Below, piece by piece: positions 1 to 64,000 of a stretch of 64,000 nucleotides of DNA. A program made the position numbers and the translations under genes. Every line of letters begins with the position of its first letter. Position 1 is the first letter of the stretch. This stretch comes from Proteromonas lacertae (Eukaryota): contig NGBS01000874.1 of the NCBI GenBank assembly GCA_002245135.1, positions 62,001-126,000 of the forward strand. The letters run 5' to 3'. A model generated the notes under the pieces. That model was not told where the DNA came from and did no database searches. It saw only the letters and a list, made by a program, of their open reading frames with translations.

Positions 1-309
1 TTGAGCTTGAGCTTTTTTTCTTCTAATTAATACATTTTTTCTCCTAAAGTCTAAATCAACACTATTCTGCTGTATATTTGATATATTATTTTTTCTACTC
101 TATAATTGGGCCTAGTTAATCTTTGACTTCTTAAACCTCGATTTTCTATTAAAATGCGCTTTCAGCTTATCTGTTAATAAATTTACCACCAAAATCAATT
201 ACATCTACTTTATGTTCATAAAATAATGATGCTTCTATACCTTTCGCTGTACATGATAGTATTATACAGTTTATAAATAATATAAAGTAAGTATTTTGAT
301 AATAATAAT

Positions 310-313
<4 letters not shown>

Positions 314-341
<28 letters not shown>
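314..341. repeat. (TA)n microsatellite
   Basis: Perfect TA run preceded by TAA repeats. Confidence 0.9.
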
Positions 342-348
<7 letters not shown>

Positions 349-949
349 ACATTTTGATTTTCTTAAATAAAAAAAAAAACTGTCAAGTTTGACAAGCTTG
401 ATTTTTCTTTTTTGAAATATCTTCATATCTTGATATAATATTTTAACATTCTTCAAAGTTTCTACTGAAATTCATTTTTTCTCTTTGACTGAATCAAAAA
501 AACATACAAACAAAAAAGTTGAAGAAAATGAAATTTTAAATTAAAAATGACGTCAGAAGGGGTACAATTCTTAATTCCTGTTTAACTGACACTTCTTATT
601 TAGACATTATATGTCAATAAAAACATAAAATTTGGAATATACATAATTTCTAGAATATATTTTGATAGTTTTTATTCAATATTATGACAATTAATAGTTA
701 CTCATAGATGTAGGTTATATGACAAAGTAAGTATAAAAGTAACAATTTTTCATTAAAAGAAGTGTAATTGTGTATTTAGTTTGTTTTGAAAGTGTCTGGT
801 AGACAAACGGCCAACTCTGACAAACGGCGCACAACATCTATTATAATACAAATGATATAACTAGAATTGCATTCAATCCTATAAGAAAATCAGCAAAATC
901 AGAATCTATTAGAGATGCAAGATTAATTATAAATTATAGTAATAAAATT

Positions 950-1246
950 ATGGAATCCTTTAATACTAGAACTATATATCAAAAAGACAAATTCATACAT
1001 TCATTTGGAAACATGAACATTAAATTAAATCCAATTAGAAACGAATTCGATTTAGTTGGAGATAGTATAGATGGATATTTAACAGGTTTTACAGGATATT
1101 TTGGAGGTGATATAAGAAAAAATTATAATGGTGTTGAATTAGATAGTTCTTTTTTTTTTATAGGTTTTGGTGATATGGATTCAGTAGTAGCAAGTATTTA
1201 TCCTGATAATATTGTATATAATATTATATTTCAATTGATAATTTAA
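950..1246 (+). other. Orphan ORF fragment in a degenerate region (possible gene relic)
   Basis: 98-aa ORF with no recognised motif; flanking frames are interrupted by stops. Confidence 0.2.
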
Positions 1247-1585
1247 TCAAAAGAAAAAGAGAATCCATTTCTTCACAAGAGATTTACAAGTGAGTAAAAA
1301 ACGAAAATTAGAAGAAGAAGAGAGAATGAAGAAAGAAGAGAAGATTTATCATGAGCTAATTATAATTAGCGACGAAGATGATTAATTTATTATTATTAAA
1401 ATTTAGAAGTAAAATTTATACATATATAGATATTCCTATATTTTACTGTTTAAATTGTTTCTAAATTTTAATTGGAGGATACTAACTATACAAGATTTAA
1501 GAAAAAAAATAATTAGTATACATAAAGCTTATATATTGGCCAGAATAAACATAAATTTATAGAAATTACAAATTATTATGTTATA

Positions 1586-1885
1586 TTAACCATAAAACAT
1601 CTGTAATATACATAAACATAATTCGACCTTTTTTACAGTTTCATAAGGTTTGAAGTGTCGAATTATCGGGTTATGACTGTACTTCTTTTCATCAGTGTTA
1701 TACTTTGATCCATAATATATCAATGCATATTGATTTTTCATCTTTTCTAATACTTTTGCTTCATTTAATACTTTTTCTGTTGATTTTTTATTGACTATTA
1801 GCTCTTTTCTCGCAACATTTATCCCATTCATTTTTATTAAATGCACTTTCCCATAACCACCATTTCCAATTGTTCTTAATGCCAT
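1586..1885 (-). pseudogene. Truncated Ser/Thr protein kinase (N-lobe only)
   Basis: IGNGGYGKV Gly-loop, VARK lysine and NEAKVL helix C are present; no HRD/DFG-encoding exon found downstream. Confidence 0.55.
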
Positions 1886-2062
1886 ATTTGGTATAATAAA
1901 GTAGAAATATTTGTTTTATAAAGAATAGGAAGTTTATAAAAATATGAAAAGCTTGATTTTGATTTGATAAATGATTTGTTAAATTTTTTATTTACATCCA
2001 TCACATAAACAATATTCAAACATTTAATATATTAAAAAATAGTATTACCTTTTTCTACTATT

Positions 2063-5000
2063 CTAAAAATTCTTTAAAGAATGTTTAACAGATGGTTTTG
2101 ACAATCTTGAGGATCTTTTTGATGAAACTCTTCTAGAACAACTCATATTACCATTAGGTTCGAAAAATCTATCAGGTTCAGATATTGTAGCAATAGACAT
2201 AGGAGAATAATCTAAAACTTTTGGTGTAATTGTGAATTTACCTCTAGCAGCTGCTTTTCTCAATGCTTTAGACTTAGCATGGCTTGCTCCACTGGAACCA
2301 GAACCACCAGTACTCGATCCAAATGTTGTACTAATTTCAACAGTATATAAATACATTATTTTTGAACCAAATTGTAATAATAGAATTGCTAAAACACCAA
2401 CTTCAATTCCAACACCTCTTGTCATAGCTAATATCTTTGGATCATCAGCCATTAAATAATCTAAAGGAACTAAAATCACACCCATAATTAACATTACACC
2501 AATCGTTGACATTAAAGACATTGATTCATTAAATTCAGCTGATGCTTTTCTCACACCCCATGCCATTTTCGCACCAAATAAAAATATAAATACAATTGCT
2601 ACTAATTGAATCACCACAAATATAATATTGGAAGTACATTCTTGTAAATAAATATCTTGTAAATAGGTAGAAAACTGTGAACTAAATCTCAATTCTGGTT
2701 TTGAACCATCAACAAAAGTCCATATTATCAAATACACAATTTGTACAGCTAAAATCATACCAATCATCTTCAATAATTGACCATTTGACACTTTTACTCT
2801 TTGTAAGTCTTTGTTGTTAAACAATTTATGAATTCTCCATGCTTTACAAAACATTAAACTAAACACAAAATCAATCGCTAAAGCTAAACCCCATATTCTC
2901 AATTCACATACTACTTCTGAAGATGGAGTAACAGTAAATACAATACCATCAACACTTAACAATATCAATGAGACACAAGTATAATACATAAATAAAGGAC
3001 TTGCACTTTTCATTATCTTTGTATGTCTAAATACATATACGATTGTGATTAAAACAAAACAAATGAAACTCAAAAACACAATCAAAGCCAATACAATGTT
3101 CTGATAAACTGTGCCAATATCATAATTCACTCTGGCTTTACCAAAATCACATTGATTATCATTTATATAAGTCATTTTTCCTGTTGTTTGATATGTAATA
3201 CCTTGTTTAGGATATACTTGTGTAATTGTACTTTCTAATAGTCTAAATATATACACATTCTTCTTTGCATGATTGTTATTTGCAACTGAGAAACTACCAC
3301 TTGGACTATTATAAGTAACATATTTCAAACTCAATTTAATATAATCATTAGTTGGCCAAACATTCTCACCAGTATAATCTTGAGAATATTCAACTGCTAA
3401 TTTCCATGTATAAATTGATGTATAACTTGATTCGAACAATTCACTCAAATGAACAGCATTTTGGAATTCAGAGGTTGTTAAATGTTGAAAAGCACCTGAT
3501 GCTGTATTTGAAACAACTGAATCATAGGATGATATAACATAATCACCATTCAATTCTGATCTATAACTTGATTCTATATCCATTGGATCATATTTCATAT
3601 AAAAGACAATCATTGAATTCCAATAAACACTCTTTATAATATGTGGTATAAATTGTGTATTTTCATTTGCAATAAATAAATCTACAATTCCAACTGCATC
3701 TACACCATCCATCATTGATTCTATTCTTTTCACAACCTCTTCACAAGTCACTTTATTAAATGGAGAAAAGAATGAATGTCCTAATACTTTAATACCAATT
3801 TCATTCAATGCTTGTTCTACCAAATAATATTCAGTTTCAGAAGAGTTTCTTTCACTTGCTACAATATAAGCAGATGGTACTTCTAATGATTTCCAATAAG
3901 TCTTTAAAGTTTCTATTTTCTGATTCATACTTAATCCACTAACAATTGTATTATCATTACATTGAAAACCATCATCTCTTCCAGTGAAAAAGAATAATTC
4001 ATTTTTACCACCTAAATATCTACTCACTTCAGTTCTACATTCAGGTGTTATACATCCAAATATTGTTTCTGATCTTCCTGATTCACTAATTAAACGAGCA
4101 TTTCTATATGCATCACCAATAGTCACCCATGAATGATTAGCTGCAATTTGTCGATTCAATACACCTCCTAAATTATTAATACTATCAACTATCATATCTT
4201 GTAATAATGCATTATACTTTTCAGTTCTTCCACCTAAATCTTTTTCATGCATGAATGATAATATTACAGGATTTGTATTATACCTTTCACCCTTTTCTGG
4301 ATCACTAAAATCACAAATATATCCTATTTCTGATTCATTGTATTGATTATATATTTTAGGTGTAAATGATAATGAAGGACTCCAATCAACAACTATATTA
4401 CGATTGCCATCAAATATACCAGAATAGATTCTTCTATTAACAAAATTATTTGGATTAATTTCAATTAGATCTGATGGAACACCAACTGAATAATGATATA
4501 AATCTTTCACCTCAGCAAAATTGAATGTTTTTACTTTCTTCACTATACTTTTCCATAATTCAAATGCATCATAAGCAGTTTCATATTCTGATGTAGCTTT
4601 GATTGAACCAACTCTAGAATGGAAATTTCTATTGTAAGATGCAGCTGAACTTGGAATAGTCAACTTATTATAATTTGAATCAGCTAATGTTTCAAAATAA
4701 GTACCCATCGCTATACTTCCACTTAAACAGCTTGCTTCTATATTAGCTGCAGTATTTTCATTAATTAACACATTAATAATAGTATACTTTGGCGATTTTA
4801 TTTTATTTTCACATAATACAGGATATAATTCAATTAAGTCTTCATGACTCATTATTGTAATGACATTACCTCCATCTTGAAGTGATCTAATTATATTATT
4901 TGCTACTCTTGTTGGATCTTTATCATATTCCATATTGCCATTGGATGTTATTAATATGTTCTGCATTATATCTGCAATTATATCAGCTATTTTCATTGAA

Positions 5001-8000
5001 TATGCATCTTTTGATTTAACAATATAAGCACTTGATCCAATCTCTAATAATCTACGAATAGTTGCTTCAGCCATCTGTCTTGGATGATAATGTGGAATAA
5101 TAACATTACTATAACACACATTACCAAATGCTCGACCTAAGAAGAACAAATACTTCTCTTTTCCATTGAATAATGGTCCAATTGCTTCTAATGAATCAGG
5201 ACCATATCCTCCAAAGATATATGTATATTCTGGATCATCAGCTAATATTTTAGCTTGTCTTGCATATTCTTCTACACTTGACTTTGCATCAACTACTTTA
5301 TAATTGATATAATACCCATTCAAATAAGTACCACTGTTTATATCATCAATTGCTGTCATTAACGAATCAAATATTGGTGTGTCTATAGATCTATCTTTGC
5401 CTGAAAGTGATAATAAAATTGCTATCTTGTAAGTGTCTACTATACCATCACCACCAAACAATGCTGTAGTAAAATCACATTTATGATATGTTCCTTTTGC
5501 ATCAATTTCTAAAGCTTCTGGATATTTTGTAACAGTCATATCAAATGATACTCCATAAGTGTTATTAGCATAAAACTGAATTAACTTTGGAGATCTTGAT
5601 AAATATAAATTTGGAGCAAAAAATACATCTCCTTCAGGTAAATCCATGTGTCTATTAACTAATTCGTTTCTTACATATGAATAAACTGTATTAGCAACAA
5701 TATATCCATCAGCATCAGGAGCTGTTGGCATTGAATTAATTGCATTAGCCCATAATTGAAAAGATGTATAAGTTCTTATCATTAAGTCAGATAAATATGT
5801 ATTTGCTTCTAATCTTTCATATACTTTTGATAAGAATTTTTGATTTACTTCACTTTCACTTTTAATGTTGTAAAATTCAGCACTTTCAAAATCGTTATAA
5901 CCAGCTTCATAAAACAAATTACTGTTTTCCATTACTATTAAATGATGATTTGGTTCTGCATATTTCTTGTTCTTCATAGTCTCTTTTATTACTTTAAATG
6001 AATTTAAATGACCAAAATAGATTATACAACCTCTACTGGAAGATGTGAAATTTGCTGAATATTCTTTTAGTGCATTTTCTAAATTCTTAGTTGTAATAGA
6101 CTTTTCAATTAGTGAAATATACTCAACATACAAAGAATCTAAATATTTTCTAACATAATCTGATGTAGCATGATTTGCTTTATTTCTAGTCTCAGTAATG
6201 ATTAACATATTGTCATAATATCTATTTCTGATTATGTTCATTATACTTATATAGAAAGTGCAATGTTGAATAGCTAAAAATGTATTCTTCTGACAAAAAC
6301 CAATTGGCTTTTCATTCAATTCAAAATATAATGTTTTTGAAAATATTGTCTCCAGTATTGCTTGATAACATTCAACTGGAATATCAGCAAATATCGCAAT
6401 TGGATTATACTGTTGAATAATTCCAGGTAAATCTCTAATACATATATTTACATCAGACTGAATATCAAATGTATCTGGTTTAATAGTATAACCACCTAAT
6501 GCTTTTGGATTATCATTTATCTCATTCACACATATTTGATATATATCAACTAAACCTTTTGTGTTAATTGCATCTTCTCCAGTAAGACTCGCTACTAATA
6601 ATGTACGTTGAACTGGAACTCTATATTGACTGTCCACTTTACCATTTGTAAATGAGCATTTATATCCATAAGTTTCTACAATATTCCAACTCCAAGGATT
6701 GGCTGTTTGCATATCAAACTTTGAATGCACTGTACTATAGGATTTACCATCTGCTGAGTATTTAGCAACAAAGAATGGAGCAGTAGCATAATTATTTTCG
6801 CTAATTTGAACAGAACCACTTCCTGATTGTACAGTTACACTGTATATATTCTTCTTTACTTCAGAAGAATTAAAGGTTTTAGCAAGTGTAGCTGCTTTAG
6901 CATAGAACTGTACAGCTGAATATGTTGCTTCAGCTAATGCTGTTGGTATTTTTATACCTGTATAATGATACATTTTTGTACCAAATTCAATATTTCCTGG
7001 ACTTGAATTATCATTATAGTAACGTGAGACTTTATATAAATTGCCTTTATATTCAGCCTTGATTTGGTCTACATCATCAATTTCTAACATTATATCAGCA
7101 ATGGCATATTTTGATGAATCAATTCGCACTTTAGTAGCATATTCCAAAAAGATTTTCAAATAATTTGAACTTGAAAATGTTGATAGAATAATACCTCCAT
7201 CATCTAATGTTGTAATTATTGTCTGTAATAATTCTACATTTATTGGTTTAGTAGCTGATACAATATAATTACCTGATGTTGTAAATAAACCTTTAGAAGC
7301 ATCTATAAACATTTCCATTAAATTGGTTGAAGCTTCAGCTTCATCACTAATCAAAAACATATATTTATTATAATCAGTTGAAATTAAATATTCTAAAAAT
7401 CTAGTAACATACTGACTTGCAACACAACCAGTATAATATGTATTAATATCACATTCTTGACCAGTTGTTAATCTTGGATAGAAATACAGCCTTCCTGTTT
7501 CTTTGGCTATATTCTGTGCTAGAGCTTTACAGTTTGAATTTGTACATCCAACATATGCTACTATAGAATCATCTTCTTTTGATTCTTCTAATTTTCTTTC
7601 TAAAATTGTATCATCAGAATCATAATTGATCAATTTCATCAATATTGTATGATCATTTATTAAATCACCATCATAAATTTCTCTAATTGCTGTTATTGCT
7701 CCCATTATTGCCATTTTATGAGATTGTTTCAATGAACCAGTTGTGGAATATAAAAACGCAATTCTTTTTACTGGAATTTCTCTTTCTTCATGTACATTTC
7801 CTCTTAAATAACATCTTTTCACAGTTTCATCCCTAATTATATTACCAAATGGATGGTTTATTACATCTATTTGATTCTTCCAGTAGTATTTATAAACATA
7901 ATTGCCATTATCATCAAAACTAGCTTCATCTAGTGACAATACAGCTGGTAATTGATTACTTACATCAAATCTAACTTTACCAAATACAGAATCAGTGAAT

Positions 8001-11000
8001 TGCTCATATAAACCATCTCTAAAATGACTATAATCCCATTTCTCAATATTATCACCAACTTGCTTTGTCATAGCACCAACAGTCCATCCTCTCGCTACCA
8101 TCTTATTTGTTAGACCGACATAAGAGAATCTACTTTTAAAATCATTTTCATATTTCAAAGATACTGCATCATCACTACTTTCATAAGAATCCCAATAAAA
8201 ATTACCTTTTCCTTTTATACCAATACCATTCGCTATTGTATCATCAATATTCACACTTATAACCTGAAATGTGGGTGGTACATATCCTTTTCTATACAAT
8301 TCATTAAGTAATGATAGTTTTATATCACCATCTAATAAACTAACAATCAAAGCACCTCGTGGAGCAACTCTATATATTGTATCTATTAAGAAAGAAGCAT
8401 TCTGATTTTCTGTAGTCATTTGGATTGTTAATTTAAAAGTCACATTGAAATATGCTAAATCATCAATCAAATGTTGAGCAAAATACATTGAATAAGTAGT
8501 TTCACCATATATTAATACTGTACTACCTGTATCAAGATTCATTACTATAGGAATAAATGTAAAGAATGAAGAATAAGGTAAACCAGTATAGAAACCGTTA
8601 AACATACATTCTTCACCTTCATAATCACTTGGGAATAAAACAACACCATTCATCACTTTAGAAGCATTAAACATTGCTTCTCTGATAATAGTTTTCCAAC
8701 CACCATAGAATATAAATATACTATATGTCTTTTTAAGATGTAAAATTATATCATATGCAGATTGTGGATCATTACCATCATTTTCAACTCTTAAAACTAA
8801 ATAATAACCACCAAATACACCACCTTCTTCATTTACAATATCAATGGCAGATTGCAATGCAGCATAGAATAATATACTGTCAGTTCTATATATTGGATCA
8901 GTAGAAACAATTAAAGCAACTAATGCTTTTGGTAATGCAACATTATTAGGTAAATTATTAACAAAATCACATGTATAATACTGTGGTCTATTGATTTCAT
9001 CACGATATGGTTCTCCTTTCCAATTACGAGTCACGATTTCTTTTTTCTTTACTAAACCTTCTTCTGACACTTGTGCTAATATCATATCTTGTCTTATATG
9101 ATTACTAACATCAATTTTGATTTCCTCGCCCATTATTCCTTGATAGACAGATTTATACATTTGTTGTCTTACAGTTTCAAATTCTTTATCAGCTGCATCT
9201 TCCAATATTTGCAACATTAATCCTGTAGCATCTGCAACTAATGCATCAGCATTTCTTGTTTGTTTACCACCTGATAACTTTCTAAATGTCTCTTCAAATT
9301 CCATCACTGCTGCATTTTCTTCATTAATAGCATATGGAGTATAAACATAATGACCTTTAGCATATGTTGGATCAAATCTTGAATGAGTATAATCCATCAT
9401 ATAAACTGTATATAATTCAGCAACATTTATATCAGGATACATATTCTGATAATAGTTATGGAAGATTTCGAAGAAATATTCACTATATTTATATTCTAAA
9501 ACAACTAAAAATACAGCACCTTCTGTTGGGATAAATCTAGTTGCAGTTGATAAAGCAGAGTTTAATGAAGTATTGAAGTTTTCACTTTCTGGAAGTGAAG
9601 AATTGAAGATAATATCAACACCAAAGGATTTTACAACTGAATTAAACATTTTAACTCTTCCTTGATATAATGGATTTGCAGAATATAAAAATACTTTCTT
9701 TCTTTGTTCAGTATAGATAAAGTGTATTGCTGATGGTAAAATAGCTTGTGATGGGGAAACAGATAAGTAAATAATATTTCTAATACATTGTCCACCTGGA
9801 TTTGGGCCTGTGTAAAAGAATATGAAATCTAATGCTTCTACTGACTTAACAATTAAATCTCTAGATTCTATACTACATCCACCAATAATAAATTTGAAAT
9901 TTCTGTTGTATAAATCCATTATCTTTGTGGCAGCATCAGAATTATCTGTTGGACATTGATATACTTCAGAATACTATTTAATAATATATAAATATAAAAC
10001 ATACTAACGGTTTCTTTTTCATTCCATTATCATAATTCATACTTTCAATAAACATACTTGCAATCATGTAATCTAATAAACCTCTGTTGTCTCTATCATT
10101 TATATCTAAAAAGAAGGCAATTCCATAATAATCAGTAACTGCAGTTAATCCACTAACTGATAAATCAGTTCTTAAATATTCACCATCATTATTCTAAAAA
10201 ATAAAATATTATTACAATATATATATATATATATATACTAAAAAATAAAACTCTCTTGGCATAACTGGATATGGTAATTCCATAACTACCTCAATTGTAG
10301 TAAAGCTAGTTATTTTACCTATATTCACATGAGAAGCTACATAATTATTAGATTTTACTCTTCCTTTACCATCAGGTAAATCTAATCTATATTCATATAA
10401 TGCTTTTAACAAATAAGTTGCAGTATTTTCTTCAGATTCAGTTCTTGCTTTAACAATAAATTGCATAGTGTTGTACAATATAATCATGTCTTTATTCATA
10501 TTATCCACAGCTGTTCCTTTATATTCAGTTATTAAGTCTCTCAGTTGTTCATTCACTGTAAAGTTATTACGTCTATAGTATGGCAGTTGAGCATAATGTC
10601 CTTCATAAATACTATCATTATCATAACCATTAAAATAGTCAAATGTGAAATCAGATATTAATAATGGATACTTATCTGAAGAAAAATCCTCATTATATTG
10701 AATCATAAAATCCACAGTTTGTTCTTCTAAGAATGTAATAGTAAGAAAACTATCAAACGTATTATTCAATGGCTTGATATGTGTTTCATAATTTGTTTCA
10801 TTCAAAACAATCATAATTGGTGTTTTCTGAATATAATTAGCAAATTTAACTGTCAATTCTGCTTTATCCATACTCAATGTACTATTTGAACTGACTATTA
10901 CTACATTATCAAAGTTAGCATAAGCCCATAATGTTTGATAAGACACAATTTGATGGGATAAATAATTCATCACTATTATATTCTTATGAATAATTTCACC

Positions 11001-13812
11001 TCTACTTTCAGAGAATGCAAAACACAACATATCTTTTGAAACAAGATAACTATCTAATGCTTTTCTCTCTTCTTCACTATTTGCTCCAATATAACATAAG
11101 AAATTAGTTTCACTATCCATAAACTTTTGTGCATATTCTCTTATTGTTTTACTATCACCAGCATATCCATTGTGTTTTATAATAATATCTCTTCCAGAAA
11201 TACCACCATTTTGATTCACCAAAGCAACAATCAACTGCAATTCTAAATATCTTTGAGATCCATATTCAGATTCAATATCAAACAATAAACCAATAATAAA
11301 TGAATAAGTTGGTTTTTGTACTATTTCATCTAACAAATTACAGGTTTGTTTATAATCATGAAATGGATATCCTCTTTGTGAAAATGTATCTTCACTAACT
11401 ATTTCAAATGGATCAACACCATCATTAACAGCTACAACTGTTTTATTCATCTGCAACATTCTTATAGCTCCTTGACCTATACCAGAAGAATATATTTCAT
11501 ATGGTCCAGCTACTGGATCTTGAGTACTTCGTCTGAATAAATATGGTTTATATTTTGATGGTAATGTTGAACTAGAAACAGTTATTGCTCTACCAATTTG
11601 TTGGAATACATTATATATCAAAGATATATCATCATCTAATGGGTAATGTTCATCAACCATCATTGTATTTATTCCATCTAAAAATTTCCTATCAAATGAA
11701 TATGTTTTATTATCGTAACTTGTATAAGAATGTGCAAATATAATTGTACCATTATAAAGTTCATATCCTGTATCATACATATATATTGGATTTAAATCTA
11801 ATGAAATAATGGTATAATTATTATCTATTGTTAAACCAAATTCTTGAAACTTCTCATACAATACTTTCTGATATTCATTTTCTACTGTTGTAATAATAAA
11901 TGATCCATTTTGAGCATAATTCTGAATAGCTCTCATTATCTCATCAATTCTTGAGATGTTATTAATATCAATTATATCTCTAAATGGTCTCATATTGGTG
12001 GGTAATTTAGCTTCAGGTATTGCTTCAAATATTCGATCTTTTGTTTCTTGTCCATATTTATTAACACTTCCTATGAAATAATAATATTGTTCATCCGATG
12101 TTTTTAGATAATTCACCAATCGATTGACATAATTTAAGTTTACTGGATGAGTTGATACTAAATTTGGCTGACAAATATCACCTTCATTTGGACCAAAATA
12201 GAAGAATAAAACATCTTTATCCACGAATGGTAATGTAATATTATCTCTAATTTCAGGAGTTCCGGATAAGAATATCGTTCTTGCATCATAATCTTCAATA
12301 TAATCATTAATCTATACATAAAAAAATAATAATATAATAATCAATAAATAAATACAAGTTCAATAGTGTTTTGGATATTATCTTCAATATTAATCGTGAT
12401 TATTTTAACCATTCTATCTAAAATACCTGAATTCCTTTGATTTATATAGTTTATCAATTCTAATAACATCTTTCTATGAAAATTCTCTTGATAATCATGC
12501 ATTCCATTGATCTTTCTAACATCTAAAAAGTATATATAATCCACAGTTGCATTTCCATCTTCATAACTAAGTGTAAAACTACATGTTGTTGCTGTTGGAT
12601 CTCCAAATACCAAATCAGGTTCAAATAAATATGCGATTGGAATTGTATAAACCTCTGTTCTTTTGTTTGCAGTAGAATCAATAACGTAGGTGTAATAACT
12701 TGTAGTTAAATAATGATTATCTAATAACATTATATCACCACCACCATATTGAAATCTCCTTCCATACAATACATCTAATAAAATGAATGGATTTGTTGCT
12801 TGAGTATGTTCAACAGCATAAACCAACATTTTTGCTATTCCAATACTAATCATTTATATATTAAAAAAAATAAAATATTGATTATATATATATATAATTA
12901 TACTGATAAATCTCAGTTATTCTCACTTTTGTATCTGTTGCATGAAGATAATTATTCTCATAATCAGTTTTATCGTCATTCTGGAGTTTATCAGAATATC
13001 CTAATATTATCATATTACCTACATTATCTGTCATACCACTAATTTTATCCCACATTATTCCTCCTTCGCCATATAAAACTATTGTTTTTGATTGGAGAGA
13101 CTCACCCTTTAATTTATCGATAAAAGCTTGAGCATCAGTATCTTTTTGAAATGTGGTAAATGTCAACACTTTTGTACCTTGATAATCTGTAAGATTCTTA
13201 ATGTAACTATCTATTGTAGAAGTCATATCTGCAGCTGTGAGATTGTAGTAAGATGCTAATTTCTTTAATCCCATATATTCTCCTATTGCAAATAATTGAT
13301 CGTTGTAAAATTCATCAATTCCATTAAATGCACTATTACCTATAAATCCTATTGCATCTACTTTTGATGATACAGCAAATATCACTATTACCATATATTA
13401 TAAAATAGATAAATATATAAAATATACGTGCATTTAACACTGGCACTAGAGAATTGCCCATAACATAGTGTTTAAGGCATCTGCCAATATTGTAAGTATT
13501 TACACACCATATAATCAGATTATTAGTTTCTAAGTAGCTATAGTTGAAATTCAGGATATCTTCATCACAAAAACTATAAATTAACTGAATATGTTCATCT
13601 ACCAATTTATTCAAACAATCATTTGCTGATACTGATGCAGTAATATTGCAATCAAATAAATTAATATCAGTTCCACTTGGACTCTTCATATTAGCAAAAT
13701 ATTGTTTCATGACAACTACATTTCTGTTATCATCACCTCCTACTCTTTGAATGAAACCTACATCAAAACACTCAACTGAGAAAATTAAAAATAGGTAGAT
13801 TAATAAAATCAT
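2063..13812 (-). CDS. Giant class C (GABA-B-like) GPCR with nine tandem periplasmic-binding (Venus flytrap) domains, ~3842 aa
   Basis: Exons 13812-13428, 13384-12904, 12845-12356, 12311-10239, 10193-10005 and 9973-2063 join in frame through GT-AG introns of 43, 58, 44, 45 and 31 nt (11529 nt total). Signal peptide MILLIYLFLIFSVEC; ~387-aa repeats; seven hydrophobic helices with class C motifs IMKSASPLF, CELRIW, KAWRIHKLF and EFNES. Confidence 0.92.
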
Positions 13813-13945
13813 ATTTATAACGAATGAAGTAATTTGAAACGGCTAAATTAACTATTCAATTTCATAAACAAGCTACACATTCAAAGATGATACTAAAATT
13901 AAGGATTTTAACAATAAAAATAGCTAATTAGGTAATATTAATCAT

Positions 13946-14475
13946 TTAAGCTGAAACAAATACAGAATTAAGTTGATCTCCAGTTGGAGACAGTTCTCTT
14001 GGTATATTCTTAACAACAACAGTATTATATCCTCCACAAAATGCACATTTGTGGTATTTAAAGTGAAATTTTGCATAACACTTCTTTTCACAATCATTAC
14101 ACAAAATTAAATTATATAATCCATCATATTCAGCTGGCAATTTGTTTTTCTCTAACTCTTCATCAATTAATTTATAATATTCAACAGCATCATAAATAGA
14201 CTTTGAACATAAAGGACAAGTATAATGATTCTTTAAATAGGATGATAAGCATGATTTGTGTATGATATGACCACATCTCAACGAGCAGGCTTGTTCTGTA
14301 GATTCGAATAAATTCTCAAAACAGATTGGACAATCAGATTTCAATCCTTCTCCTACGCATTTATGACCTTCTCGTTGGAAACATCCTTGACATTTATCAC
14401 AATGGAAATAATCTTCTTTCTTTCCAATACGACAAATTTTACATTTTTCACAATGCTATTTGGATGATAAATTAA

Positions 14476-14508
<33 letters not shown>

Positions 14509-15238
14509 GAATATATTGGTATTTGGATCATCATTATAGAAATGACAATAATCACAGTAATATCTAGCAAATTGAATATGGCAACTACTGCATTCATTGC
14601 TAATAGCTTGAACTTGACCACATTTCATACATTTGACTGTTTTGATTATATATCTGTTTATTTCGTGATTCTCTTTTTCATTATGACATAAACGACAAGT
14701 GTAGAATTTGTGACAACATTCTGCTAATATTGCACACTTCTTCTGATAATGTTTACATCCCATTATATTTTTATCTTCATCCTACAATTGTATCATATAA
14801 ATATATATACGAAATATGTTGCATGTATATCATCTAAATTCATCTCAACTTCTGGAACAGATCCAGCTCTTAATAATGGTGTAAAACTGTTATGTTCTCT
14901 GAAATGAAGAATAGTCTAGTAAAGTTAACAATAATGAAAATACTTGAACTAACTCACTTCTTTCACTTATGGTGAGATTCTCTACTTTCTTTAGCTCTTC
15001 TAATGTTTTTCTTATAATTGTTTTCTATTTACTCAATTATAACCATTCTATACTTCTAACTTCATTTTATCATCATCATTAACATATTCATCACTGTTAA
15101 TTCTTTCATCATATAGTTTATTTAAATAGTCCTAAAAATTAAACACCAAAATGATACAGTTAGTTTATCACAATTGTGAAAATATTTCTGAGGTATTTTG
15201 ATGGCTCTTGGTCTAAAACAGAAACAATTATTCATCAT
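13946..15238 (-). CDS. RCHY1: CHY zinc finger + RING-H2 + zinc ribbon E3 ligase (Pirh2/RCHY1-like)
   Basis: GCKHYQKKC..CCHKFYTCRLCH (CHY), CPICFE..CGHIIHKSC..CPLC (RING) and ILCNDC..HKCAFCGGYNT; 5' exons splice in frame from ATG 15238. Confidence 0.9.
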
Positions 15239-15349
15239 TATTCAAATTCTGATCGTTATGGCTTGGCTTGTATAAATCTTTGTTAAAAACACAATTCTTA
15301 ATTATATAATAATATATATATTTATATATTTATTTAGCTGCAATATAAA

Positions 15350-16088
15350 TTACTTGATGAAAACGAAGTAAACGAAACAGATAAGACCAGCCAACAACGC
15401 CAAAATCATAAACCATATCACCAATTTCATGTATATATTCCTTCTATACATTCTCTACATAACAAATTAATAAAATAAAATATTATACTGTTAATATGCT
15501 TCTGGCTGTATCTGCATTATCTTTCACACGAATTGCATTGTCCTTTGAATGTATAAGTTTTTTATTTTGATTATCTATTTCACTTATTGTTCCTAAACCC
15601 ATTTCTTCAGCATCTTGTGCTGTTCTTAAAGCATCTTTCAATATTTCACTGCCTTGTGCTAATTCTTCATTTGAATCAGCTAATCTCTTTCTATCTGCAT
15701 TTTTCTATTATGAAACAATAGAAATTGATAATTTATACACCTCCACGCTTTCCATATAACTGATTCTTTGAAGCTGTGTTTACTATTCTATTACATCTGG
15801 TTTTTAGGTTTTTCATCTGTTCTTCATATTCAGTTAGTTTGCTTTTCCATTGTCCTTTTGATTTTGGATCTAAGGATCTAAATTCTCTCTTCATCTGATC
15901 GTAAGTATCAACCAAAGATGTGAGATCACTAGATATTTTGTTGCCTAAATCATCTCTTTCAGATTCTATTTTCACTATAAGCAAGAACAAAGAATACCAT
16001 CTTCTGTTGCTTTGTATTCTTTTAAACCTTTCTTAAGAGACTTAGTTAATTCGTTAAATTCATCTTCATATTCACCAATGATATCCAT
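15350..16088 (-). CDS. VTI1: Qb-SNARE Vti1
   Basis: MDIIGEYEDEFNEL Habc domain, SNARE motif (LKDALRTAQDAEEMGLGTISEIDNQNKKL) and C-terminal TM; three short introns. Confidence 0.85.
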
Positions 16089-16196
16089 CTTCTTTTAGAT
16101 CACTTTTTTTGAAAATTAAAAAAGATCAAAAAGCTTGGATTTATGCTTGATTAATTTTGTGGGGTTATTTTTGGCTAGATTTTGGAAGAAAAAATC

Positions 16197-16956
16197 ATGA
16201 AGAGAGGAAGGGTAAGTGCTAAAACGATAAAAGATGAATCAGAGAATAATACAAGGGAAAATGATGAGATATACCAAAAAGCAAAGCAATTAAAAATAGT
16301 TGAACAAACCCGCCAATACGAACTACCTAAAACAACATTATTACCTGATAGTATAACATATTTAAGCTATTTATGATGTAGAATTCCAGAATATATCAAA
16401 CATTCCACTGAGTATTAGTGGATCAAGAAGGCAAACTAGGCAAATGTATATATTCCCAGGAAATATAAATCCAAAGAAGACTGGTGTAATAGGTTCAATT
16501 AATGATGAAGATAATGAACATCCAATAATGACTTTTACATTTCCTAATGGTTCATTGCAATTTAATGGTGTAAGAGTAATTCCAAAGCACCAGCTGTTAG
16601 TAATACAACATGACAATAAGAAAATAAAAGTTGATAAATTCGATCATGTTGTTTTGTTTTCTGAAGAAAAATGGATTGATAAAGATGGTAATGTAGGTCC
16701 ATTACCAAGATCTATATTAGAACAGCCAATTAAAAGTGAGGAAAAAGAAGAAAAGAAAGAGATAGAAAATAATGAAGAATCACAAATGGAAGAATCACAG
16801 GTAGAAGAATCTCAACTTGCTGCTTCATTTTTAGATGATTCAACCATTGATATTGAAGAAGATGAGGATAGTTATGCTAAATATTTGTCTTTTATTGATG
16901 AAATTGATAATAACACACAAAGTCAAAATACATCTGTAGATAACTCGCAACAATAA
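16197..16956 (+). CDS. RHL1: RHL1-like protein (topoisomerase VI accessory subunit family)
   Basis: YIFPG..G.IG.I..P...FPNG.L.F.G..V.PK...FD.VVLFSE..WI matches the plant RHL1 core as I recall it; acidic tail; intron 16351-16381. Confidence 0.7.
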
Positions 16957-17095
16957 TATGTTATAACTTTTTTTTAATGTTATTTATGAATTTATTCTTC
17001 TTCTTTTTAATAATACATAGTAATACAGCTTGAATAACTCAAACATCAATTTTTAGTTTTTTTCATTTTTTTCAATTGTTTGTCAGTAAATTAAT

Positions 17096-17449
17096 ATGAA
17101 TAAATTAAATCCTTTGTTAAATCTAGGGAAGAAATTTGTTCCACAAATGGTAGATGGAGTTTGGCATAGTCCAGCTATATCAGCCAGGCAGAAAGCAGAA
17201 TTATTCAAGGAATGGAAATATTTTGGCACAATATATGGAATCCAACGTCGTATAACATATATTCGTTTTTTTAAAAACATAGAATGGGATCCAACGTGGA
17301 GTACAATACCAAAACCAATTATTATGAAACCACCAAAAGGTCATAAATTTGATAATGAAAAATCTCAAAGAGCAGATGAAGTAGTTAAAAAATTAGATGA
17401 AATGCCAAAACTTATACAGGAATATAGAAATGTATTTTAAAAATAATAT

Positions 17450-17492
<43 letters not shown>

Positions 17493-17749
17493 AATAGAAA
17501 TATCATGAAGCACATAAAAAAGTTGGTTTACTAGAAAAGTTTGGTTTAAATGATATATATTCTGAGAATGAGAAGAAAGACAATAGAAGTAAATCGAAAA
17601 AGAAGAATAATAATATGGGTAAAAGAAGTCAAACAAAGGCTGCTAAAGCAAATGGTAAAGCAGATAAAAATGCAAAAGGATCAAACAAGAAAGGAGCAGC
17701 CCCAGCAAAAAAAGCAGCTCCAGCTAAATCTGCAACTAAAAAGAAGTAA
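17096..17749 (+). CDS. MRPL25: Mitochondrial ribosomal protein mL59 (MRPL25-like) with Lys/Ala-rich C-terminal extension
   Basis: WHSPAISARQKAEL and PPKGHKFD...LDEMPKLIQEYR motifs; two introns; last exon 17498-17749. Confidence 0.75.
17452..17488. repeat. (TA)n microsatellite inside an intron
   Basis: TA run within mL59 intron 2. Confidence 0.9.
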
Positions 17750-17928
17750 TTTTCATTTATTGTTGTTTAATGTAGTATGTGTGTGTTGAAAATAATGAAA
17801 AATTAAAATCATCAAACAAACAGATGTCAAACCTAAGTTTTCATTTTCTTTCTTCTCGTTTTGTAGTGCTATTTGATGGGTCTTTAGAGTATTGATTTTG
17901 GTATTAAAATGAAAATAGAAACGAGGCT

Positions 17929-18733
17929 ATGAAATTAGTCTCATCATATCTAGGTTATTCAGATTTATCTTGTCACTTAGAATCAAATCACACTAGATCT
18001 ATAAATGCTCAAATAAATAATGATGGAAATATAACATATCTGCAAGTATTTTTATATTTTCACACAACAATTTGAATAGTTTTGGTTATCTTCCAATGAA
18101 AAGTTCTTAGATACAGTTGGAAGTATTTTTATTACCAATTTGAAGTCAATTATTATACTATTCCAAGAAAATAATCAAACTGTATAATTTGATATTCATT
18201 CATTTTACTTGAAATAGTCTATCAATTATGCAATATCAATATCAAAATCAGTTAAACTATACAACATATTTCACACTCACAATCAGCATACTCCTCGTTT
18301 ATATCTTATACAAATGAATAATGACACATCTCCTCTTAGAAGATCAATATCAGATGAAATATCACCCTCATTCCAATACTATAAATATATATACAGAGAA
18401 TTTTATTCAGAATACACTATATTCAATGATATAATAACATCAATGCCTTTATCAAAACAAAACTCAACATCTTCATCCAATGATAATAGAGAGAGAGATA
18501 ATTATAGAATGATGATGATGGTAGATGATAATTCAATAACTCATTGTAAAATATGTAATAAAAAGTTCAATATATTAAATCGTAAACATCATTGTAGGTT
18601 GTGTAATAGTATAATATGTGGAAGTTGTTCAACTCATAAAGCTATTTTAAACAGAGGAATTGATGATAGTGATAATGAAAGTAAAAAACCTGTTAGAATA
18701 TGTGATTTATGCTTTAGTAATTTAGATATTTAA
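17929..18733 (+). CDS. FYVE zinc finger protein
   Basis: CKIC..F..LNRKHHCRLC..IC..CS...VRICDLC; two 5' introns restore an ORF from ATG 17929. Confidence 0.85.
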
Positions 18734-18764
18734 CTACAACAAAACAATATTAAATAACTTATAT

Positions 18765-19415
18765 TTATAATAGAATTCCTAAATATTCACATCTTGGGTA
18801 TTTTTCTGTTAATTCTTCCCACTGAACTATGAATCTATCAGCTATTGGTAACATTAATAATCCTGATAAGGATAAGGATTGTACTCTGCAAAAACTTTCA
18901 ATAAAGATGATATGACAGTTTAACAAACCAAGATAATTAAACATTACTATCATATATGCTATTGATATACTAACTCCGGGTCCATTAACCAGTAGCAACT
19001 CTGGATTATATTTTCTAATAACTTTTAAACCATCAATAAATGAATAAAGTGTTGTGAATATAGAACTAAAATATGATTGTCCTACTTCTCTACTTCTGCT
19101 AATATAATCTATTGTTCTATCTCTACGTATGTTTTCTTTAGTATCCAAGTGTTTTACACTGTTTGTATCAGTTTTCGAAATTACATAATGAGTAGGTGTG
19201 TATATTTCATCTGATAAGCATCGTATCATAGATAGCATTTCTGATGTATGTCCTCCTGATCCTAATACTACCATGGTTTCTACTTTCTTATTCTTTCTCT
19301 TAGGCACTGATTTCTTCCTAAATATTGGTAGAATATACATTAATCTTGCAAAAGCCCATACTATAAATAGAATAAACCCACTATATAATGGGTTATTTAG
19401 AAAAAAAGAAATCAT
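18765..19415 (-). CDS. ALG14: UDP-N-acetylglucosamine transferase subunit ALG14
   Basis: VVLGSGGHTSEM, SRSREVGQSY, NGPG, IESFCRVQSLSLSG and FIVQW motifs. Confidence 0.95.
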   Translation of the reverse strand: MISFFLNNPLYSGFILFIVWAFARLMYILPIFRKKSVPKRKNKKVETMVVLGSGGHTSEMLSMIRCLSDEIYTPTHYVISKTDTNSVKHLDTKENIRRDRTIDYISRSREVGQSYFSSIFTTLYSFIDGLKVIRKYNPELLLVNGPGVSISIAYMIVMFNYLGLLNCHIIFIESFCRVQSLSLSGLLMLPIADRFIVQWEELTEKYPRCEYLGILL

Positions 19416-19457
19416 TCTTCAAACTTTTGCTTGATCAAAAAATAAAGTGATTTTTAA

Positions 19458-20462
19458 ATGAATTCTACTCTATCGCTTATCAGTTCATTCAACATAAATG
19501 ATTATTTTACCATTTTAATGGAACTATATAATGGAACTAACACCATTAGCGAGATATACGAAATACTCAAATACTGCTTCAATAGAACAGACATTAATTC
19601 TTCTGAATATGATTATCTCCAGTTGTCATATCAAATTAAACCTATGAATAATAGAGACTGTCCAGTATTATATAACTTGTTCATATTTATAAACAATAGA
19701 TAAAAGTCATATCTTTTGATTTAGATAATACTCTATGGGATTCTTCAAAATTATTAGAAAACGCTAGAGAAAAATCCTTTAACTATTTCTGTACAAAATG
19801 CCCTACCTGCTTAAATACCTATCCATCCTACAAAGAATTTGAATTACATATAAATGAGTCCATGAAAAAGAATGAAAAATTAAAAAATGAATGGTCGTTA
19901 ATGAGATTAAGGTGTTTTAAGGAGGAATTACAAAAAGCAAAGAAATATTCAGAAAATGAAATAAACAGAATAAGTGAAAACTCAATGAAAGTATTCTATA
20001 AACATAGAAATTCAGTTTCGAAACATCTTTATAAAGGTGTATTAGAATTATTAAATATCTTAAAAGAATGTAAATTTACACTCATTACTATAACTAATGG
20101 TAACTGTGATATAAACCAAATCAATGATTTGAAGTCAATATTCAAATACAATATAAATGGTGAAAGTATTCATCATTTTAAACCTGATAAAGAAATATTC
20201 AATCATGCCATTGAATTATGTAAAACTGATAATAGTTCTTTATTAAATAGTGAATTTATTCATGTTGGCGATAGTTTGAATGAAGATATAGTTGGTGCAA
20301 AATCAGTTGAAATGCATACCATATTATTGAATAAGAATTGTAAATATGATAATGAAAAAAGCAATACTCACCCTGATATTGAAGTTAATTCATTCTGTGA
20401 AATATTAGTAGGAATATTATTTATTATATTAGAGAATAATTGATTATATTGATTTAATTTAA
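19458..20462 (+). CDS. HAD-superfamily hydrolase (NANP/YigB-like)
   Basis: After an intron near 19664-19699: VISFDLDNTLW, ITNGN, FKPDKEIF and HVGDSLNEDIVGA; a probable last intron at 20408-20432. Confidence 0.85.
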
Positions 20463-20609
20463 AATGTGTGTTTTTGTGTATATTTTGGGATTATAAATCA
20501 ATCTTTATAAAAACAAATTAGTATGCAGTTTATATATAATATATATTAACAATTTATATAGATATTTTCATTTATACTTCATGGCTACCATTAATATGGA
20601 ATTGTTAGT

Positions 20610-21536
20610 CTAATAGAAACAATTTTTCTTCATTTCAACCTTGCCTTTTGATTTTTGACAGGAACCATTTTCAGTAGCACTATCAGGAGTATTTTCAACT
20701 AAATCACTATCTAGATCACTATCTTTAGGTTCTGGTGGCGGTTTTACAACCTTCTTTCTTCTTTTCTTTTTTACACCACGTGGAGCAGCCACATACATTA
20801 TTATAAGCTTATCATATTTTTCTTTATTATGTATTTCAAGAGATGTATAATTAAACAATTCGCAACTCTTTTTACTCCACCTAGTATGTACCGTAGTTTC
20901 ATTATTAATTATATAACGTTTCTTTTCGTATGGTTTATTAGATATAACATAACTGAAATTTTTACCTATTTTATACTCATTTCTCTTTATTACCTTCCTT
21001 GTTCTTATAGATAATAAATCAAATATATTACTATTACTTTCCTTATCTTTAATAATAGCTTTATTCTCTTCTACATATACTTCATTCTCTTCACTCTTAA
21101 ATGTATTTTGAATCGGAAGTATAACGGTATTTACTATTTCATCATATACAGGTATTTTATAACCACACTTTTTAGGTAGTATAAAATTATAGTCACATGC
21201 GTCTATCCCTAAATAGTTCACTTCATCTTCATTAACAACGTTATGTTGGTTAATAATATCAAATATTGCATCTTCACCAGATTTACATATATCTGGATAT
21301 ATATCATCGTTTAAAGGTTTGATTAGATTGTGTATTACATTACTTTTTTTGTTGATATCTGTTGAATATATTTTATATAGTAAGTTGTATATATAAATTA
21401 GTGTTTTTTTGTACAATATTTCGATAATTATAACTAGTGCACATTTGAATTTGTAGAAAAAAATAGTATAAGCATCATTATAATATAATAATTTACAATA
21501 TTCACTGTTATTTTTCATCTTTACTGATATACACAT
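20610..21536 (-). CDS. Hypothetical protein (orphan, intronless ORF, basic/Pro-rich C-terminus)
   Basis: 308-aa ORF with no recognised family; the start is uncertain. Confidence 0.4.
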   Translation of the reverse strand: MCISVKMKNNSEYCKLLYYNDAYTIFFYKFKCALVIIIEILYKKTLIYIYNLLYKIYSTDINKKSNVIHNLIKPLNDDIYPDICKSGEDAIFDIINQHNVVNEDEVNYLGIDACDYNFILPKKCGYKIPVYDEIVNTVILPIQNTFKSEENEVYVEENKAIIKDKESNSNIFDLLSIRTRKVIKRNEYKIGKNFSYVISNKPYEKKRYIINNETTVHTRWSKKSCELFNYTSLEIHNKEKYDKLIIMYVAAPRGVKKKRRKKVVKPPPEPKDSDLDSDLVENTPDSATENGSCQKSKGKVEMKKNCFY

Positions 21537-21655
21537 ATAAATATACTCAATTTTGTGAAAGAAACGAATAAATTTTTACTAATAAAAACATATAAAATAA
21601 CATAGTAAACAATGTATAATAAATTAAACAATATAATTAGTATGTTTCAATTCTA

Positions 21656-22366
21656 TTAATCTATACTTTTATTAAAAATATAGACACGAAGCACATCTTT
21701 TAAGATTGGTTTAGTATGACGACTAAAATAATTCATTTCATTATTATTAATACGTCTAATACTAAACATTAATATATTCAAATGATTAGGTGAAAGCTTT
21801 AGGTTAACATTTGCAGGTGGGATTATATTATTGGCAGAGATTATGCTTTTCATGTTCCGTTTCCCTTTATCATTATCATTTTCTCTTTCTGGAGAAGTAA
21901 CATCATTAGCTTCAGGATCACCGCCAACAGGAACAGCTGGAGATGAAGGTATAACGGAAGAAGAAGATAAAAGTTGTAGTTTATGCTTTAATGGTTTGTG
22001 TATAAAATAAGCAAATCTACTTGTACATTCTTTAATGTTTTCGAATATTCCTCGAAAAGTATTAACAATTGAATGCTTAAGGGTCTTCATTGTGACATTT
22101 TCCTCTTTTTCTATCACATTCTTCTGACTTCTCCTTAAAATAGATTTTTTTAAACCATTGAAATTTATACTAGAATAATTTATTCTATCAATTATATGTT
22201 GCTTCATTAATCCTATGTTTGATATATTAGAATTATAAATGTGATCGATGGTGTTTTTGTCCATTAAACCATTTTTGTTAAATTTCACAACATTTGCTGT
22301 GCCTACATTAAAATATGTATCGACAGTAAAAAAATGACTTAAATTTGTCATGTGTGTAAATTCCAT
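21656..22366 (-). CDS. Hypothetical protein (orphan, intronless ORF)
   Basis: 236-aa ORF starting at ATG; no recognised family. Confidence 0.45.
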   Translation of the reverse strand: MEFTHMTNLSHFFTVDTYFNVGTANVVKFNKNGLMDKNTIDHIYNSNISNIGLMKQHIIDRINYSSINFNGLKKSILRRSQKNVIEKEENVTMKTLKHSIVNTFRGIFENIKECTSRFAYFIHKPLKHKLQLLSSSSVIPSSPAVPVGGDPEANDVTSPERENDNDKGKRNMKSIISANNIIPPANVNLKLSPNHLNILMFSIRRINNNEMNYFSRHTKPILKDVLRVYIFNKSID

Positions 22367-22555
22367 TAACCACAGTTGTTTGTATGGTTTCTTGTCATAA
22401 CAAGAGTATTAAATAATTAATTTGGATGGAATATATACTTCTTTTCTTTTCTCTTATGGATAAAGGAATTAAACAATAAAAAGATTTGAACTTCTAATAA
22501 TGACTGTCAAGTTAAGTAAATTACCTCAAACTGTTATTTTTTTTCTTATTTTTAG

Positions 22556-25500
22556 ATGAAAGGTGTTTCATGTATAATCAATATGATATTATATAAAAAA
22601 AATAGTTGGGGTGAGGACAGATACAACTTTCCAATCAAATACATCTGAGGATGCAAACATAGAGTCAGAAGCACTAGAAAGAGCTCATAATGCATTTGCT
22701 AATGTTGTTATGCAAAAAGCAGGTGAAAAAATCCACAAAATATCGTCAGAGTTAGAAGATAACAAAATAAGGCTAAAAATAAGTGAAGAGTATATATAGA
22801 ATTATCATTAATCTATACATTGTTGTAGAAGTCGGGAGAAGATGAGTTTAGCATTAAAGGACGCTACTGAGCGTTTTGAATCACTACAGAAGACTATGTT
22901 ACTTGCAGAAAAGGCAGTTGATGCTGTTGAAAGTGAAATACTTGTTAAGTCAAGAATGACAGATAAAATGAGTAAAGAAATTGAAGCTCATGTTGATACT
23001 GAAGCAGACCTAAGGATAGCACTTAAAAACTCAAACAAAGAATTAAAGAAAACAGTAGAATTTGTAGTATCATTACAAACAATAATGGTTGCTTTAAAAC
23101 AAGATATAAAAGCAAGATCAACAATACAAGACAGGTTAATAAGAGATGTTGAATCACTAGAAATAGAAAAGAAGAAATACTCAGACAAATGTGAAAAATT
23201 AAACCAAAAAATACAAAAATTAGAAAATGAGAAGAGTGAAGTATATCATAACTTTGAAGAGCAAAAGCAAGAAACATTAATTGCACAGCGTGAGGTTGAT
23301 AAATTATCATGTGATGTAGAAGCATTATTAGCTAGTAAAACTGTTTTATTACAACAGTGGCAAGAAGCAATGAATTCAATGTGTGAAAGAAATAATACTT
23401 TGTTTGTATATAATAATATATCTATTTATTTATTATTATTATTATTTATAGAAAGTAATTCAAGAAAAAGAATTTATTGAAAATGAAATGAAAGCAATTA
23501 ATACAGATACAAGTACCTATACAAATGAAATAAAATCACTACATCAATATGTATTATAAAAACCATCATCATTTTCTTATATTCATTTATTAATAGATAA
23601 AGAATCTAGAAACTCAAGTTGAACTACAAAATAAAACAATGGTTGTTTATAGAAAAGAAGTTGATAAATATGAAGGAGAAATAAAACTGTTGAAAAGATC
23701 AGTGGAAGAGACAAGAGCAAGGTATGAAAAGTCGTTACAAGAACAGAAATACATTGATAATGTAAAGAAAGAAGCTGAAATCAGATATGTAACAAAAGAT
23801 GCAAGATCAAGAATAGAGAATGCAGAAACTAAAGCTAATGAAGAAAAAGAATTGAGAGAAAGAATAGAAAAAAATAGAATAGATCAATTGAATAGATTAC
23901 ACGAAAAGCACTTTCAAGAGAAAATAGAAACTGAAATGAGTATGAATAATGCAAAAATTAGTTTGAATAAGAATTCCATCAAGTATGTGGAGTTGGAAAG
24001 GAAATATGATGAGATGTTGAATGAATATAATGTTCTATTGGAGAAATATGAAAATTCTACAAAAATGAATGAGAAATATGAAATAAAATTATATAAACAT
24101 CAAAATGAACTGTTATATAGAAATTATAAAGAAAATAAAACTGATTATAAATTTAATAAAATGATAGAAGAATATAAAGAAAGAGAAACCAATTACAATG
24201 TATTAATATTATATTATTTATTATAATAAATAGACTGAAATAAATAAACTAAAGAATGAAATAACAGATTTAAATAAAATCATCAAAACTCAAGAAGATG
24301 ATATAAAAAAGACATCTACACAAGCAATAAAACGAAGTGAAATAATAATAGATAAAGAAAAAGATATAGATAATGTAATAGGTGAAAATTTAGCATTGAA
24401 ATCAATGAAACAAAGATCAGATCGTGAAAGTGATACTTTACAGAAACAGAATTTGGAATTATTAAAAACAGAGTCGTTAAGTCATGTAAAAGTTAGACAA
24501 ATACAACAAAGTAATAATGAATTAGTCCAAGAGAATAAATTGTTAAAGAAACAAGTCGAAGATCTTCAAGCGATGTTGGAAGTGAGAGAAGTGGAGTATA
24601 AAAATGCTGTGGATATATATAAAGAGAAATTAGTATTGAGTAAAAAAGATAAAGAATCATGTATATATATATATAAATTTCATATGTTTTATTTATTATA
24701 GTAACAAATAATCAAGTTTCTACAAACAATCAACTGTATTTTGCAAGATATAGATTAAACTCAATGACAGAATTGCATAATGAAAAGAATAAGAAAGTCA
24801 AAGAACTTGAAACAGAAGTATTTGATTTAAAAATGACAATTGAAAAGATGAAGAGAAATATAGCCAAACAAGATTGTTTAATTAATAAACTAACTGAAAG
24901 ATTAGAGACTAAATTGGAACTACCAGTTCATCATTATAAAAGTACAAATAATTTATCACCTCGAAGTACAAATACACAGTATTGTACTAAATCTGAATTA
25001 ATGAATGTTACAAAAGAAAAGTATTTATATCCTATTAATCATTTAATGTTATTCTTTTTTATAGGAAGAAACTGGAAAGTGATTTGAATCAAGCAACTTT
25101 ACAATATGCTTCCTTATTAAATGAAACATTTCAATTGAGACAACAAAATAGAGAATTATTAGAACATGAAAAGAAGTTAAGTTTCAATACAGACGTTAAT
25201 CAAAATGCAATTGAAGATTTGAATAATGATATAAAATCCTATGCGTATTATTTATTTATTTATTTATTTATCATAGTGCAAGAATGGTTGAATTAACCAA
25301 TAAATACTTCAGAGTCGAAGGAATTGCTTGTAATTTAGATTTACAGTTAAGAAAAGCATATCCTGTTAATGAAATTTCGTATGAGTATATACCTGATATT
25401 AAACCATCTGAAGAACTTCATCAAGCGATAAACAATGAGTTAAATACACCATTAAACCATTCTCCAATCTGTACACCAGTATAAAAATATATACTATGTT

Positions 25501-25632
25501 CTATTATTCATTTAGTCTCCATTAAAACCAATTCCTCCTTCAACAAAGAAAGTTATAACACCTCATTCAAAAGTTCGTGTGTTTCACACATTTACTACAT
25601 CCGCTGGTGATATTGATAGTGATGATGATTAA
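22556..25632 (+). CDS. Long coiled-coil protein, CCDC40-like (axonemal ruler family)
   Basis: About ten exons of heptad-rich sequence; KTVLLQQWQEAMNSMCERNNTL resembles the CCDC40 'LLQQW...M..RD..L' motif. The coding region is clear, the family call is tentative. Confidence 0.6.
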
Positions 25633-25924
25633 TATAGATGTTCATTTGTGTATATAATTTGGTATTTATTTAAATTATGTAAATGCTATTTATTAAGTTT
25701 GTTTTGGGTGATTTAGTCATAATACAAAACATAAAAGTGATGGTGCTAATTAGTTTATTTCAATTTACAATATCATAGTGTTGAATTTGTGTTTCAGAAA
25801 ATATAGTCGTTTCTTATAAAGACGTAATAAAACAACATATTACATAATTCTAAGTTAGAATTAGATTTGTTCGTTTATATTTTCAGGTGATATAGTTGCT
25901 CTTATAATATAAAATATTTTTGAA

Positions 25925-27220
25925 ATGGGTCAAGTTGCTTCTCAAATTGACGATTTAGATGATTTAGATCGTCAAGCAGTCTTAAATTATGATTTAACCC
26001 TTCATGGTGTGTGTACTAAGATCAAAATTGGCGGAATTAAGAATATAGTAGTTGTAGTAGGAGCTGGAATTTCCACCTCAGCTGGAATACCTGATTTCAG
26101 AAGTGAAGGAACAGGTATTTATAATAACTTACAAGAATATAATTTACCAACACCTGAATCGATGTTTGATATAAACTATTTCAATGAAAATCCCAAACCC
26201 TTTTATTCTTTCGCCAAGAATTTATTACCAGGTAGTTACTATCCTACATTAGCTCATTACTTTTTGAAATTACTCAGCAACCACAACATACTACAGAAAG
26301 TATATACACAAAATGTAGATACTCTTGAAAGACTAGCAAAAATTCCAGAAGATAAAATATATGAATGTCATGGTAATTTCTCAACAGCACACTGTTCAAA
26401 ATGCAATTTAGCTTGTGATCCAACAATTTTAGTTAATGCAATTAATAATAATAGAGTGTTAAGATGTCTTAATTACCCTAAATGTGATGGTTATATCAAA
26501 CCAGGAATTGTATTTTATGGTGAACAATTGAAATCAGGATTTCAATTAATCAGTGCTACAGATATGATGGCAGCTGATTTGTTGATAATAATGGGTACTT
26601 CCTTAAGTGTAGATCCTTGCGCTAATTTACCCTATCAAGTAGATATGTATTGTCCAAGATTATTGATAAATGGAGAGAATATAGAACCATTTATAACATC
26701 CACAGTAAATAATAAGAATAAGAATTATCGTGATGTTACATGTATTGGAAATATAGATAATATAATCTGTGAATTTGCTAAAGAAATGGGATGGGAAAAT
26801 GAATTATACAAAATTCAAAGAAGAAGTATTAATGAATTAGACAGTCAATATCACCCTGAAAGATTATTTCGTCCATTTCATACTTTTGTTAATGTATTGA
26901 AGAGTTTCTCTCCATTCACACCAAGAGCTGATGATGAAGAAGGAGAAGAAGTGGAAGTAGATGAAGAGGAAAAGCAGAAAAGATTACAAATTAATGAAAG
27001 TGATATAGAAATTGAAGAAGTTGATACTTCAAAACAGAAGGCAAATAGTGAACCATCATCATCATCTTCATCTTCTTCTAATGTTAAACTTGGTAGAGTT
27101 GGAAGTATACTTGAGAATATATATGATGGATTGGAAATTGATGATGATAATGGAATGTATGGATTTAATAATGAAATAGCAAGAAATAATATACCTTATA
27201 TTATACCAACATTCTTTTAA
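25925..27220 (+). CDS. NAD-dependent deacetylase, class I sirtuin (SIRT2/Hst2-like)
   Basis: GAGISTSAGIPDFRS, YTQNVDTLE, ECHG, CxxC..CxxxxC, KPGIVFYGE and GTSL motifs. Confidence 0.95.
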   Translation: MGQVASQIDDLDDLDRQAVLNYDLTLHGVCTKIKIGGIKNIVVVVGAGISTSAGIPDFRSEGTGIYNNLQEYNLPTPESMFDINYFNENPKPFYSFAKNLLPGSYYPTLAHYFLKLLSNHNILQKVYTQNVDTLERLAKIPEDKIYECHGNFSTAHCSKCNLACDPTILVNAINNNRVLRCLNYPKCDGYIKPGIVFYGEQLKSGFQLISATDMMAADLLIIMGTSLSVDPCANLPYQVDMYCPRLLINGENIEPFITSTVNNKNKNYRDVTCIGNIDNIICEFAKEMGWENELYKIQRRSINELDSQYHPERLFRPFHTFVNVLKSFSPFTPRADDEEGEEVEVDEEEKQKRLQINESDIEIEEVDTSKQKANSEPSSSSSSSSNVKLGRVGSILENIYDGLEIDDDNGMYGFNNEIARNNIPYIIPTFF

Positions 27221-27441
27221 TAGAAGAACAAGATAGATTAGATATTCCCATTTTTCACTTTTCCTAATTAATAGTCATTTATCTTTTAATATATATTCAT
27301 GTATATTTAATCATTAGTTGATAATATAATTATGATTTAATATATGTAGTATATAGTTTAGTTATGTTATGAAATTGTTTTGATTGTGTTTGTTTTTTAG
27401 AAATATTTAAAAAGAAAAATAAACAATAAAATATTATTAAT

Positions 27442-29322
27442 CTATATTGGATTAGCAAAAATATAAGTTGTATCATCAGGTTGTAACTTTGGAACATTTT
27501 TGGGTTGTGAAAAACTAAAGTCATCATTATCATCATCATCAACATTATTGTCAATCTTTAAATCATTGGGTTTACTAAAGCTAAATTCTCTTGATAAATT
27601 CTCATCACTTCTAACAATCAATTTAGATGGTGTTGGAGAAGAGAAGGAAAATTCTATTACATCGTGTGTTGAAAAAGGAGAATCCATTTCCACTGTACTT
27701 TTATTTGTTTTTATTGATGAAGTAAAAATGCTGTTATTAATAGGGTCAAAGGCAGATAAAGAATTTCTTTTCTTTACATATTCTGTAGCTTCATTAATCT
27801 TTTCAGACAATATTGACATACTGTCATTTATATCTTTATTAACAAATGAAAAATCAATTTTTGTTTTGTTATTATCTTCTTTTTCTTCTTCATTATTATT
27901 ATTACTATTATTATATTGCGAATACAATTTACTAGGAGTTGTTAGTCTATCCAAAGTAGAAAATATTATTTTAGTATCTTTGTTTAAATCAAAATTTAAT
28001 CTTGATTTATCTGATAAAGAAGATGATGAAAATGATAAATTATTAATCTGTTTTGATTCAATTACATTTGGTTTTATTACTTTCGAGGATTTTGAAATTT
28101 CTTCATCCTTTTCGATTGATATGGTTTTGATTCTTTTAGATGGTGGAACTGCTATAATTGTTGTATATGGAATATATTTCAATTTAAAATATCTTTTCTC
28201 TGATTGGATTGGCTTATTTGTTTTGTTTTTATTGATACGTAATTGAAATCTCTTTCTTTTCATTAGATTTGGTGGTTGTTCTATATTTGAATAATATAAA
28301 GGTGTTGATGTTGTTTGAAAATTAAATAATCTTATATTCTTATTCATTTCATTTTTTTCTTCTTTTTTGCTATCTTCGTTTTCTTTTTCGTTTTGACTAT
28401 TCTTTTCATTCTCACTATTAAACTGTTGCATTTTAGTATCACTATCATTTTTTTCATTCTCTGGTATATGTTGGTATAATATAACGCTATTATTATCTTC
28501 ATCATTATCGTTTGATATGTTTAATAGAATATGCATATTACTATCATTGTCTGATGGAGGTGGAACTGGAATGGGAATGCCTTCGTTTGATTCTCCATTT
28601 TGAACATTATTATCTTTACTTTCTTCTTCTACTTCTTCTTCTTTTTCTTCTTCTATTGATGATTTTTCATTCTCTATTTCTTCTTTATTTTCACTATTTT
28701 TTTCTTTCTCTTCTTTTTCTAATTCTTCTAACTCTTCAGGATCAATTATAGTTATATTTGGATCAAACTTATTGCTATTATTATCATTTTCACTCTCTTT
28801 TGATGAAAATAGGTTTGATAAAACATTAGATAATTTTGATTTGATTTTTGACCAAATAGATTCAGATTCTACAAGTACATTTTCTATTGCTTCAACAGGA
28901 ATAATTGTCTCATTTAGATCGATTGATTCTTCTTCCTTCTCATGTTCATTTGGTAGTGCTACAAGCTGATTTTCTTCTTCTTCTTCTATTTTTTCAGATT
29001 CTTTTGGAGTAACTTCCTGATCTGATTCTACTTCCTTCATATCTGTTAATTTTTCATTTTCTTCTGTAGTTTCACTTTCAATTTCTTTATTAAAATCTAC
29101 TTCTTGAGTTTTTTCTATTTCATCATCTAAAATCACATCCTTACTTTTTACTCCTCTTTTAGTTGATTTTTTAGTTGTTGTGTTTGTTTCAGATTTTGAT
29201 TTTGCTGGAGTTTTGATTTTATTGTCATTTAAATCCTTCTTATTGTTTTTAACTGGAGTTTTCTTTGCATTCTTTTTTGTTGCAAGTGTTTTAGTCTTTT
29301 TTACGGCTTTATCTTTTGTCAT
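27442..29322 (-). CDS. Low-complexity charged protein with FxF repeats; candidate Nup1/Nup153-like basket nucleoporin
   Basis: Intronless ORF; TKIIFSTLDRLTTP motif; C-terminal FSFSSP/FSFSKP/FSFSQP/YIFANP repeats. The function is inferred. Confidence 0.5.
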   Translation of the reverse strand: MTKDKAVKKTKTLATKKNAKKTPVKNNKKDLNDNKIKTPAKSKSETNTTTKKSTKRGVKSKDVILDDEIEKTQEVDFNKEIESETTEENEKLTDMKEVESDQEVTPKESEKIEEEEENQLVALPNEHEKEEESIDLNETIIPVEAIENVLVESESIWSKIKSKLSNVLSNLFSSKESENDNNSNKFDPNITIIDPEELEELEKEEKEKNSENKEEIENEKSSIEEEKEEEVEEESKDNNVQNGESNEGIPIPVPPPSDNDSNMHILLNISNDNDEDNNSVILYQHIPENEKNDSDTKMQQFNSENEKNSQNEKENEDSKKEEKNEMNKNIRLFNFQTTSTPLYYSNIEQPPNLMKRKRFQLRINKNKTNKPIQSEKRYFKLKYIPYTTIIAVPPSKRIKTISIEKDEEISKSSKVIKPNVIESKQINNLSFSSSSLSDKSRLNFDLNKDTKIIFSTLDRLTTPSKLYSQYNNSNNNNEEEKEDNNKTKIDFSFVNKDINDSMSILSEKINEATEYVKKRNSLSAFDPINNSIFTSSIKTNKSTVEMDSPFSTHDVIEFSFSSPTPSKLIVRSDENLSREFSFSKPNDLKIDNNVDDDDNDDFSFSQPKNVPKLQPDDTTYIFANPI

Positions 29323-29411
29323 TATTCTTTTGAATAACAAGCCAAAAGTTTGAGTTATTTTTTTTATTTTTTATTTTCTCGTCTTACACATTGTAATCAT
29401 GCAGGTGAAGA

Positions 29412-31102
29412 ATGGAATTGAGACAGTCAATTTATTGAACTGCGATTCAAAAACAAAAGGTATTGATAAAGACGGTTTTTTCGAAATTTGTATATATTTA
29501 TTTCTTCATTTTGATTAGGAGCACTTGTAAACGCCAAATTTGGTGATCAATTTTTGCATTCCAGAATTATAGCTAGAAGTAAGCTGATTCATTTTTATTG
29601 TTATTTAGAAAAGAATCCAGAATCATATTATGTTCATTATTTACCCGTATTAATTCTATTAAAATTATAATAAATAGCTTAATCGTAGAATGGATGCTTG
29701 GATCCAAAAATCAGATATAACGCTTCTTGATGAAGAAATAAAAAGAGTTATAATAGCAGAAGAACTAGCACACAGAGATAAAAAGAGAAAAAAACTGGCA
29801 CAACCAATGCTGGATGAAGCACCATCAGAATTAAGACAAGAAATTGAAGAAGTATTGTTTGATTTATATATATATATATATATATTAATGTTGTAATTCA
29901 TAGGAATTAGACCATGATGAACATGAAGGTATGGATGAAGCATCAATCAGAGAACATGAGGAAGTAACAAAACTGAAAGTATTTATTAATAAATGTTAGT
30001 TTAATCATCATAGAATGTTAGATCAATAGAAATAGGTAAATATATAATGGATGCTTGGTATTTCAGTCCATTTCCAAAGGAATATTATCCAGATGGAATT
30101 ATTGATAGAGTATTTATTAATAGTTATATAGTATAGATATTCTTTTGTGAGTTTTGCCTTTCATTTTTCAAAGATAGAAGAGATTTGATAAATCATGTAA
30201 AGAAATGCACTGCAAAAGTATAATGCCATAATTGTCATTATAATTTTATGTTTATAGTGTCCACCAGGTGATGAAATATATAGAAAAGATAATATTTCAA
30301 TGTTTGAAGTCGATGGAGCTGGAACTTATCAACAACACATTTATTGTCAAGTATAAAAATACTCTATTATTATATAACCAACAATAGAATTTATCATTTT
30401 TAGCAAAGTTATTTTTAGATCACAAAACTTTATATTACGATGTAGATCCTTTCTTTTTCTATTGTATGTGTGAAAGGGATAATAAAGGATATCACATTGT
30501 TGGCTATTTCAGTAAGGAGAAATACAGTGAGCAAGGATATAATTTAGCATGTATCTTAACATTACCTTGCTATCAAAGGAGAGGATTTGGACATTTTTTA
30601 ATTGATTTTTCATATGCATTATCTAAGATTCAAGAGAAAGTTGGTAGTCCAGAAAAACCACTATCAGATTTAGGACAATTGAGTTTTAGAGCTTATTGGA
30701 CAAAGAGTATTGATTATATTTCCATTAATGTATTTTTTATAGTGATTTTAAGAATATTGAGGGATCATAAAGAAGTAACTATTTATGAAATTGCACAACT
30801 CACTTCCATTCTACCTGAAGATATACAGAATACATGCAAATACCTTGGTATTATTGATTTTAAGAATAATGGAAATTATGTGTTCAGTGTTCCAGAGAAA
30901 TTAATAGAAGAAAAACTAAGACCAGTATGAATATATTATAAAAATTATATTTGCATTATAGTTTAAAGAGAAGAAATTGCTGGAAGTTGATCCAAGTTGT
31001 TTAATATGGGAACCATACATTCCACCAGAAGGGAAGTACGACAAATATTCTTTATCCTCTAAAATCAACAAAGAAGAAGTTCCTATGGAAGATAACTCAT
31101 AA
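29412..31102 (+). CDS. MYST-family histone acetyltransferase (Esa1/Tip60/MOF-like)
   Basis: YYVHY..LNRRMDAW chromo-barrel, WYFSPFP, CEFC zinc finger, AKLFLDHKTLYYDV, QRRGFG and PEKPLSDLG; many introns. Confidence 0.95.
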
Positions 31103-31281
31103 CTTTAATTATATTTTTTATATGGAAGCATTTATATTTTGTCATATTTACATCAAAAATGCGCTGTATTTTTTTGTTTGAATGCTATAAAAGAAAATTT
31201 CAGCTTTTTTATAGGCGAGGCATAAATAGAGAGGAAAACCTAATTATTAGCATAATTGATTTATAATTTTGCTTATTTTTA

Positions 31282-32424
31282 ATGGAGGTATAAATTAATT
31301 AACATAATATTATTGTCATAGTTCACCTCTACTCGTGAAAATTTAGAAAAGATTATGAAAATTCTTGTAGATCGACAGAAAGGATTACATTTTCACTCAG
31401 GAACAGAAGAAGATGGTATTAATCGTTATAGTAATATGTATAGGAAATGAAGATAAGCATATTGATTATTTTAGAGGAAAAGCTTTACTGAAATGGTTTC
31501 AAACACCTGATAATATCAAATATTTGCCATTTAACAATATAACAGCAGATAAAGCAGAATATATAGGTGGTGAATTACTTAGCAATCATTTCATTCATGC
31601 CATTGAGTCTATACCAGATGGTAGAAGGAGATTCATCTATTCAGACTATCAGGAATTCAGTGAAAACAGCGAATTTGCATGCGACTACAAAATACCAGAA
31701 TATTGCAGTCTTTATATGATTTTAGCACTTGCTATTGTAGTTTTGCTTTTATTTACAATGCCATGGTGGCCATATCATATTAAGATCATTGTTTACTACT
31801 TCACTATTTTCTATATTGTCACATTCACCAGTTTATTGATTATTAGATATTCGTTGTATGTATTCTGCTGGGTAATGGGATATTCAGTATGGATATTCCC
31901 TCGTCTCAATGATGATCTTGGTATTGTAGAATCATTTACACCAATTATCTCAATTGAAGTATATTATTGCTTATTTTATCATTATTATGTATATAGAAAA
32001 AGAAAACTAATCCTTTCTTAAGATTAGCCGTATTGGGAGCAATTCTTGCACTTACTTCTTACATCATAACAATGCCAAGAGATTTTTCAAAGTTTATTGA
32101 TGAGAAGAAAGAATGGGTAGGTGACATATTGTCAGGTAGATACATGGGTTTTGATGATTATGATTATAACTATAACAACTATAATTATGATGATAATAAC
32201 TATAATTCCGATGATGTATAATAATATTAATATATGTTTATTTTTATATTTATTAGTACAAGATTGAAGATGATAATGCTGTGAATAATGAAAATGCCTT
32301 GCCAAATGTTGATGATGATGAAGCAAATGGTAAATTTGATGAAAATGATGTTGCTAAAGAAGAGAACAACAACGATAATAACAATAACAATGAAAATAGT
32401 GAAGTTAAAGATAATCCAAACTGA
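31282..32424 (+). CDS. SEC62: Translocation protein Sec62
   Basis: IDYFRGKAL, MPWWP, IIRY, WIFPRLNDDLGIVESFTP; TM segments; acidic tail. Confidence 0.85.
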
Positions 32425-32549
32425 TTTTTTTCCAAATATCTAATTAATTTGATTTTTATTATTATAGAATGTGTATATGAAGTATTTATAAAGGGTTTTA
32501 TAGTGTTATAAACACATACAGTTGATAATATTCAATAATTAATAAAGAA

Positions 32550-34204
32550 TTACACTGCTTTTACAATCAATTCTTCTTTTTCTTCCTTATTTTCTTCTTT
32601 TCCTCCTTCTTCTTTCTCTCTCTTTTCTTTCTCTTCCTTTTCTCTATCAATGAATCCATAATCTTCTGGAATTTTGAATAATTCTAAATCCATATTCTTT
32701 TTCTCAGCTTCAATCATCTTATAGTAGAAACTCAAAGTGTATTTCAAAGGCAAATCACAATAAACAGGAAAACCTTCTGGAAAACTATTAGCTTTGAAGA
32801 AATTAGTAAAATTCTCGAAATGTCTTACAGATTTTGCTAATACTTGAGCTATAGGAAATATATCTTCAATTGAAAATGGGAAATCTTTACTCATCTGTAA
32901 TTGAGCGTTTATTGTAAATTTAACTTTCTTTATATCGTTGTTCAATACTCTTACTTTCTTATTCAAACATCCTACACCAACATCTAAATCACCAAAACTT
33001 GAAGTTACTTCATTTTTACCACTTATATTCACTGATATTTTTACTTCCTTTTCTACACCAAATGGATGAAGAACAGAAAATTTACCATCATTTATCCATA
33101 TTAAATGTAATACTCCATCTTCTTGAGATTCTATTCTACTTTTATGACTAATTTTTTCAACTCTTTCATTTTCATATACTTTTCCATTTATAGAAGCATG
33201 GAATTCTACTACAAATGTAATACTTCTGTTGTTTATTTCATTAAATTCAAAATCTACTTCTGTACCTTGTTTGCAGTTTATAATTATTTCTTCACTTTTA
33301 TTTGGCTGGATTTTTATTGTACTAGATCTCTTATCATCTCCCATTAAACCAATCAAATCATAAGGTTGTGTAGCAGTTTCACCATTTGGTAAACTAGAAA
33401 TAATAATAGCAATAATAATAATTAATAATTAATACATTAGTGGTTCATCAGATGCTGGTTTTCCAATAAATGTTGTGATTTTTATGTTATACATATCATA
33501 ATACCGAGTATTCCATTTCTTAATCTTTCCTTTCTTTTCATTGTGAAGATATGTTAAAGTTGGTTTAAATGTAGCATCTCTTGTGAATAAATCAAACTAT
33601 TTCATATATAATTATAAATATATAATTATACATAAAATCTTGGTGTTTTCATTTTCATATCAACAATTTCAGGATCTATTACTTCTGTTGATTTATTCTT
33701 TGATGATGAGGATGAACTATCAAAACTTACAGTTTCATATGTTTTCTTTTTATGATTAATTTGATATAATTCACTTTCTACACCTTCTTTATCACTATTT
33801 CCAATGAATAATAAACTAATATGACCTCTTGTTATTGACATACCTTCTATTCCATCAATTGTAACTATTGATTATAACTATAATATATATAATAAATACA
33901 GTCAATTCTTAGATTATCATCTTGTTTATAAATGTCTACTGTATCTTGAGGCAAATAACCATTCACTATCACAATCCATGAATAAAATGCATATTTTAAA
34001 CGAATATGGCCATTTGGACTTGATTTTAATGATTCTGCTATCCCTTCTATTTGTCGTTTCAATTTTTCTTCACCACCTATCATTCTCTTTTCCAAGTATA
34101 ATGACATGAAATCATAATCATTTATTCCTGAAGCAAAGAAATCAGAACTCCAGTTATCTCCATCTTTTACACGACAATTTGCTCCAATCTTTAACAAATA
34201 CTTC

Positions 34205-34256
<52 letters not shown>

Positions 34257-34526
34257 AGCAATTGACACTCTTTTCAACTTCAATGCAACCATGAGTGGAG
34301 TATTTCCACCACAATCAACACTTTCTATACATTCCACACCATTTTTATGTAAATATTTCTTTATTTTATATAAACAGCAATTCTGATATATCATTTCATG
34401 TAATGGATATAATGTCTTATGATTTGATTTACCACATGAACAATAATAATCTTTCAGTTCATTTTCACTACCATTATCATCTTCATTTAATATTGTTTTT
34501 AATGGCAATGATTTCTCTATATCCAT
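32550..34526 (-). CDS. ANKRD13: ANKRD13-like ankyrin-repeat protein with inserted GOLD-like domain (probably the 3' part of a fusion with the upstream pseudokinase)
   Basis: YPLHEMI and GNTPLMVA ankyrin repeats; PQDTVDIYK..NLRID; FPFSIEDIFPI...FPEGFPV; GOLD-like VDFEF..G.L.L.W.N segment. Confidence 0.8.
34208..34254. repeat. (TAA)n microsatellite filling an intron
   Basis: Occupies nearly all of intron 34204-34256. Confidence 0.9.
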
Positions 34527-34577
34527 TTTTAATAAATCTATTCATTATTATTGTTATTATTATATTTCATTTATCTA

Positions 34578-35420
34578 TTATATACTTTTAATTTCTTCTT
34601 TTAAAGTTTCAAGATCTATTCTCTCTTCAACATTCAACACTAAAATTCTTTCTAACAGTTTATTGACAGATTTTACAATTTCTTTTTCTTTATCATCTTC
34701 GACTTCTATTTCATCAAATGGATTATATTCACATTTTAATATCTTGTCTTTGATTTCATCTTTATTCTTACCTTCAAAACAGTTTTTATTTGATAATAAA
34801 TAGTATAGAATTGAGCCAAAACTAAAAATATCACTTTTTATACTCAGTTTTTCATTTCTAAAATGTTCAGGAGATAAATAACGAATATTGTCTATATTCA
34901 TATTTTTTAATGGATTTATCAATTTATCTTGATAATAATCAACTAATACTATTTCATTCTTTTCATTTTTCAAAATGTTGGAAGGGTATAACTTACCATG
35001 ATATACACTATTATTGTTCAATTCATCCAAAGCATTCAAAATAGCATTTAGTATATCCTCCAATCCTACATTATTATCCAATGACAAACTCATCTTACTT
35101 AACCAACGGCTTTTTAATATCTTTTTAGAACCATCTTTTAAATCATGTATGGCATATTTCATTAAATGGATATCAGTCACTTTACTGCTTAATTCACGCT
35201 ATATATATACACAATGATATTTATACCAATCTATCAACAATTTCATTACAATCAATTATTTTCATCATATATTCTATACAACAATCATCGGTCACTTTAT
35301 AACTAGGATTATCTTCACTTTCTAAGTATTTTGACATTATTTTAAACATCATATCATCATCTTTAATATTCTAATTATTATATCAAATAGTCTATATACA
35401 ATTATATCACCTACATTCAT
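34578..35420 (-). CDS. Protein kinase-like domain, predicted pseudokinase
   Basis: YHGKLYPSNIL (HRD lost), VDYY (DFG lost), YLSPE and SDIFSFG; 5' exons via introns including 35199-35226. Confidence 0.75.
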
Positions 35421-35543
35421 TTCAAAAAACAAAATGAAAAATACAACCAAAATTATTTTCTTACCCCACATTTTTCATTTTTTCAAAGTAAACTAAAAAG
35501 AACAATATATATATCAAGAAAATCATAATAACATGGTGACTGA

Positions 35544-36223
35544 TTATTTTACATTGGAAAATTCTTTTGATAATTCTTTCTTTTCTTCTTCTGAAATTCC
35601 ATCTATTTTGATTATTTCAATAGATGAAAATGATTTTACAAATGATTTTAATTCTAATTTATCTATATTCTCTTTCACTATTATGGATAATTCATCTAAA
35701 CTATCAAATACTTCTTGATTTTCTTTCATTAATCTCAATTCTTCATCATTTAATTTATTTCCTGATATATTTATCTCTTCTAATAGTTCATAATATTTTA
35801 ATGTTATTATTAATGCTTTTAATCCTCTTTTGTTCATTCTAACATCTATTCAAATAATATACAATATCATCTCTTGAAAAATTATCAATTAGCTTCTCTA
35901 AATCATTATTGTAATAGTTTCTCTTTAGTAGCACTAACTTGTTGTGGAGTATTTTAATTTGTAATGGAATAATAAATTCAAAAAACAGTTCATTCAACAT
36001 TTGGTTATTTTCATATAACTTCAAAATCTTTTCATCAATTCCTACATCCACAATTGTTATCATCTTTATCATTATATCATCTTCCACTTTAACATCCAAA
36101 TCTATCTCGTTAAAACTTCTTACTCTACTTCTTTTTATCTATATATTATATCCATATTTCTCATACATCTCTAGCAAATGGAAAGAGTAACTGTAAACTA
36201 GAAGTTATTGAAAAATTCAACAT
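35544..36223 (-). pseudogene. Leucine-rich-repeat protein fragment (frameshifted or degenerate)
   Basis: LEEINISGNKLNDEEL is an RI-like LRR; two ORFs are offset by one base near 35839-35852; boundaries uncertain. Confidence 0.4.
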
Positions 36224-36335
36224 TTTGTTTATGAAAATAGAGTCGTTACAAATCTTTTCATTTCATTTTATCAACAACAAATAAACAGTTCAAACAGTAA
36301 TATATATAGATTATATATAATTATATTTATAGCTG

Positions 36336-36362
<27 letters not shown>
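36336..36362. repeat. (TA)n microsatellite
   Basis: TA run in an intergenic/3' region. Confidence 0.9.
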
Positions 36363-36366
<4 letters not shown>

Positions 36367-36403
36367 ATAATAATAAATAATTTGTTAGTAAATTAAAACT
36401 TTT

Positions 36404-37639
36404 TCAAAAAGCAGATTTCGACATATCAAACGATGGAACTCTAGGACTAGTTTGACTCAAATTTACATCCAATTCACCTGGTTGAGTATAAAGTCCTTTC
36501 TGTCTCTTATCACTTATATGACTCAAAGTAGGTCGAGATACTACTTTCTTTAATGGAACACTCCAAACATGTTTGTGGCGAGTAGATAAAACACGATCAT
36601 CATAATCTAAAGCACTTGGATTACCACTATTTATGTCAATAATAATAATAATAATATATTTTATACTTTGATGTTTTAGCATACATTTGCCAAAATGAAC
36701 TATTTCTTATACTCATATCTTCAGGAGGTTTTATAAACGATCCTTTCTTACTACTCTTATCCCAACTGATTGTATGATCAGTTCGAGGTTTCGTTAAAGT
36801 ATAATTTGGATCATATTGTAAACCAACAAATGGAATAACTTCTTCAGGAGGACTGTGGAACTTTTTTGGACATTTCTTTACAAAATTTAAATTTGATTTA
36901 TCACTTTGTCTAGTTATTCGATATCCACTGTCTAAATCATATTCACGATCAGCGGAGTTTTCTACGGCTAAACTCTCTCGAATGTGATTTGCTGGAGGTT
37001 TATCTCGAGATACAGATGTAAATACTGGAGATGGTTTAACAGGAGGTGATTTATTGATAAATTTCTTTAAAGGACGAAATTGGCGAGGAGACTATTTAAT
37101 TCAATAAATATATTAAATATCATGGAGTATATATACTGCAGTTCTCACTTCACTGGGTGGATAATACATCTTATAAGTTGGAGATCTTGGTTCTACTAAA
37201 TCATAAGATACATTCTCATAATAACCAACTGGAGGTACATGTTTCGTTGACATGTAGCGATAATGAGCTTGTCGAGGAACTGATACAAAATTGGAAGTTG
37301 GTCTTTCTCTGTTAGCGTGTCTTCTATTGGAAATTATGATGTTAAAAATATTTTACATACTCTTCTTCTTCAGTAAAAGTGGGTCTTGGAACTTGAGTAC
37401 TAACAAATTAACCAATTTGAATATACGCTGTCTTAGGTTTTAAATCATGAATACCTTCACTTTCTAAACCTGGATAATAATCCCACCAATCATCTATTCT
37501 TGGTGAAGAAGCAAATGGTTTATTAGCTCCTTCGTCTTCAGGAGGAATAACAGTGACTTTATTCTGAATCATGGCGCTGTATCTATGTCAATAATACTAA
37601 TATCCAATACGGAAAAGCAGCTGGTATATCTACAGGCAT
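36404..37639 (-). CDS. Pro/Tyr repeat protein, SHIPPO/ODF3-like (axonemal-type repeats)
   Basis: Multi-exon ORF with VPPVGYY..YDLVEPRSP, QYDPNYTLTKPR and DYDDRVLSTRHK repeats. Confidence 0.55.
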
Positions 37640-37687
37640 AAAAATATCTCTGTAACAGTCTTACTATCAAACCACGGCTTGATCAGA

Positions 37688-38740
37688 ATGGATGAAAATT
37701 CAATCGATGTAGCACGAAAATGGAAATTTTCGCATATCTATGATAAGCTTGATGAGCCTGCAAGGAAGAAAATCAAGATGGATGAAGTTGCTCTTTTTAG
37801 TGTTACAAAAGAGAGTGATTCTGAAGTAATGGTTAACCAACTGACAAAATATTTACCTCACACAGCATTAGTGACAGATGGCTGTGCATGTGTTGGAGGA
37901 AATACATCATACTTTGCAAAATACTTCAATCGAGTAAAAGCATATGAAATAGATCCAGAAAGATATAAACTTCTTCTAAACAATTTAGAAGTTTATGGAG
38001 TTGGTAGAAAATGTGAATGTTATAATGAAGACTTCACAAAAGTGATTGATAATGTTCATGAAGATTTAGTCTTTTTAGATCCACCGTATTCATATTTCTA
38101 ATTATATTTAATCTGTAGATGGGGAGGAGAAGATTATTTAACTCATGAAACTTTAGAATTAGAAATGTCAGGATTAACAACAAAAGAGATAGTATCAAAG
38201 CTAAGAGGTCATACTAGATACATCTATCTCAAAGTCCCACAAAATTTTGATTTCCAAGCCATTTATAATTACAACAAAGATATTGTAGAATTAGAAAAAC
38301 AATCATTTGTTATATCTACAAAGAAAGGAACATTTTATTATACAGTTTTATTGGAATTTAATAATCCTAATAACGGTATAATATGGAACTCATATCCACG
38401 TACAAATCAAGTGAATAATCGTAAACAATTGAATATTGAAAATATCCGAATAGAATGATTTAGAAACGAATGATGATTGCATATGTTATTGTTATTATAT
38501 TAATTCATTATTAACACAATATTCTTATAATACTACAATATTAGACATGACGTCATCATCATTAGGTTTGCTATTTGTACATGCTAAAAAGATATTGGAT
38601 CAACCAAATACATTAATTGGTATAGAAAAGAATCAAATAAGATTGAAATGTAGTTTAGAGAATTATGAGAAGTATTTCCCTCATAATCAGAAGAATAAAT
38701 ATCCTGTTAAATATTATCCAACAATTGCTGATTATTTAAG

Positions 38741-38772
<32 letters not shown>

Positions 38773-39972
38773 CCAGTGATTCTCCTAAAGAATTTATCAT
38801 ATTTCACCATATAACTGAAGAAAGTAAAATCAAAACAATTGTTCCAGGAATTTTGAATCAGTATATTAATCAAGTAACACTAATGATTATTGTAATAAAT
38901 GAGAAATTAAGTGATATACGAATAAATAATGTATTACCAGAAGGATTTTCAGCTAAAGTTGATACATTTGAAAGAAGAGGTAAAAAGTGTTATTTCTTAG
39001 TTGTTTATAAAACTCAGAATTATTTTGTTAAGAATGAAATATTGATTAATTGTTTTACATTAAATAATGCTTTAAAACAACTAGTTAAAGATTTTTTGAA
39101 TTTAAGATATAATAGAATGTGTAAAGAGTTTGAAGGTTTTGCTTATCAAAATTTAAAAGATACATCAATCGAAAATTCTAAAAGTAAAAGCAATTATCCA
39201 AGTAGAAAGAATGACGTAATAAACAAAGATGAAATAATAATTAAAAAATTCAAAACAAACTATGAAAATGATTCAAAAATAAAGGAAATATATATGAATT
39301 CTGAATCATCTAAACTTCCACCATATATCTTAGGAAGACCAATATCAAAGGTAGAAAGAATCTATGACATGATTAAAGATCAAAATCCATCAATATCACC
39401 AAAAAATATACTTATAATAGGAGTAATAGATTGTGATATATCCCATGAAATACATAATAAATATCCTGCTAGTAAAATCACTAGTATTGATATATTAAAG
39501 TCTTATAAACCATTATATGGATCTTATAATTATCGTTCGTTAGATAGTGTAGATTTCGTTACTACTAGTAGTAGTAATAACAATAATAAATATGATATTA
39601 TTATTATTCAATCTTTACATCATTATATATTTCAATGTTTATTAATTGATAATTTGAGAGATAATTTGGATGATAAAGGTTATATTGTATTGTGTGAAAT
39701 GCATTGTAATGATTCAACTGTTGCACAATTTTATCAATTTTTACATTTGTTCCATTATCATTTCTTGATGAATATTGATATTTGTCCAAATAATCTTTTA
39801 TTTAGACCGATTTCTGATTGGACAATGTTGTTCGAATTGTGTCAGTATGATTTATTGAAGAGTTATCCTTCTGTTGTCTCTTATTATACGTATATATATA
39901 TCATTATTGATTTTATAATTTAATAGATTGATGATGCAAATTTATAAGAAGAGAGAAAAGAGTAAAAAATGA
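37688..39972 (+). CDS. TGS1-like RNA cap guanine-N2 methyltransferase domain, probably fused to further methyltransferase-like domains
   Basis: ALFSVT, DGCACVGGNT, AYEID and FLDPPWGG (split by an intron); in-frame introns 38411-38453 and ~38485-38544 link it to the 38547-39923 ORF carrying YDIIIIQSLHH..GYIVLCE. Confidence 0.7.
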
Positions 39973-40099
39973 GTAGAATGATATATGTATTATTATTGAT
40001 AATTCCATTGAAATGTTTTGTTGTGTTTATTAACATTGTAAAGAAATAATCAAAATAGATTGTCAAGCCAAATTTATTTAGATTTTTTGCATTTCTTCT

Positions 40100-41902
40100 A
40101 TGCCTCGTATTGATTGCATTTATACTCTTTTCTAGTTTCAAAAAATCAACTAATCATAGCTGCAGTAGGCGGAACACTTGCTGTTGCTGGTATTGCAACG
40201 TATTACTTTTATTTTTTTTTATTTTAGAATTTTGTACCGTCGTCATAAGAAAAATAGTAAATCAAAAGAACAAAAATCGAATGATGAAAGAAAAACAATC
40301 GAACAACAAAATGTATAGTATTTAAATTAATACCAACAATAGGTTGAAGAAGAAGTTCCAGAGAGGATAGTGGAAAGCAGACCATCTGTAGCATCTACTC
40401 CAAAAGATAATTCAGCTGAATTAGAGCAATTAAAATCTGAAGCAATACAATTTTTCAAAAAGGGTAAATATGATGAAGCAATTAAAGCATTCACAAAAGT
40501 GTTAGAAGCACCAAATAGCACTGATAAAGACAGAGTGTTATATAATCGAGGATCTTGTTATGAACAACTTAAAGAATATGAAAAAGCAATTCAAGACTTG
40601 ACTCAAGCCGTTCAAATCAATAGAAAATACCAAAAAGCTTTCCAAAAGAGAGCAAAATGTTATGAACAATTAAATCAACTTGAAGAAGCTTTGGCTGATT
40701 ATAATATCGTTTATATCATTGGTTTAATAGATAATAAACAAGATATACCACCACAAATAGAAAAAATCTCCTTGCAAGTAGGTAAAAAACGAGCTGCAGA
40801 GAAGATTTTACTTCGAAATGAAAAAACAATAACTTATGAATTTCCACAAGAGCATAGTATTAGATTATATTTATCAGGATTTACTGAAAAACTTGAGCAT
40901 GACAAGCCAACCGAAAGTTTAGATGAATTAAATGAAATGATTGGTTTAGATCCAGATAGTGGTGATTTATATTACAATAGAGCTGTTATGTATTTAAGTG
41001 AAAAGAATTACGTTGAAGCTGAACAAGATTTCAGATTTGCTTTAGAAATGGATTCGCAATATAAAATAAAAGCCTTATTACAATTAACCATATTTTCAAT
41101 TGTAAAATGCAATTTCCTTCAAGCTCAAATATACACTGACCAAGGTTTAAAATTAACAAATGAGTGTAATACTGAAGATGATAAGAAATATAACAAAATG
41201 TTTATGTATTTCAATTCACAAATTAAATTTGAAACAAATAAACCTGAAGAAGGAATTGAATTATCCAATGCTTTAGTTGAAAAATATCCAACTTATCCCG
41301 ATGTTTATTTACAAAGAGCACAACACTATTTCTTAAAAGAAGACTTTAAAAACTGTCAAGAGAACTTAGAGAAAGCGATTGAATTAAATCCTAACTATGG
41401 AATGGCCTATTTTCAACTTGCACTTGTTGGTGTTAAGTTAGAAAAATATGAAGAAGCTTTGAAGAATTTTCAGAAAGCTGTTGAAGTGATTCCCGATCTT
41501 GGTTATGTTTATAATTTCTATTCAGAGTTTTTATTCTCTACTAATCAACTTGGATTGGCATTTAAGATGGTTGAGACTGGTATTGAAAAAGATCCTACTT
41601 TTCCTTTGAATTATTTAACAAAAGCTGCATTTATAGCTCAAACAGATCCTTCTAGACAAAGTGAGGTTAATGAATTATATAAGAAAGCTTTAGATATTGA
41701 TCCAACTTGTGTTGCATCCTATGAGAAATTAGCTATGTCATTTTTAATGGCAATGCAATGTGATGATGCAATAAGATATTTAAATAAAGCTGTTACATAC
41801 TGTAAGAATGATGCTGAATTAGAAGAGATTTATGCAAGCATGGTTTCTGCCGAAGGTAAGAAGGCTGCATTAGATTATGCATCAAAATTTTTATCCAACT
41901 AA
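40100..41902 (+). CDS. TOM70: Mitochondrial import receptor Tom70
   Basis: Spliced N-terminal anchor QLIIAAVGGTLAVAGIATILYRRHKK followed by a TPR clamp (LKSEAIQFFKKGKYDEAI) and a long TPR array. Confidence 0.85.
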
Positions 41903-41975
41903 ATACATATATTCTTTCTTATTTTGTGTTTTTATATTTTCGCGCCAAAACTATCAAACTTGTTTGAAAATAAAA

Positions 41976-42479
41976 ATGAATGAAAATAAAGATAAAATAG
42001 ACTATGCTGTAAAAATGAGAAAGGCTCTGTGCAAAGCTGATATGGTAGATAATGAGGGAATGATTAATAAGAAATATCATTTTTGTTAGTTTTTTTTATG
42101 TCTGTTTTCTTAATAGTTTCTACATATTTTAGAGGTAAAACAGAGTATGAATGGCATTTAGAACAAAATGAACTATTGAAAGATGCTATAGTGAATTTAG
42201 GTGTTGCAGATCTGCTGGATGATGTAGAGGGACCTTTCAAAGGATGTGTATAACTATATTTTATTATATTAAAACTAGCCAAGAGATGAGTTAAAAACTC
42301 ATATACAATTATTACTCAGAAAGCAAGACATATCTCAATATATTCAACAGAATTGGAAACCCACGATACAAGAGTTGGGAATAGAAATTGATAACAATAA
42401 AAAGAAGTGTAAATGTGTTAAAAGAGTAAGAGAAGTAATGATTAAGGGTTATGATGATCCAAACAATATATTGTTATAA
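41976..42479 (+). CDS. Small Myb/SANT-like protein
   Basis: Three exons; W..EQNELLKDAIVNLGV...ELKTHIQLLLRKQDISQY..W; the first intron is either AT-AC (42074-42123) or GT-AG (42085-42116). Confidence 0.6.
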
Positions 42480-42544
42480 TACTTTTTATTAGAAATTAAA
42501 CAATTTTCATATAACAACTAATAATTAGAATAAATATTAATAAA

Positions 42545-44982
42545 TTATATAAATTGGTTAATCATTTGTTTTTCTTTATCTGAAGGTAATTGTGCATATT
42601 CATAATAATCCATTTCATATCTTCCTTCTCCTTCAGTAATAGCTCTAAGCTGTTCACTATAACCAATCAATTCAGATAAAGGGACAATTGATTTGATTAA
42701 TGATTTGGGAGGTAAATTTGGATTAATTTCTATCACATCAACTCCTTCAACATATCCTCTTCTTCTTGATGTAATATCGCTGACAACATCTCCAATATAT
42801 TTATCACTAATTTCAATATTTAACTTCATCATTGGCTCATATAAATGAACATTTTTCATATTGTTTCTTAATGTTTCATTTATTGCATTTTGAGTTGTCA
42901 CTAAGAGTGATTGTGAATCACAATCTACTGGAATATTGCTCTTTGATTTATTTATTGTTACTTTAACGTTTGTTAATGGATATCCTAATACTGGACCTGT
43001 ATTTAATCCATTTGTTATTCCTTCAAACATGGTTTGATATAAATCTTGAGATAATAATTTCTTAAATGATGTAATATCTATTATATTGTTTGTTCCATTA
43101 TTATTATTATTATTATTAACATCTTTCTTTATTTCATTAACATCAATTGGTTCAATTTCAATATAAATAACAATATCATTATTCCTAATTGATTCAATAA
43201 ACTTATTCTTCCCTTCAATCTTCTTCACAACATGTTCTTTATATAAAACTTGTAATTTACCATAATAAGGATTCATATCATAACTGCGTTTCAGTTTATC
43301 TTTAATAATTTCTAAATGTAATTCGCCCATTCCTGATAATATGGTTTGATTTGTATTTCTATCAAAACTCACTCTAATGCTAGGATCTTCTCTGGTTATT
43401 ACTGATAAAACAGCATCTAATTCTCTTCGTAATGATTCTGATGGAGGTTCTATTGTGATACTGAAAACAGGTTCACATTTTTGAATTCCTTCTAATAAAA
43501 TTGGTGGATCATTCTATAATAATTAAAATAATAAATAATATATATTATAAATACAAATGGTATTAATGTATCTCCAGTATAAGTATTATTACATCCCATT
43601 ATTGCACCAATTTGACCTTCTTTCAATTCATTTATTTCTCTAGTAACATCTGCATTGATTGATAATAATCGTGTGATTTTTTCTTTCTTTTTTCTATTCA
43701 CATTATAAACCATTTGATTGGTTCTGATTGTTCCATGATACATTCTAATATAGACTAAACCACCTTTATATTTTTCATTTTGAATTTTAAAGACAAAAGC
43801 ACAAAATGAATTTGAATTATGTGGTTTGTATAACTGTTTTTCATTGTTATTTCGGATTGTAAATATAAATTGGAGGAATATCCAAAGGTGAAGGTAAATA
43901 TTTTACAATATTATCCAACAACAAATCAACACCAATATTTCTATAAGAAGATCCACAAATAACTGGAATTAGTTTTAATTTGTTATTCATTTCTTTTTCA
44001 TATTGATTGACTGTAATTTTTCTTATTTCCTTATAAATATCTGATGATGATAATTTTCCATCTTGTATATACAATTCAGTTAATTTATCACTATAAGAGG
44101 TTAAATCTTCAACTAATTGATCATAATATAAATCAATATCTTCACTATTGACAATATTATCTGTTAATTTTGGAGGTTGATTTTCTATTTCATAAACATA
44201 TGATTTTCTTGTAATTATATCCGTTATTTTATTGAATGTATTATCACATAAATGTGGATATTGTAATAGCAATGGTTTAACTCCTAATTTACTTCTTATT
44301 GAATGAAGCTATAAAAACAATAACAATATTATTATACACATTTCTTCAATGAACCTCCTTCTCTATCTAATTTATTAATATAAATAATTCTTGGAACTTT
44401 ATATTTATCAGCTTGTCTCCATACAGTTTCAGCTATATAAATATAATAATAAACATTAGAAATAATAATTCATACTTTGAGCTTGAACTCCATTCACTCC
44501 ATCAACAATAATTACTACACCATCTAATACTCTCATACATCGTTCAACTTCCATTGTGAAATCTACATGGCCTGGTGTATCAATTAAATTGATTATATAA
44601 TTCCTCCAATTCAATGACACTGCTGCAGAGTTGATTGTTATACCTCTTTCTCTTTCTGGTTCTAAGAAGTCTGTTACCTATTTTTAATTATAACATTAAT
44701 GTGTATACAGTATCTCCATCATCAACATCACCAGGGCTTGATATAAGACCAGCTAAATATAACATTCTTTCAGTAGTGGTTGTTTTACCAGCATCAATAT
44801 GAGCGCATAAGCCAATATTACGTATTATTTTCATATACTCCTTATTCTACCAAACATTAAAATTAAGTAATATACATTTTGAAGATAATTATGTTGACAA
44901 GAAGCATATAATGTTGGTGAAGCAAATTTTTTGCCTTAATCACCGAATTAACAAAGAATTTGTTGATATTTTTGATAAACAT
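42545..44982 (-). CDS. GFM2: Mitochondrial EF-G family GTPase, EF-G2/RRF2-like
   Basis: [37 protein letters not shown] and [10 protein letters not shown]; domain IV is divergent; one apparent +1 frameshift at 43847-43855. Confidence 0.85.
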
Positions 44983-45059
44983 GAAAAGACAGGCTTGTCA
45001 CAGCTCGTATCAATACACTAATACATATTGTTTTTATGTATTAAACAAAAAAGAAGAAT

Positions 45060-46045
45060 ATGTCAATATCTATAAAACTAGACAATTTTACTGCAAGATA
45101 CCAACGAGGAGTATAGTAATTATATATCATAATTAATAGGATTTTGTGAAAGGAGCTGCTATTTCACATTTAGAACAAGCAAACTATTTTACTTCATTAG
45201 AACTTGATGTTTTAGGAACTGTTAATTTTATTAATTCGTATTATATTGCTTTAATTAATTAATTTTTGTAGGAATATAAGATTTCCTGAAATAGAAGGTA
45301 ATAAACCCATCCCAATAGCAAATCAAATATTTTTTCAATATCACACAACTCTGCTAGAAAAGAATGTATTTAATAAATCTGAAACTCTTCCTTTTCAATT
45401 TTTATTCGATGTTCCAGAAACACAAGAACTATACAACACATATCATGGTCATTGCATAAGAATAGACTATATAATCAATATAACAGGAAGACGAAGGTTT
45501 TTTCAATCAATTCTAACTTCCAATAAAGAAATATATCTATACCAAGACCCACATCCTCCACCAGGCTTGTGTATCAAACCATATCAATATAAATTACACT
45601 CCAGACATATAAAGAATAACGATCAATCAGTCTACCTTCCAGATTTTAGAATTAATTTTTCAATTGATAATATCAATTTAATATCCACAAATTATGAGTT
45701 TTTAAATGGTATGTTCAATATAGAATTCACTGATTGTTCATTGGATTCAATAGTTATACATATAGTACAGCTTGAAACTGTATTTCTAAATTCACAAGAA
45801 TTCATTGAGAGTATATCATATATAGTATATTTATTAATATAGAAACAATATGTCAAAGTTTTGAAGTTATAACTGGTTCGGTTCCAATAAGGAAAGATAT
45901 TGGATTTACTTTTAATACATTAACTCCGCTAATATGTCCATATATTGAAACACCAACGTTTCAAATACATTTTTGTCTACGAGTTGATGTGACATTTGAA
46001 GATGGTACATTGTTTCATCATTATGTACCTCTTTCGATGTATTAA
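45060..46045 (+). CDS. VPS26C: Arrestin-fold protein, VPS26C/DSCR3-like
   Basis: LPFQF..LYNTYHGHCIRIDY, PDFRI..ID, SIVIHIVQLET and P.IETPTFQIHF; three introns. Confidence 0.7.
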
Positions 46046-46158
46046 TTTGTTATAATCTAACATCTTTTTTTTGTAATTTATTTATATATATTTGTATTAT
46101 TGATCCCAATAAATATAATCAATTAAAATAATATAACTAATTTATAAATAACAAACTA

Positions 46159-46601
46159 CTAATTCTCAACTTTGCTATTATCAATAATTTGTTCAAGTTC
46201 ATAAACACTTGGATCGAATAAACTATCCAAAAATCTATCACATATAATAATAAAATAGAATACTTTAACATTAAACAATAATTTTTATCATTACTTGGCA
46301 AATCGGGTGAATTTGGTGGTGAACTCGGTTGAGAAATATAATTTTCATTTTCTTCATCAGGTAATTCATCAATTTTAGGAAGTGATGGTGTTTTAAATGA
46401 TTTCCTTTCTTTTGTAATTAATTTAATCTAAAATCATTACATGCAAATTAAATATACGTGTTTTTCTGACAATTTTCTTTGTAACTCTCTTTCTTCAGAA
46501 ATCACATCTGTTTTGCTGAGTTTCAACTTTTTCATTTTATTACATATTGTATCAAATGATAAATTTTCATCTTTCAATTTTTTAATAGAGTGTTTCGTCA
46601 T
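46159..46601 (-). CDS. Small hypothetical protein
   Basis: Three exons splice in frame from ATG 46601 to TAG 46159 via ~30-nt GT-AG introns; absent from the ORF track. Confidence 0.6.
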
Positions 46602-46709
46602 TGTTATTTAAAAAAATGATCCTGTAATTCTTTAAATATTGACCGTAAAAATGTAATAGATCATAAAACACAAATAAAATGAATAATACATATACAATTA
46701 ATAGTAATA

Positions 46710-48187
46710 TTAGTAATTAGCAATTCTATTACATGCACTTCCATAATAATTATCATAACATTCACAGATCCCTTTTGATTCATCACAAATACCTTTTCCA
46801 CTACACTTCCAATTGACCTTGGACTGGAAAGCCAAGAGGATCTGTATTTGGATATTTATAAATGTTATATTGCCTGAACCAGTATGGCATCTCCCTTTAA
46901 TATCCAGTGGAAAAGATGGAAAGTTATTAGCAGTTAATCGATGATTAGAATAACAAGCAGCCTTATCATCTATTAAACTACGATATTTCATTAACCATAC
47001 TGCTTGTGATGCAGTGGATTGAAATGATCCATAAGTATTGTCATTATCATAACCACTTCCATCATTTTTCCATTTAGCTCTTTCAATACCATACAACAAA
47101 GCATTGTCTTTACTACCATTTTTATATACATTTAATTCCATCATTAATATTGGAGTAATATCAATATAATCTAATGTTAATATTACAGTAACAAAATTAC
47201 CATCTTGATAAGTATTTGATGTTTTTATTTTTTTAGTACTACCATCAATCTCTTCCTTTTTATCGCCTGAACATATTAATGTAATATTTACAGGAGTGAA
47301 ATATGGTAAATGTCTTAATTTCTTTTTCAATTCTTCTTTAAACAATATTCCTAAATCAACATTCAATTCATAAGGTGAAGATGAAGAACATAATCCTTCA
47401 TAAGAATCAATTGTTGGTGTTTTATATTTCATTCCATAATAATTAAATTCTAAATAATGAGATATAGTACCTCCATTTCCATTTGGAGGGTCAGTAGGTC
47501 TATTTTCAGAAGAATCCAATAATGTATAAGCAAACTGAAATAATGTTTGGTAATACTTCGGATCATATCCCTTATTACACACTCTCTTATCACAATAAAC
47601 TCCTTTCCATCCTTTATCACATAAACATCGATTATATTTCTTCAATTCCCAACTATTACTACCTTCTTCACCACCTGTTGCTATTTTTATATAATCATCA
47701 CTACTTACACAAATTCCATTTCCATTACAATCTTTTACTGAATCATTTGGACGACATTTACGACGTTGACATGCACTACCTTCAAAACCTTCATTACATT
47801 TACATAAACCTGTGAGTCTATTACACTTTCCAGCATTTGAACACTCTCTGTAAGAATGTGGTCTATCTTGTGTATCATTCTCATCCCATTCTTTTATTCC
47901 CATTCCATTTGGATATAATTCTGTTCTTACACGTGTTTTATCAATTACACCATCACCATTTAAATCTCCCAACGGACTTACTTGTAATGCTTCACCAAAA
48001 GGGCAAACTCCTATTAATTTTATTAAATAATATTCCTGGTCATACTATAAGAACAATCACTGTTATAATAGCCTGGATAACAACGACAAAAACCTTTCTC
48101 ATCACAATACCCATTTTCACAATCTTCAGTACATGATAGACCAATAGTGAAAGGAATTAAAAATACAGCTAACCATATAATAATCAT
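46710..48187 (-). CDS. Secreted EGF-like protein of the stramenopile tubular-mastigoneme family (Sig1/Ocm1-like)
   Basis: Signal peptide; CPFG....SPLGDLNGDG, H.YRECSNAGKCNRLTGLCKC.EGFEGSACQR and C.KG.DP motifs; single C-terminal EGF (CSGKGICD..G.CEC); intron 48011-48045. Confidence 0.8.
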
Positions 48188-48516
48188 TTCTAAAAGAACA
48201 TAATATAGGCTCGAATGTTTGCTTGATTAATAAAAAATCATTATATCTATATAGAATCAAATAATAATAAAAATAATCTTCGATATATCTTTATGAACAT
48301 TACATCAACTATTTGAGAACGAAAAACAACTATGACAAATATTGAGTAGAAAAAAAGTGTAGTATTTATAATATTAACACATTTGATATGACCTCAATTA
48401 ATTTATGTTTTCTTTAGTAATATTTACTATTCTTTTAAATACCTTTTCAAAATAAAGTCGTTTCAAAAAAAATCACAATTTTTAATTTTCATTTTCTCAT
48501 CCAATAATCCTCGTAG

Positions 48517-49556
48517 ATGGATGGGTCTAAAGGATCCACCTCGATAGGGTCTCATTCATCTCCATTTACAAATGGTAGTATAAGAAGGACAATGGTTCAT
48601 AATTCAAGTGTTGTTTTAACTACTGTGATTACCTCACAAAGAATAAGGGTAGAATCGCGTCAGTCTCTCCATTCTGTTCATCCTCCAAGAAATAATAGTG
48701 TAAGCCAGCTGAGTATGTCAGAAGGTGATTATAAACAGCTTACTTCAAGAAGTAGTGTTAAAAACCTGCTCATTTCGTTAGGTTCGGCAAGAAAGAACCA
48801 GCCTGCTTTAGATAGAAAAACAGAAGCTGCAATTCAAATTCAATCAGTCATAAGACGAATGTTGGTTATGAGATGGTATGAGAAGAAAGCTGACGATAGA
48901 AAGATGCAGAGAATAAACGTATTAGAAGATATAGCCAATGGAAGAGGAGGAATTCCAATGGAATTATATAACTCAAAGTCCTTTATCAGATACGTAGTTC
49001 CAGGAATAAAAAAAGACTATAAAATACTAATAGAAACATGTAGAGACAAAAATGTATAAATAGTTTTATTAATTTATTTGAATAGACTCCTAAACATATG
49101 AAGGATCGTATATTAACAATTTTATTTATGAGTTTATCAACTCCTTTAGATTATATAGATGATAATAAAATGGGAATATTATTGACAGATATATTATTAT
49201 TCCCATTTCACAAAACACAAATTTTTGAATTATCTCTCAATATAGACATACCTAAAACACCAATTTATTTGAGAACGTTTTTAAATTGGTTTTATCAATA
49301 TAATGAGATGTATCCAATTCAAAACAAAGGGTTGTTTAAGAAGATGTTTGAAACTGATCATTTTGATGATTTGCCTGATTTTTTTATTTATCATTTCAGT
49401 GAATTTAGATCTAGTTTATATGATGTTATTCTGACATTTAACAAAATTGACCAGATTAATCCTTGTCAGTTTAAATGTAAGAAGTGTTACAAACAGTTTG
49501 TGTATCCACTTGAATTGGGGAAACATATTGTACAATATCACAAGAAATGTAATTAG
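48517..49556 (+). CDS. IQ-motif / C-terminal zinc finger protein, paralog 1 of 5
   Basis: SSVKNLL, AAIQIQSVIRRMLV and CKKCYKQF..P.EL.KH; one intron. Confidence 0.75.
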
Positions 49557-49714
49557 ATGTAATGTATAGGATTTATTATAATTTATTTTAATGTAAATTT
49601 TGTTTTTTTATGAAATGAAATATATTCGTTTCATAGCTTTTCGTTACATTTTTTATTTTCATTTTTCGATTTTTTGGGACATATAAATAATATTTTGAAA
49701 GGTACACTTTTCTT

Positions 49715-50830
49715 ATGAGTATATATGATGATGACGATGAGGAAGACTATGATCCAAGAGAGTTCAGAACTTCCGTACAGATTTTAAATAACACAACAGG
49801 TAAAAGAACTGTAACACAAATAAAAATAAAACCCAGACATGAAAGCGAGAATTTTTCACAATGCTCAGGTTATGATAATAATAATTCTTACAAAGCGTTG
49901 AGTTCAGCATCTAGTGTTAAAAATTTACTTTTATATTATGGTTCAAGTTCTTCAAGAGCATTAGTATTATTATTAATTTATTACTAACGTTGGAATAGGG
50001 TAAAATCACTAAATCAAGAAAACCAACCAAGAATGAATATACACGTGATTCAGCTTGTATAAAAATACAACAAATAGTCAGAGGGTTCTTAATAAGGCGA
50101 AGATATGAAATAGCTTTTACTCAAAGAATTGTATATTTTTTTATTATTGTATTTTCAAATTAAATAGGATTCCAGAATGATTATAATGCATGATGCAATA
50201 TCTCGTAATGGTGGTGCACCTGATAGACTAAGGCCTTATTCACTAGAATATGATGATGTATCAAAAGCAGCAGATAGAGACTTGAGATTCTTAATATCCA
50301 AAATCATCGATCCAGCCAATGTAATAGATAAATCAACTGAAAGAATAATGTCAATATTATTCAACTGTACAAGTAGAAATGGTGAGTTTATAATGCCTGA
50401 TGAATTTGCAATCTTAGTATGTGATGTACTAGATTTACCTTACACTAAAACACAAGTTATGACTCCTGGACCAAATTGTATTGATTTTCCACAGTTTCCT
50501 TTGGATTTTAACAATTTATTTAATTGGTGGATTATGTACATTAGTACACATACTTTGAAAGTGAAGAATGATTCAGTTTTTAGTTTTACTAAACAGTTTC
50601 CTATTAATTTCTTATCAAAGTTTATTGAAATTAGAGCAACAATGTATGATGTTTTATTTTCATTGAATAAATTTGAAGAAACTAATAAACCATTGTTTCA
50701 ATGTAGGGTGTGTAAAAAAGAATTTGGTTCACCCAAAAAATGTGCTGAGCATGTGATTAAATGTGAAAAAGCAAAGAAGAAAAAGGAAGAAAGATTTAGA
50801 ATAAGATCTCCCAAAGAGCCAACTATATAG
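49715..50830 (+). CDS. IQ-motif / zinc finger protein, paralog 2 of 5
   Basis: SSVKNLL, ACIKIQQIVRGFL and CRVCKKEF..P.KC.EH..KC; two introns. Confidence 0.75.
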
Positions 50831-51076
50831 AAGAGCAATCAACTCAATTTTGTGTATTTTATCAATTTTCCTTTATTTTGTGACATATGTAACTTAGATA
50901 TTTTTTTGATTTTTGTTAATCATTATTTATTTTGTGTAATAAGGGTATTTGGTTTTTATATATGTTTTATGCAATATCATCATTTTAAATATGGGTGTAT
51001 GAATAAGAAACAAAATTATTTTTTGTTTTTTTAAGAATCACAAAGAAAAGGCTGGAGTTCGTTATAAAAAATAAAA

Positions 51077-52191
51077 ATGAATTCCTTCACAGTAGGAGAA
51101 AGTAAATATCTTTACGATAATAAGGAGCTGAAAAGAGGCAGCTTACCTGTCACTTTTGTTAGAACAATCCCTCTTACCCCACCTACTACTGAAAGAAAAA
51201 CTCATGTATCCGCTATTTCTGACACATCAAGAAGTATAACATACGTACAATCCCCAAAACCAATGAGTGAGAACTCTCAGACTACATATGACAGAATGAG
51301 AAGGCAGACGAATGTGAAGAACATTTTAATATCGTTATCCACCAATTTTACTCAAATAAAGAAGGTATTCCAATTAATCATATAAAATCATAGAAAAAAG
51401 TAATTCTAAAAAGGGATCCATACATAATAGTTCAATCTATAATCAGGCGGCATTTAGTTTTACATAAATACAAAGAAGCTGAATTAAACAGATTAATTAA
51501 CAGAAGTTTAGTTATTGAAGAGATATTTAATTTAAAGAAACGTAAAACTGTAGCTAACTATGAATGTACATTAGACAAAAAAACACATAAATTGATTTTA
51601 AAAGAAATTGTATTTCTAGTAAATCAAATAAAAGATTATAATGTATAATTTTCATATATATGTTGATATTATATAGACTAAAAATGATATGTGTGTTAGG
51701 ATGTTATTTCTGCTATATTCTTGTCTTTCTAACAGTGATGATAAAATGAGTATGTTCAATTATGCTACTCTATTATTTGATGTATTTCAATTCCCTGTCT
51801 CGAAGAAATTATATTTAGAAAAATCAGGAGTGGTCGTTCCTTACTCTTATTCGCCACATTGGTGTTCAAGAGACTTTGTTTCTTGGTTTCTAAGATGTAT
51901 TTTGCTAATATTAATCATGTATATTATATAGATAAAGAGTATCCTAGTTTTCCTAAAAGTACTATAAAATCATTGCCAAAGTCTTTTATAAATAGTAAAA
52001 TTGGAATTGATTTTATAAAAAAGTATTGTATGTGCAGGAGAAATTTATATGACTTAAAAATATCACTTGAGAAATATGATGGAGTTAATAAATGTACTTT
52101 TGTTTGTAGATATTGTCAGAAAGACTATGTTTTTCCTTTAGCTTGTGCAAAACATGCTTCTAAATGTCAAAATTCACAAAAGAGTCTGTAA
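51077..52191 (+). CDS. IQ-motif / zinc finger protein, paralog 3 of 5
   Basis: TNVKNIL, IIVQSIIRRHLV and CRYCQKDY..P..C.KH..KC; three introns. Confidence 0.7.
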
Positions 52192-52377
52192 ATTTAGTTA
52201 GTATTTTGTAAAAAAACGTATTTGTTGATTATAGTGTTTATATTTCTAAGTATTTTATTTATAATACTATATTAGAAAGGTGCAAATTTTAACAGTATAA
52301 ACGTTCTCACCTTTGTTTAAACACAGAAAAAATTGTTAACTCAAAACGGCTATAATTTTGTTAAACACTTTTCAAAA

Positions 52378-53428
52378 ATGATATCCTTCAAAGGACCAAT
52401 TCAATCAAGAAACAAATCATCAGAAAGCAATTATTCGACTATATTCTCTGCAAGCAGTAATGAAATGTCAGAAAACTTAAAAGATTCTTCCGATGTTTCT
52501 GTATTATGTAGCTCTTCAGTTGAAATAAAGGTTAAAAAGATATATGTATTTTCAAGATGTTATTCCACAACAAAGTCTCAAACAATAACAAACTTTGACA
52601 ATTCTCACCGATCTTCATATGAAGAAATGACTAAAGCATCAAAAATAAGAAATACATTGATTTCACTCCCATTTTTACATGTGTCTACAACTGTATATAT
52701 TAGCATTATAACAAATTATTTAGATCCCTTTGTATGTCCAAAACAATGCAGTTATTAAAATACAATCTCTGGTAAGGAGATATTTAACAATAAGAAAATA
52801 TTATTTATATGAAAAACAAAGGATAGCTAATAGAAATCAAATTATTGAAGATATTTTATCAAAAAGAAAAACTGTCAATAACGCTGAATTACCAAAATCT
52901 CAATTAGTAGTGTTGGAAAAAAGAGTTAGAATGTTAATCAACCAACTAAAATCACCTAATATATCAAAACAAACAGAAAAAAGAATATTATCATTGTTTT
53001 TCAACTGTGTTGCTAAAGGTGGTATTATTTCCTTGAGTGATTTAGTATTCCTGATATGTAATATTATCAATATTCCATGTACTAAATCAGAATTCTATAA
53101 TGTGTATGATAATAAAGCAAAATTCAGACCAACAGATAAGATAACCTTTATATCATTTTCACGATTGTTTACATTATATAAATCAACACATGTGATGAAA
53201 CAAAGACACTGGTATAATAAAATGGCTGATTATCTATTCAGTGAAGATATTCCTTCATCGTTTCTAATTAAATTTTACTCTTACCAGACTGTTATGTATG
53301 ATGTTATTTATTCACTACAAAAGTATGATTTAGTAAATCCAAAGTTATTTTCATGTGGTAAATGTAAATACTCATCAGTAACACCATTGGAACTAGTTAA
53401 ACATTCGTTACAAAAGCATTGTAGGTAG
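52378..53428 (+). CDS. IQ-motif / zinc finger protein, paralog 4 of 5
   Basis: SKIRNTL, AVIKIQSLVRRYL and CGKCKY....P.EL.KH...HC; one intron. Confidence 0.75.
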
Positions 53429-53636
53429 ATAGTTTCTTTCTTACAATTTTCACAATAATTGTTGTAGTATCTCGTGATTTTATTTATATATTTAAATCAT
53501 TTTTCTGTTTTTATTACATTTTGTGGAGTTGGTTTTTTAAACGTTTTTCTATTAATTTTTTGTATAACCAAAATTTCGAAAAACGGATAATTTTTTAGAA
53601 TGCCGTTTTGATATTTGTTTTATTTATTTATTAGAC

Positions 53637-54999
53637 ATGGCTTTAGTTATAGAGGACGCTGTAAATGTAACTTCCCCGTCTGATGTAGATACAAGTGATG
53701 ATGATAAATTAGACCCACTGGCAGATTGTGACTATAGTTTAAGTAGTCGAAATAATAAATTATCAGATGTAACTCCTCTGCTGGGAGCACCATTTAAAAC
53801 TTCAGAGAGTAAGAGAATGGACTATAAGACACTTAAGTCAGCATCAAGTGTGAGGAATGTTTTGCTTCAATATGGTAATAAATCGTCTATGGCATCTGTA
53901 TTAGTTTAATGCTATTATTTATTAAATATAGAAGAACAGAGCTTCAACATCTAGTTATTCTTCCTATTCAAGTTACTCTGGTTATTATTCAGGAAGAGGA
54001 GATAAAAAAGCTACATTTGTGAAAATGTCACCTGTTGAAGCAGCAACTGCAATCCAAAAGAATGTAAGAAGATTTTTAGTTCTTCGAAGATATGAAATAA
54101 ATGAAAAAGAAAGAATCAATATGAGACAAGTAGTAATGAGAGATGCAATAGCGAGAGGAGGAGGTAATCCAAATACATTTAATAAAGATTCACCTCAGTA
54201 TAAAAGTGAATATTTAAAAATGAATAATGAAATCAATATGTTGGTAGAAAAAGTGAAATATTTTGAAGTATATAAAATAATACATAGTTTATTATATATA
54301 ATGTAATTATAGACTCCACCAGCTGTAGTTCAACAAATATTATTGTTATTATTTTCCTGTTCAGCAGAACATGCTGATTTTATTACAGCTGCTGAAAGTG
54401 CATTTTTATTGGTGGATGTATTACATTTACCATTATCAAAGTCTCAAATCATTGGACAAGATGGAATATTAGCGTCATTTAAAGGAGGAGGTTCTACTGT
54501 TGAATTTACTGATTTATATATATGGTTTAAGAAATATAAAGAGGATAATCCATACAGTAAACCATCTACCTTTACTTCATTTTTAAATAATTTCCTATCC
54601 AGTTATTTACCTACCAATTTTCTATTACGTTATATGGATTTTAAAGCAAAGTCATTTGACATTATACTATCTACCTATCAGTTTGATAAAATAAATCCAC
54701 CTAGTTTTCAATGTAAATATTGTTATAAAGTATTTAAATTCCCAATGCAATTAGCAAGACATCAAATACGTTGTGAAAAAGGACCAAGTAAAAGTGTAAA
54801 AAGTAAAAAAGAGAATGAAAGCAGACATCATCACCATCACCGTCACAGACATGATAATAATAATAATTCAGATGAAGGAAGTAATAAAAAGCGTGTTCAT
54901 CATAGACATAAGAAGACAAATAATAACGATTCTCATAGTACTTTCCGTATGCAATCTAGATCTAGACATGATAAAGTGAAAGTCTGTCCTACTTCTTAG
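53637..54999 (+). CDS. IQ-motif / zinc finger protein, paralog 5 of 5 (His-rich tail)
   Basis: SSVRNVL, AATAIQKNVRRFLV and CKYCYKVF..P.QL.RH..RC; two introns. Confidence 0.75.
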
Positions 55000-55192
55000 A
55001 ATCAATATATTTTAAAATAAAAAGAAATAGTAATTTGATTGAATTGTTTAAATAGTCAGTCTTACTATGTTTTCTATTTATATATATTTATATATATTGG
55101 TTCTAGTAAATTATGTTATTTTAATTAATGTTATTATTGTGACTTATTGTATATTCTGTTTTAGAATAAAAATATAATTAAATAAATAAGAA

Positions 55193-55959
55193 TTATTTTT
55201 CTGGATAAACTATCATTATATTATCACCTCTTATTAACAATTGGTTAAAATGCCTTTGTTTCTTCTTATCATATCTAAATTCATCCACATCAGTCATAAA
55301 CTACATTATATATTTAAGAGTTAATATATATTATACTAAGTTCAAATGTTTATCAAAACATTTCAAATATCCAATACATTTGCTTTTCACAGTTGCTACT
55401 GATCTTATCACAACTACCAACCTTATTTTATCCTTATAACATTTACTCAAGATTGAAAAACATCCTTGATTTTCATACTTCTTTACTATTGCATCCAGCG
55501 GTGATTCAACTTGCTTCTTCTCTTTGATTGGTTTAGGAGGTTTGAATAAAAGGTTAGATGATAAATAATCTGGATCTGTTTCAGGTAACTATGATTAATT
55601 ATTCACAATTAATATACTAAGTGTCTGCATTTTGATATATTATCTAATATTTGTATGTCAGGATAAGGGAGTTTTATATCACTATTTAGTGCTTTAAGTG
55701 CATCAAAGCTTTTGCTGCAAAAGTCTAATTCAGGTTCTATTGGTATTTCTTCTTCAATTTTTACATTGTAAATTTCATATAATCTTTTAAATAATTTGTT
55801 TTCATGATTTTTATACTTCTCCAATATCTGATCAACATTTGATATTTTTTCTGGTGCATATTTTTCATAAAACTCTATTAATTTCTGTTTAAAATTACAT
55901 CTACAGTAGAATTAAACAAATTATCAATACTCACCTGCTTTATTCTTATCAAAATTCAT
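55193..55959 (-). CDS. LSM11: U7 snRNA-associated Sm-like protein LSm11
   Basis: LDFCSKSFDALKAL..P.P..LDNI N-terminal motif; Sm1 CIGYLKCFDKHLNL.MTDVDE; Sm2 RHFNQLLIRGDNI. Confidence 0.8.
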
Positions 55960-55973
55960 AAAAAAAGAAATAT

Positions 55974-55993
55974 CAAGCTTGATTTGAAGCTTG
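55974..55993. promoter_or_regulatory. Tandem AAGCTTG motif in the LSm11/NEK bidirectional promoter (example of a window-wide motif)
   Basis: CAAGCTTGATTTGAAGCTTG lies in an 88-nt divergent gap; the same core is found upstream of many other genes. Confidence 0.55.
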
Positions 55994-56047
55994 ATTTTTT
56001 AAAACATTATAAATCTTGCTTTATAGGAAGGAGGAATATAATTAAAT

Positions 56048-59002
56048 ATGTCAACTTCTAAAATGGAAGATTTTAATGTATTAGAAGAGTTGGGAAGTGG
56101 AAGCTATGGTGTTGTCTATAAAGTATCACTATTTCATTTATTATTCCATATTCTGAAAATAGGTTTCTCGTAAAGTTGATAGTAAAGTATATGTAATGAA
56201 AAAAATTACTCTAACGGGATTAAGTGCAGAAGAACAGAAAGATGCTGCAAAAGAAGCTCATATTATGGCATCTGTTGATTCACCATATGTTGTTAAATAC
56301 AGAGATTCATTTTTAGATACAAATAAGTTATGTATTGTTATGGAATACTGTGATAGTGGAGATCTTGACCATATCATCAAAAAGAGAGGTGCCATAAAAT
56401 CATTCTTACCAGAAGAAGATATTTGGTCATATTTTATGCAAATATCTCTAGGATTATACTCCTTACATTCCTTACATATTTTACATCGAGATTTAAAACC
56501 AGCTAATATTTTCATATGTAATAAAACCCATCTCAAAATAGGTGATATGGGTGTTGCTAAGGTACTAGGTTCCTCCTCCTGCTTTGCCAGTACAATGATT
56601 GGAACTCCATACTATCTGTCTCCTGAGTTGTGTAAGAATGAACCTTATAATAATAAAAGTGATATTTGGGCATTAGGCTGTATTATATATGAATGCTGTA
56701 CATTTACACATCCATTTCTAGCTTGTAATCAAGTATATATATATAAACTATATTCTATAAAATAGGCTGCTTTAATATTAAAGATAATCAGAGCCAAGAT
56801 TTCTCCAATCTCCAGTTATGGTTGTGTATATTCTACTGAAATATCTAAACTCTGTGATTGGTTATTATTAAGAGATACAACTAAACGACCTGATATAATC
56901 ACATTACTCAGTGATCCATATATACGAAACAAAGCTGAAAGTCTGAATTATGAAATTCCTACAGATATACCAATAGCCAAAAAATCAACAATCTGTCCAG
57001 CCTTGAATAAAAGAATAAAGAAGAAAGTGAAATCTTCATCTACTACCATTACTAAATCAAAATCACAATCAAAAGATCTTTCTACTGTATCTTCACAAGC
57101 ATCAACTACCAGTACAAGTACAACAACAACAACAACTAATGCTACAGGTGGGGTAAGATCAACACCTTCCACCAATTCCAAATATCGTAAAAAGAGATCC
57201 GTTTCAAGTCATAATACAGATGAAGTAAAAACTAAAGGATTAGTCAGAGGTAATAGAATAAGAAAGAAAGGTGGACAAAGAGTATTGAGTAAAGGGAATT
57301 ATCTACCACCACCTACAGCAGCAGCTAAACCAATCACACCTCCAACATCTAATAATAATAATAATAAGCCAACAACTCCCTCATTACCTAGTGTTGTACC
57401 ACCAAGACCATTATCATCAAATAAACATAATTATAACAGTGAATTAGTAGCTAATTTACCTGATGATCTTAATGATAATGATTATAACTTTGTAAATACA
57501 AGAAAGTCACATCATAGTAGGAGTTCTAGTAATAGCAGTAATAAAGAATATAAAGATGGAAATGAGAGTAAATTAAGTGAAAGTAAATTGAATGAAAATG
57601 ATATAGAAAGTACATTACCTTCTGAATCTACAATGATATTACATAATACTAAAACAACCATTACAAGTGGTAGTGAAGATGATGAGGAAGAAACAAAGAC
57701 ATGTAAAAGTTTATTAAACGATGAATTGAAGAAAACAAATCTTACTACAATTACTGAAGAGAAGTCGACTCCTTCAGACACTATGTCTAGCACAGATAAA
57801 TCAATAGGTGGTGGTGGTGTTGATACAATGATTATTAATAAAGGCTAATGAAGTGGAAGTATTAAACGAATCTAAATTAGATACAGTGATAATAAATAAT
57901 ATTAAAGATATAAATAATGAATCAAAGATTGATATTGTACAAGAACCATTATCAATTGAAACTAATAAAGATACAGTGGTAGATGATGTAATAATAGACA
58001 GTGTAACAAAATCAAAGACTAAAACCAGTAAAGACAATATCTTAGATGATTCTAATCCATTAACCACGTCTCAGAGTAGTGATACTGATTATAGATCAAT
58101 AATAGATGATTCTAATGGTCATATGACTAGTAATAATCAATCTGCTTTACCTAGTGGCATGGATAGTGATACTTTTGAATGTAGCAATACCAGTAATAAT
58201 GAATACAAATATAATGATAATAATAATATTATTAAAGATCAATTGAAACAAGTACATAGTGAAGTTATAGGTAAAAATATTGACAATAACAGTCTTGAGA
58301 ATGATGAAGATGGATGATTTTAGTGATTTAGATAGTCGACAAGAAGAGAAATCATTTGATTATGATGAAGATGAGGACGAGGATGAGGATGATTATATAG
58401 ATGATAATATTAAACAAAATAATTATAGGAATATTAAAGAAGGAATAGATATCACTACTACACCTAAAAACCTCAAAGGATTTAGTGAAGAGAAAAAGGA
58501 TGAGATTTTGAATAATAATAAAAATAATTCAATAATTCATAAAGATAAAAATGGTGTTGAATTCAGTATTGAACCTAATAATATGAAGAGTAGCAAAAAT
58601 AAAAGTAGTTATTTACATAATAGAACATCTACACCTGGTTTATCAGATGATGATGAATATGAGTCCGATGATTCTGATGATTATAAATCTCACGGATTTT
58701 ATAATGAAGGTGATGAAGTCTGTATATATTTGCATTATATTTATATTGTTATAGATGAGAATAATGAAATTAACTATTTTACTGCTGAGCAACTCCAAGA
58801 TGAGATTAATAGATTGAAAAATAATACAATTACATTAATGGGACCTACTCGATTTAAAGATTTATACTTTACTTTGAAGTATGCTGATGATGAAACTTCA
58901 GCAGCCGGGATTCTCGATAATTATGCTGATGTTTTGGAAGGTTTTTATGATGTATGTAAAATATTATCTTTAGAAACTGATTTAGATGATTTAATGAAAT
59001 AA
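56048..59002 (+). CDS. NIMA-related kinase (NEK) with long low-complexity tail
   Basis: GSGSYG, YVMKKI, HRDLKPANIF, DMG, GTPYYLSPE and KSDIWALG; two apparent +1 frameshifts in the tail (~57843, ~58312). Confidence 0.9.
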
Positions 59003-59117
59003 ATGTTATGATTATTATAATATTAATACAATTATTTATGTTTTAATTAAACTTTGTTGTTTGATCCGTTTCATTTTGAAACACAAGCCAAGCCTATATT
59101 AAAATCTTTAAAAAACA

Positions 59118-59836
59118 ATGCCTAAAGAAATCTTATATTCTGTGGTTGCAAGAGGGTATTTATATTGATAATCTATATTACAATAGTTCTACAATCCTTT
59201 GTGAGCAATTCACAACTGGTAGTAAAGCTTCTGGTGGTAATTACCCAACAGTCACTCTAAAACTATTACAGAAATACCCAGGCAACAACGGAGCAAAAAA
59301 AACATTCCATATTGATGAGTATATATATATATATTTGTAATATTCTTCTTAGAAATTTTGATTTTCACACTTATACCAATAAAGATGTAACATTTGTTGC
59401 TTTATCAGATAGAGATCATCAATTGAGAGTTGTTTACGCTTATCTTGAAAATATAGCAACAGATTTCTTTGGACAATATGATAGCTCTACAATTACATCA
59501 GCTGGAACATTTGGATTAACAGATTTTGCTAAAACATTGAAGAAAGAAATAGCCAAATTCAATGATCCTGCAAATGATACAATAACTTCAGTTAAAGATA
59601 AATTAGATAAGACCAAGAACACAATGGTTCAGAACATTGATCAAATGATGGCTAACCACGAAAAGGCTGGAGATTTGATGGATAGATCTCAAAATTTGTT
59701 AGAAACATCAACTGCATTTAATAAACAATCCAACCAATTAAAATGTGAAATGTTGAAACAGAAATGGAAGTTGATTGCTATTATAGGTATTATTTTCATT
59801 ATTGTACTTGTCATTATCATATGGGCAGCTTCATAA
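59118..59836 (+). CDS. VAMP7: Longin R-SNARE, VAMP7-like
   Basis: ILYSVVAR longin domain, synaptobrevin coil (MVQNIDQMMANHEK) and C-terminal TM; two introns. Confidence 0.85.
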
Positions 59837-60056
59837 ACTAAATTATATAAAAAGAGATATAAAAAATGTTTTTCATTTATTTTATCTATCATCCAAAAAG
59901 CACAAACAATAACATATTTTAAAATCAAAAGAATTAACAATTAGTTGATAATAAAATAACATTAATAACATATAATTGTAATACTAACACATCAAATACT
60001 ATATAAACTAACAAAATTTTCTCACTGAACGACTACTACTACACATATTTACATTA

Positions 60057-60706
60057 TTAAACATAACGAACCTTTTTTCTTTTTCTGTCTTTGTTTTTCA
60101 TCATTTTCTTCTTTTTCTCTCTGATTCTTTTCGTTTATTAGTTTTTCTTTCTCTTTATCATATAATAAATGATGAATTATTTGCTCTACATTATATCCAG
60201 TATAAGCAGAACATTCAATGAATGGAGATGACCATTCTTGACTTAAATCATATCCTTCATTCTCTGTTACTTCACTATATCAACAAAAAAACATAATATC
60301 TAAATTTATACCGTTTTTTATGCACATCTACTTTTGTAGCTACTAATATACAAGGGTAATTTAAATTCATCAACTCAAGTCTTTGACGAATTATTTTAAT
60401 TTGCTCAAAACTACATCTGTTGGTCACATCATAGCATAAAATATATCCATCAGTAGAATCTTCCACACATCGTGGAATACTTGAGTATTCATTCTAGTAA
60501 AAAAATAAAAAGCAGTCTTATACTAATGCAGGTATGTCAGATATTCTCACAACATACGACTGACCTTGCATGTTAACACGATGATGATAGATTTCATGTC
60601 TTGTAGGAATATACTCTCTTGGAGCTTGACCATTTATTAAAGTGTGTATAATTGATGTCTTTCCAACAGCTGGCGCTCCAAGCATTGCCACTCTTTTGCT
60701 GATCAT
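60057..60706 (-). CDS. Ras-family small GTPase (Rheb/Ras-like, divergent)
   Basis: GAPAVGKT, YIPT, DIPA (G3 altered), TKVD and ECSA; the 3' end is uncertain. Confidence 0.8.
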
Positions 60707-60907
60707 TTGGTGTAACTGATAAATGTGTCTTTTCAAAATTCCATGCAATTCTTTTCTGTTTCATTTCATTTCATTGTTTGTTCCTTTCATGGATTAGTTT
60801 TTACAAAGTAAATACTATAATATTATTACTATTAATTGATATACAGTTCATAAACAACAAATATGAAACGGATATAATTCTCTAAATTTTTATTCTTTCA
60901 ATATAAA

Positions 60908-61998
60908 ATGAAGCTTACAGTTATGTTTGATGTTACTAATGTGGTTGATATTGAAGTACCGGAAGATTGCACTTTACCACAACTAAACAGTGCAGTTAAA
61001 AGAGCTGTATAATTTACTTCTATTAAGTCTAGAGAGGTATTGATCAACCTGTTATTATTAAGAAAAATAACAAAGTAATATGTTATCACAGAGTATGATA
61101 TTTTTATATTTATAATGTAAAAGATACGTGATTTTGGTGTAAAAGACAAAGATTTACTTACTGCAACTGTTTTTTGTCCTAAAGATATTAATGAAGTGCT
61201 AGTATACCACTTTATATTACTCTTGTTAGAATGAAGGATTATCATCTGAAGAAATATTGAATCTAATGTTGAGTAGAGCAGATCTTATGAGACAAGCAGA
61301 ACTTGTACTACCCGATTTACATAAAACCATCTTAGAAAAAGATAAAGACAAACTACAAAAGTATATTTTTCATTTGTTATTTTAATATAATAGATATTTA
61401 ACTCAATTCTATGCTAGGAATAGTATTGACAGTCTTAAGAAACGTCAAGAATATATAGAACTAGCTGAACGTGCAGAAAGAGATCCATACGATGTAGAAG
61501 CCCAACAAAAAATAGCTGAAATAATCAGACAAAATAATATCTCAAAGAATCTAATGAGTGGTTTAATCGATAATCCAGAGTCCTTTGAGAAAACTGAGAT
61601 GTTATGGGTTGATGTTGAAATAAATAAAGTACTAATACGTGCCCTAGTCGATACAGGAGCTCAAATGTCAATTATGATTGAATCTGCTAGTAATAGATGT
61701 AATTTAGGTCATTTAATTGATACGAGAATGAAAGGTACCGCTTTAGGAGTTGGAACACGAAAGATAGTAGGGAAAGTTCCACAAAACAGATATTAGATTT
61801 GGAAGTAGTGTCTATTCTTCTTCATTTACTATTCTTGAAGATAGTAAAGGACCTGAAATGACTGAATTCATCATTGGATTGGATATACTTAAGAAATTAA
61901 AGTGTTGTGTTGATCTTAAGAATAATAAGTTGATATTTGGTGATGGAAATGAAGTAGGATTTGTTCATAATGATGTACAACCTCCACCACCAGCATAA
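60908..61998 (+). CDS. DDI1: DNA damage-inducible protein 1 (UBL + retroviral-like aspartyl protease)
   Basis: DPYDVEAQQKIAEIIRQ, NPESF, ALVDTGAQ and IIGLDILKK; apparent +1 frameshift at 61779-61780. Confidence 0.88.
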
Positions 61999-62239
61999 CA
62001 ACTAATATTTATCCATTTGTATTTCTTAAAATCTGTTTGTGTTATTGGTGAATTATAGTGTAATTATTTCGTAATTTTCGCTCTCATGAGCGTATTGCAT
62101 AATAAATTGGCTGTCGCTCATGTATTTAGATGCAACATCATTACTTATTCATAATATCATATTAATCTCAAAATTGAAAAGTTTGAAAACACAAATCATC
62201 AAGCCAAAATTACATTTTTTCTATTCGAAGAAAACACAC

Positions 62240-64000
62240 ATGTTTTTAATATTCCTTTTATGTATGAAAAAATATATTATATTGTAGTATTATGCTTTTC
62301 TCAAGTAAGCTGTTTAACATGTAATTATGGTGTAACGACAGTTCAAGTGGGATTTTCGCAACCGTTCTTTTTATTACCACCAAAGTGTGATGATGTTCCA
62401 TCATATTTTACCATCTCAAGTAAATGCCCTGATGGAATTAGTTTTAACACTACGCATGGAGGATTTAATGGTGTGACTTCTGCTACAGGCAGTTATATCA
62501 TTAATATAGAAGCACATTATAAAGATGTTTCTACGCCAATTATTTTGACTTTTAATGTTGGTACATTTGAAGATAATACAGGAGATATTACAGTGTTATG
62601 GTCAGAAAGTGCAAGTTCAACAGAATTAGATCCAGAATACTTCAATAAATTATATGCTGGTGAAGTAACCTATTATACAAATAACATGAAGGAATTATAT
62701 TACTATTGCTTTCCTGAAGATGCCTGTGCTGCTTCACTTGATTTGAGTGTATTAAATATGATAAATTATTGGTATTTCTCCTTCAAAGTCGAAGAAGAGG
62801 AGGTATGGAATTTTATATTAGATATAGATGACAATTGTGAAGTATATTTTGATAGTTTTAATGATAATCCTTGGTCAGTCAAACAAAGTGATTATTCTAC
62901 TAAATCTAAACAATTTGAAGCTGGTTATCATTGGATTGCAATAAAAGGAGTTAATTTTATTAAGCAAGGGCATATGTTCTTGAAGTATAAAACACCAAGA
63001 ATGTCTTCATATGAATATATTTCAACAATTGCTAAATCTACACCACCAGTGAATCAATATCTTAATTATAGAACTTCTGATTTAATATTAGTAAAGAATC
63101 AAATGCAGACTTTAACACCTGTTTATACTGGTTATATTACTTGGTCAACTGATAATCCATTACCTAATGGAATGACTATTAAAGCAAATGGACAAATTAA
63201 TGGTATTCCAACACAAGTTACTGAAAAGAAATTATATACAATAATTGGTAATACATTTGGTGTAAGGACTGAATATAAACTATACATTGAAGTAATTGAT
63301 AATGTTAAATCAAATATGATAAGTGGATTAGATGGTTTATATTATGCTTCAGCTGAAAGAGAATGTGATTCGAGGGATATAGATAGATTTGTTGATGATT
63401 TGAAATTCCGTAGAATTGATAAGGAAATTAATCATGTAAATGAAGAAACAAGTCAATGGAAAGGATTATCAGGTACTTTTGTATCATCCTATACTGTTGA
63501 TTGGACTGGTTTATTAGAAATACCAAAAAGTGGAACTTATATGTTTTATATCACATCAAATGGTGGAGTTAGATTAGAAATAGAAAATACAGTTGTTGTT
63601 CAATCATTAACATGTGTTAAAAACACAAACCAAGGTTCGATCAAATTAGAAAATGGTTTAGTGAATATTAAATTATACTATTGGAAACCAGCTAATGATG
63701 CTACTAAACAGTTAATATTAGAATGGAGTTCTTTTGATATGGGTAGAACTCAAATACCTGATTCTGCATTTGTTCATATACCAAGATATCCGATTAGTTA
63801 TGAATATGAGACATCTACATATATAAAAGGTCAAGAAATTCCTAAGAATTGTCCATTATTCAATAGAATTAATGAAAATGATTATACAAATTATAAGATC
63901 TATCCAAATCTGCCAAGTGGTTTGATATTTAATGAAACTGATCATTGTATTAGTGGAATTATTAATGATGAAAAAGCATCAGTAAAGAATGTGTTTTATT
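62240..64000 (+). CDS. Secreted/surface protein with putative Ig (He_PIG-like) repeats and PA14 domains, runs off the window
   Basis: Hydrophobic N-terminus; LPNGMTIKANGQINGIPT and LPSGLIFN..ISG Ig-like repeats; GLDGLYY...WTGLLEIPKSGTY.FYITSNGG.RL PA14 motif; open to the window end. Confidence 0.8.

What the first reader, a model, noticed from the sequence alone, without database searches (positions are those of the whole stretch)
2063..13812. Giant class C GPCR carrying nine tandem Venus-flytrap sensor domains
Five ORF-track fragments plus one unlisted exon splice into a single ~3842-aa receptor: signal peptide, nine ~387-aa periplasmic-binding-protein repeats, then a GABA-B-like 7TM domain. 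First strands of the repeats lie near 13767, 12545, 11304, 10131, 8928, 7770, 6610, 5432 and 4270. Characterised class C GPCRs (mGluR, GABA-B, CaSR, T1R) have a single flytrap. The nine copies are highly diverged from each other, suggesting one chain that integrates several small-molecule ligands or forms a long sensory stalk. This could be an undescribed multi-ligand chemosensory architecture in a protist.
Basis: partly seen in the sequence, partly recalled or inferred. Interest (0 to 1): 0.92.

Follow-up and report, generated by a model that had tools for sequence, protein, structure and literature searches.

The report
Nine-flytrap class C GPCR family
A gene of a likely single-celled eukaryote is predicted to splice into a GABA-B-like membrane receptor whose outer part is a chain of nine bacterial-type urea-binding clamps instead of the single clamp of our receptors; all nine have lost the urea-binding residues, likely only two still sense a small molecule, and the rest are predicted to form a stiff stalk.

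Summary
Six exons joined at five AT-rich GT-AG introns give 3,842 aa: signal peptide, nine type I periplasmic-binding (flytrap) domains, and a GABA-B-like 7tm_3. An unnamed 3,886-aa relative aligns end to end (45% identity, no gap at any junction). The repeats are of the bacterial UrtA/AmiC urea/amide-binding type, not the animal ANF type. They include the cyanobacterial-type C-terminal hairpin, which here serves as the linker. Three-domain models (pTM 0.86 and 0.90) predict a fixed chain geometry.

The 'nine ligands' reading is weakly supported. Each repeat keeps only 0-2 of 8 urea residues, and pocket conservation exceeds background only in repeats 5 and 9.

The design is not unique: 30 of 150 listed representatives have at least 2 such domains plus a 7TM. 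They include Capsaspora (3), a chytrid (2) and an unnamed protein with at least 9, five of them with intact urea sites. Seven literature searches found no description of tandem arrays in class C GPCRs; catalogues list Peripla_BP+7tm_3 without copy number. The scan holds no look-alike note, only a single-domain diatom analogue. Splicing, ligands, dimerisation and G-protein coupling are untested. New variant of a known kind.

The parts
13428..13812 (-). Exon 1: start codon, signal peptide (aa 1-15, 13812-13768), start of repeat R1
13385..13427 (-). Intron 1, 43 nt. An in-phase alternative acceptor at 13358 would drop 9 aa; the 43-nt choice aligns gap-free with P0001 and P0004
12904..13384 (-). 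Exon 2 (R1)
12846..12903 (-). Intron 2, 58 nt
12356..12845 (-). Exon 3 (end of R1, start of R2)
12312..12355 (-). Intron 3, 44 nt
10239..12311 (-). Exon 4 (rest of R2, most of R3)
10194..10238 (-). Intron 4, 45 nt
10005..10193 (-). Exon 5 (end of R3, start of R4)
9974..10004 (-). Intron 5, 31 nt
2063..9973 (-). Exon 6, one open frame of 2,636 aa: rest of R4, R5-R9, 7TM, tail, stop. On its own it already joins six PBP domains to 7tm_3
12572..13767 (-). R1 (aa 16-380), most diverged repeat; 0/8 urea residues; 30-32% identical to orthologues
11331..12571 (-). R2 (aa 381-779); PF13433 33.5 bits on its exon-4 part; 2/8
10155..11330 (-). R3 (aa 780-1156); PF13433 61.5; 0/8; has lost both cysteines of the linker pair, as has R3 of P0001 and P0004
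8960..10154 (-). R4 (aa 1157-1544); PF13433 66.6; 1/8
7802..8959 (-). R5 (aa 1545-1930); 2/8; conserved acidic pocket W1632, D1656, E1658, D1754, N1781; candidate live site
6647..7801 (-). R6 (aa 1931-2315); PF13433 115; 2/8; pocket less conserved than background
5468..6646 (-). R7 (aa 2316-2708); PF13433 35.6; 0/8; pocket variable
4304..5467 (-). R8 (aa 2709-3096); model matches cyanobacterial UrtA (Z 46, rmsd 3.1 A, 383 aligned) including the C-terminal hairpin; 0/8; pocket variable
3140..4303 (-). R9 (aa 3097-3484), membrane-proximal; matches urea-binding protein 8tg1 and AmiC (Z 43, rmsd 2.2-2.3 A, about 355 aligned); 0/8; near-invariant charged pocket R3205, D3206, D3207, R3248, N3249, S3250 in orthologues; candidate live site
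2357..3139 (-). Short stalk (predicted strand) and 7tm_3 domain, aa 3485-3745; TM3/ECL2 Cys 3562/3652; best PDB sequence match GABA-B2 (E 3e-14)
2066..2356 (-). Cytoplasmic tail, aa 3746-3842, Ser/basic-rich; 44-60% identical to orthologues

Best explanation
The gene is predicted to encode a class C-type GPCR whose ectodomain is a likely stiff, ordered chain of nine UrtA-derived flytrap domains, of which likely only R9 (next to the membrane) and R5 still bind small molecules other than urea, while the other seven would act as spacer and scaffold.

Shown by sequence: the domain order; loss of the urea signature in all nine repeats; position-specific conservation in orthologues; pocket conservation only in R5 and R9.

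Predicted by models: type I PBP folds for R5-R9, a fixed packing between neighbours, and a 7TM with a short stalk.

Inferred: each domain is pinned by a disulfide between lobe 1 and its C-terminal hairpin, which runs into the first strand of the next domain. Closure of R9 around an anionic ligand (two Arg and a Lys face the cleft) would pull on the stalk and ECL2, much as in GABA-B, and switch a heterotrimeric G protein. The acidic R5 pocket has lost the Tyr that binds urea's carbonyl oxygen, and carries Asp where UrtA has Gln144 and Asn246. It would suit a cationic urea-like ligand (guanidinium, ammonium or amine type) and would modulate signalling through the rigid chain. The ancestral form would be a polyvalent urea/amide receptor such as P0010.
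For: Architecture. UrtA/AmiC kinship. Urea residues from Wang 2023 (PMC10392092): window repeats keep 0, 2, 0, 1, 2, 2, 0, 0, 0 of 8; 0 of 201 repeats of the AT-rich type keep more than 4, while P0010 keeps 8/8 in 5 of 9. Pocket against background among 4 close orthologues: R9 0.85 vs 0.59 (p 0.005), R5 0.62 vs 0.35 (p 0.010), the other seven p 0.26-0.98. In the 8-member group: R9 +0.20, R5 +0.25, R6-R8 -0.09 to -0.20. The position-5 pocket is also above background in 2 of 2 other groups that could be tested. Fixed geometry: pTM 0.86 (R8-R9-7TM) and 0.90 (R5-R7). The cysteine pair is present or absent together in 229 of 246 domains. Orthologue identity rises from about 31% (R1) to about 60% (R9) and 67% (7TM).
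Against: The pocket test uses 13 positions and only 4-7 relatives; after correcting for nine tests R9 is borderline (0.045) and R5 is not significant (0.09). The conserved R9 pocket is not general: in 5 of 6 other groups the membrane-proximal pocket is below background, and across 61 family members it is 0.15 vs 0.19. The R9 charges could form cross-cleft salt bridges that lock it shut rather than bind a ligand. Variable pockets in R6-R8 could reflect diversifying selection rather than loss of binding. R1, R2 and R4 pockets lie at or slightly above background on 3-7 pairs. pTM is indirect, and no coordinates or PAE were available. R1-R4 were not modelled. No G-alpha gene was seen, since only this window is held.
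Confidence: 0.5

Rival explanations
1. All or most of the nine domains are live, each with its own ligand, and the chain integrates them.
For: All nine positions are kept in order in orthologues, and each groups with its positional counterpart at support 0.97-1.0. Across paralogues the pocket is the most variable part, as expected if specificity diversifies. Dupre 2015 suggest the same for BvgS homologues with up to five flytraps (PMC4352136).
Against: Seven of nine pockets are not conserved above background among orthologues, and R6-R8 lie below it. Conservation falls with distance from the membrane.
Confidence: 0.15
2. The whole ectodomain is a non-binding stalk or protein-interaction surface, and the receptor is a constitutive, orphan or partner subunit, as GABA-B2 is (recalled), possibly paired with one of its many paralogues.
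For: No repeat keeps the urea site. The membrane-proximal domain is also degenerate in P0010, P0032, P0038 and P0050. BvgS has an unliganded, closed proximal flytrap. The best 7TM match is GABA-B2. The ectodomain has 29 N-glycosylation sequons.
Against: A near-invariant charged pocket in R9, and an acidic pocket at position 5 kept in 3 of 3 groups, are hard to explain for a pure spacer.
Confidence: 0.28
3. It is still a urea/short-amide sensor like its UrtA/AmiC ancestors.
For: The best fold and sequence matches are urea- and amide-binding proteins, and relatives keep intact sites.
Against: 0-2 of 8 residues are kept. Tyr190 and Asn246, which are needed for binding in Wang 2023, are absent from all nine repeats, as is Gln144; Ser122 survives only in R6.
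Confidence: 0.04
4. Artefact: separate genes or a mis-assembly joined by the gene model.
For: The splice is inferred; the R1 exon pieces have no Pfam hit.
Against: Exon 6 alone holds six PBPs plus the 7TM in one frame. P0001 and P0004 carry R1-R9 in one protein collinearly. There is no DNA-level repeat.
Confidence: 0.03

Closest known systems
GABA-B receptor (GABBR1/2) and protist GABA-B-like class C GPCRs
   Same: 7tm_3 with GABA-B2 as best PDB match (E 3e-14); flytrap joined to TM1 by a short stalk without a cysteine-rich domain; TM3/ECL2 cysteines, basic TM3 end, acidic TM6 start.
   Different: Nine flytraps instead of one; UrtA/AmiC type instead of ANF type. Flytrap plus 7TM superpose on GABA-B only at about 25 A rmsd, suggesting a different mounting; TM7 has SK where class C has PK.
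Cyanobacterial UrtA (7s6e, 7s6f, 8hic), urea-binding protein 8tg1 and Pseudomonas AmiC
   Same: Fold (Z 42-46, rmsd 2.2-3.1 A), cysteine pair and C-terminal hairpin.
   Different: Free single-domain bacterial proteins with an intact urea/amide site; window repeats score 23-92 bits on TIGR03407 (cut-off 492.75) and keep 0-2 of 8 site residues.
Capsaspora CAOG_05347 (P0038) and Phlyctochytrium HDU96_010091 (P0050)
   Same: Tandem UrtA-like domains (3 and 2) followed by 7tm_3; degenerate membrane-proximal domain. CAOG_05347 is in the dataset of Krishnan 2012.
   Different: Fewer repeats; P0050 keeps a largely intact urea site; annotated only as hypothetical or 'GPCR family 3 domain'; their 7TMs lie outside the AT-rich clade of the window gene.
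BvgS-family sensor kinases (1-5 flytraps) and trypanosome receptor adenylate cyclases (2 flytraps)
   Same: Tandem flytraps on one signalling chain; distal and proximal domains with different roles.
   Different: Single-pass proteins with kinase or cyclase output, at most five domains; BvgS flytraps are type II (recalled).
Non-animal class C GPCRs with other bacterial binding domains (Bmp, OpuAC, SBP_bac_1, sugar SBPs; diatoms, chytrids, gut fungi, Dictyostelium)
   Same: Independent recruitment of bacterial solute-binding domains to 7tm_3.
   Different: In the passages read they are not described as tandem arrays; reported N-termini reach 730-1,667 aa, against about 3,495 aa here.

Membership tests
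Class C (Glutamate) GPCRs | 7tm_3 seven-helix domain above the curated cut-off | tested here: met
   131.5 bits vs 33.5; seven helices by hydropathy and in the model
Class C (Glutamate) GPCRs | TM3-ECL2 cysteines, basic residues at the cytoplasmic end of TM3, acidic residue at TM6 (features as listed in PMC3727952) | tested here: met
   C3562, C3652, K/R at 3583-3586, E at 3689
Class C (Glutamate) GPCRs | PK motif in TM7 | tested here: inconclusive
   SK at the equivalent place in the window gene, P0001 and P0002; the Lys is kept, the Pro is not
Class C (Glutamate) GPCRs | Signal peptide and extracellular type I flytrap domain | tested here: met
   Hydrophobic aa 2-20; nine type I PBP domains
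Class C (Glutamate) GPCRs | Obligate dimer | not testable with these tools
Class C (Glutamate) GPCRs | Coupling to heterotrimeric G proteins | not testable with these tools
   No whole genome held; needs an assay
mGlu/CaSR/T1R subgroup | Nine-cysteine domain (NCD3G) between flytrap and TM1 | tested here: not met
   No NCD3G hit; only about 15 residues from C3481 to TM1
GABA-B subfamily | Single ANF_receptor-type flytrap | tested here: not met
   Nine domains; ANF_receptor reported only for R5, at 19.4 bits (cut-off 25.4), while PF13433 wins in every repeat scanned
UrtA/FmdD urea ABC substrate-binding proteins | Type I PBP fold with the UrtA C-terminal extension | tested here: met
   R8 Z 46 to 7s6e over model residues 5-399; R5-R7 model best hits are UrtA
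UrtA/FmdD urea ABC substrate-binding proteins | Urea-site residues W120, S122, Y141, Q144, E146, Y190, N246, S274 | tested here: not met
   0-2 of 8 in each of nine repeats
UrtA/FmdD urea ABC substrate-binding proteins | TIGR03407 curated score | tested here: not met
   23-92 bits vs 492.75 for the 8 repeats scanned
BvgS-family multi-flytrap sensors | Histidine-kinase output after a single transmembrane helix | tested here: not met
   The output is 7tm_3 with a 97-aa tail and no kinase domain

The most novel reading that the evidence does not exclude
An unrecognised eukaryotic branch of class C GPCRs arose by fusing a urea-binding UrtA domain to a GABA-B-like 7TM and concatenating it into rigid arrays of 2 to at least 9 units. 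Ligand binding several domains away from the membrane is relayed mechanically through neighbouring flytraps to the 7TM. One form (P0010) is a polyvalent urea/amide receptor; the AT-rich stramenopile-like lineage turned the array into an expanded multi-input chemosensory repertoire with remodelled pockets.
Probability: 0.3. Interest if true: 0.9.

Novelty: new variant of a known kind. Interest (0 to 1): 0.72.

Why it matters
Class C GPCR activation is understood as one flytrap per chain closing next to the membrane. A chain of nine, kept in order across orthologues only about 45% identical, raises a testable question: can a distal flytrap signal through others? R5 here, and the intact urea sites of P0010, P0032 and P0050 that lie beyond a degenerate proximal domain, are direct test cases. 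The family also shows a separate bacterial source (UrtA) for class C ectodomains and points to candidate eukaryotic urea/amide GPCRs. It may account for the 116 class C GPCR and 182 PBP-I InterPro counts of Proteromonas lacertae in a published table, a repertoire absent from all 8 Blastocystis genomes in that table. Self-linking UrtA modules could also serve biosensor design.

Tried and rejected
No whole genome is held, so paralogues and G-alpha genes could not be counted; the window's 824 six-frame pieces hold no second copy. Search for RNA runs: no RNA holder listed. A word-index search with R9+7TM among proteins of 351-1119 aa found nothing at E<=0.001 among 7,998 candidates, although the HMMER search later found such proteins. 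The JGI metagenome scan confirmed 0 of 315 pattern matches. The Blastocystis end-of-gene motif (recalled) is not enriched: 7 found vs 6.3 expected. Blastocystis as host lineage was set aside because the 8 genomes in Lind 2025 Table S5 have no class C GPCR, G-alpha or CCDC40. The ESM Atlas did not complete, the complex-prediction tool for an R9 homodimer was not available, and the VIA-align search of the second model was not run. The Proteromonas genome paper (DOI recalled) is not held. The 70-nt version of intron 1 was rejected. The idea that the membrane-proximal pocket is conserved family-wide was rejected. No solved structure in the listed Foldseek rows covers more than about one domain of the R5-R7 model (TM-score by query at most 0.31).
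Full report
Observation. The minus strand between 13812 and 2063 holds six coding blocks. Joining them at five GT-AG introns of 43, 58, 44, 45 and 31 nt (88-93% AT) gives 11,529 nt and 3,842 aa without an internal stop, with a hydrophobic N-terminus and seven C-terminal hydrophobic helices. Exon 6 alone, one frame of 2,636 aa, already carries six PF13433 stretches and 7tm_3. Scanned one by one (14 pieces), R2 to R9 pass the PF13433 cut-off and 7tm_3 scores 131.5 bits; the three R1 pieces and the two short pieces that start R2 and R4 have no PBP hit. Spliced R1 scores 53 bits on a profile trained without it, against a maximum of 3.9 in 200 shuffles. The repeats share 11-19% identity and no DNA similarity, and GC and GC3 match five neighbours. 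Neither mis-assembly nor contamination explains the gene.

Support for the join. A search among proteins of 1,449-4,613 aa gave 4 hits among 5,173 candidates, all unnamed Logan proteins. P0001 (3,886 aa) aligns over residues 7-3838 at 44.7%, and P0004 over R1 to the start of R9 at 39%. P0001 stays in register across all five junctions, and Pfam finds 9 PF13433 stretches plus 7tm_3 in it. How those proteins were called is not shown. P0003 and P0004 end in what looks like intron read-through, which suggests plain open-frame calls and hence R1-R9 in one frame in P0004 (inference). No transcript was seen.

What the repeats are. The best matches are cyanobacterial UrtA, a second urea-binding protein and AmiC, by sequence and by fold. 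The R8-R9-7TM model has pLDDT 93.8 and pTM 0.86 (68 sequences); R5-R7 has 92.0 and 0.90 (44 sequences). R8 aligns to UrtA at Z 46, rmsd 3.1 A over 383 residues, through the C-terminal hairpin, which here leads into the first strand of R9. A lobe-1 cysteine and the cysteine of that hairpin occur together in 199, and are both missing in 30, of 246 full-length domains; 17 have only one (the domains are related, so this is not an independent count). R3 has lost both in the window gene, P0001 and P0004. I infer a disulfide-pinned linker and, from the high pTM of three-domain chains, a fixed geometry. Coordinates and PAE were not available, and R1-R4 were not modelled. Flytrap plus 7TM superpose on GABA-B at about 25 A rmsd, which suggests a different mounting of the proximal domain; that GABA-B sits on lobe 2 is recalled.

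Ligand sites. Wang 2023 (PMC10392092; passages read) lists eight conserved urea-site residues. The window's repeats keep 0, 2, 0, 1, 2, 2, 0, 0 and 0 of them, and 0 of 201 repeats of the AT-rich type keep more than four. Among four close orthologues, 13 pocket positions are conserved above background in R9 (0.85 vs 0.59, p 0.005) and R5 (0.62 vs 0.35, p 0.010), and in none of the other seven (p 0.26-0.98); after nine tests R9 is borderline and R5 is not significant. In the 8-member group the differences are +0.20 for R9, +0.25 for R5 and -0.09 to -0.20 for R6-R8. Against the reading: the proximal pocket is below background in 5 of 6 other groups and over 61 family members, so the R9 site is special to this orthologue group. 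For the reading: the fifth pocket from the membrane is above background in both other groups that could be tested, and family-wide (p 0.036, n 37). R9 presents Arg, Asp, Asp, Arg and Lys, fitting an anion or a self-locked cleft; R5 is acidic, fitting a cationic urea-like ligand (inference).

The family. A profile of R8-R9-7TM against 1.84 billion representatives gave 4,782 hits, of which 150 were listed. With my own profiles, 58 of the 150 have at least two PBP domains, and 30 have at least two plus a 7TM. Many are fragments, so the copy numbers are minima. Pfam was run on 23 chosen proteins: 20 showed PBP plus 7tm_3, 19 of them above the 7tm_3 cut-off. Twenty-six of the 30 have an AT-rich-type composition, and those with a long enough 7TM form one clade with the window gene (support 0.994; 84 domains of at least 200 aa, FastTree; shared composition may help). 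Their repeats group largely by position from the membrane, with exceptions in P0019 and P0052 (128 domains from 43 chosen proteins), so an ordered array of at least five predates this expansion. The other four are Capsaspora CAOG_05347 (3 domains), Phlyctochytrium HDU96_010091 (2), JGI P0032 (3) and Logan P0010 (at least 9). P0010 keeps 8/8 urea residues in 5 of 9 domains and P0032 in 1 of 3, and in all four the proximal domain is degenerate. In that tree the eukaryotic repeats group with the cysteine-bearing UrtA of Synechococcus and Alkalinema type (0.965), but bacterial sampling was small and biased, so no donor is claimed.

Organism and context. The neighbours are ordinary eukaryotic genes (25 frames scanned). 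One matches tubular mastigoneme proteins (E 3.8e-24) and one weakly matches CCDC40 (E 1.6e-4), which points to a flagellated stramenopile. In Table S5 of Lind 2025 (PMC12129017; passages, section 8 and table rows read), Proteromonas lacertae has 116 class C GPCR, 182 PBP-I, 7 G-alpha and 75 RGS entries, while eight Blastocystis genomes have no class C GPCR or G-alpha. A Proteromonas-like lineage with a working G-protein system is therefore likely, not shown.

What is in print. Krishnan 2012 (PMC3251606; passages, section 20 and supplements searched) includes CAOG_05347 and gives N-termini up to 1,667 aa, but names no tandem array in the section read; its Figure 5 is not held. De Mendoza 2014 (PMC3971589; passages and supplement text, one file not searched) lists Peripla_BP plus 7tm_3 without copy number. 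Port 2013 (PMC3727952, passages), Seppala 2016 (PMC5168858, passages) and Zhang 2014 (PMC8687355, passages) describe other binding domains. Tandem flytraps are known outside GPCRs: BvgS family, 1-5 (PMC4352136, passages), and trypanosome cyclases, 2 (PMC6027212, passages). Seven searches turned up no paper describing tandem arrays in class C GPCRs, judged from listings and the passages above. The library lacks most subscription papers, including the Proteromonas genome paper, and figures and unseen supplements may bear on this. The scan's own notes hold nothing on this genome or sequence and one single-domain diatom analogue.

Verdict. The architecture is real (about 0.95) and appears undescribed as such. 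It passes the sequence tests for a class C GPCR but not for GABA-B, mGlu/CaSR/T1R or UrtA membership. The most likely mechanism is a stiff nine-unit chain with two live, remodelled sites (0.5). A purely structural ectodomain (0.28) and a nine-ligand integrator (0.15) remain open. Novelty: new variant of a known kind. Interest 0.72.

Noticed in passing
P0010 (unnamed Logan protein, 3,745 aa, N-terminally incomplete): At least nine UrtA domains plus 7tm_3, five with all eight urea residues and 20-52% identity among repeats: a better candidate than the window gene for a polyvalent urea/amide GPCR, from an organism of different amino-acid composition.
   Followed up: partly
window 46710-48044 (-): Homologue of tubular mastigoneme proteins (PDB 9ufe, E 3.8e-24).
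   Followed up: partly
window 22812-25087 (+): Coiled-coil gene whose first exon weakly matches CCDC40 (E 1.6e-4); it looks strongly diverged.
   Followed up: partly
window 48517-54999 (+): Four or five tandem paralogues of an unannotated protein with C-terminal Cys/His motifs, 23-49% identical in most matched pieces.
   Followed up: partly
window 62155-63999 (+): Start of a large PA14 plus He_PIG surface protein that runs off the window.
   Followed up: no
window 40343-41902 (+): Tom70-like TPR protein with only two close relatives (77-82%, unnamed) and a drop to 27% or less beyond them.
   Followed up: partly
window 13946-14781 (-): zf-CHY plus RING gene (RCHY1/Pirh2-like, name recalled) ends only 133 bp upstream of the receptor's start codon.
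   Followed up: no
P0057 (also P0059, P0142, P0153): Proteins of 1,450-1,600 aa with a UrtA domain at each end; P0057 has HEAT repeats and a weak NB-ARC hit between them.
   Followed up: no
P0086: A 1,203-aa protein with two 7tm_3-like domains in one chain.
   Followed up: no
P0003, P0004, P0011-P0013 and other partial members: Many family members end about 150-225 aa into the membrane-proximal domain, suggesting a shared intron position that the window gene lacks.
   Followed up: no
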